Source: Gammaproteobacteria bacterium | Lineage (GTDB): Bacteria > Pseudomonadota > Gammaproteobacteria > Steroidobacterales > SZUA-146 | Reading direction: 5' to 3' | Length of the DNA stretch: 43,889 bases | Assembly (NCBI GenBank): GCA_013002925.1 | Contig: JABDLQ010000184.1 | Span: 1 to 43,889 of the forward strand | Shown here: positions 1-43,889 of the stretch, in pieces | Position numbering within the stretch: position 1 is the first letter of the stretch | Layout: each line of letters begins with the position of its first letter | The notes under the pieces: model-generated | What the model saw: the letters and a program-made list of their open reading frames with translations, nothing else | Database searches by the model: none | What the model was told of the DNA's origin: nothing | Program-made: the position numbers and the translations under genes

Positions 1-129
1 ATCTTTATCGAAGGTACTGTCCACAACTGTTACCACAGGTGTGTACACAGGTGTAGCAGATGCAGAGAAAGCTGTGCAGAATCCTAGCGCCAACGCCAGT
101 AGCCGTACTCCGGGATATTTAATTGACAT
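1..129 (-). CDS. Partial CDS (5' end only): N-terminus of a secreted protein; continues past the left window edge
   Basis: ATG at 129-127 is preceded by GGAAGGA. Hand translation gives MSIKYPGVRLLALALGFCTAFSASATPVYTPVVTVVDSTFDKD: a basic n-region, a hydrophobic core and an A-S-A type cleavage motif. The frame is open to base 1. It falls below the 60-aa cutoff of the ORF track. Confidence 0.4.
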   Translation of the reverse strand, partial: MSIKYPGVRLLALALGFCTAFSASATPVYTPVVTVVDSTFDKD

Positions 130-284
130 AATGACTATTCCTTCCGCCTTTTTTTATCACCACAGGCAGCCGTGCTGCCAATCGTGACCTTGTACACCGG
201 GCTTTCACCACGGCTCGGATACGCCATTTACCCCCCAGAGGCACTAAACCCATCCTGCAAAAGTCATGCCAACTCATTAAAGCG

Positions 285-302
285 CCCGGTCTGCCGGGTT
301 TT
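285..302. terminator. Small GC hairpin (CCCGG-tctg-CCGGG) followed by TTTT on the + strand; possible terminator downstream of the helicase gene
   Basis: The inverted repeat is read directly. The T-run lies on the + strand only, while the upstream gene is on the - strand, so the assignment is weak. Confidence 0.25.
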
Positions 303-393
303 CCGGAACATGAGGACATGAACTTCCGGCACCACTGTAAGTTTATCTGACTGTTTGTAATGGATTTTTACAATTCAAACGCTTATTGCTAAT

Positions 394-2487
394 TCACCAC
401 AGTTCGCTAATGCGTGCGGGCAAATCAATTTGTTCGACAGCGTGAACCTGATCCGCACGGTGTTGCGACTCACCGTAAAATCGACGCTCACAAACCTCCA
501 GCAAAGTCGCCGTCATGAATCGGCTCTGCGCACCATACACATGTTTGCTGCCATGGCGCTGCTGCTGGGGCAAATAAAAACGCAGCGGAGAGATCAGGTG
601 AAGCTGATCTTTTGCGCGTGTTGCGGCAACGTACAAAAGACGCCTTTCCTCTTCAATCAGATTGTCATCGCCGGTGGCAAATTCAGAGGGGAAACTGCCG
701 TCCACCACGTTCATTATATAAACTGAATTCCACTCCTGTCCCTTGGCCGAATGAATGGTGGACAGCACAAGGTAGTCTTCGTCTTTTAATGGGTCACCGG
801 CATGATCACCACTGGCGAGCGGCGGATCAAGCGCCAGATCTGAAAGAAAATGTTCAGCGTCCCTGTAGGCATGAGCAATCTGCTGCAGCTGTTCGAGGTC
901 GGGCCAACGCACTGCAAAATCCGGAAACCGTCTTTCCAGGTATGGCCTGTACCATTGAACGATTTCATTGAGGTTACTCAACAGACTCGGCACGCCGCTG
1001 CAGTGACGCAAAATACCGCATAACTGCAACCATTCGGGCTGCCGGCTCTTTGGCAGTTTAAAATCGCTCAATGCCACGAAACGTGCATCGTTCGCCATCA
1101 AGAACTGCCAGGCGCGAGCGGCTAACGCCGGCCCCACACCTGGCAACAATTGCATGCAACGAAACCCGGCGAGCCGATCTTTTGGATTAACAGACCATCG
1201 CAACAGACACATCACATCCTTGATGTGCTGCGATTCCAGAAATTTCAATCCGCCATACTTCACGAATGGGATATTGCGTCGTGCCAGTTCGACTTCCAAT
1301 GCATCGCTGTGATGGCTGTTACGAAACAACACGGCCTGTTGCATTAACTGCAACCCGTCTTCGCGATTTTTCAGTATCTGTTCGGTTATATACCGGGCCT
1401 GGCAAAAATCATCCTCAACGGTGACATAAAACGGTTTATCGCCCGTACCCTTTTGAGCTTGTAACGTCCGGCAATACGGTTGCTTCGAATCACTCATCAG
1501 CACATTGGCAAAATCCAGAATGGCCTGGTGCGAACGGTAATTTTCCTGGAGATCTATGACTTTGACCTTGCCGCTGTACTGGCCCGGAAAATTTCGTATG
1601 TTGGCAACTTCGGCAGCACGAAAACTGTAAATGGATTGTGCATCATCGCCAACCACGGTCACGCCGGAACCTTCCGGACTCAGCTTTTTAAGAATCGCTG
1701 CCTGCAGGATATTGGTGTCCTGATATTCATCAACCAGAATGTGCTCAAACTTATTAGCAACTTCTTCAGCCAGCCAGCCCTCCTGCATCATGTAATACCA
1801 GTAGAGCAGCAAATCATCGTAATCCAGTGACAAACTTGACTGCTTTAGCGCAGTGTATGCTTTAAACAACTCGCGCAATTCGTCCTGCCAGTTTTGGCAC
1901 CACGGAAAATCCCGCGTCGTCACATCTTTAATCGTGGCTTGGCGGTTGACACAGCGCGAATAAATATCAATGCATGCATCCTTGCGTGGAAAACGCTTGT
2001 GCTTATCTGACAACCGTAATTCCTGGCGGCACACATCCAGCATGTCCGCAGCGTCACTGCGGTCAAGAATCGAAAATCCCGGTTGTAACCCAACATGCCT
2101 TGCGTACAGGCGTAGCAACCGGTGAGCGATACTGTGGTACGTCCCCGCCCAGGGTATTTTGACTGAGGGCCTGGCGCTTGCCGGCCTGGTTGCCGCCGTG
2201 GCGCTAACCACCTGCGCTGCCCTGTGGATCATTTCACGTGCGGCCCGGCGGCTAAACGTCATTAGCAGGATGCGATTTCCCGACACCCCGCTCCTGACGA
2301 GATTCGCAACACGATGGGCAATGGTCGTCGTTTTACCCGTTCCAGCTCCTGCCAGAACTAAAAGTGGACGGCTGGTACCGGCCTCGATAGCTGATCCGGC
2401 ACCGTCAGACTCGCCAATGTCATAGGCAGCAGCAAGTTGTTGGCGGCTGTTGAGCCGTCGGAGTGAAAAGGATGAGACTGAAGTCAT
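394..2487 (-). CDS. UvrD/Rep/PcrA-family (SF1A) ATP-dependent DNA helicase
   Basis: 697-aa ORF. Walker A is LVLAGAGTGKTTT, motif Ia-like is LLMTFSRRAAREM, and motif II is VDEYQDTN. It also has VVGDDAQSIYSFRAA, and LSTIHSAKGQEW and LLYVAATRAK near the C-terminus. It diverges from canonical E. coli UvrD, so no symbol is given. Confidence 0.9.
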   Translation of the reverse strand: MTSVSSFSLRRLNSRQQLAAAYDIGESDGAGSAIEAGTSRPLLVLAGAGTGKTTTIAHRVANLVRSGVSGNRILLMTFSRRAAREMIHRAAQVVSATAATRPASARPSVKIPWAGTYHSIAHRLLRLYARHVGLQPGFSILDRSDAADMLDVCRQELRLSDKHKRFPRKDACIDIYSRCVNRQATIKDVTTRDFPWCQNWQDELRELFKAYTALKQSSLSLDYDDLLLYWYYMMQEGWLAEEVANKFEHILVDEYQDTNILQAAILKKLSPEGSGVTVVGDDAQSIYSFRAAEVANIRNFPGQYSGKVKVIDLQENYRSHQAILDFANVLMSDSKQPYCRTLQAQKGTGDKPFYVTVEDDFCQARYITEQILKNREDGLQLMQQAVLFRNSHHSDALEVELARRNIPFVKYGGLKFLESQHIKDVMCLLRWSVNPKDRLAGFRCMQLLPGVGPALAARAWQFLMANDARFVALSDFKLPKSRQPEWLQLCGILRHCSGVPSLLSNLNEIVQWYRPYLERRFPDFAVRWPDLEQLQQIAHAYRDAEHFLSDLALDPPLASGDHAGDPLKDEDYLVLSTIHSAKGQEWNSVYIMNVVDGSFPSEFATGDDNLIEEERRLLYVAATRAKDQLHLISPLRFYLPQQQRHGSKHVYGAQSRFMTATLLEVCERRFYGESQHRADQVHAVEQIDLPARISELW

Positions 2488-2505
2488 TTCATGAATATAT
2501 CGAAT

Positions 2506-2525
2506 AACTGTATGTATATCCAGTA
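2506..2525. promoter_or_regulatory. Candidate LexA (SOS) box AACTGTATGTATATCCAGTA
   Basis: It matches the gammaproteobacterial consensus TACTGTATATATATACAGTA at 17 of 20 positions (CTGT-N8-CCAG versus CTGT-N8-ACAG). It lies 19 nt upstream of the helicase ATG, in the 123-bp divergent intergenic region. Confidence 0.55.
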
Positions 2526-2610
2526 TACTGTCATGTGTGGTTCACATGAACAACTGTCATAATCGGGCTGCTTCCGACTATACCTGTACAGCATTGGACA
2601 AAGAGATCGT

Positions 2611-5600
2611 ATGCGAAAATTTGCCCTATTGAGCACTGCTTTACTGTTGTTTTCGATACTGGTTATCAGCTTTGTGAGCCTATCGGAAAATACCGCCTCA
2701 AACGCGCCTGCCCAACCATCAGATCAGAATTCCGTGCCGGTGGTCACGACTCCGAATGCAGTCGTTGGCCTGCGCCTCGATACCAGGCTGGCAAATCTTC
2801 CGCAGTCAGCACCGCGCCCGGCCGAACCCCAAGCCAACGCCATTTCCTGGGTGCGTGATCCGGACCGGCAACGTGCCTTGTTGTTTCTGACCGGCGCGCT
2901 CGTGCTTGGATTGTTCACCGGTGCGGCTCTTCGACGCCGCCCGGCAGCGCAACCTGCCGATCGCGAATTCGCATCCTTGTCCTTACCGGATCTGGGAAGC
3001 TCCTCAGGAGATACCGATGCACTGATCGCCGAGACTGCGGCTCAGCATGCGGCACGCACGAATGAATTAGAGGAGGAAATTACTGCACTACGCGATTCCA
3101 TCCAAAGCCATGAAATTGTGCAGGACGATAACCAGCAACGCCTCAGCGAGCATCAGGCAACCATCGAAGAATTACGACAGGAATTGCGCCATACGGACGA
3201 CCTTTCCGTTTCAATGCAGCGTGCTCAGCAGCAGGAAAAACTACTCGCCGCCGAGCTGGACGAGCGCGATGACATAATCGACAACTTGCACAAGGACATA
3301 GCAAGCTGGCAGGAAAAACTTGACATCCGCTCTGCCGAGTTTGAGGAACTGGATAAACAGCATGAACATGTTGTGCAGCAGGAACAAACACTGGCTGACG
3401 AACTTGCTGAGCGCGAGCAAACCATCAACAATCTTAAATCAGATATTGACAATTGGCGTGAAGAATGGGCCGCGCGAACCAAACACATCGAAGAGCTTGA
3501 TCGGCAGCTATCAACACTCACAGCAGATCTGGAAAAGGCGCGTGATGATGAAACCGCGGCACAAAATGCGGTAGAGGAACTGCAACAAGCACACACCGCA
3601 TTGCTGGCAGAAATAGATGTATTAACACCCAACGTTGCGTTGGCAGAGGATCTCAGGCAACAGCTTGAGGAATTGGATAAGCGCTACGATATTGCCATGT
3701 CTGACAAACAGGCGCTGGAAGAAGCGCTTGACGATGCTGTGACCCATGCACAGAAAATTCCTGAATTAGAGACACACCTGGACGCGGCCAGGGAAAAAAT
3801 CAGTGAACAATCTACTGCACTTGCAGAGACCCAGGCGCAAATTGAAGAGTTACAGGCAAGCTTTGATGAAGTGCAGAAACAAAAAGCACGCAGTGACGAA
3901 CAATTCGTTCAACTGAATTGCGCACACTCGGAACAATCAGCGGCACTCAACGAACAAATGCATTTGTTGGTTGACGCTCAATCTGCGGGCGAACGACAGC
4001 AACGGGAAATAGACGAACTCCAGGCCGCACTGGATACCGCGCAAGCGGAGGCTGAAGCGCACAATGCAGATGCTCTTGAACTCAAAAAACTGCTCAACGA
4101 GGCTAATGCAGACCTGGAACGCAAGCAGCAGGAGTATGCCGATACACAAACAGAACTGGAACAACAAAAATCCGAAAAAGAAGAGCTCGTGAACCACAAA
4201 CTGGTTCTGGAGGAGCAACTGTCCGAACTGGACACTGAGCTTGCCGCGGCTCGTAACAATAATACGGAACTGGATGACAGGGTTGCACTACTGCGCAATG
4301 ACCTTGACCAGATGACTGGCAAGATTCATGACAAAAATTCCGGCATCAGCGCCCTGAAAAACGAGCTTGTCGACTCACAAAAATTGCTGGACGAAAAAGA
4401 ATGCGAAATTTCAGAGCTTGCAAAGCAGTTAGATGAAAAGCGCGATACCATCGCTGAAATGAACGAAAAAATAGATGCTGCCAACGCGACCGAAGCACGT
4501 CTGAGCAGTTGGGATAACTCCCTGCAAACGTACAAACACGACTTGACCACAAAAAACCGTCTGATCGATGATCTCAGAGATGAATTAACTCTTGCAACGC
4601 ATACCGGCACTCTCTTAAAGGCGCAAATCCGTAATCTGGACGAGCAACTTGAAACACTCTTCGATGTTCAGACCGAGGCAGCCAGGCTTAACGAGGTGAA
4701 TTCCCAACTGAACGTTGATTTACAAAAGCAGAACGAAATAATTGAAAACCTCGGCGCGCAAAGTCAACAGCACGATGAAAACATCGACTGTTTCGACGAG
4801 GAGTTACAGGCACTGCAAAGAGAACACAGTCAGTGGCAACAGCACATGGAGAAATCAGCCCTGGCAGTGCGTGGCCTACAGGATGAGCTCGCTGATATTC
4901 ATACCATATTGGCGCGACTGGATGAGCTGATGGAGGACGAGCTCGACCACGAGCACTATTCTACCTGGACCAATATTGCAGATGGTGGATCAATCGTAGA
5001 CCGGCTGGTCACGATCACCGGTCATGCAAAGTTTTTGCGAGACTCGCTGCGTGCGGCGACGGCGGAGAATGAGGTCTTACTGTCATCGCAAGATGAGATG
5101 GTCAAACTACAGGAGCATGTGCAGCTACTACAACAGGCGCTGGGGGATCATCAATATGATTTGCAACAGGAAATTACAGCTCGCAAGCAACAGGAACAAA
5201 AATGCCAGAACTACCGTGAAACTATTGTCACACTCGAAACTCAAATTGCGGATCGGCAATCCCGGATTGACACTCTGACAAAATCTACAGACGCCTCTGA
5301 AGAACTTGTCGACACGCTGCGCCAGGAACTTCAGACCGCCCGCGTTCAGCTTGACGAAGCCAATGCAAATTTACGCAGCCAGGACCAGGAAATTTCGCAG
5401 CTCAATGGACAAATTACCGCTGTTGAGGCCAAACAACAGGAACAAACGGAATTACTCAAAACCAGAACCCGATCGATAAAACAGCATTATGAACAGCAAC
5501 GCCACGGCCTGATCAAGCGTTATCAGTCCACCAGCGATCAGCTGCGGCGCGCACTTTCCGGTCTTCAGGAAACTCACCAGGAATTACAACGCAAGTTACA

Positions 5601-5817
5601 GGAAAAAGACGCGCGGCTGAACAAGCTGCAACAGGCCGCTGAACCGCTGCCCGTGCTGACCACCGAGTATGCGCACGGTAAGCCAGCTGATAATGTGCCG
5701 GTGCTCAGCGCAAGAGCGAATCGCATTACGCGACAACCCGACAAAAGCACCGCCGACAAAGCACCGCCTGCGGTCGATATTCCCGTGCTTCGTGACACCG
5801 TTGGCAAAGACGAGTAG
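2611..5817 (+). CDS. Large membrane-anchored coiled-coil protein (1068 aa), function unknown
   Basis: The N-terminus has a hydrophobic segment (ALLSTALLLFSILVISFV) and a second one (ALLFLTGALVLGLFTGAAL). About 900 aa of E/Q/L/D-rich heptad-like sequence follows. No Walker A/B or other enzymatic motif was seen. The C-terminus is proline/basic-rich with three (L/V/I)PVL motifs. Confidence 0.8.
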   Translation: MRKFALLSTALLLFSILVISFVSLSENTASNAPAQPSDQNSVPVVTTPNAVVGLRLDTRLANLPQSAPRPAEPQANAISWVRDPDRQRALLFLTGALVLGLFTGAALRRRPAAQPADREFASLSLPDLGSSSGDTDALIAETAAQHAARTNELEEEITALRDSIQSHEIVQDDNQQRLSEHQATIEELRQELRHTDDLSVSMQRAQQQEKLLAAELDERDDIIDNLHKDIASWQEKLDIRSAEFEELDKQHEHVVQQEQTLADELAEREQTINNLKSDIDNWREEWAARTKHIEELDRQLSTLTADLEKARDDETAAQNAVEELQQAHTALLAEIDVLTPNVALAEDLRQQLEELDKRYDIAMSDKQALEEALDDAVTHAQKIPELETHLDAAREKISEQSTALAETQAQIEELQASFDEVQKQKARSDEQFVQLNCAHSEQSAALNEQMHLLVDAQSAGERQQREIDELQAALDTAQAEAEAHNADALELKKLLNEANADLERKQQEYADTQTELEQQKSEKEELVNHKLVLEEQLSELDTELAAARNNNTELDDRVALLRNDLDQMTGKIHDKNSGISALKNELVDSQKLLDEKECEISELAKQLDEKRDTIAEMNEKIDAANATEARLSSWDNSLQTYKHDLTTKNRLIDDLRDELTLATHTGTLLKAQIRNLDEQLETLFDVQTEAARLNEVNSQLNVDLQKQNEIIENLGAQSQQHDENIDCFDEELQALQREHSQWQQHMEKSALAVRGLQDELADIHTILARLDELMEDELDHEHYSTWTNIADGGSIVDRLVTITGHAKFLRDSLRAATAENEVLLSSQDEMVKLQEHVQLLQQALGDHQYDLQQEITARKQQEQKCQNYRETIVTLETQIADRQSRIDTLTKSTDASEELVDTLRQELQTARVQLDEANANLRSQDQEISQLNGQITAVEAKQQEQTELLKTRTRSIKQHYEQQRHGLIKRYQSTSDQLRRALSGLQETHQELQRKLQEKDARLNKLQQAAEPLPVLTTEYAHGKPADNVPVLSARANRITRQPDKSTADKAPPAVDIPVLRDTVGKDE

Positions 5818-6083
5818 CCAATCGCAAATGCAAGTGCAGTTGAGGGAATGGTTCGATTGCTCCCGCAACGGCGCGATCCAAAGACAGGTCATGCCGACAG
5901 CAGATCGAGGGTCTGTGGTGTTTGCGATGCGCACAGACGCGCGTCGGCGTTATGCCCTGCAGGGTCAGTGCTGGTTACACAACCTCCCAAGCACCTTTTT
6001 ATAATTCGACAGTCATCAACTCAGCTGACTTTGCACTACACTTCGGTGCGGACTGGCGTGGATCAGCGTTGGCTTGAATCGAC

Positions 6084-6599
6084 TCAGACTTTCAGACTCT
6101 TGCGCAGCCGCGCGGTCAACAGTAACAACAGATTGTGATAGACCGTTTTAGCGATTCGATAATCCGACATCAGCACCGTATCAAAGGCCGCGAGCGGAAT
6201 TTTAAGTGCCTGGGAACTTTCCGCGGCGACGACTGATGCCGATGCCGGTTTTTTGTCAATCAACGAGTACTCGCCAAAACAATCGCCTTTTTTAAAGGTG
6301 TCGAGTTCGATAAGTTCGGCTTCGGTCGTGGTGGGGTCAACCGCCGGTGATTCCGGCCTCAACACCAAAAACCGGCCCGCAGTCACCAGATACAATGCTG
6401 CTGAGTATTTGCCCCGGGATATGACCTCGTCCATCGGCTTGAAATTCAGGACCTGCAGGCTTTGCAGGAACGGCCGCAGATCCGATGCATTCAAATCGCG
6501 AAAAACATGGCTTTGGATCATCCAGTCCATGACTTCACGCTCGGTAATTTGTCGTTGAGTATCTTTCAAAGGCGAACTGGCAGCATCTGCAGGGGACAT
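6084..6599 (-). CDS. Stand-alone cyclic-nucleotide-binding (cNMP/Crp-like) domain protein
   Basis: The ORF-track ORF is 6084-6704. I prefer the internal ATG at 6599 (MSPADAASS...) because AGAGGAG lies directly upstream. cNMP-binding hallmarks are FKKGDCFGEYSLID and KPASASVVA. Confidence 0.75.
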   Translation of the reverse strand: MSPADAASSPLKDTQRQITEREVMDWMIQSHVFRDLNASDLRPFLQSLQVLNFKPMDEVISRGKYSAALYLVTAGRFLVLRPESPAVDPTTTEAELIELDTFKKGDCFGEYSLIDKKPASASVVAAESSQALKIPLAAFDTVLMSDYRIAKTVYHNLLLLLTARLRKSLKV

Positions 6600-6717
6600 T
6601 TTACTCCTCTCAGAATTCAGGCACGGCGGCCCAAGGAACATCGTTAGAAGGACCGCTAAGGTACACCTGTAAGACCGGGAAATAAAGACCCTGAAATCGC
6701 ACAATCAGCGGAGTTGT

Positions 6718-7395
6718 TCAGCGAGAGAAGGTGGCCAGCACAACCTGCCGCTGGCGCTGGCTCATATCGTGCACCAGGCGTTCACACTCGTTTACCTCCC
6801 CGGCCGCAATATTGGTGATCAGGTGACCAACAAATTGTTCCAGCCCGCGAATTTCATCCTGCCCGGCGGCCAACGCCCTGAAATAGGCCCGGCTGAAACT
6901 GGGATGGAGGTCCACAAACAACGCGGTCAAATAGCTGTTTCCTGCGATTTCGCAAGCCGTAAGTTGAAACTCGAACGATAGTTCCAGCAGTTCAAATGGT
7001 TCTCCTTGCTCTGCCGCCTCAATCAGAGCGCTTTGCAGATGCCTGAATTTATCCAGATCAGCTGCGTTCCACTTGTCACTGACCCGTCTCACCAGCAGAT
7101 TGATCAGAACTTCCTGAAGATCGTACAGGGCTTCAACGTCCCCGGGCCCGAATTCGCTGACCCGAGCCCCCTTTCTGGGCAGTAAATCCACCAGGTGTCG
7201 ACGAGACAAAACCTGAAGCGCTTCACGCACCGGTCCACGGCTGACGTCGAGTTCCCGGGTAATTTGTGCTTCGGGGATTCGTTCCCCGGGCGCAAGCTGT
7301 TCGCTAACTATTTGTTTTTGTACATAGTCTGCAATCTGCTCCGCGAGACCCAATGGCGGCTTGAATGCCGCTGGTTGTGGATTCTGGATTTTCAT
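6718..7395 (-). CDS. GntR-family transcriptional regulator (FadR/FCD subfamily)
   Basis: 225 aa. The N-terminus has a winged-HTH (LAPGERIPEAQITRELDVSRGPVREALQVL) and the C-terminus is an all-helical FCD-like domain. It is divergent from alkB with a 57-bp spacer. Confidence 0.88.
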   Translation of the reverse strand: MKIQNPQPAAFKPPLGLAEQIADYVQKQIVSEQLAPGERIPEAQITRELDVSRGPVREALQVLSRRHLVDLLPRKGARVSEFGPGDVEALYDLQEVLINLLVRRVSDKWNAADLDKFRHLQSALIEAAEQGEPFELLELSFEFQLTACEIAGNSYLTALFVDLHPSFSRAYFRALAAGQDEIRGLEQFVGHLITNIAAGEVNECERLVHDMSQRQRQVVLATFSR

Positions 7396-7401
7396 GTCAT
7401 G

Positions 7402-7428
7402 ATTGTCCTACAGTTTTACAATCCTACA
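7402..7428. promoter_or_regulatory. Candidate operator in the gntR/alkB divergent region: ATTGTCCTACAG-TTTT-ACAATCCTACA
   Basis: TCCTACA occurs as a direct repeat 16 bp apart (7406-7412 and 7422-7428). An ATTGT/ACAAT inverted pair is also present. GT-N-AC cores are typical of GntR-family operators. This is read directly and is not validated. Confidence 0.25.
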
Positions 7429-7452
7429 CTTTAACGACCAACGGACTCTTTT

Positions 7453-8577
7453 ATGTATAACCACGACACTATCAGAGATAACTTGAAAAAAAAGCTCAAA
7501 CGCTATGGTTTCGCGCTCGCGTTGTTTCCTGCAGTGCTGCCGTTTGCCGGATATTTTCTGGCGACTCATTGGGGGTTGCCCAACCTGTTTGCGTTTACGA
7601 CCTTGTTCGTCCTCTACGGGTTATTGCCGCTCGCGGACTGGCTCGTTGGAACCGATCCGGAAAATCCAGCGGATACCGAGACAAAGCCGTTATCCAATGA
7701 TCGATATTTCCGTTTTTTGCTGTGGTTAAATCTTCCGATTGCCATCGCGACCGTCGTCGGCGGTATCTACCTGAGCCAGCACTGGCAAGGTCTCAACATG
7801 ATTGGACAGCTGGGACTCATACTCTCCTGCGGGACAATTTCAGCCGGCAACATGATCAATGCCGGACATGAACTGATACACAAACGCTCTCGTACCGATC
7901 AAAACGTGGGCGGATTGTTGTTATGTCTGGCCTGTTACCCAAGCTTCAAGATAGAGCATCTTCGCGGCCACCACGTGCACGTAGCTACCCCGAAAGATCA
8001 AAGCACATCGTCCTATGGCCAGTCGCTGTACGATTTTCTGCCATCGGCACTGATGCGCAACTTTCGTACGGCGTGGCAGTTGGAGCGCGAGCGGCTGGCA
8101 AAACATGACCAATCAGTGTGGAGCACGGCCAACGAACTTGTTCGTTGGTACGCCCTGGTGCTAATTCTTATCATCACCATCGCGGCAGTTTTCGGACTTG
8201 CGGGCGTTTTGTTTTTCCTGCTACAGAGTCTCACCGGGATCGCGCTACTCGAATCGGTCAATTACCTTGAACACTATGGGTTGCGCCGCAAACTGTTACC
8301 TAATGGCCGCTATGAGCGTGTCACCGTACAGCATTCGTGGAACAGCAATCATCTGTTGAGTAACTTGTTAACATTCCAGCTACAAAGACACTCTGACCAC
8401 CATGCCAATCCGCAGCGGCCTTACCAGGTGCTGCGCCATATCGATGAAAGTCCACAGCTTCCCGCTGGTTACTCCACCATGATTCTGCTTGCCATGGTGC
8501 CACCATTATGGATGAGAATCATGAACCCGCGCGTGCGGCAGTACTATCAGAAGGAGTCCGGCCTTACCCCATCCTGA
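7453..8577 (+). CDS. alkB: Alkane 1-monooxygenase (integral-membrane di-iron alkane hydroxylase)
   Basis: 374 aa. All AlkB signature boxes are present: HELIHK, EHLRGHH, NYLEHYGL and LQRHSDHHA. There are several N-terminal TM segments. Confidence 0.92.
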   Translation: MYNHDTIRDNLKKKLKRYGFALALFPAVLPFAGYFLATHWGLPNLFAFTTLFVLYGLLPLADWLVGTDPENPADTETKPLSNDRYFRFLLWLNLPIAIATVVGGIYLSQHWQGLNMIGQLGLILSCGTISAGNMINAGHELIHKRSRTDQNVGGLLLCLACYPSFKIEHLRGHHVHVATPKDQSTSSYGQSLYDFLPSALMRNFRTAWQLERERLAKHDQSVWSTANELVRWYALVLILIITIAAVFGLAGVLFFLLQSLTGIALLESVNYLEHYGLRRKLLPNGRYERVTVQHSWNSNHLLSNLLTFQLQRHSDHHANPQRPYQVLRHIDESPQLPAGYSTMILLAMVPPLWMRIMNPRVRQYYQKESGLTPS

Positions 8578-8589
8578 CAGCTTCCAGGG

Positions 8590-9474
8590 TTACAACAGGG
8601 CAATCAGGCTGCTGGTATCCCAGCGGCCATGACCCCGCTGCTGCAACGCCTCGTAGAAACTGTCAACAATCGAGGTAACAGGCAAAGAAACGCCCCGGTT
8701 GCGTGCCTCTTCCAGGGCAATTCCCAGATCCTTGCGCATCCAGTCGACGGCAAAGCCGAATTCAAACTCGCCTTTTACCATCGACGCAAACCGGTTTTCC
8801 ATTTGCCACGATTGCGCGGCACCCTGTGAAATGGCTTTGATTACTTTGTCGACATCCAGTTCGGCCGCCTGTGCGAACTTGAGCCCCTCGGCAAGGGCCT
8901 GGACAAGACCTGCGATACAGATCTGGTTAACCATTTTTGCCTTTTGACCATCTCCGGTCGGGCCGATTAACTCGAACGCCTTTGCATAGCTGGCGATGAC
9001 AGGACGCAGGCGGGCAAAATCGGACTTTGAACCACCCAGCATGACGGTCAATTGGCCATTACGTGCTCCGACCTCACCGCCGGACACCGGTGCATCCATA
9101 AAGTGAATTCCACGCGCCGCCGCGGCCCTCGCAAGCTCCTGTGCCAGGGCCGCTGACGTGGTCGTATGATCCACGAACAGACTACCGTTTTGCATGCGAG
9201 CAAAGGCACCGTGCTCGTGCACGGTAACGCTCCTGACATCGTTATCGTTGCCGACACAGGCAAATACAACATCCGCATCGGCAGCAGCCTGTGCTGGTGA
9301 GTCCGCAGGCTCTCCACCATACTCATCGCACCAGGCTCGCGCTTTTTCCTGCGTGCGATTATAGACGCAAACCTCATAGCCAGCTGTCGCCAGGTGTCCG
9401 GCCATCGGATAACCCATGACCCCCAAACCGATAAACGCAATTTTTTCCTTCTGACAGGAGCGTGATGATGACAT
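8590..9474 (-). CDS. NAD(P)-dependent beta-hydroxyacid dehydrogenase (3-hydroxyisobutyrate dehydrogenase / 2-hydroxy-3-oxopropionate reductase family)
   Basis: 294 aa. The Rossmann motif is KIAFIGLGVMGYPMAGHL, and the C-terminus resembles a 6-phosphogluconate-dehydrogenase-like helical domain. Its start abuts the stop of the upstream ABC ATPase gene (9475). Confidence 0.85.
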   Translation of the reverse strand: MSSSRSCQKEKIAFIGLGVMGYPMAGHLATAGYEVCVYNRTQEKARAWCDEYGGEPADSPAQAAADADVVFACVGNDNDVRSVTVHEHGAFARMQNGSLFVDHTTTSAALAQELARAAAARGIHFMDAPVSGGEVGARNGQLTVMLGGSKSDFARLRPVIASYAKAFELIGPTGDGQKAKMVNQICIAGLVQALAEGLKFAQAAELDVDKVIKAISQGAAQSWQMENRFASMVKGEFEFGFAVDWMRKDLGIALEEARNRGVSLPVTSIVDSFYEALQQRGHGRWDTSSLIALL

Positions 9475-10473
9475 TCAAACGTCCTCTTCGGTATTGGGCA
9501 CAGGAAACAAATGGCAATTCACAAAATGTGGCGCTTCCGTGGAACCCGCATTGACCGTTGGCGGCGGCGTGACCCGGCATACCTCCATAACCCGGGGGCA
9601 CCGCGTGTGAAAGGGGCAACCGCCAGGGGGATCAATTGGTGACGGTACGTCTCCCTGCAACACGATCCGACTGCTCTTGCGCGCAGGATCCGGCACCGGA
9701 ACTGCTGACATTAAGGCCTCGGTATAAGGATGCAAAGGCCGTGCAAACAGACGGCTGGCACTGGTCATTTCAACGATCTTGCCAAGATACATAACGCCAA
9801 CTTCGTCACTGATGTGCTGAACAACCGCCAGGTCATGCGAAATAAACAGAAACGAAATCCCGAATTCCCGCTGCAGCTTACGCAACAGATTAAGCACTTG
9901 CGACTGCACCGAGACATCCAGTGCTGACACCGCTTCATCTGCCACAATAAATTTGGGTTTTAGCGTCAGGGCACGCGCAATTCCGACACGTTGCCGCTGA
10001 CCGCCGGAAAACTCATGCGGATAACGAGTTAAAATGTGCTCGCGCAAACCCACGATCTCGAGTAACTCAAGTAGCCAGTCACGGCGCCTCGCGGGGGTCA
10101 TCATTCGGTGCGTTTCGAGCGGCTCAAGAAGTGTCTGGCCCACTGTGCGCCTGGGGCTTAATGACGCATACGGGTCCTGAAAAATTATCTGCATATCGCG
10201 ACGCCGCTCAAACAGTTCGCGACGCGTTAACTCGGTAATTCGAGTGCCCTCCAGTGCGACCGTACCTGCCGTCGGTTCGAGCAGCCGAATAATTGCGCGA
10301 CCCAAAGTTGATTTGCCACACCCGGACTCACCTACCAGGCCAAGCGTACGGCCCCGGGCAATCGAGAAACTGACGTCATCGACCGCTTTGAGCTGTTTCC
10401 GGGCCCGGCGCAGTAGCCCCCCGCGAACCGGAAAGTATTTGCTTAAGTTTTCAACTTTTAATAACTCGCTCAT
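9475..10473 (-). CDS. ABC transporter ATP-binding protein, Opp/Dpp (peptide/nickel) family, OppF/DppF-like
   Basis: Walker A is GESGCGKST, the signature is FSGGQRQR, and Walker B is FIVADEAVSALD. It has a C-terminal oligopeptide-ABC extension containing a Cys-rich motif. Confidence 0.9.
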   Translation of the reverse strand: MSELLKVENLSKYFPVRGGLLRRARKQLKAVDDVSFSIARGRTLGLVGESGCGKSTLGRAIIRLLEPTAGTVALEGTRITELTRRELFERRRDMQIIFQDPYASLSPRRTVGQTLLEPLETHRMMTPARRRDWLLELLEIVGLREHILTRYPHEFSGGQRQRVGIARALTLKPKFIVADEAVSALDVSVQSQVLNLLRKLQREFGISFLFISHDLAVVQHISDEVGVMYLGKIVEMTSASRLFARPLHPYTEALMSAVPVPDPARKSSRIVLQGDVPSPIDPPGGCPFHTRCPRVMEVCRVTPPPTVNAGSTEAPHFVNCHLFPVPNTEEDV

Positions 10474-11468
10474 GCTTCACCGAGCGGTTTGAAGCATGCC
10501 ACAGCGGCATCGGTCCCGGTGGCTGTGCGCAGCGATGGAATTTGCGCCTGGCAGCGTTGGTCAGCATATTCGCAACGTGTGCTAAAGCGACAGCCCATTG
10601 GTAACGACAGCAAATCCGGCACCATCCCGCGGATCACCGGTAGTTCCTGCAAGCGCTCGCGTCGGATTCGCGGAATCGAGGCCAGCAATCCGGCGGTATA
10701 TGGATGGGATGGCCGTGTAAACAAACCTGATGCGGGAGCTTGTTCGATTACCTGACCACAATACATAACCATCACGTCTTCGCAGGTTTCGGCAACCACG
10801 CCCAGATCGTGCGTTATCAATATCACGGCCATATCAAACTGTTCCTGGAGTAACACCATTTGCTCGATAACCTGCGCCTGGGTAGTTACATCCAGGGCCG
10901 TCGTCGGTTCGTCAGCAACCAGTACGCTCGGATTACACGACAATGCCATTGCTATCATGACACGTTGCCGCATGCCGCCGGACAACTGGTGTGGGTAATC
11001 ACCCATCCGTTTTGCAGGAGCGGGAATCCCGACCACGGCCAGCATCTCCACAGCTTGCGCATGCGCTTGCCTGCGCGTGGCATCGGTGTGGCGGCGTATG
11101 ACTTCGCACAGCTGATTGCCGACCGTAAAAACGGGATTCAAGGCTGTCATCGGCTCCTGGAAAATCATCGAAATATCGCGGCCACGAATATTGCGCATCT
11201 CGCGGTCACCAAGACCCACAATATTCCGGCCATTCAACTCGATGGAACCACTGACAATGCGCCCGGGCGGGGTCGGGACCAGACCAAGCAAAGCCAGGCA
11301 AGTGACCGTTTTGCCGCAGCCGCTTTCACCGACGATACCCAGAGTTTGCCCGGCGTACAGTTCAAAACTTACCCCATCCACCGCGCGCACAACGCCGCGC
11401 TCGGTCTGGAACTCGATCACAAGCTCCTTGACTGTCAATACGGGCTTTTTGCCAACCGGTGCAGTCAT
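10470..11468 (-). CDS. ABC transporter ATP-binding protein, Opp/Dpp family, OppD/DppD-like
   Basis: Walker A is GESGCGKT, the signature is LSGGMRQR, and Walker B is VLVADEPTTALD. It overlaps the downstream ATPase gene by 4 nt. Confidence 0.9.
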   Translation of the reverse strand: MTAPVGKKPVLTVKELVIEFQTERGVVRAVDGVSFELYAGQTLGIVGESGCGKTVTCLALLGLVPTPPGRIVSGSIELNGRNIVGLGDREMRNIRGRDISMIFQEPMTALNPVFTVGNQLCEVIRRHTDATRRQAHAQAVEMLAVVGIPAPAKRMGDYPHQLSGGMRQRVMIAMALSCNPSVLVADEPTTALDVTTQAQVIEQMVLLQEQFDMAVILITHDLGVVAETCEDVMVMYCGQVIEQAPASGLFTRPSHPYTAGLLASIPRIRRERLQELPVIRGMVPDLLSLPMGCRFSTRCEYADQRCQAQIPSLRTATGTDAAVACFKPLGEA

Positions 11469-11474
11469 CTGCAG

Positions 11475-12368
11475 TCAGACCTTTCTCGGGTCCAGCGCAT
11501 CTTGTAACGCGTCGGAAAACATATTAAATGCCATGACCAGCCCAAACATGAACAATGACGCCCAAATAAAATTATTAAAATGTCCGGCCCCCACCTCGTA
11601 GGTTGCTTCAGCAAGCATACGCCCCCAGCTGACACCGTTTTTTACTCCCAAACCCAGGAAACTCAAAATCACTTCAGATTTGATCGCCGCAACGAAAACG
11701 ATAGTGGCCTGGACCAGCAAAATGTGAAAAGTGTTGGGGATAATATGACGAAACACAATTTTGAGTTCTGGCAAACCAATTGCGCGCGCTGCTTCAACAA
11801 ACTCAAATTGTTTGAGCTTGATGACTTCACCGCGCACCAGGCGTCCCGTGGTGGTCCAGAACGTAGCGACCATTGCAACATGCATACCGTAAGCGCTGCC
11901 CTGCATCGCAAACGCCACCGCTGCAACAAACAGGTAAAACGGTATGGAATCAAGCACGCCTTTTAACCACAACACCAGCTCATCGATCCAGCTACCGCTG
12001 TAGTAACCGGCAACTGCGCCCAACACTGCGCCGATCAACGTGGAGAGTATGGCCACGACCAGACCGACTTCAAATGCAGTACGGGTACTGAACACAGTGC
12101 GTGCAAAAATATCCTGCCCGTTGACATTGCTACCAAACCAGAAGTCCGCAGATATCGGATCAAAACGCCCGCCCCGTATTTCGCTCCAGTCATTAGCCCA
12201 CCATCCAAAAACGGTACCCAATGCCATCACGCCATATGCCATTACCAGTGCAAATGCCACCATGCCCATGCGGTCATGTCGAAACTTGTAGAATGCTTTT
12301 GACCATAGTGAATCACGCCCGCGAACTGCAATGGTCGTGTTTTCCGCTGCAACGCTGGCCGAGCTCAT
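11475..12368 (-). CDS. ABC transporter permease, DppC/OppC-like
   Basis: 297 aa and multi-TM. The binding-protein-dependent transport EAA-type loop is FVEAARAIGLPELKIVFRHIIPN. Confidence 0.88.
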   Translation of the reverse strand: MSSASVAAENTTIAVRGRDSLWSKAFYKFRHDRMGMVAFALVMAYGVMALGTVFGWWANDWSEIRGGRFDPISADFWFGSNVNGQDIFARTVFSTRTAFEVGLVVAILSTLIGAVLGAVAGYYSGSWIDELVLWLKGVLDSIPFYLFVAAVAFAMQGSAYGMHVAMVATFWTTTGRLVRGEVIKLKQFEFVEAARAIGLPELKIVFRHIIPNTFHILLVQATIVFVAAIKSEVILSFLGLGVKNGVSWGRMLAEATYEVGAGHFNNFIWASLFMFGLVMAFNMFSDALQDALDPRKV

Positions 12369-13318
12369 TTGAGTGACACCCGCGGATCAACAACCCGATA
12401 AAGAATGTCCGTTATGAGCAACGTCAACACAAACAGCACTGCGGTCAGACCTACCACAGCCTTCAGTATCGGTTGATCACCCTGGGTGATGGCATCGTAA
12501 GTGACTTTACCTACGCCCGGGATACCGAAATAGGTCTCAATGATCAAACTGCCACTGATCACTACCAGTGGGATCGAAAACATGATCCTGGTAATGATAG
12601 GAATCAGACTGTTCTTTAGTACGCTTCTGTAGAGCAGTTGTGCAGGCGGTGTGCCAAACGCCCTGGCTGTACGCACATGATCCCGCCCCATCTCCTCTAC
12701 GATGACCGCCCGGTAGAAACGGGTGTTATATCCGAGTGCGACAAAAATAGTGGCCATGGTCGGGACGGTTACAAAACGCAAATAGTCACTAAGACTGTAA
12801 ACATCCCAACCACGGGAAGGAAACCAGTTGAGTCCGTAACTCGAACAAAATATCAGCTGAAAGGCAATAACAACGATCAAAAAACTGATGCTCATGCCGA
12901 CAACGGAAAACCCCATGATGGCCTTGTCGATCCAACCGCTGCGATGGTAGGCAGCGACAAGTGCCAACACCAGCCCCAATAAGTTTCCAAGGATGAACCC
13001 CGGTGTGATTACTGCCAATGAAATTGGCATCGTGCGTTTTAATATACTGTTGACCCGTTCACCCGATGAGAAGGAATTGCCAAAATCCAGTGTGACAATT
13101 TCCCTCAGATAAGTGACGTAACGCTGTAAAAATGGCTGGTCATATCCTAATTCGGCACGCACCGATTCAATCTGCTCTGCAGTCGGATTTTTGCCTAATA
13201 ATTCATAGGTTTTGTCGGGTCCGTAATACACCATCAGCAGAAAACTGATAAATGTAACACCCAGGATCAGCGGGATTCCGCCAATAATTTTACGCAGTGC
13301 AAACTGTAGTATTTCCAT
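12365..13318 (-). CDS. ABC transporter permease, DppB/OppB-like
   Basis: 317 aa and multi-TM. The EAA-type loop is DHVRTARAFG. It overlaps the next permease gene by 4 nt. Confidence 0.88.
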   Translation of the reverse strand: MEILQFALRKIIGGIPLILGVTFISFLLMVYYGPDKTYELLGKNPTAEQIESVRAELGYDQPFLQRYVTYLREIVTLDFGNSFSSGERVNSILKRTMPISLAVITPGFILGNLLGLVLALVAAYHRSGWIDKAIMGFSVVGMSISFLIVVIAFQLIFCSSYGLNWFPSRGWDVYSLSDYLRFVTVPTMATIFVALGYNTRFYRAVIVEEMGRDHVRTARAFGTPPAQLLYRSVLKNSLIPIITRIMFSIPLVVISGSLIIETYFGIPGVGKVTYDAITQGDQPILKAVVGLTAVLFVLTLLITDILYRVVDPRVSLK

Positions 13319-13339
13319 CAGATACGAAAATCTTGCGAC

Positions 13340-15124
13340 TCAGGTATCGTCAATATCAACGTATGGAAAATAAAAGCCCCCCACAAAGGAACGATCCGGA
13401 TAAGCGATAACGCGCTTGTCCCAAAATATGATAACGGCGCGGCTGAGTCCGGTGATCGTCGCACAATCATTGATCACCAAACGGTTCATTCTGCGATAGA
13501 GGCTGGTGCGCTCCGGTCCCGGCTGCATCACTGCTGCGCGCTCAAACATGGCATCGTATTGAGGATTGCTGTAATTGCCGTCATTGGAGCCAGGCGCGCG
13601 ATTGGGTCCATAAAATAGCTGTAGCGTATTTTCAGCATCCGGATAATCCAACAGCCAGGCTTTGTTGATCAAAGGCAAACGGCTCTGTTTCCACGCCTTG
13701 GAAATATCCCCGAACGTTGCATACTGCTTCACCACAATTTTCTCAGCCGGATACCCGATTTTCGACATGAACCCGCGAAACTGTTCATAGTACTGATTTT
13801 GCAGAACCGACGCCGGGATACCGTAAACTAACTCAGGTAAATTTTCCGGCGTCCAACCGGCATCCGCGAGTAATGCCTTTGCGCCACTGATATCGTGAAT
13901 GACGCTATCTCGCGATAGCTCAGTATCATATTCAGGCATCGCCGGCGTGATAATACCCGGGAATATTTTTCCAACGCCGGAATAGTAGCGCTCGTTGCGC
14001 TCGTTCCAGTTAAAACCCTTGCGAATTGCACAGCGCAATGCATGATTACGCTCATTTCTTTCAGGATCATCGTTATAGCCGAAGTCTGGGTCATCCATGT
14101 TAAACGTCTGGAACACAAATCCGGGTTCAGTCCAATTCACCATGTGATACTTTGCTGCAATTTCAGGCTTCAGTGTGATCGGATTCTTGCTGGACAAATA
14201 CAGATCATAGGTGGGTGACGGTACGCGTGCAGCGTGTAGTTCATCGCCTTTTGTCAGGGATGTCATGCGGGCCGTATCTTCTGCAATAAAATTCACTTCA
14301 ACCCGATCGACAAATGGTGGCGAACGTCCGGCAATGCGTTCAAGTCCGTAAGCCTGATGAATCGCAGGGTCGTACCCTTCCGCAGCAAGATCGACGGGCT
14401 CTTGCCGATAGTTCGGATTTCTAACTAACACAGCCCGGGTGGTGTCAAAACTTTGCACCCTGAATGGTCCCGAGCCAACCGGACGTACTGAAAATTCCCG
14501 ACCGTATTTTTCAACGGCCTCACGCGGTACGACACCGGCAAACCCCATTGTCAGGGTATGCACCAGTTGGGGATAAGGCTTGACCAGTGTTATTTGCAAT
14601 GTGTGGTCATCCAAAGCAGTGAGACCGCTCACCGGTTGCGCGTAATCGGAGCCGGCCTTTTGCCAGTCATCCAGGCCGGCTATTCTTCCCTGCCACACCC
14701 ACGATCCCTGCGACAGACTGGCGGGATCAAAATGACGCTGCAAACTGTATATCACATCCTGCGCAACGACCTCACGCCCCTTGCCGTCAGCAAAACACGG
14801 ATCATCAATAAACCTCACGCCAGACTTTAATTTAAATGTATAAACAAGACCATCATCAGAGACTGTCGGTAACGACTCCGCCAGACGCGGTTTTAGCTCA
14901 AATGGACGCGCCAGATATTTATAGCTGTACAGCGTGTCGTAAGCGTTGACAATGAGATGATTCGAATACACAGTAGCGCCTTGCGCCGGATCGAGATTAG
15001 TCGGTGACTGATCAAGAGCAACTTTATAAACTTTGAGTCCGGTAGTATCCGGTCTCTCACCGTTGCCACAAGCGCATATTGCAACGCTTAAACCTAACAA
15101 CAGCCACAGGCGAAATAGCTTCAT
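13340..15124 (-). CDS. ABC transporter substrate-binding lipoprotein, family 5 (peptide/nickel type)
   Basis: 594 aa. It has a signal peptide with a lipobox-like VAICAC. Length and sequence character fit SBP family 5, and it is the first gene of the transporter operon. Confidence 0.85.
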   Translation of the reverse strand: MKLFRLWLLLGLSVAICACGNGERPDTTGLKVYKVALDQSPTNLDPAQGATVYSNHLIVNAYDTLYSYKYLARPFELKPRLAESLPTVSDDGLVYTFKLKSGVRFIDDPCFADGKGREVVAQDVIYSLQRHFDPASLSQGSWVWQGRIAGLDDWQKAGSDYAQPVSGLTALDDHTLQITLVKPYPQLVHTLTMGFAGVVPREAVEKYGREFSVRPVGSGPFRVQSFDTTRAVLVRNPNYRQEPVDLAAEGYDPAIHQAYGLERIAGRSPPFVDRVEVNFIAEDTARMTSLTKGDELHAARVPSPTYDLYLSSKNPITLKPEIAAKYHMVNWTEPGFVFQTFNMDDPDFGYNDDPERNERNHALRCAIRKGFNWNERNERYYSGVGKIFPGIITPAMPEYDTELSRDSVIHDISGAKALLADAGWTPENLPELVYGIPASVLQNQYYEQFRGFMSKIGYPAEKIVVKQYATFGDISKAWKQSRLPLINKAWLLDYPDAENTLQLFYGPNRAPGSNDGNYSNPQYDAMFERAAVMQPGPERTSLYRRMNRLVINDCATITGLSRAVIIFWDKRVIAYPDRSFVGGFYFPYVDIDDT

Positions 15125-15461
15125 CAGTATTTTCCTTCAATCCAGATTTTGATGGCGCCGACAAATTGCACGGAACCTGATTCAATAACAACCAGGCTTT
15201 GGAATTGTTTTTCTTATCGATCAGGCAGCAAAGGTTAACCCAAGACGCTATATGCAACAACCGGCAATCAACAAAATTTACGCAGCATATACTGGCTGGC
15301 ACGAATAATATTTTGATCATGTTTTTATTTATGAATCATAGCTTTATAAGTCCGAATATCAATACTGTAACAAGCAGACGTGTACCTTTTGTATGTTCAC
15401 GCGGACTTTTAGTGCAAAATCCTGTCATTGGCAGAATCAGCTGTCAGAGCGCGGAATCCGA

Positions 15462-16529
15462 ATGAAAGTACTTGTGGCAACGGCCACCTATCCAACTCCT
15501 GACCGGCCATCGGCCGGCATTTTTGTGCGTAATCAATTTCGGTTTTTTCGGCGTCATGCCACCCCTGACGAAACTTTCAAACTATTCAAGGTTCGTACCA
15601 CAACCCGCCGTAAATCGCGCTCATGGCCACTCGTAATCTGGGCCACGCTCAAATTTATTCCGTATTTTTTTCGGCGCTTCGACATCGTGCATATCCATTT
15701 TCTTTCGCCTCTGGCGCACGCAGCGAGAATCTACAGATTCCTGCACCCCACCACAAAGTTGATACTGACGATCCATGGCAATGATTTGCGCAAAGTGCAA
15801 AACCGCCCGCAACGGGTTAAGACCCGCTACATCAAAACACTCACGTATTTCGATGAAATCATCTTGTCCGGTGAATCATTGTTGCCCACGGTGCAAAAAC
15901 AACTGGGACTGGAACAATGTCGTATTATCTGCGCTGGCGTGGATGATCTACGCTTTCAGGTCGATCCGGATTGCAGAAAAGAATTTGACTTTATATTTGT
16001 CGGTTCATTCACGCGGGATAACGGACTTGACATCCTGATCAGTGCGCTGGAAATGCTTGAAGAGCAAGAAATACGAGCCTGCTTTGTTGGTTCAGGGCCG
16101 TTGAAAAAAGAGCTGCAGCGCGCCGGACATCATTTGAATTTGCAAATATTTGTCGAAGTACCGCAAACCCGTTTGCGACAGCTTTATAACTCTTCACGGT
16201 TTCTGGTTTTTCCGGTCCGCGGTGACAGTTTTGGACTCGTGGTGTCAGAGGCAATTCACTGTGGTGTACCGGCCATCGTCTATAGCGGTAGTGGCGCCAG
16301 TTCCCAGGTTCGCAATAACGAAACCGGGGTCACCTACAAGCCCAATACACCCGAACAACTCAGCCGCGTGTTACTTGCAGCATTTAACATGGCCGACAGC
16401 GACTATCGGGTGCTGAGTGACTGCACACGCCAGGCAAACCTGGAGTACAGCCTAAGTCATACGGGCACCCAACTGTTAAAGTTGTATCGGCAGATTGCTG
16501 CTGAAAAAGAGTTACACCCCGTTAAATAG
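15462..16529 (+). CDS. Glycosyltransferase, GT4 (GT-B fold) family
   Basis: The ORF-track ORF starts at 15393. I prefer the ATG at 15462 (MKVLVATATYP...), which is a typical GT4 N-terminus. The C-terminal half carries an E-x7-E-like region (FGLVVSEAIHCGVPAIV). Confidence 0.78.
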   Translation: MKVLVATATYPTPDRPSAGIFVRNQFRFFRRHATPDETFKLFKVRTTTRRKSRSWPLVIWATLKFIPYFFRRFDIVHIHFLSPLAHAARIYRFLHPTTKLILTIHGNDLRKVQNRPQRVKTRYIKTLTYFDEIILSGESLLPTVQKQLGLEQCRIICAGVDDLRFQVDPDCRKEFDFIFVGSFTRDNGLDILISALEMLEEQEIRACFVGSGPLKKELQRAGHHLNLQIFVEVPQTRLRQLYNSSRFLVFPVRGDSFGLVVSEAIHCGVPAIVYSGSGASSQVRNNETGVTYKPNTPEQLSRVLLAAFNMADSDYRVLSDCTRQANLEYSLSHTGTQLLKLYRQIAAEKELHPVK

Positions 16530-16618
16530 CGCACGGCAAATTATACATTTGTCTGGTTTTTCCACTGCCACCGGAAACCGGCACATTGCATTATGGCTTT
16601 GCGACCTGCCGCAGATTT

Positions 16619-17620
16619 TTAGCGGAAGTTTTCGAGACCCACAAACGTTCCGTCGTTTCGTTCGCACAAAGCGCGCATCAATATTGCAAAGCGAATTCCA
16701 GTTGCCTGCAATTGTGGCGCCTGCGAAAATATTGTCGGAAACCCAATCGCATGAATCCGGACCCGCCGCTTACCATCCGCATCCTTGCGGTTGAGCAAAT
16801 CCACCCGATCAACAACGCTCTGAATCGAGCGACCGGAAAACTCATCGCCAAACACATACAGACTGATTTTTTTATCTGGTGCATAAAAAGCATTGATTGC
16901 TTTGGTAATACCTTCGACGGGGCTACTATTGCTGAACGAATTCCAGGTGCGCATTCGCTCCACGATGGCTTTACGCCGTGCGGGCGTATCCGGAATCCAG
17001 CGATTGGCGTATCGGCTGAACATGTAATTTCCCATGTCGTTCATAATCTGTATGCCCTTGACCTTGGGATGTACATCCAGCGTTTCTTCCATTTTGCGCA
17101 CGGCCAGATTCCATGCGTAGTTGTACATGCTGCCAGAAGTATCAATGATAAATATGATGTATTCGGAATCGACCGGAATACCAGCGACCAGTTGATTGTT
17201 GACCGATTTTGACACCTCGCTGACCTTGAGACGCTGCATTTCTTCCGTGAGATCCTGCCGGGCACTCGCCAGTTTACCGGCAATGATATTGGCAACAGAT
17301 GAATCAGCGGTAGAAGCTTTATATTCGCCGCTTATACTGGACACATCGCCTTGCAGGCGCGCCAACCGCCGCTGCTCGCGTGAAAGTTGCTGTTGCTTTT
17401 CATCGAGCTCACGATTCAGCACTTTGACTTCACCGCGAATTTCAAAAAGCTGCTGCTGCAGGTCTCTGACCTTGCCCTGATAATCGACGGTTGCCTCTTC
17501 GAGCACGATTGGTTCGGTGATTTTAACAATCACCAGCAATAAAATTATGGCTCCAAAACCGCAGGCTATCGTGTCGAGAAAGCTGAGACTTATACCTTCG
17601 ATTTCGCGTCGGTTTTTCAT
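16619..17620 (-). CDS. ExbD/TolR-like TM helix + coiled coil + vWA-domain protein (paralog 2)
   Basis: The ORF-track ORF is 16619-17680. I prefer the ATG at 17620 (MKNRREIEGISLSFLDTIACGFGAIILLLVI), which parallels the N-terminus of the upstream paralog. About 110 aa of coiled coil follows. The vWA MIDAS motif is DTSGS (IFIIDTSGSM), with a later GDE. Confidence 0.8.
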   Translation of the reverse strand: MKNRREIEGISLSFLDTIACGFGAIILLLVIVKITEPIVLEEATVDYQGKVRDLQQQLFEIRGEVKVLNRELDEKQQQLSREQRRLARLQGDVSSISGEYKASTADSSVANIIAGKLASARQDLTEEMQRLKVSEVSKSVNNQLVAGIPVDSEYIIFIIDTSGSMYNYAWNLAVRKMEETLDVHPKVKGIQIMNDMGNYMFSRYANRWIPDTPARRKAIVERMRTWNSFSNSSPVEGITKAINAFYAPDKKISLYVFGDEFSGRSIQSVVDRVDLLNRKDADGKRRVRIHAIGFPTIFSQAPQLQATGIRFAILMRALCERNDGTFVGLENFR

Positions 17621-17642
17621 AATTTGTTCACCACCACGCCGG

Positions 17643-18743
17643 TCAAGGCCAATCCCGCGCTGGACTGATAAACGAACCATCAGTCAACTGTGCCAGTCGC
17701 CAGTACATCGGTGCAGCTCGTGCGTCGCCTTCCATTGGGAACAGGATGATGTTGACTGGAATTCCGCCTGCCAGGTTCCTTAATGCACTTTCAAAATGTT
17801 GAACGCGAGCTTTTGGCGATGCAGTCTTTCGAATTGGTAGCTTGTCACCCATCGTTGGCAGTCCGTCAACCAGTAGATAGATGTTGTCGGGTGGCGGACT
17901 CATATCGCGTGACACTTGCAAAGCGCGTGACAAACTGGTGCCTTTTGACGGCACCACTTCGTCAAGCCCCTGCAATGCCGCTGTCACCTGCTCAGGGTCC
18001 GCAGCATCCAGCCAGTCTCCTGCAGTTCCGTCGACGACCGGTCGGGCCGTCTGATTAAAGGTATAAATCTGAAACCCGATTTCTTTGGGTAACTTCGCAA
18101 TCAGCCAGCGCACGCTACCGACAGCGCGCCGCCACTTGACAGAGTTCCTTTGCTCCTGTTCCGACATGTTTCGCCGCCGGATAATATTTACGATAGTTTC
18201 ATCCAGCATGCTTGCAGAACTGTCCACCAGAAACAGTACTCTCTTGCCGCCAAGCTTGAGTCCTGTCAGATACAGGCGATCACCGGCGCCGATGATACGT
18301 TGCAAATCATCACCAACGTCATCCTGTTCCTGCTGACTACCCTGCAGTCGACGGGTAGCCTCTTCAAGACTTTTGATATCTGCCTTTAGCTTTTCAATGG
18401 CCTCACGTTCAGCTAACGTCGACTGATCCAGCCGCGCCAGCTCCGTTTTTTTGTCCTCAAGCACCTGCACTATCTGTTGAATCTGTCCTGCAATTTCAGA
18501 CTGGCGGCGCGTAACTGAATCGATTGTAGTGCGCAGTTCGAATAAATTTCGTTTTGACAATTCAACACGCTTGTCCATCAGGTTAACTTCAGAAATTAAT
18601 TTAACGTTAACCTGCGCATTAGTTTCTTTGGTGGCGTGATTGATAATCATAAAAAACAATACAACGGCACCGAAGCCACAACTCATGATGTCGAGAAACG
18701 ACAAACTGAAAACTGTAGCTTTACGCTTACGCCTGGCCATCAC
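17643..18743 (-). CDS. ExbD/TolR-like TM helix + coiled coil + vWA-domain protein (paralog 1)
   Basis: The N-terminus is MMARRKRKATVFSLSFLDIMSCGFGAVVLFFMI. About 120 aa of coiled coil follows. The vWA domain has a complete MIDAS set: DSSAS (LFLVDSSASM), GTS, and D in LLVDGLPT. The C-terminal motif TDGSF is shared with paralog 2 (NDGTF). Confidence 0.8.
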   Translation of the reverse strand: MMARRKRKATVFSLSFLDIMSCGFGAVVLFFMIINHATKETNAQVNVKLISEVNLMDKRVELSKRNLFELRTTIDSVTRRQSEIAGQIQQIVQVLEDKKTELARLDQSTLAEREAIEKLKADIKSLEEATRRLQGSQQEQDDVGDDLQRIIGAGDRLYLTGLKLGGKRVLFLVDSSASMLDETIVNIIRRRNMSEQEQRNSVKWRRAVGSVRWLIAKLPKEIGFQIYTFNQTARPVVDGTAGDWLDAADPEQVTAALQGLDEVVPSKGTSLSRALQVSRDMSPPPDNIYLLVDGLPTMGDKLPIRKTASPKARVQHFESALRNLAGGIPVNIILFPMEGDARAAPMYWRLAQLTDGSFISPARDWP

Positions 18744-20112
18744 TATCTACCTGCCGGATAATCCGCACTTCAATTCCGGGGTTACCGATTTGCACGCGAT
18801 CACCAACATTCAACGCTTGTGACCCGGACACACGTTTGCCATTGACGAACGTTCCATAGGTGCTTTTATCATCTATTACAACCTGCCCACCACGCTGACT
18901 GATCAGGCAATGCTGCCGGGAGATCCCTTTAACGACTCCACTGACCTGGTGGCCCCATTGATTGGCCGGCAAAGACGTCCCGAGCATCAGGGCCTCGTCC
19001 GATACCGGATACGCCAAGGCATCAACGAGCACATGAGTCCCTGCTTGCGCTACCCGCGAGGGAGAACTCGGGATCCGCCCGGTGTCCGTTGTCACCAGGC
19101 TGGGCGACGCTTGCCACGGTCGCTGCAATATCAGCGACAAATGCTCGTCGTCATGCACAAATGCATGGCTTTCCTGCAGTATATTTTTTGGCACGGCCAG
19201 TGGCGGTAGCTGCATGACACGGAATGCGGGATTGTGCTGTAGTTGGGCCATCAGCCCCGGTAAGTTTGCTACACGGGCGCTGAACATGACCGTCGTCACT
19301 TCACCCGCCAGTTCCCGTGCAGTTATTGCATTTATCACTGGCTGATACAGTCCCGCAACGGCACCCGCCAATGTGTCAGCGCTCAGCGTCGTTTCGTATT
19401 GCTTGTCTGCACTGGAAACGACGACATTGTCAGCGCCAGCGTTCAGAGTCTCGACAATACCGGGGATAGTGTCATACAACCACTGTTCCGAAGCTGCAGT
19501 ATGCATGGGATCAAAGCGGGTTGTTTTGACAAAGGTATCAGCTATGGCACTTGCCCATCGCGCTGTAAAATCCTTGAGACCAATGTTATGAAGTTGGGCT
19601 ACATCCGTGCGCCGCAACCCGTTCTCGACGCGCAGTTCCGTGATCAACAGGTTGTGTATCGTTGCATCAACGACCAACATACGGTTTCCGGGGACCGGAT
19701 GACTGACAGCCGCGAGTGCCGCATCCACGAGGCCACGCACCGGAATTTCTGCCCGCTCACAAATTCCCAGCAGCAATCCAAGTTGTTGCTTTGAAAAGCC
19801 TGGAGGTACGCCGATGATCACGTTGTCGGTAACCGCACGATATGGCTCATAAATACTTTGCAAATGCGTGTAGACAAGGTCTGCCGGAGTCAGCATGTTT
19901 GCAAAAGTCCGCTCGAGACGCTCCAGACTCAATTGTTGCCAAAAACTGCAGTTGATTTTACGGGGATGGATACGCGCCTGGGCAAAAGCCTCTGCGCCAA
20001 TCAGTAACTGCTCGTCATCCAGAACCGCGTAGCCTGGGCTCGCCTCCGCCACATGGGTCTCGGAAGCGGCAAGCACTCCCGAGTCATTGAGTTCCAGTGC
20101 CAGCAAGGCCAT
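18727..20112 (-). CDS. Hsp70/actin-fold-like N-terminal domain fused to a C-terminal FHA domain
   Basis: The ORF-track ORF runs to 20154. I prefer the ATG at 20112 (MALLALELNDSG...), 2 nt after the stop of the motA-like gene. ALELNDSGVL, IIGVPPGFSKQQ...AEIPVRGLVDAALAAV and LVVDATIHN align in order with Hsp70 phosphate-1, the VPAYF segment and phosphate-2, but the glycines are lost. The FHA core is GISRQHCLI...STYGTFVNGKRV...GDRVQIG. Confidence 0.78.
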   Translation of the reverse strand: MALLALELNDSGVLAASETHVAEASPGYAVLDDEQLLIGAEAFAQARIHPRKINCSFWQQLSLERLERTFANMLTPADLVYTHLQSIYEPYRAVTDNVIIGVPPGFSKQQLGLLLGICERAEIPVRGLVDAALAAVSHPVPGNRMLVVDATIHNLLITELRVENGLRRTDVAQLHNIGLKDFTARWASAIADTFVKTTRFDPMHTAASEQWLYDTIPGIVETLNAGADNVVVSSADKQYETTLSADTLAGAVAGLYQPVINAITARELAGEVTTVMFSARVANLPGLMAQLQHNPAFRVMQLPPLAVPKNILQESHAFVHDDEHLSLILQRPWQASPSLVTTDTGRIPSSPSRVAQAGTHVLVDALAYPVSDEALMLGTSLPANQWGHQVSGVVKGISRQHCLISQRGGQVVIDDKSTYGTFVNGKRVSGSQALNVGDRVQIGNPGIEVRIIRQVDSDGQA

Positions 20113-20114
20113 CG

Positions 20115-20912
20115 CTAACGCACCTGCAGCTGACTGACAAGGCGTTCGTCGCAATAATGTTCGGTGTCAAGCACCAGTCGTTCCTGCACGAGGGTTAGCT
20201 GATGCAACAGGAACATCAAAATGATACTGAGCAACAACGCTATAAACGTGGAATTAAACGCCACACCAAGACTGGCGGTAACGCCAGTGATATCACCTTC
20301 TACTGCTTTGTGGGCCTGACCGAGAGCTTCACCAATACCACGAACAGTACCTATAAAACCGATCGACGGGATCGCCCAGGCAATGTATCGCACCAGCGAC
20401 AATTCAGAATCCAGTCGGTCTGATTCGCCTTCGCAAAGCGTCCGCACGACTGTCGACACATCTTGGATATTGCGAGTCGAACGAAACCGGTGCAACGCGC
20501 TCAACAGCACGCGAGGCAGCAACAAGCCCGATTGATCCACCGGGAGTTCCTGCACAGTCCGCGAATAGGAACGGGTGTCTTCCGGTAGAATACTGACCCC
20601 CTCTGCAAGTGGAATCAGATCTTTTTCAAGCATTCGTCCTTCTTTGGTCGTCAGCGCAGCCTTGTATCCCATGATGGCAAGCGCCCAAAAAAACAATATA
20701 AAACAACATTCCTGTTCAAGGTCCTTGATCAGGATATACGGTGATCGTTCCGGGACATAATTTTCGTCTGCAGCGATCTGTTCAAGTTGCTGGGCGCGGA
20801 TATCGGCAGCTTTTGGGCGTATGACCAGTGTATAAACACCATGCACAATGACAATGGCAGTAATCAGTGCAAATATCTGGTAGGCAAACTCAATCGGTAA
20901 TTTTCGGTTCAT
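20115..20912 (-). CDS. MotA/TolQ/ExbB-family proton-channel protein
   Basis: 265 aa with N-terminal TM segments. The family-defining C-terminal pair of TM helices carries AIPSIGFIGTVRGIGEALG and LGVAFNSTFIALLLSIILMFLL. Confidence 0.85.
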   Translation of the reverse strand: MNRKLPIEFAYQIFALITAIVIVHGVYTLVIRPKAADIRAQQLEQIAADENYVPERSPYILIKDLEQECCFILFFWALAIMGYKAALTTKEGRMLEKDLIPLAEGVSILPEDTRSYSRTVQELPVDQSGLLLPRVLLSALHRFRSTRNIQDVSTVVRTLCEGESDRLDSELSLVRYIAWAIPSIGFIGTVRGIGEALGQAHKAVEGDITGVTASLGVAFNSTFIALLLSIILMFLLHQLTLVQERLVLDTEHYCDERLVSQLQVR

Positions 20913-20930
20913 TCTGGACAGCCTGGATGT

Positions 20931-21155
20931 TTAGATATCAATCGGAAATGAAATTTCGGTATCAGCATTGATTTTTTCCGAGGGAACGAATCGATCCTGC
21001 CTGGTTGCTGGCGCCGTTGTGGACTCAACCTCTTCCTCTGCAGTTGTCACGGCGGATTCATCTTCCTGACTCTCATCCTGCGCCGCGCTCAAAAGCGCAA
21101 ATGAAAGGCTGACAACTCCCAGCACGGTTTTTACGATCAGACCAAAATCTTTCAT
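20931..21155 (-). CDS. Small acidic secreted protein (74 aa)
   Basis: It has a signal peptide (VLGVVSLSFALLSAAQ) followed by an E/D/T-rich mature part ending in ISFPIDI. Its start is about 3 nt after the upstream stop. There is no homology-based call. Confidence 0.55.
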   Translation of the reverse strand: MKDFGLIVKTVLGVVSLSFALLSAAQDESQEDESAVTTAEEEVESTTAPATRQDRFVPSEKINADTEISFPIDI

Positions 21156-21158
21156 GAA

Positions 21159-23222
21159 TTACTCCAAATATCGACCAATCCGGAAGCCGAGATCAGGACG
21201 TCCCTGATCGGATGAGTCACGGTAAGTCGGCCGTAGCTCGCTGATTCTCGAATGTTGCCAGCTGGAGCCCCGAATCACATAGGCCGGCTGTGCCGGTGTA
21301 TTCGTTGCGAACGCGCTGGATCTGTAAATATCCTGAGTCCATTCAGAAACATTTCCCGCCATATCATAAAGGCCTGCAGGATCAGCGGCAAAATTTGCCA
21401 CCGGTGATGTGGCCGGAAAACCATCCACATAATTATCTATGACAGCACTTGTCAGTCCGAGTGCAGTGCGATCTGCGAAATTTCCAAAATCTGTCGGGGG
21501 CGTTACATCCTCGCCCCAGGGAAACAGAGTTAACTCGCGGTTTCCGGAAAAGCGCGCGGCCCAGGCCCATTCCGCCTCGCTCAGCAGGCGATAACCTATG
21601 TTTTTTGGCTCCGCCGGTTGCATGCGCCCACCCGCCCTGACATAGGCGGGCGGCAGGCCCTCCTGTTGACTCAGCCAGTTGCAGTATTGTGCTGCATCAT
21701 CCCAGGTCACGTTAACCACCGGATGATCGGGCGCATCCAGCGACACGCTAAAAAACATTCCGGAAGAATGTTCCGGGCGGAAGGCTTTAAATCGCTCGTT
21801 GGTTACTTCCTGTGTGCCGATGTAATACATGCGCGTGAGTTCAACTTTGCGCAATTGCTCATTGGATCGTCGGCCACGCACGCGTCTTGACGCACCCATC
21901 GAAAAAGCATGGGGCCTCATCAATATCAGCGTTTGACCGTCAGCAGTCTGAATTTTCGCCTTGCGTGCAAGCTCCGCTTCACGCGCCTCTTCCAGCGTCA
22001 GCAGTTTGACTGCAATCTCCTGCGGGGCTGCAGGTTTTGGTAATACGGTAATGAACGCCGGCGCGTACCCGGCGGCGCGAATTTCGAGTTGCTGATCACG
22101 CGCAGGAAGCTCGAGTTGTGCACCCGCCAGGCCAATCTGTTCGCCTGCGCTCCATACGCTTGCGCCAGATGGCGCATTAATCACGGTAATCAACCCTACT
22201 TGCGGGACCAGGGACCATTCCAGGTTGATATCTTCGTTGCTCGCTACTTTGATCGTTTCACTTATCTTGTCATACCCCACTTTCGTGACAGCAAGGGTAT
22301 AACTTTGTCCAGGCGGCAATTTCAACGTGCGCGGAGTGAGCCCGTAGTAACGCCCATCGATACTGATTGCCGCAGCCGCAGGTGTGGTTGACACTGTGAT
22401 GGATCCATCGGCTTTTTTCATCACGATGTCAGTCAATTCAAGGCGTTGCTCTGCCGCCAGGTTAAGCGTTTTAAACCAGCGTTTGTAGCCTGGCGCCCGC
22501 AGTGAAAGCCGATGCTCACCGGCAAGAATCTCAAACGTACCGGGAGTGTGACCGACAAGCGTTTCGCCAACATAGACGTTGGCAGTCACGGGCAGCGTTG
22601 AAATTTGCACGTCCGCCCAGTTTGGCCGTAAATCAACGGTTATCGTTTGGGATCGGCCAAGACCTTCTACCGTGACGTTGCCTGTCCAGGGCTGAAACCG
22701 CGGAGCTTCCACCTGCACAGGATAGTCGCCTGCGGGCACTTCGACAGTTCCATGCATATCCTTCAGGGTGACTTCATCGCCGACCCGTATCACCGCATTC
22801 GTGACATTGTCAGCAAACTCGAAATTCAGCTTGCCGGGAAGCTTTTTCAGCGTCAATTGAAATTTTTGAATGGCTTCGTCGTCGATCCGCAATGATTCGT
22901 GCAATGGATAGTAACCGGCCTTGTTTGCACTGACCTCAATTTCCCCCGGCAGCACAAGATAATGATCCTTCCAGGCGATTTGCAGCAACCCCGCTGAAAT
23001 ATTCAAGGTGTCAGCCCCGGGCTCGACCTGCACCCAGACAGACCGCGCTGCAAACACAAACCACAGCGCAAACAGCAGCGCTGCCAGCAAAGATAACGCC
23101 ATAACTTTTTTTGCACTCCAGCGCTTCTTCCGGACTTGCTCGGGAGCGCTTGGGGAATAATCAACGACTTCGATCGGACTAGCATGATCGGCCCCACCTG
23201 ATGTGGTGGCATCTGCCGGCAT
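21159..23222 (-). CDS. Membrane-anchored periplasmic protein: about five PEGA-like repeats + C-terminal FGE/SUMF1 (formylglycine-generating-enzyme-like) domain
   Basis: The N-terminal anchor is KKVMALSLLAALLFALWFVFAA. Repeated PEGA-type strands are KAGYYP, APRFQPW, APGYKRW, KVGYDKI and AAGYAP. FGE-domain motifs are NVTWDDAAQYCNWLS, YRLLSEAEWAWAAR, FPWG, GNVSEWTQD, IRGSSW and LGFRI. Confidence 0.85.
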   Translation of the reverse strand: MPADATTSGGADHASPIEVVDYSPSAPEQVRKKRWSAKKVMALSLLAALLFALWFVFAARSVWVQVEPGADTLNISAGLLQIAWKDHYLVLPGEIEVSANKAGYYPLHESLRIDDEAIQKFQLTLKKLPGKLNFEFADNVTNAVIRVGDEVTLKDMHGTVEVPAGDYPVQVEAPRFQPWTGNVTVEGLGRSQTITVDLRPNWADVQISTLPVTANVYVGETLVGHTPGTFEILAGEHRLSLRAPGYKRWFKTLNLAAEQRLELTDIVMKKADGSITVSTTPAAAAISIDGRYYGLTPRTLKLPPGQSYTLAVTKVGYDKISETIKVASNEDINLEWSLVPQVGLITVINAPSGASVWSAGEQIGLAGAQLELPARDQQLEIRAAGYAPAFITVLPKPAAPQEIAVKLLTLEEAREAELARKAKIQTADGQTLILMRPHAFSMGASRRVRGRRSNEQLRKVELTRMYYIGTQEVTNERFKAFRPEHSSGMFFSVSLDAPDHPVVNVTWDDAAQYCNWLSQQEGLPPAYVRAGGRMQPAEPKNIGYRLLSEAEWAWAARFSGNRELTLFPWGEDVTPPTDFGNFADRTALGLTSAVIDNYVDGFPATSPVANFAADPAGLYDMAGNVSEWTQDIYRSSAFATNTPAQPAYVIRGSSWQHSRISELRPTYRDSSDQGRPDLGFRIGRYLE

Positions 23223-25517
23223 CTATATGCGCTCCCGGCACATGATTTCATACCGGACGTCTGTCTCCCCGGGTGCCAACGCAATCGTCACGCGGACATC
23301 GCGAAACCCGGCACGTGTACCGACAGCGGTATATTCTCCGGGTCGCAATTCCAGCGTTCGACTGTTGAACGTGCCCATTTTACCCACCCGGTACACGGTC
23401 ACGTCAGTAGCCCCATCGGAGTTCAACGTCACGGTTACCGGCTGCCGGGTAAGCGCCATCAGGTTGCGTAGTTCTGCGGCTTGAGCATCCAGCCTGGCAT
23501 CACCGGCGTACGGTTGCAGACGAGTGAGCAATGCTTGCGCGCTGTTGTACGCACTGGCACTGGTCAATCGCATGGGTTCGCCAAGCAATGTTTGCAACTC
23601 TTCTTCCACATCTGCACGATTGCGCACACGGCGCACACCGTCACGGGCGCTTTGCAACGTGGGGTCCTGCTCCAGCGCCGCCTTGTACTGGCGCTCCGCT
23701 GCGCGCCAATCACCCCGTCCTTCCAGCACGCGCGCCTCCCCTTCCAGCCGATTGACGTCCTGCAATCGCACTGCGGTATCAAGCTGTTGCAACGCTTCTG
23801 TCACCTCACTGGCACCCGGGCGCAGTGAGCGCGCTCGTTCAAATGCACGGCGTGCGCGATCAAAATCAGATTTTTCGAGTGCTGCAAAACCTGCTGACAT
23901 ATGTCCGGAAAACGCACGTCTGGCACGCTGCCGCTGGATTCTGTTAATACCGTCGGTGGCGGCCTGCCACTGTGCATCCAGTTCCCCGGCTTGTTGATAG
24001 GCCGTCAGCGCCGCATCGTAGTCACCTGACTGCTCCAGTTCTTCCGCGCGGTCAACCAGAGCCAGTACTTCGTCAAGATTGGCAGCGCGTTCGAGACCCG
24101 TCTGAGCGCGCTCTGATGTCGCATCGATTTGCAGTACCGTCGAATATTTTTGATCTGCCAGAGCAGCATCTCCTGCAGCGATTGCGGCATCCGCTTCAGC
24201 CAGTGTGTCGGTCACAATCGTATCTGCGATGTCGCTCAGGTCCGCAGCGATGTCATGGCCCTCTGAGTATTTTGCCAGCGCTTGCTCATATTTTTTCTGC
24301 CGAAACAGTTGATCGCCAGCGATCGCCGCTTGCTTGATCTGATCAAAGCGCTCGGGTGCCCATACGATGGCCTTTTTGTCGTCGAGATAAAACTGTTTAT
24401 CGAGCAACTGTTCGAGCATTGACTCCGCGTCTTTTCGCATTTTGGCCTGCTGCGCCAGCTTCCATGGTTCAATATCAGTTGCCCGAGGTGGGCTCTGGGT
24501 GGCAACAGGTGCTGGCGTCACCGCAGAAGTGGGGGCATCGGCAGATGCGGTTACGGGTTCACGTTCGCCGACCCACCGAGGCACAACATAAAATAATGCA
24601 ACGAGTCCAATGAACCCATAGAGCAGGAGCAATGGCACCAGTCGTTTATGGCGTGTTGGCGGCGGCGCGGCGGCGCCGTGCGAAGCAGTGGAATTATTAC
24701 CCGGGTCAATCACCTCGATTCTGTCGTCTTCGGCTGTATCAAAGACAAACTCATCCGGGGGTACGGTCACATTGCCTTGCTCATCCAGTGCCTGACGCAA
24801 TGCGTCCGCAACAATTGCCATCCGGGCGGGACGCTGCTGAGCATCCGGATGCATGAGTTGCTCAACAAGTTCAGAAAGCGTGGCCCCCAGGTTCAGCGGA
24901 GGGCCTTCCTCATCCGGCCATCGACCTTCGGCCAATCGATACAACGCAACACCGAACGCATACATATCGTCACCGGGCTCGGGCGGCTCACCGTCACGTT
25001 GCGCCGGACTCATACTGCGCGAAGAACCACCACTGCGAAGCCCGGCGGCTCCCGATTCAGAGGCAATGCCAAAATCAATCAAGCGGGTATGTTTACGCTC
25101 GTCGAACAAAAAATTGCTCAGCTTTATATCGCGATGCACGATGCCCTGTTGATGTACATGGTCAAGTGCCTCTGCAATCTGGATTAGCGCCGGGAGAAAT
25201 TGTGCGTGGGGTCTGCCCGCGAGTTTTTCCAGGCTGCCACCGCTGAGATATTCGAGAGTGAGATAGGTAAAATTGTCATCAGCATGACACTCAAACGCAC
25301 GCACAATACCGGAATGAACACAACGCCCACACTGAGCAAATTCATTTTTTAAGAGGTTAACGCCGGTCACATCATCGCTGTTCGCGATTTTTATGGCCAC
25401 CCGCGACTTGAGCTGGTCATCCCGGGCAAGCCACACCTGGCAATGGGCGCTGGTGTGTAATAGCGCGAGAAGTGTATAACGGTCAGAAATTCGACGACCT
25501 TTCGCAAGAGGTTCCAT
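23223..25517 (-). CDS. Transmembrane Hanks-type Ser/Thr protein kinase with periplasmic TPR-like repeats and a C-terminal PEGA domain
   Basis: Kinase motifs are VAIK, HRDIKLSNFLF and DFGIA. The Gly-rich loop is degenerate (LHTSAHCQVW). The TM segment is LVPLLLLYGFIGLVALFYVV. Helical repeats rich in A/L/Q/Y follow. The C-terminus reads LELRPGEYTAVGTRAGFRDVRVTI (PEGA-like). Its stop TAG is directly followed by the next ATG. Confidence 0.85.
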   Translation of the reverse strand: MEPLAKGRRISDRYTLLALLHTSAHCQVWLARDDQLKSRVAIKIANSDDVTGVNLLKNEFAQCGRCVHSGIVRAFECHADDNFTYLTLEYLSGGSLEKLAGRPHAQFLPALIQIAEALDHVHQQGIVHRDIKLSNFLFDERKHTRLIDFGIASESGAAGLRSGGSSRSMSPAQRDGEPPEPGDDMYAFGVALYRLAEGRWPDEEGPPLNLGATLSELVEQLMHPDAQQRPARMAIVADALRQALDEQGNVTVPPDEFVFDTAEDDRIEVIDPGNNSTASHGAAAPPPTRHKRLVPLLLLYGFIGLVALFYVVPRWVGEREPVTASADAPTSAVTPAPVATQSPPRATDIEPWKLAQQAKMRKDAESMLEQLLDKQFYLDDKKAIVWAPERFDQIKQAAIAGDQLFRQKKYEQALAKYSEGHDIAADLSDIADTIVTDTLAEADAAIAAGDAALADQKYSTVLQIDATSERAQTGLERAANLDEVLALVDRAEELEQSGDYDAALTAYQQAGELDAQWQAATDGINRIQRQRARRAFSGHMSAGFAALEKSDFDRARRAFERARSLRPGASEVTEALQQLDTAVRLQDVNRLEGEARVLEGRGDWRAAERQYKAALEQDPTLQSARDGVRRVRNRADVEEELQTLLGEPMRLTSASAYNSAQALLTRLQPYAGDARLDAQAAELRNLMALTRQPVTVTLNSDGATDVTVYRVGKMGTFNSRTLELRPGEYTAVGTRAGFRDVRVTIALAPGETDVRYEIMCRERI

Positions 25518-25585
25518 ATCAGATGTCGCATTCAGTGGTTAGTTATTAATCGGGAACACCGGTGTGGATCGGGGCTTTAAAAAAA

Positions 25586-26815
25586 TTAAAGATCTTCCAG
25601 GTGTCTGAGCTGGGGCTGAGGCATTTCACTGTCCTGCACTGTCAGACCGGTTTCTGATTCATAAATTTCTCTGAGCAGCCGCCGCCATTTGTCGTATTGC
25701 TGGTCAGCCGTTCCGGTCAGTTCAATGGTACGGCCCTCTACCTCAACGAGCATCGGCTGCACCTCCTGGACGAAAGAGTCCGCCAGTTCCTTGAGCGCAA
25801 CAGCATGCAAATTGGTCTGTTTGCTGAGGTCATAACCACCTTTCACCAGATTACCCCCCACCACCATAGCGGCACGACCGCCATAGTATTCGGCAGCATT
25901 GTCCGCTTTGTTTTGCATCACGGCGCCACCAACCGCTACCAGAACACCAGCGGCCATGGTTAATCGGGACGTTCTCACCAACTCGCGCAGTGCGATGGTC
26001 TCCTCATAACTGTAACGCCGCCAGTCCTCGTAGGGCTGAGACATTTTATTGTGGAAGCCCTCGTAATGTTCATCAAGTATGTCGATGAATGCGTATTCAC
26101 GGTCGCGAATTTTGCCTACGCGACCCAACATTGGGTCATCTTCCGCTGGCAATCGTTTGATATCCACATACCCGTTGTCATCAACTTCATAATATTCAGA
26201 GTACGCATAAGGAGAAATTTCGGCGGCAAATTTAAGCTTGGAAATGGTGCGAATCCGTTCCAGTTCGCCGGCATCCAACTCACGGCGAAGCGCCAGCAGG
26301 TCGTTGGAAATATTATTGTACAGGTCCTGAAAAGGCTCTTCATTGCCGGCAACCTCTTCCTCATAGGACATGCCCGACGCAGAGTCCGAGTAACGTTTTT
26401 CCAGCCATAAGCGCCCACTGGCATCACTTGCACGAACATCGACGACTAATACCTCGCCGTCGGACTTAATGATGTCACCACCAATGAGCAAATCGACCGC
26501 TTCGGTGGGTCGCGGCAAAATTCGCACTGCCCCCCAGTTTTCAGTTGCTTCCAGCGTGCGGCGTAACTCGTAGGGTATGTAGGCGCTTTCAGCATTGCGT
26601 ACCCTGGCGTTTATAAACTTTTTCTCGGCTTTTTTCTGATCTTCGGGCACGCCAGGATCGAACATCAGAATTCCGATATCCAACAATTGCTCTTCTGGCA
26701 ACACTTCGGCCGCTTTTATGGCAGGCTCGCTGGAAACGTTGACAACCGTGGTAGATACGCACCCCGTCGTTGCTGCAAGCAGCAAAATAAAAATTAGACT
26801 GTTAGTTTGTCTCAA
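25586..26815 (-). CDS. Lipoprotein of unknown function (409 aa)
   Basis: The signal peptide plus lipobox is LLLAATTGC. It has an apparent TTG start, with AGGAG 12 nt upstream. A Gly/Ala-rich hydrophobic patch (MAAGVLVAVGGAVM...MVVGGNLVKGG) lies near the C-terminus. Confidence 0.65.
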   Translation of the reverse strand: MRQTNSLIFILLLAATTGCVSTTVVNVSSEPAIKAAEVLPEEQLLDIGILMFDPGVPEDQKKAEKKFINARVRNAESAYIPYELRRTLEATENWGAVRILPRPTEAVDLLIGGDIIKSDGEVLVVDVRASDASGRLWLEKRYSDSASGMSYEEEVAGNEEPFQDLYNNISNDLLALRRELDAGELERIRTISKLKFAAEISPYAYSEYYEVDDNGYVDIKRLPAEDDPMLGRVGKIRDREYAFIDILDEHYEGFHNKMSQPYEDWRRYSYEETIALRELVRTSRLTMAAGVLVAVGGAVMQNKADNAAEYYGGRAAMVVGGNLVKGGYDLSKQTNLHAVALKELADSFVQEVQPMLVEVEGRTIELTGTADQQYDKWRRLLREIYESETGLTVQDSEMPQPQLRHLEDL

Positions 26816-26827
26816 CTTGATTTTTCA

Positions 26828-26910
26828 CTCCTGGTTTACTGCTACGGGTTGACTACTACCAGTTTACGACTCCTGGTTTAGTGCTCCTGGTTTAGTACTC
26901 CTGGTAAAAC
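26828..26910. repeat. Six-unit 14-bp tandem repeat (CTCCTGGTTTAGTG on +, CACTAAACCAGGAG on the coding - strand) filling the intergenic gap
   Basis: Units start at 26828, 26842, 26856, 26870, 26884 and 26898. Units 1, 4 and 5 are perfect or near-perfect and unit 6 is truncated (CTCCTGGTAAAAC). Units 2 and 3 are degenerate (9/14 and 8/14 matches). Confidence 0.7.
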
Positions 26911-26911
26911 A

Positions 26912-28498
26912 TCAATTACCGGTCGCATTGCGGTAATTACGATACTCCTCCCAAAGCCTGGCACGTAACACCGGATCGGCTTCCGCCTGCGCCGCTTCGC
27001 GCAGTTGCCGGGCCACGACATCATCACCCTGCGGATCCGGTAAGTCCCCCGGGTCCACTGGTGCGTTATTGCCGGTTCCCCGCATACCGTTACTGTCTTC
27101 TTCACCGCCCGATGTACGCGCAGTGCGTTGCGTGCCGGTTTCATTTGTGGGATCACCCTGGCCCATCGCTACCGAGCCACTGCCGCCCGGTTCCGGTGAT
27201 CCCGCAGGATCGAAGCCTTCGGTTCCGCCACCCATTTGTCCATCGCCTTTGCGCATGGCCTGCCGCTCTTCTGACAATTCACCGTCAAAATCTGCCAGCG
27301 TACGGTCCAACTCTCCCTCCAGCTCACCCACTTCGCGGCGCGTGCTGCGGCGGCTGGCTGGCAGATTTTGTGTGTCAGAACGACGCGCCAGTACCTCGCG
27401 GGCACTCTCATATTCCGGGGAATTAAAGTCCGGCAATCCGCCCTGTTCGATCACACTGGCGAGGACCTCGACAGACATCTCGAGAAACTCCACCATTGCT
27501 TCCATATCCGTGAACACCAGCATGCTGTCATCGTTCGCATCCGCCGTATCTTCCGGAATATAGCCAAGCTCGACTGCTGCTGTAATCAAGGCGTTGCGAG
27601 CAGCCATCAGATCTTCCGCCGCTTTGCTTAGCGCTTCCCGCGCAGTTTGTACCTCTTCACCATCATCCGGCGCAGCTTTAACTTCAGGATCAAGATCGGC
27701 GCTGACGCTTTCCAGTCGCTCACTTCCTGATTTCAAATCGTCACTGGCCCGGCGCTCACGTTTGCGTTGTTCTTTTGCTGCACGCCGTTCTGCCCGACTT
27801 TGCTTCTGTTGGGCAGCAGCCTCAGCACTGGCTGCGCTTTCCGCCTCAAGCGCTTCCTGTGCCTCTTTCACAGATGCCGCGGCTCTTGCCACTGCCGCGG
27901 CCGCCTGGGCCACCGGATCTGCGCTACCGCCGGCCGCAGGCTCTGCAAATGGATCGTAATTTGGCTCGTCACTGCTGCTCGCAGATGCTTCCGCCTGCTC
28001 TTCGCTGGCGTCATCTGTCGACTCTCCGCCTTCATTCTTATCACGCTCGGCGATCTTTTCCCGCGCCCGTGCCATCGCCACGGCCGCCCGGGATACTGCA
28101 TCTGCAGCGCTGGCGACCGCCTCACCCACTTCAGCCAGTTCCTGATCACCACTGGAGGGGTCATTGGCTGATTCCCTGGCATCGTTTCCGCTCTGCCCCT
28201 GCTCCTGCGATTTGTCCCCTTGATTGGCCGTGCGTTCCCCCTGGCTTGAAGAGCTTGAATCCGACGAGCTGCTGTCACCACTCTGGCTCGATGGCGTAGA
28301 TGGGGAGCTTGACGGAGAGCTTGATGGCGAACTGGATGGAGCGCTTGGTGGAGCGCTTGATGGTGAGCTGCTGGGACTGGAACTTGGCGACGGCATGCCG
28401 CTACCCGGCTTTGACGTCTGAGTCTTGCACCCCGTAGATATCAACAAGAATGTGGCAAGCACAGCTGCGAAGATTCCGCGCGTTATCAGACGATGCAT
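26912..28498 (-). CDS. Low-complexity lipoprotein (Ser/Pro-rich linker, then acidic Ala/Glu-rich helical regions)
   Basis: The ORF-track ORF runs to 28753. I prefer the ATG at 28498 (MHRLITRGIFAAVLATFLLISTGC, signal peptide plus lipobox), with AGGAGA upstream. Then comes SSSPSSSPSSAPPSAPSSSPSSSPSSSPSTPSS, followed by long A/E/D-rich sequence. The conserved-looking C-terminus is DDVVARQLREAAQAEADPVLRARLWEEYRNY. Confidence 0.65.
   Translation of the reverse strand: MHRLITRGIFAAVLATFLLISTGCKTQTSKPGSGMPSPSSSPSSSPSSAPPSAPSSSPSSSPSSSPSTPSSQSGDSSSSDSSSSSQGERTANQGDKSQEQGQSGNDARESANDPSSGDQELAEVGEAVASAADAVSRAAVAMARAREKIAERDKNEGGESTDDASEEQAEASASSSDEPNYDPFAEPAAGGSADPVAQAAAAVARAAASVKEAQEALEAESAASAEAAAQQKQSRAERRAAKEQRKRERRASDDLKSGSERLESVSADLDPEVKAAPDDGEEVQTAREALSKAAEDLMAARNALITAAVELGYIPEDTADANDDSMLVFTDMEAMVEFLEMSVEVLASVIEQGGLPDFNSPEYESAREVLARRSDTQNLPASRRSTRREVGELEGELDRTLADFDGELSEERQAMRKGDGQMGGGTEGFDPAGSPEPGGSGSVAMGQGDPTNETGTQRTARTSGGEEDSNGMRGTGNNAPVDPGDLPDPQGDDVVARQLREAAQAEADPVLRARLWEEYRNYRNATGN
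28290..28390. repeat. Imperfect 12-bp tandem repeats encoding the (S-S-S/A-P)n linker of the lipoprotein
   Basis: Units on the + strand, from 28305 onward: GAGCTTGACGGA, GAGCTTGATGGC, GAACTGGATGGA, GCGCTTGGTGGA, GCGCTTGATGGT. Confidence 0.65.
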
Positions 28499-28817
28499 GA
28501 GTGTCTCCTGGTAAGAACTCTCTATAGAGTAGACGGTCAAATCCGCAATTCGTTTCGCAGAAACATGAATTTTTACAGCTTTTTTGGCGTAAATCGACAA
28601 ATTATCGACGTATCTCAGTATGCCCGGAAAACCAGCTGTTAATTCATAAGCTTGGAGAGTCGTGAATAAGGTATTATATCGGGACGTGCACAAACTGTTA
28701 AATTCATGAATATCATGGCGATGGACGGAACTGGCCGGTTGGTTTAGCCTCAAATGATCAGAGTGCGGTCTGTTACCGCATCGGCGCCCGCATGAAATCG
28801 CCGAGGCATTATACGAG

Positions 28818-29498
28818 GTGTGCGACAGCGTGCCATGCTCATCGAAACAATTTTATCGCACCGGGCTGATAGTCTGGCTGCTTGTCTGTGTTAGCGGATG
28901 CGCTTCATCCAAAGACAAGCCGACGCCGCTGGATATCAACAGCAGCGTTCCGGTACCACTCGTAGAAAAAATGCCGGTTACCGCAAGGGTTGTGTTTTCA
29001 AAGGCACTTAACGAGTACGTGACCGTAGAGACACCTACTCGTGGCCGTTCCTGGGAAATCCGGCTGGGTAACACCAATCGCCGCGTATTTGAGGACATTC
29101 TCAACAGCCTGTTTGATGAGGTACTGGTGGCAGAAGGCACCGATGCGTCCGACAATTATGAGGCCGAGGCCGATTTTACCATCGTCCCGTCTGTTGATGA
29201 TTATGCAATGCTGACGTCAGGAGAATCCGGGAGCAAGTTTTATGCCGTCTCCATGCGTCATTTCCTTGACATTTATCGTGGCGACGGTGATCTTGCAGGA
29301 CGACTGGAAATAAATAGCTATGGGCGCAGCAGAGCCGCGCGCTTTACGAACGGCAGCGCAGAGATTGACCTGGCGACCGATGAGGCATTCCGGGATCTGG
29401 CGGTAACATTGATCGTGGAACTGCCTGATAAATTAAAGCAGGCCGGCTTGATCTCCGCAGCGTCACCAGCTGCGGCCGACCCCATCGAAAGCGAGTAA
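28818..29498 (+). CDS. Lipoprotein of unknown function (226 aa)
   Basis: GTG start (an alternative in-frame GTG is at 28830). The signal peptide plus lipobox is LLVCVSGCASS. No enzymatic motif was recognised. Confidence 0.65.
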   Translation: MCDSVPCSSKQFYRTGLIVWLLVCVSGCASSKDKPTPLDINSSVPVPLVEKMPVTARVVFSKALNEYVTVETPTRGRSWEIRLGNTNRRVFEDILNSLFDEVLVAEGTDASDNYEAEADFTIVPSVDDYAMLTSGESGSKFYAVSMRHFLDIYRGDGDLAGRLEINSYGRSRAARFTNGSAEIDLATDEAFRDLAVTLIVELPDKLKQAGLISAASPAAADPIESE

Positions 29499-29507
29499 CC
29501 CACGACT

Positions 29508-30179
29508 ATGAAGATGCCAACGAATTCACGAAACCTTATTCTCAGAACGATGCTTGTTGGCGCATTTTTAGTGCTCTGCTCGTGCGTCACGTCTCGCGTT
29601 GAATATGCATTTGAAAACACCATCGAAACCAATGTTGAAGATGGTGTGGTGCTGCTGACCAGAAGGGATAATGCGGAGTCTGAAACATCAGACAAATTTA
29701 TTGATTGCGTCAAAGGCAAACTCCGGGGTGGTGCCAATGGCATAGAACTCATGGACGAACAGATTTTTTTAGACAGTTTGTTTCCCTGGTTTGAACCGCG
29801 CGTTGCCCCATTGACCGCCGATGCCCTTCCGGATCTGCTGGGCAAACCCGGCGTAGCCAGTAAAGTAGAAGAAGCCGGCGTGCGTTACGTAATGTGGCTT
29901 GGCGGCGCTATGGAAGTATCAGACGGCGGCGGCTCGGTTAGCTGTGATATTAATGTCGGGTGTTTTGGCTTCACGTGGTGGGAAAATGGCGCGACCTATG
30001 AAGCGGCGATCTGGGACTTGAAAAACATGGAAAGCACCGGGGTGATCAGCGCCGATGTGACCGGCCGCTCCTATTTGCCTGCAATTATCATTCCGATCCC
30101 ACTCATCGCACCCACCAAATCGACTGCCTGTGATGACCTGGCGGATGAACTGAAAAAACAATTTGTATCTAACTCCTGA
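29508..30179 (+). CDS. Putative lipoprotein of unknown function (223 aa)
   Basis: It starts 9 nt after the previous stop. The signal peptide with lipobox-like motif is FLVLCSC. There are several Cys residues in the mature part. Confidence 0.65.
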   Translation: MKMPTNSRNLILRTMLVGAFLVLCSCVTSRVEYAFENTIETNVEDGVVLLTRRDNAESETSDKFIDCVKGKLRGGANGIELMDEQIFLDSLFPWFEPRVAPLTADALPDLLGKPGVASKVEEAGVRYVMWLGGAMEVSDGGGSVSCDINVGCFGFTWWENGATYEAAIWDLKNMESTGVISADVTGRSYLPAIIIPIPLIAPTKSTACDDLADELKKQFVSNS

Positions 30180-30208
30180 GTGCCAGATCCCAACCGCGGC
30201 CGCACGCA

Positions 30209-31660
30209 TCACGGCCGGTTACCGGTTGATTCTTCATTAGTATCCGCGTCCGTCTCAGGCGCTGGAGCCACAGCTACGCCATCGGTATTGCCGTCTAATA
30301 ACTTTGCGGCATCGTCTTCCTCGTTATCGGACACTACTGCCGCCTGACGTTTTGCAAGAATCGCATCCCTGGCACTGTCAAAATTATATTTTATCGTTTT
30401 TATGACATTATCCGTCGCGACTGGCACGCCATCGAGAATACGGGGGCGGTAACGGGACGACCTGACATTGGAGCGCAATGCGGTCATTAACTGGCTTGAA
30501 CCCACATCGTCTTTTATGACGTTCAGATCGCGCACGCGACCGTGTTTGTCTACAGTGAAAGAGAAAACAATTTCAAGGTTCCCCGGCGGCAGTCGCAGGA
30601 TCTGGCTGGGCCGCCAGTTGGCCACCGGATGTGCCTCAAACTCAAGCTCGAGCGGTTCATCAAACATACTATCCACATCGAGCGGTGTTTCGCGCACAGA
30701 ATTCAACTTGTTCCAGGCCTGCTCGTAGGCCTGCTGGGCGCGTCCGCGATGACCGCCACGCACATGCCAGTCACCCAGTCTGGCCCACGCACGAGCGACA
30801 TCCGCCATGTCAGGATATTCCTGGTTTTCATACAGGCTGATGACACGTTTCAGGGCGCGTACACCCTCCCCTGACATAACCCGGCGGTCGCGTGGAGTTT
30901 GTAAAAAACTGTTCGCTATATCGTTGAGAGGGCCTGCCAGCCGAATATCATTCGGCCCATAAGCGGCTTCCAGAATGGCCAGAGCACGACGGTATTGCTT
31001 ACGCGCGTGGTCTTCCCGTTGCATGATCATGTGCCATCTGGCCATGTGTTTGAGTGCCGGCGTTAACTGCGGCGTGTTGCCATAGTTCTCCTCATTTGCA
31101 TGCAGCAAAAAGCGCTGTTCACGGTCTGCTGCCGACAAATCTTCCGTCCAGGCATAGATCTCAGTCAGCCGATTCGATATGTTGGTTTGCACCAGGTTAA
31201 ATACACCCTCGTTACGATGAGTAATATCCTTGGCGCGCAGGTACACGCTGAGTGCTGCGTCATACTGCTTCAGGGTACTCAGGGTATTGCCGAGACCTTC
31301 CAGCGGTGCGCGTAATTCGCTGGCAAAGACCCCGATGTTTTCCTCCAGCAGCTTGATCGCGCGTTCAAAATGAGAGGCAGATTTCAATAACTGGTCGAGA
31401 CCGAAATATACGTGACCAAGACATGTAATCGGCGCTACCAGGTTCACCGACCCTTCACCCTCCGCTGCAGCCACAGCAGCGTGCCACTGGTCGCAGTGTT
31501 CACCGGCTTCTTCAAAACGATTTTCTTCGAGCAGATCGGCCGCCCGCGTAAACGCACTGACACGGTCATCGGAGGCCGCAGGTACACTCTCTGCCAGCGC
31601 ATGTGAACTACCGAAGATCACTATCGGCAGCAGCCGAATCATCAGGTTAATTTTTACCAT
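30209..31660 (-). CDS. Periplasmic TPR-repeat protein with a TonB C-terminal-like domain
   Basis: It has a cleavable-looking signal peptide (IRLLPIVIFGSSHALA). TPR-like helical repeats span aa ~40-330. The C-terminus (LEIVFSFTVDKHGRVRDLNVIKDDVGSSQLMTALRSNVRSSRYRPRILDGVPV) resembles the TonB_C fold. An acidic tail follows. Confidence 0.7.
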   Translation of the reverse strand: MVKINLMIRLLPIVIFGSSHALAESVPAASDDRVSAFTRAADLLEENRFEEAGEHCDQWHAAVAAAEGEGSVNLVAPITCLGHVYFGLDQLLKSASHFERAIKLLEENIGVFASELRAPLEGLGNTLSTLKQYDAALSVYLRAKDITHRNEGVFNLVQTNISNRLTEIYAWTEDLSAADREQRFLLHANEENYGNTPQLTPALKHMARWHMIMQREDHARKQYRRALAILEAAYGPNDIRLAGPLNDIANSFLQTPRDRRVMSGEGVRALKRVISLYENQEYPDMADVARAWARLGDWHVRGGHRGRAQQAYEQAWNKLNSVRETPLDVDSMFDEPLELEFEAHPVANWRPSQILRLPPGNLEIVFSFTVDKHGRVRDLNVIKDDVGSSQLMTALRSNVRSSRYRPRILDGVPVATDNVIKTIKYNFDSARDAILAKRQAAVVSDNEEDDAAKLLDGNTDGVAVAPAPETDADTNEESTGNRP

Positions 31661-33156
31661 TATTTTGAGTCTATGATTTTAATCTTCTGGCCAGGCTGCG
31701 GCTCGCCTTCCGGATAAAAGTTATTGAGCAAGCGCAACTGCTGCTCCACGTAGTCCGTCAACGGCGAGGCCGTCGCCAGGGTAGCCATGGTGGTTGCAGC
31801 ATTTGCTTCGATGACAGCAATATGCGGTATCCGCGCCGAACGCTTGCTCTGCCCGTCAAGCTTGCGCATCGATTTGATCGTGCTAAGCATGCGCCAGTCA
31901 TTGCGCTTCTGGATGGCTTCGGTTTGACTGGCACCGGCAAAAACATAGGCATAACGATCATCCGTAAACACCGCATATCGAACAGTTCCGCGCCCAAATG
32001 GAGAGTTTGCATTGGGCGCGAGCGCTGTATATCCCACCAGGCCATCGGCCTGCAACGTACGCCCGTCCTGCAAGTTGGACAAGCCGATTTTTTTCGTCAG
32101 TATATCTAATGGGCTCAAGGTTTCCTTCAGCGGTTGACGACTTAATATCAACAGTGACTTGCGATCCGGAGCACTACTTTCGAGACGGCCCCGGCTCTCG
32201 GCGATTGCCCAGCCCGACGGATAGACCATGCCAATGCCAAACCGTGCGTGCCGAAACTCATCTTCGGTTATCACCCCGCCGGCTCCCACTTTACCAAACA
32301 CCATGCCATCCAGATGGCTGAGGAACACATCCCTGTTATCAGCGAAAACTGCGGACTCAGTGAGTTTATCCGCCTCCTGCACCACTTTGCGCAAACGGGT
32401 GTCGTTGTCGGGGTGGGTTGAAAAAATCCCGTGATAGACGCGTGGTTCGCGTCCTTCTTCAGCTGCCCGTTCGATTTCAAAGGCTTCCTGATGCTTGAGA
32501 ATCTTGACCACCTCAATCATCGCACTCGATGGATAACCGGAGCGCACCAGATACTCTGCACCCTCACGATCTGCTTCCAGCTCTTTATCGCGGCCATAAC
32601 TGCTTATATAGGCACCGGCTATAGCACCAGTTGCGACACCAGCAACACCGCCGGTTGCCGCATTCGCAATCCCACCGAGCACATTCATCAATGCGCCACG
32701 ACTGTGTTGACCCACTGCATGGCGCGCGGTTACGTGACCAATTTCATGGCCCAGCACAGCCGCCAGCTCAGCTTCAGAATTCAGGTAAGCCAACAGTCCA
32801 CGTGATACGTAAATGTATCCGCCCGGAGTCGCAAAGGCGTTGACCAAATCACTATCGATCACTGTAAATGTATATTCTATATTTGGCCGGTCACTATTAC
32901 GCACCAGCTTTTGACCGATGTCATTGACATATTCCTGCAGATCGGGGTTCGGATACGCACGATACTGGGTCATGATCTGGGGATGCAGTTCCTGCCCCAT
33001 CTTGATCTCGTCTTCCTCCGACATCATCACGAAGTCGACCCCTCCGGTGGCAGGGTTGGTGGCGCAGGCGCCGAGCCCGGAAACCAGCATCAGAACCAGC
33101 GTCAGACGCGTGAACCACGACCCGAAAGCTGATACCTGTAAATCGTCGCGATGCAT
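31660..33156 (-). CDS. M48-family zinc metallopeptidase lipoprotein
   Basis: The ORF-track ORF runs to 33228. I prefer the ATG at 33156 (MHRDDLQV...), followed by the lipobox LVSGLGAC. The HExxH motif is HEIGHVTARH, with a downstream Glu-rich segment (ELEADREGAEY). Its stop overlaps the next start as TAATG. Confidence 0.85.
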   Translation of the reverse strand: MHRDDLQVSAFGSWFTRLTLVLMLVSGLGACATNPATGGVDFVMMSEEDEIKMGQELHPQIMTQYRAYPNPDLQEYVNDIGQKLVRNSDRPNIEYTFTVIDSDLVNAFATPGGYIYVSRGLLAYLNSEAELAAVLGHEIGHVTARHAVGQHSRGALMNVLGGIANAATGGVAGVATGAIAGAYISSYGRDKELEADREGAEYLVRSGYPSSAMIEVVKILKHQEAFEIERAAEEGREPRVYHGIFSTHPDNDTRLRKVVQEADKLTESAVFADNRDVFLSHLDGMVFGKVGAGGVITEDEFRHARFGIGMVYPSGWAIAESRGRLESSAPDRKSLLILSRQPLKETLSPLDILTKKIGLSNLQDGRTLQADGLVGYTALAPNANSPFGRGTVRYAVFTDDRYAYVFAGASQTEAIQKRNDWRMLSTIKSMRKLDGQSKRSARIPHIAVIEANAATTMATLATASPLTDYVEQQLRLLNNFYPEGEPQPGQKIKIIDSK

Positions 33157-33490
33157 AGTCAAGACCTCAATCTCCCGTTTCATGAATCCATACCAACCGC
33201 CTGTAAATACGATGATACACCGTCGCACGGGCGAATCCGGCTTTTGCCCAGCTCATATTATAATGACCTGAAATTACAGAAAATGTTTCAATTCCTGGCG
33301 CTTGCAGCCGACTCCGGGCCTCCGGGCCCGGATGAGGCGCCGTAGCACCAGGTGAAGTACGACACACCGGCATCAACCAATGACCGGAGGCAATCTGTCG
33401 TATTGCTGCTATAATCCGCGCAGCTTTTGTATCGGGAACCGCGCTGCGGTCACCGCCTGTTAACATTTCAACAGATAGATGAGGATAATT

Positions 33491-34384
33491 GTGAGCACAT
33501 TTGACCAGCAGTTAGAGAAAGTAAAAACCCAGGATGGATTTATCGCCGCACTGGATCAAAGTGGTGGCAGTACTCCCAAAGCGCTGCGACTTTATGGCAT
33601 CGGCGAAGACCAGTACTCGAATGACGAAGAAATGTTTGGCGTGGTGCACCAGATGCGCACGCGTATCATGACCAGCCCGAGCTTTGGTGGCAACCGCATT
33701 CTCGGCGCTATTTTGTTTGAGAACACCATGGACCGGGAAGTGGATGGAAAGCCCACTGCGCAGTATCTGTGGGAAGTTAAAAATGTTGTTCCCTTTTTGA
33801 AAGTGGATAAAGGCCTGGCCGATGCAGACCAGGGTGTGCAGCTCATGAAGCCGATACCGGATCTGGATGCCTTACTGAAAAAAGCCAAGTCCAAAGGTGT
33901 ATTCGGCACGAAGATGCGGTCAGTGATAAAAGAGGCAGATGCTGCGGGGATCAAGGCCATTGTTGCTCAGCAATTTGAAATTGGCCGGCAAATCTGTGCG
34001 GCCGGCCTGGTGCCCATCATCGAACCGGAAGTCGATATCCATTGCCCGCAAAAACGTGAAGCCGAGGCGTTGCTGAAAACCGAAATTCTTGGTGAGCTGG
34101 ACGCACTCGACGCACAGCAGCTGGTGATGCTGAAGCTGACGTTGCCCGAGGAACAGGATTTATACGAAGACTGTATAAAACACGCAAATGTCGTGCGGGT
34201 TGTTGCGCTGTCCGGCGGCTATAGCCGCACGGAAGCAAACGATCGACTGGCCAAAAACCACGGCATGGTTGCAAGTTTCTCCCGGGCACTGTCCGAAGGT
34301 TTGTCTGCGGCACAAAGTGATGCGGATTTTAATGCGATGCTCGATCAGTCGATCGAGAGCATTTTTCAGGCTTCGAAAACCTGA
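33491..34384 (+). CDS. fba: Fructose-bisphosphate aldolase, class I (bacterial ~297-aa type)
   Basis: The ORF-track ORF starts at 33479. A GTG at 33491 sits 5 nt after [27 protein letters not shown] and the overall length are characteristic of the bacterial class I FBA family. Confidence 0.88.
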
Positions 34385-34416
34385 CGATCGCCAGCTCTAC
34401 AGAAAGACCCGTCAAG

Positions 34417-34443
34417 AAAACCCGCCGCATGGCGGGTTTTTTT
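34417..34443. terminator. Bidirectional Rho-independent terminator AAAA-CCCGCC-gcat-GGCGGG-TTTTTTT
   Basis: A perfect 6-bp GC stem with a 4-nt loop is flanked by an A-run and a T-run. It lies between the convergent fba and AAA+ ATPase genes. Confidence 0.8.
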
Positions 34444-35926
34444 ATTCCACCGGCACAGCACGATCCCGAGCCCACCTCCGCAGCTGTGAGATTTTCTCAG
34501 CCATCGTGACTGACAAAGGATAGGTGCTGCGGATTTCAGCCACCAGATGCTTGTCGCTCACCGTTTCATCCTGGGCATGGGCTGCATACATGGCTGCCAC
34601 AATCGCCTGTTCCAGCTCAGCGCCTGAGAAGCCATCGCAAAGTTGTGCCAGGCGGGGAACATCAAACTGCCGGTCATCCAGATCACGTGACTGCAAATGT
34701 ACTCGCAGAATTTCCTCGCGCGTGCCCGCTTCGGGCAGATCTACAAAGAAAATTTCATCAAAACGCCCCTTGCGCATCAATTCAGGAGGCAGCTCGCTGA
34801 CATCATTCGCCGTGGCAACCACGAAGACCGCCTCCTTTTTCTCCGCCATCCAGGTCAGAAACGTGCCAAGTATGCGCTGGGATGTACCCGAAGAATCCGT
34901 ACCACCGGCTACCGATTTTTCAATTTCGTCGATCCACAACACGCACGGCGACATGACCTCTGCAGTCTCCAGTGCGGAGCGCAGATTGCGCTCGGATTCG
35001 CCATGATATTTGTTAAACAGGCGACCGAAGTCAAGCCGCAACAATGGCGCACCAAATATGCCGGCGACAGCTTTTGCTGCAAGACTCTTACCGCATCCCT
35101 GCACGCCCAGTAACAACACGCCCTTGGGGTGCTGCAGTTGATCTGCCGCTCCCCTGAATGCGTCACGCCTGTGGCTTAACCACTCTTTCAGCCGCTCTTG
35201 CCCACCAACATCCGAGAAGCGTGCCGTATCGTATTCATACGTCAACACTCCCTCGCGATTCAGCAATTGATATTTTGACTGCATGACGATATCCACATCA
35301 CTTTTTGAAATCGCCCCATCCTGATAAATTGCATTACGTGCCAGCCGGCGTGTGTCACCGTGCGTGAGACCGGCAAGGTTACGCACCAGCAACTTCAGCG
35401 CCTTGGAATCTACCTGCAATGACGCGCCCGGATGATCTGTCGCCCACTCCCGCGCTACCTCGCGAATAATTTTGGCGCGCTCGCGCGCGTCCGGCAGCGC
35501 CATTTCAAATGACACGCAAAAATGTTCGAGTTCCGGCGGGATGTCCAGCTTGTGGCTCAACAACACGACGGTGCGCTCGACTTCACCGCTTGCTATTGCA
35601 ATGTCCTTGAGCAAGCGCACGTGCAGTGGATCCTGCAAATAGGGATGGAAATCGAGTAGCACAAATATGCCACGCTGCCGCGAGCTGCGTATGTGTTTGA
35701 GTACCTCTTCCGGATCCGTCGTTTCTTCCTGAGGGACCAGTTCGATATCCAGGCGCTGCAGACCGTCCGTGATCGTCCAGCGAAACAGCGGCATATGATG
35801 TTTTGCCCCCAGCGCAAATGATTCTTTTACCATCAGGCTCAGCAACTGGGGCTCATCGTTGGATTCAATCGCAACGATCGGCGTGTGGGAACGCAACACC
35901 AGCTTCAAGTCCTGGCCTGAATCCAT
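34442..35926 (-). CDS. AAA+ family ATPase (single classic-clade AAA module with an ~250-aa N-terminal domain)
   Basis: The ORF-track ORF runs to 36004 and would overlap gcdH. I prefer the ATG at 35926 (MDSGQDLKL...). Walker A is GVQGCGKSLA, Walker B is VLWIDEIEK, sensor-1 is VVATAN, and the Arg-finger region is RKGRFDE. Confidence 0.85.
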   Translation of the reverse strand: MDSGQDLKLVLRSHTPIVAIESNDEPQLLSLMVKESFALGAKHHMPLFRWTITDGLQRLDIELVPQEETTDPEEVLKHIRSSRQRGIFVLLDFHPYLQDPLHVRLLKDIAIASGEVERTVVLLSHKLDIPPELEHFCVSFEMALPDARERAKIIREVAREWATDHPGASLQVDSKALKLLVRNLAGLTHGDTRRLARNAIYQDGAISKSDVDIVMQSKYQLLNREGVLTYEYDTARFSDVGGQERLKEWLSHRRDAFRGAADQLQHPKGVLLLGVQGCGKSLAAKAVAGIFGAPLLRLDFGRLFNKYHGESERNLRSALETAEVMSPCVLWIDEIEKSVAGGTDSSGTSQRILGTFLTWMAEKKEAVFVVATANDVSELPPELMRKGRFDEIFFVDLPEAGTREEILRVHLQSRDLDDRQFDVPRLAQLCDGFSGAELEQAIVAAMYAAHAQDETVSDKHLVAEIRSTYPLSVTMAEKISQLRRWARDRAVPVE

Positions 35927-35969
35927 CCTGTTTGCCTTCGTTAAGGTATGAAAAAGAGCATGTGCCGTG

Positions 35970-37157
35970 CTACCGGGAAAACGCCTGCAGTCCGGTTTGT
36001 GCACGGCCGAGTATCAGGGCATGAATATCATGGGTGCCCTCATAAGTATTGACAGCCTCCAGATTCATCATATGGCGAATCACATGATACTCGTCCGCAA
36101 TCCCGTTGCCTCCGTGCATGTCTCTGGCGGCACGCGCGATCTCAAGCGCTTTGCCACAGCTATTGCGTTTGATCAGTGAGATTGCCGTCGGGTTAAGCCG
36201 GTTCTTGTCCATCAGACGACCTGCCTGCAGACAAGCGTGCAGACCGAGCGTAATTTCCGTCTGCATATCCGCCAGCTTTTTTTGTACCAGTTGCGTTGCT
36301 GCCAGCGGCCGGTCAAATTGCTTCCGCTCCAGAGTGTACTGGCGCGCTGCGTGCCAGCAAAACTCGGCAGCACCCAATGCACCCCAGGCGATCCCGTACC
36401 GGGCTTTGTTCAGACAGCCGAACGGACCTGCCAATCCGCGCGCATTGGGTAACAGGTTAGCCGCAGGCACAAACACCTCATCCATGACGATTTCACCGGT
36501 AACCGATGCCCGCAGTGAAAACTTGCCTTCAATTTTTGGAGCGCTCAGCCCCTGCATTTCTTTCTCAAGAATAAAGCCCCGGATCTCCTCATCATCGGTT
36601 TTTGCCCAGACGATAAACACGTCGGCTATCGGTGAGTTCGTGATCCACATTTTGGACCCGCTGAGCGAATACCCGTCTGACACACTACGCGCCCGCGTTT
36701 GCATTCCTGCCGGATCCGAGCCGGCATCCGGTTCCGTCAGGCCAAAACACCCCACCCATTCGCCGGTTGCCAGCCTGGGCAGATATTTCTCCCGTTGTTC
36801 GGCACTGCCGTACTCGTGGATCGGATGCATCACCAAAGAGGATTGCACGCTCATGGCGGACCGATACCCTGAATCCACGCGCTCTACTTCCCGGGCAATC
36901 AGGCCATAGCTGACGTAGTTGAGGCCAGCGCAGCCATAACCATCAATCGTTGCACCCAGCATCCCCAGTTCGCCCAGTTCAAACATAATGTCGCGATCAA
37001 ACTCTTCATGACGATGAGCCTGCAGGACGCGTGGCAGCAGTTTACTTTGACAGTAATCCCGCGCGCTCTCAGCCACCAGAGCCTCGTCAGCATCCAGATT
37101 GTCCTGCAAACTGAGCGGATCCATCCAGTCAAAAGGTGGGGGTGAACTGCTGTTCAT
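35970..37157 (-). CDS. gcdH: Glutaryl-CoA dehydrogenase (acyl-CoA dehydrogenase family)
   Basis: 395 aa. [41 protein letters not shown] and the C-terminal [16 protein letters not shown] are typical of GCDH orthologs. Confidence 0.9.
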
Positions 37158-37414
37158 AGCTGTGCTCCTGCCAAACCCCGGGCAATATAGTCTGCCTCAC
37201 CGCAACCTGCCCGGGCATTACGATGAAAATCAGCGCCATCCGCCCCCGCTCTCGTGTCCGGAGTGCGGGGCAACAGCAATGTCACCACGGGACAGCGATC
37301 ATGTCGCTGCAAAGGTTCGCAATTTTAACAGTCCGCCCGCCAATACGGAACTACCGGCAAACCGGCTTGCCCTGATCGGGTCAGCACGTTTTGAGCCAGA
37401 GTCTGGTGCAATGC

Positions 37415-37966
37415 TTACTGAATCAGCGTAAGGAACTCATGCCGGGTCTTGTGACTTTCCCGCAGGGAGCCTAACAGGGCCGATGTACGCATCATCGAAC
37501 GTTGTTTCTCGACGCCCCGCATCATCATGCACATGTGCTGGGCTTCAACGACAACGCCCACACCAGCTGCCTCGGTAACCGTCTGAACAGCGTTGGCAAT
37601 CTGCAATGTCAGGCTTTCCTGAATCTGGAAGCGTCTGGCGTACATTTCCACGATCCGGGCAAATTTGGACAACCCCAGGACTTTGCCTTTGGGTACATAG
37701 CCGATATGGCACACACCATGAAATGGCAGCAGATGGTGTTCGCAGAGTGAGTAAAATTCAATGTTTCGCACCATCACCATCTCGTCGGTGTCAGAGGTGA
37801 AAACTGCATTGTTGACCAGGTCTTCTACATCCTCCCGGTACCCTTTCGTCAGGTATTCCATCGCCTTGGCGGCTCGCTTTGGAGTATTTTCCAACCCTTC
37901 CCGCGACGGGTCTTCACCGAGCGCCTGGATTATTTCCCGATAGTGCTCTGCAATTTTTGAACTCAT
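37415..37966 (-). CDS. folE: GTP cyclohydrolase I (type 1)
   Basis: 183 aa. Motifs are CEHHLLPF, the HMCMMMRGV active-site region, and [13 protein letters not shown]. Confidence 0.93.
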
Positions 37967-38177
37967 AGATTAGTGATCTCTGTCAGCGTGAATTCCAGCG
38001 CGGCTGCTTACTGCCAGCCTGGCAAAAAGTCGTACACGTGCGGGGCCGAGTATAGCGGTTTTGCCACGCCTTGCGAAAACCAATTGCAGCAAAACGCTGA
38101 TGGCGTGAAAATTTACTGTCCCGCACGCACATAGCTGCCCGGGTGCGCTACACTCACCCGGTTTTCACTATAAAAAA

Positions 38178-39224
38178 ATGATTATGCAACTCGGTCTGAC
38201 CTCAATTTTCAGATTTCTGGATGCGGCGCCGTCAGACACTCTGGTCCTGGCGACTATCATCAAGACCACTGGCGCCAGTTACCGTAAAGCGGGCGCCATG
38301 ATGCTGATAGACGAGCAACTGCGGTCCTCGGGGCTGATCAGCGGCGGTTGTCTGGAAGATGACCTCAAAGCACATGCACGCAGCGTGTTCGAGACGGGTA
38401 ACGCCAAAACCGTGCTCTATGATCTGAGCACCGGAGACGACGCGACACTATGGGGTTTGGGACTGGGTTGCGGCGGCGAAATCACTATTTTAATGGAACG
38501 CATCAGCCCGACGAATCACTATGGCGGACTTGCCGCCCTTCGCACTCACTGGCAAAACGGTGTCTCCTGCGGCCTGGTGAAAATTGTTGCCCACGCCGAT
38601 GATGAGCAAGTCGGTCATTTTGCAGTTTGCCTTCCCGGTCAACGCGTCGCTTCGGAATTTGGCATGGGTCGATTCGAGATGTCTGACCGCGCCGTGACCG
38701 CGGCAACCTCCGTGGCGCAGATTCTGGCCACTCCTGTCAGTCCGGCCAATCGACTGCTGGTTTGCGGTGGCGGTCCGGACGCCATTCCACTTGTGCATTT
38801 CGCCAGCCAGCTATTCTGGTCAGTCACCGTGGCCGACCACCGTCCCGCCTACCTTACGGCTGAAAATTTCCCCGGGGCGGAGTCTTTGATGTGCAGCGAA
38901 CCCGCCAGCACACCGCGATCCGTTTTTGAGCATTTGCATGGTGCAGTCATCATGACGCATAACGTTACCCGCGACGTTGAGTGGCTGAAAATTCTCGTCG
39001 AACTCGATTTGCCGTATCTGGGTATACTGGGTCCGGTCGCGCGTCGCGACGCGTTGCTCGAACTGTCCGGAATCGATCAGAAGACCCGGCTGTACGGTCC
39101 GGCCGGACTGGATCTTGGTGCCGTATTACCCGAGGAGATTGCGCTGTCCATCATGAGTGAAATTCACGCCGTCATCAATGGGCGCCCGGGCTCATCCCTG
39201 GCCCTGATGCGGAACAGCACCTGA
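38178..39224 (+). CDS. XdhC/CoxI-family accessory protein (molybdenum-cofactor insertion chaperone-like)
   Basis: 348 aa. The N-terminal XdhC_CoxI-type region is TGASYRKAGAMMLI...GGCLE. The C-terminus is a Rossmann-like domain (LLVCGGGPDAIPL). Confidence 0.75.
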   Translation: MIMQLGLTSIFRFLDAAPSDTLVLATIIKTTGASYRKAGAMMLIDEQLRSSGLISGGCLEDDLKAHARSVFETGNAKTVLYDLSTGDDATLWGLGLGCGGEITILMERISPTNHYGGLAALRTHWQNGVSCGLVKIVAHADDEQVGHFAVCLPGQRVASEFGMGRFEMSDRAVTAATSVAQILATPVSPANRLLVCGGGPDAIPLVHFASQLFWSVTVADHRPAYLTAENFPGAESLMCSEPASTPRSVFEHLHGAVIMTHNVTRDVEWLKILVELDLPYLGILGPVARRDALLELSGIDQKTRLYGPAGLDLGAVLPEEIALSIMSEIHAVINGRPGSSLALMRNST

Positions 39225-39313
39225 TCAGGCGGCAATGTAAAAATCCATTAATTGTGACCACAATAAAGTGCGCGCGTGCTATTATCGCCGGCTATTTTCA
39301 CCTGGACAAACTC

Positions 39314-40003
39314 ATGCGCCCCATCGCTATACCTGTATTCTTTTTGTTAACGACATCGCTGATTGCCTGCAATCCGGATGAAGACGTTTCCAGGCTTGAC
39401 GCATCAGACATTGAAGCCGCAGGCTCTACCGCTGCTGAACTTGCAGCGACAACTGAGATTTCTGAACTCAGCAAGGTGCCGTCAGGCTCTTACACAATCG
39501 ATAAAAAACACGCGTATATCAGTTTTTCCTATCTGCACAAAGGATTGTCCAGACCAGTGGTCGGGTTTCGCTCGTTCGATGTGGAGATGGAACTGGACAC
39601 CCGAGCGCCACAAAACAGCATGATCAAAGTGGTTATCGATGCGGCAAGTATTGATTCACGGGTGTCAGAGTTTGACGAACATCTTCGGGATGACAAGCTG
39701 TTCGACGTTGCCAATTATCCAAACATTACCTTTACATCGACGAACATCCGGTTGACCGGGGTGAACGGCATGGAGGTGACCGGTGATCTTACGATGAAAG
39801 GCGTGACCCGGCCTGTCACCCTTGATACCAGCATCAACAAGGCGATGATTGATCCGCGTAAAAACCTGGCAATTATCGGGGTTTCAGCGACCACAACGAT
39901 TAAACGTTCGGACTGGAATCTTGGCTATGCCGTGCCGGTCGTTGGCGATGCCGTGACCATAAATATTGAGTTGGAGATGCCCCAGGTTCCATCTGAGGAC
40001 TAA
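39314..40003 (+). CDS. YceI-family (polyisoprenoid-binding-like) lipoprotein
   Basis: The ORF-track ORF starts at a GTG at 39254. I prefer the ATG at 39314 (MRPIAIPVFFLLTTSLIAC, lipobox). YceI-like motifs are YTIDKKHAYISFSY, ITFTST, GDLTMKGVTRPV and IKRSDWN. Confidence 0.82.
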   Translation: MRPIAIPVFFLLTTSLIACNPDEDVSRLDASDIEAAGSTAAELAATTEISELSKVPSGSYTIDKKHAYISFSYLHKGLSRPVVGFRSFDVEMELDTRAPQNSMIKVVIDAASIDSRVSEFDEHLRDDKLFDVANYPNITFTSTNIRLTGVNGMEVTGDLTMKGVTRPVTLDTSINKAMIDPRKNLAIIGVSATTTIKRSDWNLGYAVPVVGDAVTINIELEMPQVPSED

Positions 40004-40066
40004 TCCGGCACCATGCCTTTTTCCAAGGCCGAGCATTGGACCGGCGACAGCTAACAGACTGCCACT

Positions 40067-40094
40067 GGTCCGGAGTCGGTAAATCCTCCGGACC
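40067..40094. other. Perfect 9-bp GC-rich hairpin (GGTCCGGAG ... CTCCGGACC) between the convergent yceI-like and prpD genes
   Basis: The inverted repeat is read directly, with a loop of about 10 nt. There is no flanking T-run on either strand, so it is not a canonical intrinsic terminator. Confidence 0.4.
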
Positions 40095-40100
40095 CTGCAT

Positions 40101-41585
40101 TCAGATAACCAGCAAATCCATAAAATCGATGACACTGGTTTCCTGCAGTTGCCCTGCGTTTTTGCACAGCGCATAGATAGACTCACTACGCGCTGCCGGA
40201 AATCGGGTGGCCAGATTACGACGGAACTTCTGCTCCAGTACCGGGATGCCTTCCGCGCGGCGGCGGCGATGTCCCAGCGGGTATTCAATGGCAATTTTTT
40301 CGGTGCTGCTGCCATCACTGAAAAACACCTGCATGGCGTTGGCAATGGAGCGTTTGTCCGGATCATGATAATCCTTACTGTACTGCCGGTTTTCCGAGAT
40401 TTGCATCTTTGCACGCAACTCGTCGATCTGTGGTTGCGCCGCATGAAACTCGTCTTCGTAATGCTCTGCCACCAAATCGCCAAACAATAGCGGTACTGCC
40501 GCCATGTACTGTAGGCAGTGATCGCGATCGGCCGGATTGGCCAGCGGCCCTTCCTTCGAAATAATGCGAATTGCCGACTCGTGGGTTTCAATCACAATTT
40601 TTTCAATTTCCGCGATTCGGTCTTTAACCTGCGGATGAAGACGCACGGCTGCCTCACAGGCCGTTTGTGAATGAAATTCGGCAGGGAAGCTGATTTTGAA
40701 CAATACGTTTTCCATGACGTAGGTTCCGTAGTCACGCTGAAATCGGAACACGCGATCTTGTTCCGGCTTGAGCGCCAGATCAGCATTGGTGTGGCTAAAC
40801 GACACATCGTAAAACCCCCACTGTGGCGCCGTGAGCACTCCCGGTATACCCATTTCGCCGCGCAGGGACATGTCCGCCAGTCGCACCGCGCGCGATGTCG
40901 CGTCTCCGGCAGCCCATGACTTGCGCGAACCTGCATTGGGTGCATGACGGTAAGTGCGCAACGCGGAGCCATCTACCCAGGCTTGTGAAACGGCCGCCAT
41001 GATCTGCTCGCGAGTGCCGCCCATCATTTGTGTCACCACCGCCGCAGACGCGACTCGCACAAGCAGAACATGACACAAACCAACCCGGTTAAAACTGTTT
41101 TCAAGTGCCAGAACTCCCTGAATCTCATGCGCCTTTACCATCGCCTCCAGCACATCCTTCATCGTCAGTGCGGCCTGTCCATTTGCTACACGGACTTTGG
41201 ACAGATGATCAGCCACAGCCAGAATTCCGCCCAGATTATCTGACGGGTGACCCCACTCAGCTGCCAGCCAGGTGTCATTGAAATCGAGCCAGCGAATCAT
41301 ACAGCCGATATCCCATGCGGCTTTTACCGGATCGAGCTCGTACCGGGTGCCTGGCACACGTGCACCGTAGGGTACGACCGTACCTTGCACAAGAGGCCCC
41401 AGGTGCTTCGTGCATTCCGGAAAGCGCAAGGCCAAAAACCCACAGCCCAACGTATCCATGAGGCAATTGCGTGCCGTGTCCATGGCTTCATCAGAATCGA
41501 TCGTGTAATTCAGCACATAGTCGGCAATGTTTTGGATGACCTCGTCATAATCGGGACGCTCGTTCATTTCTACGTTGGCACTCAT
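40101..41585 (-). CDS. prpD: 2-methylcitrate dehydratase
   Basis: The ORF-track ORF runs to 41681. I prefer the ATG at 41585 ([16 protein letters not shown]...), with CAGGAAA upstream. MmgE/PrpD family sequence runs throughout, and the gene lies downstream of prpC. Confidence 0.9.
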
Positions 41586-41622
41586 ACTTTTTCCTGTTGT
41601 TCTGTGGTGAGAAAGGGAGAGT

Positions 41623-42750
41623 TCAGGGACGTTGTTCCATCGGTGGCACACGGCGGGGCGCCGGACCAATATACTCAGCATTGGGACGGATAATCCGATT
41701 ATCCGCGCGTTGTTCGAACACGTGAGCCGACCAGCCCGTCGTGCGCGACATCACAAAAATCGGCGTGAACAACTTGGTCGGTATTCCCATAAAATGATAG
41801 GCCGATGCGTGGAAAAAATCTGCATTACAAAACAGCTTCTTCTCCCTCCACATTACTTCCTCGCAGCGGACCGACACCGGATACAGCACCGTGTCGTTAA
41901 CTTCAGCCGCCAGTTTCTCCGACCATTTTTTTATGATCGCATTACGTGGATCCGACTCGGTATACACGGCATGCCCAAACCCCATAATCTTTTCCTTGCG
42001 TTTCAGCATCCCCATCACGGCCTGCTCGGCCTCATCCGCCGAAGACCACTGCTTTATCATATCCATGGCCGCCTCGTTGGCACCACCATGCAGCGGCCCG
42101 CGCAAGGAACCGATGGCAGCCGTAATACAGCTGTGTATGTCTGATAATGTCGATGCGCAGACTCGCGCAGTAAAGGTTGACGCATTGAATTCATGCTCGG
42201 CATATAACACGAGTGAGACCTGCATTACCTGTCGGTGTAACGCGCTGGGCGCCCGGTCATGCAATAAATGCAGGAAATGCCCCGCAATCGAATCTTCCCC
42301 GCTATCCATATCAACGCGCACGCCATCATGACTGTATCGGTACCAATAGCAAATCATCCCGGGCAGCGTCGCAATCAGGCGATCCGCCTGGTCTTTTTGC
42401 TGCTCGAAGCTGGTTTCGGTTTCCAGATTGCCGAGCATGGATACGCCGGTACGCAGAACGTCCATCGGGTGCGCTTCTTTGGGAATCAGTTCCAGTGCTT
42501 TTTTCAGCGCCGGCGGCAACGAACGCAATTCAACGAGTCGTGCACGATAGTCAGCCAATTGCCGTGCATTGGGTAATTCGCCGTTAAACAACAGATAGGC
42601 TATTTCTTCAAACTCACAGTTTTCAGCAAGGTCATCAACTTCGTAACCGTAATACGTCAGGCCTGAGTGACCCATTGCAACTGTACAAATTGCGCTTTTT
42701 CCTGCGATCTGCCCACGCAGACCAGCGCCGCCGGGGGTTTTCTCTGCCAC
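41623..42750 (-). CDS. prpC: 2-methylcitrate synthase (citrate synthase family)
   Basis: 375 aa with a GTG start preceded by AGGAG. Citrate-synthase motifs are GPLHGGANE and GFGHAVY. Its position between prpB and prpD supports the call. Confidence 0.92.
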
Positions 42751-42769
42751 GTCAAATACTCCTGATTAA

Positions 42770-43648
42770 TTATTTATCGCCAAACAAGGCGTCCAGTTTC
42801 TGCTCAAACTCGTGATAGCCCAGATAGTCATAAAGTTCTTCCCTGGTCTGCATGATATCGATGACACTGCGTTGATGGCCTTCAGTCAAAAGTGCGGCAT
42901 ACACCAGTTCCGCCCCTCGATTCATGGCGCGATACGCACCGCAACAATACAGCACAATGTCGACACCGACTGCACCCAGTTCGGGAGTGCTGAACAAGGG
43001 GGTTTTTCCAAACTCGGTGATGTTGGCCAGGATGGGCACGTCTACCGATTCACGAAACGATCGATACTGATCAAGTTCATATATTGCTTCGGGAAACAGC
43101 ATGTCGGCACCGGCCTCAATGTAAGCGCCGGCCCGATCGAGGGCGGCCTGCATTCCTTCGCTTGCTAACGCATCAGTCCGCGCCATGATCACGAAACTCT
43201 CGTCGTTGCGGCTGTCAACAGCGGCCTTGATGCGGTCGACCATCTCCCCCGTAGACACGATCTCTTTGCCGGGGCGATGACCGCAGCGTTTTTGCGCCAC
43301 CTGGTCTTCGATATGCATGCCGGCGGCGCCGGCTTTGGTCATCGAACGCACAGTACGGGCGATGTTGAACGCACCGCCAAAACCAGTATCCGCATCTACC
43401 AGCAAAGGCAGCTCGCAGATATCCGTGATGCGGCGGATATCGGTCAGCACGTCGTCGAGGTTACTGATCCCAAGGTCAGGCAACCCCAGCGAGTTGGCAG
43501 CAACGCCACCCCCCGACAAATACAAGGCCTTGTGACCAATGCGCTCGGCCATGCGCGCAGTAAAGGCGGTGATGGTTCCCACCACCTGCAACGGTTTGTG
43601 ATCGGCAACCGCCGCGCGCAATCTCTGTCCAGCTCGGTCATTAGCCAC
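42770..43648 (-). CDS. prpB: 2-methylisocitrate lyase
   Basis: The ORF-track ORF runs to 43726. I prefer the GTG at 43648 ([14 protein letters not shown]...), with AAGGAG 6 nt upstream, giving a typical ~292-aa PrpB. Isocitrate-lyase/PEP-mutase motifs are [10 protein letters not shown] and [13 protein letters not shown]. Confidence 0.9.
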
Positions 43649-43889
43649 GCTGTGCTCCTTTATCAATGGGTGCAGCGACGGTGCCACTGTCAGCACTCTG
43701 GGCGCTTTGCTCAACGCGCTGCTCAATATTCAAACGCGCGGCACGGATATGGCGACGCATGAGAATTTCTGCAAGTTCACCATCACGTTCTGCAATGGCA
43801 GACAGTATGCGCTGGTGCTCAATCAGCGCCCTGTGGGGACGACCTTTGTGCGCGCTGAACTTGTTGCGATACATGCGCATCAACTGGTA
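43641..43889 (-). CDS. Partial CDS (3' end only): GntR-family regulator, FCD ligand-binding domain; probable prp operon regulator
   Basis: The frame is open to the right window edge. The helical C-terminal sequence ([30 protein letters not shown]) is typical of FadR/FCD-type GntR proteins. Its stop overlaps the prpB start. Confidence 0.75.

Follow-up and report, generated by a model that had tools for sequence, protein, structure and literature searches.

Gene content and order of the locus

The window, i.e. the whole stretch of 43,889 nt analyzed here (GenBank assembly GCA_013002925.1, contig JABDLQ010000184.1), carries a minus-strand gene cluster and a number of linked genes, with the following features:

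16619..17620, minus strand: vWA2, 333 aa; short basic N-terminus, TM helix, helical stalk and vWA domain; paralog of vWA1
17643..18740, minus strand: vWA1, 365 aa; TM helix, long helical stretch and vWA domain (167-365); from Pfam, AF2 model and Foldseek
18727..20112, minus strand: cytoplasmic Hsp70-NBD-like (ASKHA) domain (1 to ~335) fused to FHA (~360-455), 461 aa; from structure and Pfam FHA
20115..20912, minus strand: TolQ/ExbB/MotA-family channel subunit, 265 aa; PF01618 match, invariant T189 and T222
20931..21155, minus strand: small secreted protein of 74 aa, acidic, with an apparent signal peptide, a linker that is acidic but not conserved, and a conserved C-terminus; from motif conservation
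21159..23222, minus strand: TM anchor at the N-terminus, at least three PEGA domains and C-terminal FGE-sulfatase-like domain, 687 aa; from Pfam
23223..25517, minus strand: Ser/Thr kinase domain (1 to ~250), TM segment, periplasmic TPR and C-terminal beta-sandwich, 764 aa; from Pfam and motif residues
25586..26815, minus strand: conserved lipoprotein of no known family, 409 aa; lipobox ...TTGC, Val at +2
26912..28498, minus strand: lipoprotein, ~528 aa from MHRLITRG, first gene of the operon; lipobox ISTGC
28673..28701, minus strand: promoter-like site, TTAACA-17-TATAAT (11/12, by consensus match only), ~175 nt ahead of where the first lipoprotein gene probably starts
28818..29498, plus strand: lipoprotein LPa of 226 aa, matching no family; here divergent from the operon
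29508..30179, plus strand: lipoprotein LPb of 223 aa, likewise matching no family; always adjoins LPa
30209..31660, minus strand: secreted TPR protein with TonB_C-like C-terminal domain, 483 aa; from profile and linkage
31660..33228, minus strand: M48 metallopeptidase lipoprotein; loose linkage (7/84 loci), membership uncertain

The initial annotation had described seven co-directional, tightly joined genes between 16619 and 25517, and all seven minus-strand ORFs are present in the ORF list at these coordinates. The kinase stop codon abuts the next start (...ATA TAG ATG CCG..., as checked in the sequence), and the other junctions, using starts corrected from homolog lengths (20112 for the NBD-FHA protein, 18740 for vWA1 and 17620 for vWA2), leave 3, 18, 2 and 22 nt between genes, with a 14-nt overlap in one case. 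The listed vWA2 ORF reaches 17680; homologs begin at MKNRRE. The unit is longer than first noted, reaching upstream to ~28498 with two additional lipoprotein genes, and linked genes extend to 31660 or 33228. In other loci LPa is found directly behind vWA2 on the operon strand, and the TPR protein with the TonB_C-like domain occurs linked to the system in either of two arrangements, with a TonB_C score of 19.6 bits here and 33.7, 28.7 and 26.2 bits in orthologs (cutoff 24.6). Despite rearrangement, LPa, LPb and this TPR protein stay linked to the system. The list of functions originally reported as missing stands for T6SS core genes and PP2C among the ORFs scanned and for OmpA-like domains among the operon genes, and needs amending for the TonB_C-like protein nearby.

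The same order of nine genes is seen in about 80 species-representative genomes (25-65% protein identity), labelled in their MAG records as Gammaproteobacteria, Desulfobacterota, Myxococcota and Acidobacteriota. It is also kept in more distant members, and the vWA protein is carried by at least 593 genomes. Flanking genes are housekeeping genes that vary between loci. Of the checks that had been proposed, those on synteny and profile support show an order kept over several phyla, a MotA_ExbB score above the cutoff and supported vWA domains. The gene cluster is confirmed as a real and widely conserved cell-envelope system.

Domain architecture and conservation of the encoded proteins

Nearly the complete domain set of the initial annotation (kinase, PEGA/FGE, acidic secreted protein, channel, Hsp70-like-FHA and two vWA paralogs) was recovered. 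Assignment of the channel protein to the MotA/TolQ/ExbB family is borne out by its Pfam score (MotA_ExbB 1.8e-13, 50.8 bits; cutoff 22.9), and its invariant T189 and T222 align with T145 and T178 of E. coli TolQ. Profile searches with the operon genes gave no ExbD, TolR, MotB or OmpA-like match.

Both vWA proteins combine a TM Asp, a long stalk and an intact MIDAS motif, as first described. In vWA1 the TM Asp17 (FSLSFLD) and the MIDAS residues D173, S175, S177, T268 and D292 are invariant in 60/60 sequences; in vWA2 the TM Asp16 (LSFLD) and the MIDAS residues (DTSGS with S230/S232, and D259) are invariant in 22/22. Pfam assigns vWA1 to VWA_2 at 5.7e-7 and vWA2 only at 0.009, but the two proteins are paralogous over their full length (hhalign 99.6%, E 2.5e-24). 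The AF2 model of vWA1 has a continuous helix from 13 to 104 that includes the TM segment (~90 residues) and a further helix from 109 to 148 (~40 residues), followed by the vWA domain, with pLDDT above 90 for the vWA part and 50-70 for the stalk region of the monomer. Among the Foldseek matches listed vWA domains dominate, including BatB and the anthrax toxin receptor. The TM segment gave no ExbD or TolR match in Pfam or PDB profile searches, and sequence profiles give no support for "ExbD-like" as a family membership of the vWA proteins; their likeness to ExbD is functional and topological.

The PEGA-FGE protein matches PEGA at 5.4e-38 over three stretches and FGE-sulfatase at 1.8e-38, in agreement with its earlier description as a TM-anchored multi-PEGA protein ending in an FGE domain. 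The last 60 residues, the expected place of the catalytic Cys pair of FGE, contain no Cys, and are Cys-free in 60 of 66 orthologs.

The small protein was rightly called acidic and secreted, judging from its composition and its apparent signal peptide, a hydrophobic leader read by eye: after the leader it has 14 D/E versus 3 K/R and a pI of 4.05. It ends in the motif FVPSEKINADTEISFPIDI-COOH (20934-20990), and the family shares the near-invariant end FxP[ST]E...[FY]PxDI-COOH. The full motif lies directly upstream of the channel gene in 64/70 loci (68/70 with a relaxed pattern) and occurs only 66 times across 2.5 million six-frame residues. Of the two operon lipoproteins, the 409-aa one was found in 51/82 loci and adjoins the kinase/TPR gene upstream in most loci whose sequence extends to this point; its orthologs carry a lipobox in 36/50 cases, never with Asp at +2. 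The ~528-aa lipoprotein has a long acidic, Ser/Pro-rich low-complexity region (pI 4.3) and is conserved only in the C-terminal ~40 residues (DDVVARQLREAAQAEADPVLRARLWEEYRNYRN).

Fusion of an Hsp70-like protein with FHA is likewise upheld, by Pfam for FHA (1.1e-13) and by structure for the Hsp70-like part, which was undetected by Pfam and PDB sequence searches. The AF2 model of this part (pLDDT 92.5) retrieved Hsp70-family chains or Hsp70 NBDs in 50/50 of the Foldseek matches listed, the best at E 1e-16 (DnaK/Hsp70 NBD) and with TM up to 0.72. A family-specific invariant motif, R199-F-D-P-x-H-x-A-x-x-E-Q, is present. The glycine-rich phosphate loops are missing, and ATP binding may therefore be absent. 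In the FHA domain the G-R motif is without its canonical Arg.

The kinase protein matches Pkinase (3e-27) and TPR, and its TM segment (~296-315) was read by eye. The PEGA domain earlier ascribed to it found no profile match, and its C-terminus gave only a weak CarboxypepD_reg-like beta-sandwich match (E 0.021). K43, HRD128-130, N135 and DFG148-150 are kept, and the Gly-rich loop contains no glycine at all. Since the FHA domain lacks its canonical Arg and the kinase its Gly-rich loop, phospho-signalling may be weak, or a vestige. Of 53 complete loci, ~21 (~40%) have no kinase domain and ~20 no FHA, while the other genes stay; kinase-less orthologs retain the TM and TPR part, and about a quarter of the remaining kinase domains have substituted catalytic residues. 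Presence and absence of the two domains are associated (26, 6, 7 and 14 loci; Fisher p ~0.001, without correction for phylogeny). Both domains are accessory and tend to come and go together, and phospho-threonine control does not hold as a general property of the system.

Relationship to described systems

The core of the locus, initially thought to be undescribed, has been described before. TM-tethered vWA proteins encoded as heterologous pairs beside a tolQ-like gene ("TPH-vWA" pairs; seed Idiomarina loihiensis) were reported from Proteobacteria in PMC12204202 (Mol Biol Evol 2025; section 8, Fig. 4c-d), with function unknown there. These pairs have no tolR/exbD and no SHLS/His motif; an Asp in the pore helix and, in the channel, a ring of Thr are conserved, and the vWA pair was modelled with AF3 as the dimer of a 5:2 motor. 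Our locus agrees with every stated feature that can be tested, by comparison with the description and not with the Idiomarina sequence, and the arrangement is the same, as is the proposed 5:2 mechanism. The channel-vWA core is predicted there from sequence; the surrounding machine of 9-12 genes is absent from that description, and the text makes no mention of a kinase, FHA, FGE/sulfatase, Hsp70, phosphorylation or a conserved small-protein motif. The present work adds the larger conserved cluster, the small-protein motif, the accessory kinase/FHA and a broad recurrence, which includes genomes labelled Desulfobacterota, Myxococcota and Acidobacteriota whereas the paper reports Proteobacteria.

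With the Tol-Pal and Ton motors (TolQ5-TolR2-TolA, ExbB5-ExbD2-TonB) the locus shares the PF01618 channel family, the two pore threonines, a partner with one TM helix and an Asp and, nearby, outer-membrane lipoproteins and a TonB_C-like protein. It differs in lacking the TolR/ExbD periplasmic domain, a TM-anchored TolA/TonB with SHLS motif, TolB, Pal and a TonB-dependent receptor, and in that the B subunit itself bears a long stalk and a vWA head. The T9SS/gliding GldKLMN (PorKLMN) system offers a functional analogy, an FGE-like gene immediately upstream of an ion-driven motor of 5:2 type with a periplasm-spanning dimer; however, the FGE-like protein here reaches 92.5 bits against a GldK cutoff of 350, is anchored in the inner membrane via TM and PEGA instead of being a lipoprotein, and GldL/M/N are absent. 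Assignment to Zorya, T6SS, Bat or T9SS found no support.

Proposed mechanism and alternatives

The initial interpretation stands for the anatomy and for a channel with vWA-headed Asp partners, and is not supported for general phospho-control, for a Zorya-like or conflict role or for an undescribed core. The vWA paralogs as Asp partners of the channel are consistent with the invariant Asp, Thr189/Thr222, the missing ExbD/TolR/MotB in the operon and the helical stalk. We consider it probable that the locus specifies a trans-envelope machine, self-contained and centred on an ion-driven 5:2-type motor, the 5:2 assembly of TolQ-like and vWA proteins being suggested by analogy and by the 2025 AF3 model.

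In the proposed machine, five TolQ-like copies would form the channel, and a vWA1/vWA2 heterodimer would replace TolR/ExbD/MotB, placing two Asp-bearing TM helices within the pore, while long helical stalks would hold a pair of metal-binding (MIDAS) vWA heads out in the periplasm. The dimer may be turned or pulled by proton flow, so that its heads apply force to whatever ligand they bind. Such a ligand or partner would most likely be found among the periplasmic and outer-membrane components encoded at the locus. Candidates are the small acidic protein, with its near-invariant FPxDI-COOH end; both operon lipoproteins, the acidic one and that of 409 aa; the PEGA/FGE-like protein, which is anchored in the membrane and is here assumed to bind without catalysis, PEGA having been described as peptidoglycan-associating; and the TPR proteins, one with a TonB_C-like domain. 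The Hsp70-NBD-like protein would be the constant cytoplasmic partner, and FHA on this protein together with the kinase on the TPR membrane protein may form an optional phospho-dependent switch here.

The locus could instead encode a periplasm-sensing Ser/Thr phospho-relay, with the FGE-like protein and lipoproteins activating the kinase, FHA switching the output, and the TolQ-like and vWA proteins acting as downstream effectors or sensors, not as a force-generating motor. The domain set is that of the threonine phosphorylation pathway of the P. aeruginosa H1-T6SS (PpkA, Fha1, TagR, TagQ, PppA), namely a TM Ser/Thr kinase, FHA, a periplasmic FGE-like protein, outer-membrane lipoproteins and vWA, and the joint presence and absence of kinase and FHA fits such a relay. 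This reading is nevertheless unlikely, because orthologous loci can do without the kinase and FHA domains and about a quarter of the retained kinase domains have substituted catalytic residues. Moreover, the vWA domain lies off the kinase, whose periplasmic part is TPR, FHA is fused to an Hsp70-NBD-like domain, and neither a PP2C (PppA) phosphatase nor a T6SS family was matched in the operon genes or flanking ORFs scanned, except for a sub-threshold TagH FHA-domain match (31.7 bits versus a cutoff of 120). Slightly less probable still is that the vWA proteins are BatA/BatB-like and independent of the channel, adjacency to the tolQ-like gene reflecting shared regulation and no physical complex. 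BatB and an aerotolerance-related vWA protein do appear among the Foldseek matches listed, and ExbD homology escapes the sequence profiles, but MoxR, DUF58 and BatD genes were not found, and without an ion pathway it is difficult to account for a TM Asp and pore Thr pair strictly invariant across phyla. The operon also offers the tolQ-like gene no other B-subunit candidate, and linkage is extremely tight both here and in PMC12204202.

Least probable is a Zorya-type anti-phage or conflict system, in which envelope perturbation would be sensed by a MotA-like channel whose B subunit is non-canonical, and a response triggered. The locus and Zorya (ZorAB with ZorC/D/E) do have in common a MotA-family channel and an unusual B subunit, and the adjacent GT4 glycosyltransferase matches GT4-conflict (4.5e-8); yet PADLOC yields ZorA2 only weakly (E 0.0093), the PD-T4-6 and MAD6 matches of the kinase reflect a generic kinase domain only, and the GT4 gene adjoins the locus in the closest relatives only. 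No match to ZorB, ZorC, ZorD or any nuclease/helicase effector model was obtained; the ZorB peptidoglycan-binding domain is lacking, as is a ZorA-type cytoplasmic tail, because the channel protein has only 265 aa. The stable gene order over several phyla and the differing housekeeping flanks are unlike patchy defence islands, and the components are mostly periplasmic or lipoprotein scaffolds. For the motor-based trans-envelope machine we favour a role in outer-membrane tethering or in the handling of surface structures over one in defence.

Layout and conservation of the operon

Positions 16619-25517 contain seven co-directional ORFs on the minus strand, whose anatomy had been read correctly in the initial annotation. 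After correction of three ORF starts from homolog lengths, these ORFs and the associated genes upstream are as follows.

16619-17620 (-), vWA2, start 17620, 333 aa
17643-18740 (-), vWA1, start 18740, 365 aa
start 20112 (-), NBD-FHA protein with an Hsp70-NBD-like and an FHA domain, 461 aa
20115-20912 (-), TolQ-like channel, 265 aa
20931-21155 (-), small secreted protein, 74 aa
20934-20990 (-), C-terminal motif of the small protein, near-invariant among related loci
21159-23222 (-), PEGA-FGE protein
23223-25517 (-), kinase/TPR protein
25586-26815, lipoprotein, 409 aa
26912-28753 (-), first lipoprotein ORF, probably 528 aa from 28498 (MHRLITRG...)
28818-29498 (+), LPa, lipoprotein of about 220 aa, no known family
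29508-30179 (+), LPb, lipoprotein of about 220 aa, no known family
30209-31660 (-), secreted TPR-TonB_C-like protein, linked to the system elsewhere
31660-33228 (-), M48 metallopeptidase lipoprotein, linked in 7 of 84 loci

The start of the PEGA-FGE gene directly follows the kinase stop (...ATA TAG ATG CCG...), and after start correction the genes overlap by 14 nt at one of the other operon junctions and lie 3, 18, 2 and 22 nt apart at the rest. The homologs place the start of the NBD-FHA protein 2 nt past the channel stop codon. The automatic gene call in the collection (P0241, 18727-20154, minus strand) yields just 259 aa vs. 461 aa in homologs, so the Hsp70-NBD-like half may escape automatic annotation. 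One strong promoter-like site (28701-28673) lies upstream of the first lipoprotein gene; terminator and promoter scans were otherwise uninformative.

The feature is real and conserved. With each species represented by one genome, a scan found the vWA protein encoded in at least 593 genomes, and a library clustered at 50% identity contained 520 clusters at E <= 1e-30. Gene order is near-invariant in the best 80 loci, running from two lipoproteins through a TPR protein with or without the kinase, the PEGA/FGE protein and the small protein to the TolQ-like channel, the NBD protein with or without FHA, vWA1 and vWA2, at protein identities of 25-65%. Because this order is conserved, the unit in the window is taken to begin with the upstream lipoprotein genes (26912-28498 and 25586-26815). 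More distant members retain the order too. Synteny extends beyond close relatives, the best 80 loci spanning several phyla as judged by record title, which is the source of taxonomy for all surveyed genomes. The titles name Woeseiaceae, Halieaceae, Pseudomonadales, Arenicellales, Thiotrichales and Lysobacterales, as well as Desulfobacterales, Desulfatiglandales, Myxococcales, Vicinamibacteria and Thermoanaerobaculia. At one locus (L007) the block of lipoprotein, kinase and FGE genes is inverted and lies downstream of the motor block.

The TolQ-like channel, the vWA pair and comparison with known systems

Ion-driven 5:2 motors are the power source of flagella and gliding, of nutrient import and type 9 secretion, and of outer-membrane integrity and phage defence. 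The assignment of the channel to the MotA/TolQ/ExbB family was borne out by a Pfam match above the curated cutoff (MotA_ExbB, PF01618, 1.8e-13; 50.8 bits vs. 22.9), and a profile built from 23 orthologs finds TolQ among PDB structures (E 0.003). T189 and T222, which align with T145 and T178 of E. coli TolQ, are invariant in all 23. The channel has thousands of close relatives, chiefly in marine Gammaproteobacteria. Its gene tightly adjoins the vWA genes without a tolR, exbD or motB gene, and likewise in about 75 other loci.

Both vWA genes were found in 82 of 82 loci. The two proteins are paralogous over their full length (hhalign 99.6%, E 2.5e-24; 317 columns at 21% identity); Pfam VWA_2 matches vWA1 at 5.7e-7 and vWA2 only at 0.009, and the MIDAS set (DxSxS, Thr or Ser, Asp) is invariant in each. 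Both are tethered by a single N-terminal TM helix, in which an Asp is invariant (D17 in 60 of 60 vWA1 sequences, D16 in 22 of 22 vWA2 sequences); the TM sequence FSLSFLDIMSCGFGAVVLFF contains no His. In the AF2 model of vWA1 one helix (residues 13-104) continues from the TM segment and is followed by a second (109-148) and then by the vWA domain, with pLDDT above 90. Among the Foldseek matches listed for this model vWA domains dominate, BatB among them. The periplasmic part of the vWA proteins consists of stalk and vWA domain, with neither an OmpA-like nor an ExbD domain.

These partners had been described as ExbD-like, which holds for topology and function but not demonstrably for family membership. 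Searched at E up to 10, Pfam gave no ExbD, TolR or MotB match for the vWA N-terminal segments, nor did a PDB profile search with 22 vWA N-termini; the only matches were chance ones such as NDUFB4. Membership of the TM segment in the ExbD/TolR family was therefore rejected; the likeness is topological and functional, and is retained as an analogy.

The system had been put forward as undescribed, but its core mechanism was proposed in 2025 (PMC12204202), and it is therefore not of an undescribed kind. The TPH-vWA proteins of that paper mostly form heterologous pairs with a proton-binding Asp in a trans-pore helix, which faces a Thr ring in AF3 models (PMC12204202). The window shares a TM-tethered vWA domain, a vWA pair, adjacency to a tolQ-like gene without tolR, exbD or motB, the pore-helix Asp, absence of the SHLS/His motif and the channel Thr ring, and so agrees with the published description of a TolQ-like/TPH-vWA motor in every feature examined here. 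The text of PMC12204202 contains no kinase, sulfatase/FGE, Hsp70 or phosphorylation, its sole "FHA" match being the unrelated FhaC, and our clusters of distant representatives held no named Idiomarina entries. Literature searches for the full domain combination found the system in no other paper. What appears to be new is the full set of components, together with the conserved peptide motif.

Comparison with named systems yielded no specific assignment for the cluster by PADLOC or NCBIfam; the latter has no equivalog for any component, and matches to GldK, TagH, GltG and TolQ fall far under their cutoffs. The T6SS threonine phosphorylation pathway is represented only by TagH (31.7 bits vs. a cutoff of 120), matched by the FHA domain alone. 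A PpkA-type kinase has a periplasmic vWA domain where the window kinase has TPR, and membership was rejected, as the ORFs scanned showed no such kinase, no PP2C match for a PppA phosphatase and no T6SS-family match above threshold for the T6SS core genes. The suggestion of a Zorya-like or conflict function was rejected, PADLOC having returned only generic kinase matches and a marginal ZorA2 match (E 0.0093). The channel, at only 265 aa, lacks the long cytoplasmic tail of ZorA, and PADLOC matched neither the peptidoglycan-binding ZorB nor ZorC/D or ZorE. Structural similarity of the vWA domain to BatB is the sole tie to the Bat aerotolerance operon, as MoxR ATPase, DUF58 and BatA-D are absent from the operon and flank genes, and membership in T9SS fails on its defining features. 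The reading with the best support is an ion-driven 5:2 motor in which a vWA1/vWA2 heterodimer would serve as the inner, Asp-bearing subunit.

Partner proteins and the kinase and FHA domains

The NBD-FHA protein matches FHA in Pfam (1.1e-13) and nothing else, with no Hsp70 (PF00012) match by Pfam or PDB sequence search. Its AF2 model (77 homologs, pLDDT 92.5) nevertheless retrieved, in all 50 Foldseek matches listed, Hsp70-family chains (DnaK, BiP, Hsc70, Hsp110) or their nucleotide-binding domains (best E 1e-16, TM up to 0.72), so that the "Hsp70-like" call proved right at the level of fold after sequence methods had found nothing. Acidic residues E7, D10, D130 and D149 of the NBD-like domain are conserved and a family-specific motif, RFDPxHxAxxEQ, is invariant, but LELNDSG and VVDATIHN stand in place of the canonical phosphate-binding loops (DxGTT, DLGGGT). 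As the Gly-rich phosphate loops are not conserved, nucleotide binding by this domain is uncertain. The FHA domain retains G, S-R-x-H, S and N without the canonical Arg after the Gly. In eight loci (L028, L043, L044, L055, L071, L034, L052 and L069) the Hsp70-NBD-like gene is absent and vWA1 directly follows the channel.

Catalytic FGE carries a Cys pair near its C-terminus (Cys336/Cys341 in human FGE). The PEGA-FGE protein matches PEGA in three stretches (5.4e-38) and FGE-sulfatase (1.8e-38), but the C-terminal 60 residues, the expected site of the catalytic pair, are free of Cys in the window protein and in 60 of 66 orthologs, and a catalytic FGE was rejected. The small protein is variable save for its last ~19 residues, which read F-x-P-[ST]-E-x-[IVL]-x-x-D-x-x-[VI]-x-[FY]-P-x-D-I-COOH. 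In 64 of 70 loci (68 with a relaxed pattern) the channel gene is immediately preceded by the full motif, of which 2.5 million six-frame residues contain just 66 copies; this C-terminal tail is a candidate for a dedicated ligand peptide. A lipobox is found in 36 of 50 orthologs of the 409-aa lipoprotein, with a +2 residue that is never Asp. The 528-aa lipoprotein contains an acidic, Ser/Pro-rich low-complexity region of ~450 residues and is conserved across phyla in its last ~40 residues only.

The genes for the TPR-TonB_C-like protein, LPa, LPb and M48, the last of which shares one base with the start of the TPR-TonB_C gene, are linked to the system elsewhere, either divergent as in the window or within the operon, at its first and last positions. 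The Pfam TonB_C cutoff is exceeded by three orthologs of the TPR protein. On this linkage, seen in the minority of retrieved loci that extend far enough, the TPR-TonB_C-like protein, LPa and LPb probably belong to the system.

The kinase matches Pfam Pkinase (3e-27) and TPR. Its periplasmic region consists of TPR; the PEGA domain attributed to it was unsupported, with just a weak CarboxypepD_reg-like match. Kinase and FHA vary in occurrence among loci as follows.

Kinase and FHA in 53 loci with both genes complete, detected by single-sequence BLAST
kinase and FHA both present: 26 loci
kinase present, FHA absent: 6 loci
kinase absent, FHA present: 7 loci
kinase and FHA both absent: 14 loci

The two tend to co-occur (Fisher p ~0.001, without phylogenetic correction), and a Pfam cross-check of ten "negative" proteins confirmed absence of the domains rather than mere divergence. 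Judged by this gene content, the kinase and FHA domains are accessory to the system. The window kinase retains K43, HRD, N135 and DFG, but its Gly-rich loop (residues 19-29) has no glycine, reading LHTSAHC vs. an ortholog consensus of LGxGG. The catalytic Asp is retained in 26 of the 35 kinase domains still present in orthologs, and drift toward a pseudokinase is possible.

Proposed mechanism and carriers

In the mechanism we propose, a proton-driven TolQ-like pentamer would turn or pull the vWA1/vWA2 heterodimer, whose helical stalks (~15 nm if fully extended, as estimated from AF2 helix lengths) would carry a pair of MIDAS heads far into the periplasm. The constant periplasmic and lipoprotein partners would likely be scaffold or objects of force. 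MIDAS sites bind acidic residues of ligands, and the ...PxDI-COOH tail and the acidic lipoprotein may for this reason be the prime ligand candidates. PEGA domains, which associate with peptidoglycan (PMC7159879), could supply the wall anchor that MotB- and ZorB-type stators have. The Hsp70-NBD-like protein would be the constant cytoplasmic partner, with kinase and FHA as an optional regulatory layer.

We tentatively extend this to a complete, previously unassembled machine of 9-12 genes, in which driven vWA heads capture the FPxDI-COOH peptide and/or lipoproteins, with an Hsp70-NBD-like clutch and an optional kinase/FHA gate; this fuller version is possible, though we lean somewhat against it. 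If correct, it would add a further functional class to the 5:2 motor machines, beside flagella, Ton, Tol, Agl-Glt, T9SS and Zorya, with outer-membrane tethering, surface adhesion or gliding, and export as candidate roles. Force would be delivered across the periplasm in a new way if the stator "plug" subunit is itself a long-stalked head of adhesion type. With this analysis the two-gene-family observation of 2025 becomes a defined parts list, made up of four lipoproteins, a dedicated peptide whose tail is invariant, a putative non-catalytic FGE-like scaffold, TPR and TonB_C-like adaptors, the Hsp70-NBD-like cytoplasmic partner and an optional kinase and FHA switch. Among the species-level genomes that carry the system are those of abundant Gammaproteobacteria of marine and sediment habitats and of at least two Steroidobacteraceae in culture, so that it can be tested directly.

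Convergent with the operon is a GT4 glycosyltransferase gene (15393-16529, plus strand), whose product also matches Pfam "GT4-conflict" (4.5e-8); it adjoins the operon only in the closest relatives (L003, L085) and is thus probably outside the system. Further away, 2611-5817 (plus strand), with weak matches only, to ATG16, Filament and DUF3450, encodes a 1068-aa protein that combines a hydrophobic segment at its N-terminus with a very long coiled coil rich in Glu and Gln.

Follow-up and report, generated by a model that had tools for sequence, protein, structure and literature searches.

The window, the whole stretch of 43,889 nucleotides analysed here, encodes on its minus strand two vWA proteins whose N-termini had been likened to those of ExbD and TolR. 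The question it raises is whether these proteins act as subunits of a membrane motor or are held in the membrane by ordinary anchors. We judge it fairly probable that the pair provides the inner, ExbD/TolR/MotB-equivalent subunits of a proton-driven motor of the MotA/ExbB type, built around the product of gene 20115-20912. The sequences on which the original prediction drew are correct: its two quoted N-termini match the ORF translations exactly, and the quoted ExbD and TolR sequences, with their Asp25 and Asp23 numbering, agree with the E. coli K-12 proteins.

Two vWA paralogs and their membrane helix

The pair and its parts are arranged as follows.

16619-17620, minus strand: paralog 2 (vWA2), 333 aa, architecture as in vWA1
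16622..17173, minus strand: vWA domain of vWA2, residues 150-333
17519..17593, minus strand: TM helix region of vWA2, residues 10-34, ISLSFLDTIACGFGAIILLLVIVKI
17643-18743, minus strand: paralog 1 (vWA1), with basic stub, trans-pore-type helix, helical stalk and vWA domain
17646..18266, minus strand: vWA domain of vWA1, residues 160-366
18342..18641, minus strand: predicted periplasmic helical stalk of vWA1, residues 35-134
18636..18710, minus strand: TM helix region of vWA1, residues 12-36, FSLSFLDIMSCGFGAVVLFFMIINH

The vWA2 ORF is listed with 353 aa at 16619-17680; translation almost certainly begins at the ATG at 17620, which gives a protein of 333 aa beginning MKNRREIEG, because all 120 listed homologs begin there (331-338 aa) and GGTGGTGA lies about 8 nt upstream. 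For vWA1, the GTG start gives 366 aa and the ATG at 18740 gives 365 aa; the ATG is the likely start, favored by ortholog lengths of 362-367 aa, and with it the last 14 nt of the upstream FHA gene lie within the vWA1 gene.

The paralogy of the two proteins is real but distant (BLASTP E 8e-10, 21% identity), the similarity being concentrated in the N-terminal 180 residues. Both have the same layout, in which a basic stub is followed by a single Asp-bearing TM helix, then by some 100 residues of helical stalk, and finally by a MIDAS-bearing vWA domain. In the AlphaFold2 models, residues 15-134 of vWA1 form one unbroken helix, and the vWA2 stalk consists of helices at residues 14-103 and 110-133. 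In Pfam and NCBIfam, the vWA1 stalk matched generic coiled-coil families only. The match of vWA1 to Pfam VWA_2 is significant (5.7e-7), and that of vWA2 (0.0078) is below the cut-off. The vWA domain of vWA1 was modeled with a pLDDT >90, and every top Foldseek match of this protein in the PDB is a vWA domain (E 1e-6). All top matches of the vWA2 model, in which the vWA domain is also predicted with confidence, are likewise vWA/MIDAS structures (E 3e-7), including ITIH1, Rpn10, vWF A3, and alpha2-delta. The metal-site residues of the MIDAS motifs that had been proposed for both heads proved invariant in the ortholog alignments: D174, S176, S178, T269, and D293 in vWA1, and D160, S162, S164, and D259 in vWA2, where the middle Thr position is assigned without certainty. 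The C-terminal (T/N)DG(S/T)F motif said to be common to the pair holds in part, as G-(S/T)-F is kept among orthologs but the rest of the motif varies.

The Asp in the helix (D18 of vWA1, codon 18690-18692; D16 of vWA2, codon 17573-17575) occurs in every ortholog of either paralog (80 of 80 for paralog 1), and this invariance spans Gammaproteobacteria, Desulfobacterales, Myxococcales, and Acidobacteriota for both paralogs. Together with the motif FSLSFLDxxxCG(F/L)GA, it was kept in every ortholog examined, at about 80 loci in four phyla. No variation was seen at D18, C22, G23, and G25 of vWA1 in an alignment of 29 orthologs, nor at D16, C20, G21, F22, G23, and A24 of vWA2 among 28 orthologs. 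Over their first 17 residues the two helices are almost the same, and the motifs at their periplasmic exits are separately conserved, INH in paralog 1 and K..EP in paralog 2.

Each vWA protein has one TM helix. Lys and Arg average 3.9-4.0 in the N-terminal stub versus 1.9 and 0.2 past the helix. The best 19-residue hydrophobic window (residues 16-34 in vWA1) opens with F-L-D in the vWA proteins, with L-L-D in TolR, and with F-I-D in ExbD; the Asp is the third residue of the window, likewise in E. coli TolR and ExbD. Charge distribution and hydrophobic window both point to the topology proposed at the outset, in which the N-terminus would lie inside and the vWA head in the periplasm.

The likeness of the N-termini to ExbD and TolR, as opposed to a generic anchor, stands marginally above controls but finds no significant profile match. 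In hhalign, the comparison with ExbD/TolR gave a probability of 14.6% (score 17.1, P 0.0018) with Asp aligned on Asp. Column shuffles scored 8.0 +/- 1.7 and three other TM anchors of the same operon 9.5-12.9, and when the TM block only was shuffled, 5 of 200 shuffles reached the real score. Alignments of the full-length vWA proteins with TolR/ExbD paired unrelated regions. Full-length vWA proteins had no match to Pfam PF02472 (ExbD/TolR) at E<=0.1, ExbD was absent from a Pfam scan of 28 N-termini at E<=10, and a profile of these 28 N-termini retrieved no ExbD, TolR, MotB, or ZorB from the PDB sequences; its match to NDUFB4 was discarded as a chance CGFG similarity. A homolog search with E. coli TolR, which returned near-identical enterobacterial sequences only, was replaced by a search of representatives. 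An HMM of 122 diverse TolR/ExbD proteins found nothing among the vWA proteins at E<=10 with default filters, and with the filters off, its best match was a vWA2 ortholog (E 0.21). With similarity this weak, the vWA proteins are not ExbD/TolR family members by sequence, although they probably work like them.

The channel gene and its candidate partners

The pair lies in a conserved context of nine genes, which code for the channel, the two vWA proteins, a kinase, a PEGA/FGE protein, an Hsp70-like/FHA protein, two lipoproteins, and a small secreted protein. In the window, the seven companions of the pair are as follows.

18727..20112, minus strand: cytoplasmic protein, Hsp70/actin-like in its N-terminal domain and with an FHA domain at the C-terminus (Pfam FHA, 1.1e-13)
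20115..20912, minus strand: MotA/ExbB/TolQ-family channel subunit, 265 aa (Pfam PF01618, 1.8e-13)
20931..21155, minus strand: small secreted protein, 74 aa, with signal peptide, acidic linker and conserved C-terminal motif
21159..23222, minus strand: periplasmic protein anchored in the inner membrane, with three PEGA domains and a domain of the FGE-sulfatase fold (Pfam)
23223..25517, minus strand: Ser/Thr protein kinase (Pfam Pkinase, 3e-27), with TPR matches in the C-terminal region
25586..26815, minus strand: conserved lipoprotein, 409 aa, lipobox ...TTGC
26912..28753, minus strand: putative lipoprotein, conserved at the C-terminus, with a long low-complexity region rich in Ser, Pro, Ala and Glu

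The channel subunit probably has four TM helices. It aligns with E. coli TolQ at 86% probability in hhalign, with T189 (codon 20346-20348) falling on TolQ T145 and T222 (codon 20247-20249) on TolQ T178, and both pore threonines are invariant in 69 orthologs. The channel gene is in the same operon as the vWA pair, and a MotA/ExbB-family gene was found at 66 of 66 loci. As originally described, the FHA gene lies between the pair and the channel gene in this window; it is missing in 6 of 71 related loci, where the channel gene comes directly before paralog 1.

No ExbD/TolR/MotB gene was detectable within 10 kb, and searches with E. coli queries and the 122-protein TolR/ExbD HMM found no ExbD/TolR/MotB homolog among 12,133 ORFs from 80 loci and the window. 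A match of E. coli TolR to a small ORF of one locus (L072, E 3e-4) was rejected as signal-peptide and low-complexity similarity. The operon's other single-pass proteins have no acidic residue in their TM helices. This context is the strongest support for reading the pair as inner subunits: the channel gene occurs at 66/66 loci, ExbD/TolR/MotB is lacking, the channel threonines are invariant, and the two paralogs are found together at 69/72 loci. The analysis demonstrates the domain layout of the pair, its invariant residues, its membrane topology as judged by charge, the synteny, and the lack of another candidate for the partner.

It could be argued that the N-termini are ordinary signal anchors, the Asp making contact with, for example, the membrane helix of the kinase or the PEGA/FGE protein, and that the channel works alone or with a partner encoded elsewhere. 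The ExbD/TolR likeness, not significant with HMMER and weak with hhalign, would agree with this, as would the position of the FHA gene between the pair and the channel gene in most loci. However, an invariant charge and an invariant 9-residue motif, in both paralogs and across four phyla, are atypical of a passive anchor, and the operon's other single-pass proteins do without an acidic TM residue. As an ExbD-like ORF is also absent from the 80 loci and the threonine ring of the channel is conserved, we regard this explanation as quite unlikely.

For the vWA pair as inner subunits, we propose the following mechanism. One N-in TM helix from each paralog, with an Asp that can be protonated (D18 of vWA1, D16 of vWA2), would enter the channel, presumably a pentamer, so that the two Asp residues face the conserved threonine ring (T189, T222). 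Protons passing through would rotate the helix pair or pull on it. The helical stalks, each about 100 residues long, would relay this motion through the periplasm to two vWA heads with MIDAS sites, which might hold an acidic ligand close to the outer membrane. For this machine, we infer the placement of the pair in the pentamer, its heterodimeric state, the coupling to protons, the ligand, and the regulation considered below.

A 1:1 heterodimer is favored because both paralogs are nearly always present and their stalk lengths match. Canonical ExbD, TolR, and MotB are homodimers, and the near identity of the first 17 helix residues means that either paralog could fit the same pore; each paralog might then homodimerize, giving two kinds of stator on one channel protein instead of one heterodimeric unit. 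This is improbable in our view, given the strict co-occurrence of the paralogs (69/72 loci), their near-constant lengths with stalks equally long in both, and exit motifs that differ and are separately conserved.

A different arrangement is one in which the vWA proteins are TonB/TolA-like and dock outside a complete motor instead of forming its core, and a separate SHLS-motif vWA family beside tolQR-like genes has indeed been described (PMC12204202). Here, neither helix has a His or the SHLS motif and an Asp is in place, no tolR/exbD gene is present to supply the core, and the stalk is a long helix in the AlphaFold2 model, not a proline-rich linker. The docked arrangement is thus very improbable, and we retain the vWA pair as the probable inner subunits themselves.

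A proposed nine-gene envelope system

The motor would be one module of the conserved nine-gene envelope system. The Hsp70-like/FHA gene was found at 65 of 71 loci. A profile of 10 orthologs of its product matches the nucleotide-binding domain of the Hsp70 SSB1 (E 2.6e-4, profile positions 79-293), and zero TM helices are predicted in it. The Ser/Thr kinase, encoded at 51/51 loci, has one TM helix at residues 294-312. Through phosphothreonine, this membrane kinase and the cytoplasmic Hsp70-like/FHA protein probably regulate the motor; a candidate substrate of the kinase is the channel's loop on the cytoplasmic side (residues 88-175).

The PEGA/FGE gene is also present at every locus counted (52/52). 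Its product has no catalytic cysteine pair; the best NCBIfam match is GldK/PorK (3.3e-26, under that model's cut-off), and among PDB sequences it matches FGE enzymes at 7e-14 and PorK at 5e-13. The 409-aa lipoprotein, whose gene occurs at 46 of 47 loci, had no match in Pfam, NCBIfam, or, by profile search, the PDB sequences. The putative lipoprotein encoded at 26912..28753 (36/42 loci) likely starts at M86 (position 28498) and had no Pfam match. The small secreted protein ends in the motif F-x-P-(S/T)-E-x-(I/V)-x-x-(D/E)-x-x-(V/I)-x-F-P-(V/T)-D-I, and an ORF with this acidic C-terminal ending takes the equivalent place at 55 of 61 loci.

More tentatively, and with the odds somewhat against it, the pair could be the force-transmitting core of a distinct, phosphorylation-regulated machine that spans the envelope and uses all nine genes. 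Its parts would be the MotA-like channel, the membrane Ser/Thr kinase, the cytoplasmic Hsp70-like/FHA protein as a clutch or assembly factor, the non-catalytic PEGA/FGE-fold protein in a PorK/GldK-like structural role, and the two lipoproteins, probably at the outer membrane; the invariant acidic C-terminal peptide of the small secreted protein (19 residues) would be the ligand of the vWA metal sites. PADLOC gave no real matches to a known defense system, as ZorA2 reached only E 0.0093 on the TM region of the channel and the other matches were generic kinase or coiled-coil ones. Plasmid sequences searched for a cultured host gave no match.

The vWA family is large and wholly uncharacterized. 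Clustered at 90% identity, the matches number more than 6,700 for paralog 1 and at least 8,000 for paralog 2. The family is present in at least 575 species-representative genomes and is frequent in marine and sediment Gammaproteobacteria, Desulfobacterales, and Acidobacteriota. If our reading of the pair is correct, the MotA/ExbB motor family gains a case in which the inner subunit that binds protons is joined directly to a vWA head of the adhesion type. Should the nine-gene machine also prove true, it would form a new functional class beside Ton, Tol-Pal, the flagellar stator, Agl-Glt, GldLM, and Zorya. For study of the motor, the operon suggests a possible kinase/FHA switch in the cytoplasm and a candidate peptide ligand in the periplasm as handles.

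Comparison with known motors and vWA systems

With ExbD/TolR, the vWA pair has in common a short basic cytoplasmic stub, a single N-in helix, and an Asp at equal depth; the P-F-I-D-V-M of ExbD is resembled by the F-(I/L)-D-(V/I)-M of the vWA helices. As in systems that combine ExbB/TolQ with ExbD/TolR, a MotA_ExbB-family channel is encoded alongside, with both pore threonines kept. However, seven residues, the invariant CGFGAxx, are inserted in the vWA helix relative to ExbD/TolR, and a helical stalk of about 100 residues with a vWA head takes the place of the ExbD/TolR periplasmic domain. There are also two paralogs here where ExbD/TolR has one gene, and there is no TonB/TolA partner.

In type IX secretion, GldL/GldM (PorL/PorM) has a dimeric inner subunit with one TM helix and a long periplasmic extension toward the outer membrane, a layout like that of the vWA pair. 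GldM has no sequence relation to the vWA proteins, and the key acidic residue of GldLM is carried by GldL instead of the inner subunit. The operon also resembles the GldK/PorK system in having an FGE-fold protein without catalytic cysteines, about equally close to PorK and to FGE enzymes, but this protein is inner-membrane-anchored and has PEGA domains.

In the Agl-Glt machinery of Myxococcus, AglR is a MotA/TolQ-like channel, and AglQ and AglS are two different TolR-like inner subunits, so that one channel is combined with two distinct inner subunits, as we propose here. That machinery also includes the FHA-containing GltG and a vWA adhesin. Nevertheless, AglQ and AglS are small proteins of the ordinary TolR-like kind, the vWA protein of Agl-Glt is a separate adhesin of the outer membrane, and the likeness of GltG to the Hsp70-like/FHA protein is confined to the FHA domain. 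BatA and BatB are also membrane-anchored bacterial vWA proteins, and BatB is among the Foldseek matches of vWA1; they have neither the Asp-containing single helix nor the stalk. Bat operons contain MoxR and DUF58 genes and no MotA-like channel, and the identification of the present operon as a Bat operon was rejected, as the MoxR gene is absent.

The closest description is that of the predicted TPH-vWA class (PMC12204202; Mol Biol Evol, June 2025; section 8, Fig. 4c,d), which comprises TM-tethered vWA proteins with a TolR/ExbD-like trans-pore helix, is found mainly in Proteobacteria, and has a seed from Idiomarina loihiensis. AlphaFold 3 models in that study place the vWA pair inside the pentamer, and the support is computational. 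The idea of the pair as inner subunits is therefore already published, as a computational prediction of 2025, and as the central idea is not new, the window adds a confirmed member and its operon context rather than a new principle. This context goes beyond PMC12204202, which mentions neither the kinase, the FHA/Hsp70-like, PEGA/FGE, and small secreted proteins, and the lipoproteins, nor an FHA gene between the channel and vWA genes. We place the pair in the class by the features described for it, as the text of PMC12204202 gives no accession or sequence for the Idiomarina loihiensis seed. These shared features are a TM-tethered vWA domain, an Asp in the helix, and no SHLS/His motif; heterologous gene pairs (here with 21% identity and together at 69/72 loci); and tight linkage to a tolQ-like gene without tolR, exbD, or motB, with the threonine ring kept in the channel.

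Gene order and conservation of the operon

Nine tightly packed, co-directional genes fill the minus strand from 16619 to 28753, and the two vWA paralogs are the last two of them. Besides a Ser/Thr kinase, the operon comprises:

16619-17620, minus strand: paralog 2, vWA protein of 333 aa with an ATG at 17620
17643-18743, minus strand: paralog 1, vWA protein with a GTG start, or an ATG at 18740 as in orthologs
18727-20112, minus strand: FHA protein with a C-terminal FHA domain, between channel and paralog 1
20115-20912, minus strand: MotA_ExbB channel, apparently with four TM helices (13-31, 69-87, ~176-196, ~214-242)
20931-21155, minus strand: small secreted protein with a signal peptide and a variable acidic linker, an ORF between the PEGA/FGE and channel genes
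21159-23222, minus strand: PEGA/FGE protein with one N-terminal anchoring helix
25586-26815, minus strand: conserved putative lipoprotein (409 aa), at the head of the operon
26912-28753, minus strand: second conserved putative lipoprotein (613-aa protein), also at the head

The ATG of paralog 1 at 18740 overlaps the 3′ end of the upstream FHA gene, including its stop codon, by 14 nt. For paralog 2, the start at 17620 was preferred over the longest ORF because all listed homologs are 331-338 aa long and start at the equivalent position, and because an SD-like GGTGGTGA precedes this ATG.

The nine proteins were searched against all ORFs of 80 related loci from Gammaproteobacteria, Desulfobacterales, Myxococcales and Acidobacteriota, and presence was scored only where flanking sequence was sufficient. 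On this basis, the channel (66/66), the PEGA/FGE protein (52/52) and the kinase (51/51) are present throughout, paralog 2 in 69 of 72 loci, the 409-aa lipoprotein in 46 of 47, the FHA protein in 65 of 71 and the 613-aa protein in 36 of 42. Independent gene calls place the same nine genes on a 2-Mb contig, followed by unrelated genes. The original prediction that the FHA gene separates the vWA pair from the channel gene holds in the window but not in loci lacking the FHA gene, where the channel gene lies immediately upstream of paralog 1. No known defence system matched the operon, and this candidate was rejected. Upstream, beyond two plus-strand genes, lie two minus-strand genes (30209-31660 and 31660-33228) that encode a TPR protein matching TonB_C weakly (E 0.0013) and a peptidase of the M48 family.

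Channel and accessory proteins

In hhalign the channel pairs with E. coli TolQ at a probability of 86%, with T189 on TolQ T145 and T222 on TolQ T178, and both threonines are invariant in 69 orthologs. Its apparent four-helix topology is MotA-like, yet its best sequence match is the three-helix TolQ. Neither E. coli queries nor an HMM made from 122 diverse TolR and ExbD sequences found an ExbD/TolR/MotB homolog in the 80 loci or the window.

The N-terminal domain of the FHA protein (~380 residues) gives a profile match to the Hsp70 nucleotide-binding domain of SSB1 (E 2.6e-4) and retains a D-x-G phosphate-1-like motif (D10, G12); a second glycine-rich motif is not obvious. FGE enzymes carry a catalytic cysteine pair in their C-terminal segment. 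The absence of any cysteine from the corresponding RGSSWQHSRISELRPTYRD segment makes the FGE-sulfatase-fold domain of the PEGA/FGE protein probably non-catalytic. In a PDB sequence search, this domain resembles the T9SS ring protein PorK/GldK (5e-13) about as closely as true FGE enzymes (7e-14), and of the NCBIfam models it is again PorK/GldK that scores best for the protein, at a level under its cut-off.

The small secreted protein matches no Pfam family, ranges from 70 to 160 aa in the same slot of the related loci, and ends in F-x-P-(S/T)-E-x-(I/V)-x-x-(D/E)-x-x-(V/I)-x-F-P-(V/T)-D-I, conserved to the final residue in 55 of 61 loci. The two putative lipoproteins have no Pfam, NCBIfam or PDB family match; the second, which probably starts at M86 (28498), is mostly low-complexity sequence rich in Ser, Pro, Ala and Glu, and its C-terminus is conserved.

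The vWA pair and its Asp helix

The N-terminal sequences first reported for the two vWA proteins match the window exactly, and their paralogy was borne out, although distantly (BLASTP E 8e-10, 21% identity). A simple hydropathy scan finds a single TM helix in each, at residues 16-34 of paralog 1 and 14-32 of paralog 2; the best hydrophobic window begins F-L-D in both, compared with L-L-D in E. coli TolR and F-I-D in ExbD. Lys+Arg residues average 3.9 and 4.0 in the N-terminal stub and 1.9 and 0.2 in the 15 residues past the helix. This distribution indicates an N-in topology with the remainder periplasmic, in agreement with the predicted placement of the vWA heads by the positive-inside rule.

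In AlphaFold2 models built with ortholog alignments, the TM helix is prolonged into a very long one, which covers residues 15-134 of paralog 1 and residues 14-103 and 110-133 of paralog 2. After it come a linker modelled at low confidence and an alpha/beta domain modelled confidently. Foldseek against the PDB returned solely vWA domains as top matches for both models, including anthrax toxin receptor, alpha2-delta, ITIH1, Rpn10, vWF A3 and integrin I domains, which settles the vWA assignment of paralog 2 despite its sub-threshold Pfam match. The MIDAS residues do not vary in either family. Precomputed Pfam hits to PF24161 or PF24487 occur on the paralog-1 homologs P0023, P0033, P0065, P0072, P0099, P0101 and P0103; neither appeared in a Pfam scan of paralog 1 itself.

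The Asp (D18 in paralog 1, D16 in paralog 2) and the subsequent C-G-x-G are invariant in 29 paralog-1 (47-82% identity) and 28 paralog-2 (60-91% identity) orthologs. Across the 80 loci, the motif is a basic stub followed by F-S-L-S-F-L-D-x-x-x-C-G-(F/L)-G-A, with the Asp in every copy of either paralog, as the original prediction required. Unlike ExbD and TolR, the paralogs carry a 7-residue insertion in this helix, the invariant C-G-F-G-A-x-x (17519-17593 and 18636-18710, minus strand), and the conserved exit proline lies at Asp+21 in paralog 2 rather than Asp+14. This small-residue motif may allow tight packing between the two helices.

The paralogs have no Pfam ExbD match, and a profile of their N-termini retrieved no ExbD, TolR, MotB or ZorB among PDB chains at E<=10. 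An hhalign comparison of this profile with the N-termini of a diverse TolR/ExbD set gave 14.6% probability (P 0.0018, score 17.1); the Asp residues are paired, and a gap of 7 residues falls opposite CGFGAxx. Column shuffles scored 8.0 +/- 1.7 (0/200 reaching 17.1), shuffles confined to the TM block 11.2 +/- 2.5 (5/200), the reversed profile 11.8, and the TM anchors of the PEGA/FGE protein, the kinase and the 613-aa protein 12.9, 10.1 and 9.5, respectively. With HMMER filters off, paralog-2 orthologs were 13 of the best 29 sub-threshold matches to the TolR/ExbD HMM; they are mutually related and none is significant alone. We read this as a weak resemblance in register, slightly above that of a generic anchor and insufficient for membership; homology is not demonstrable by sequence.

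Proposed mechanism and the TPH-vWA class

Architecture, invariant residues, charge-based topology and synteny are established, and no other partner was found; the original observation holds, and the reading of the vWA pair as inner subunits of the channel is supported. Both vWA helices would lie in the pore of the oligomeric channel, where their Asp residues would be protonated and deprotonated against the threonine ring. The rotation or pull so generated would pass along a stalk of ~15 nm (100 residues x 0.15 nm) to the vWA heads, which may grip an acidic ligand via their metal sites; one can speculate that this is the peptide at the C-terminus of the small protein, or else one of the lipoproteins. 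The kinase and the FHA/Hsp70-like protein could gate the motor from the cytoplasmic side.

As this core hypothesis was already published in 2025 (PMC12204202), the only paper describing this system found in our literature search, its novelty is limited. That paper mentions no kinase, FHA, Hsp70, PEGA or sulfatase-fold partner; what goes beyond it is the conserved nine-gene context. Its TPH-vWA proteins tightly co-occur with tolQ homologs without tolR/exbD genes, lack the SHLS motif, carry a TolR/ExbD-like trans-pore helix with a conserved Asp and occur mostly in heterologous pairs, which AlphaFold 3 places inside a TolQ-like pentamer, with a threonine ring around the Asp pair (PMC12204202). 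Compared with this description, the window pair shows every stated feature of sequence and gene context.
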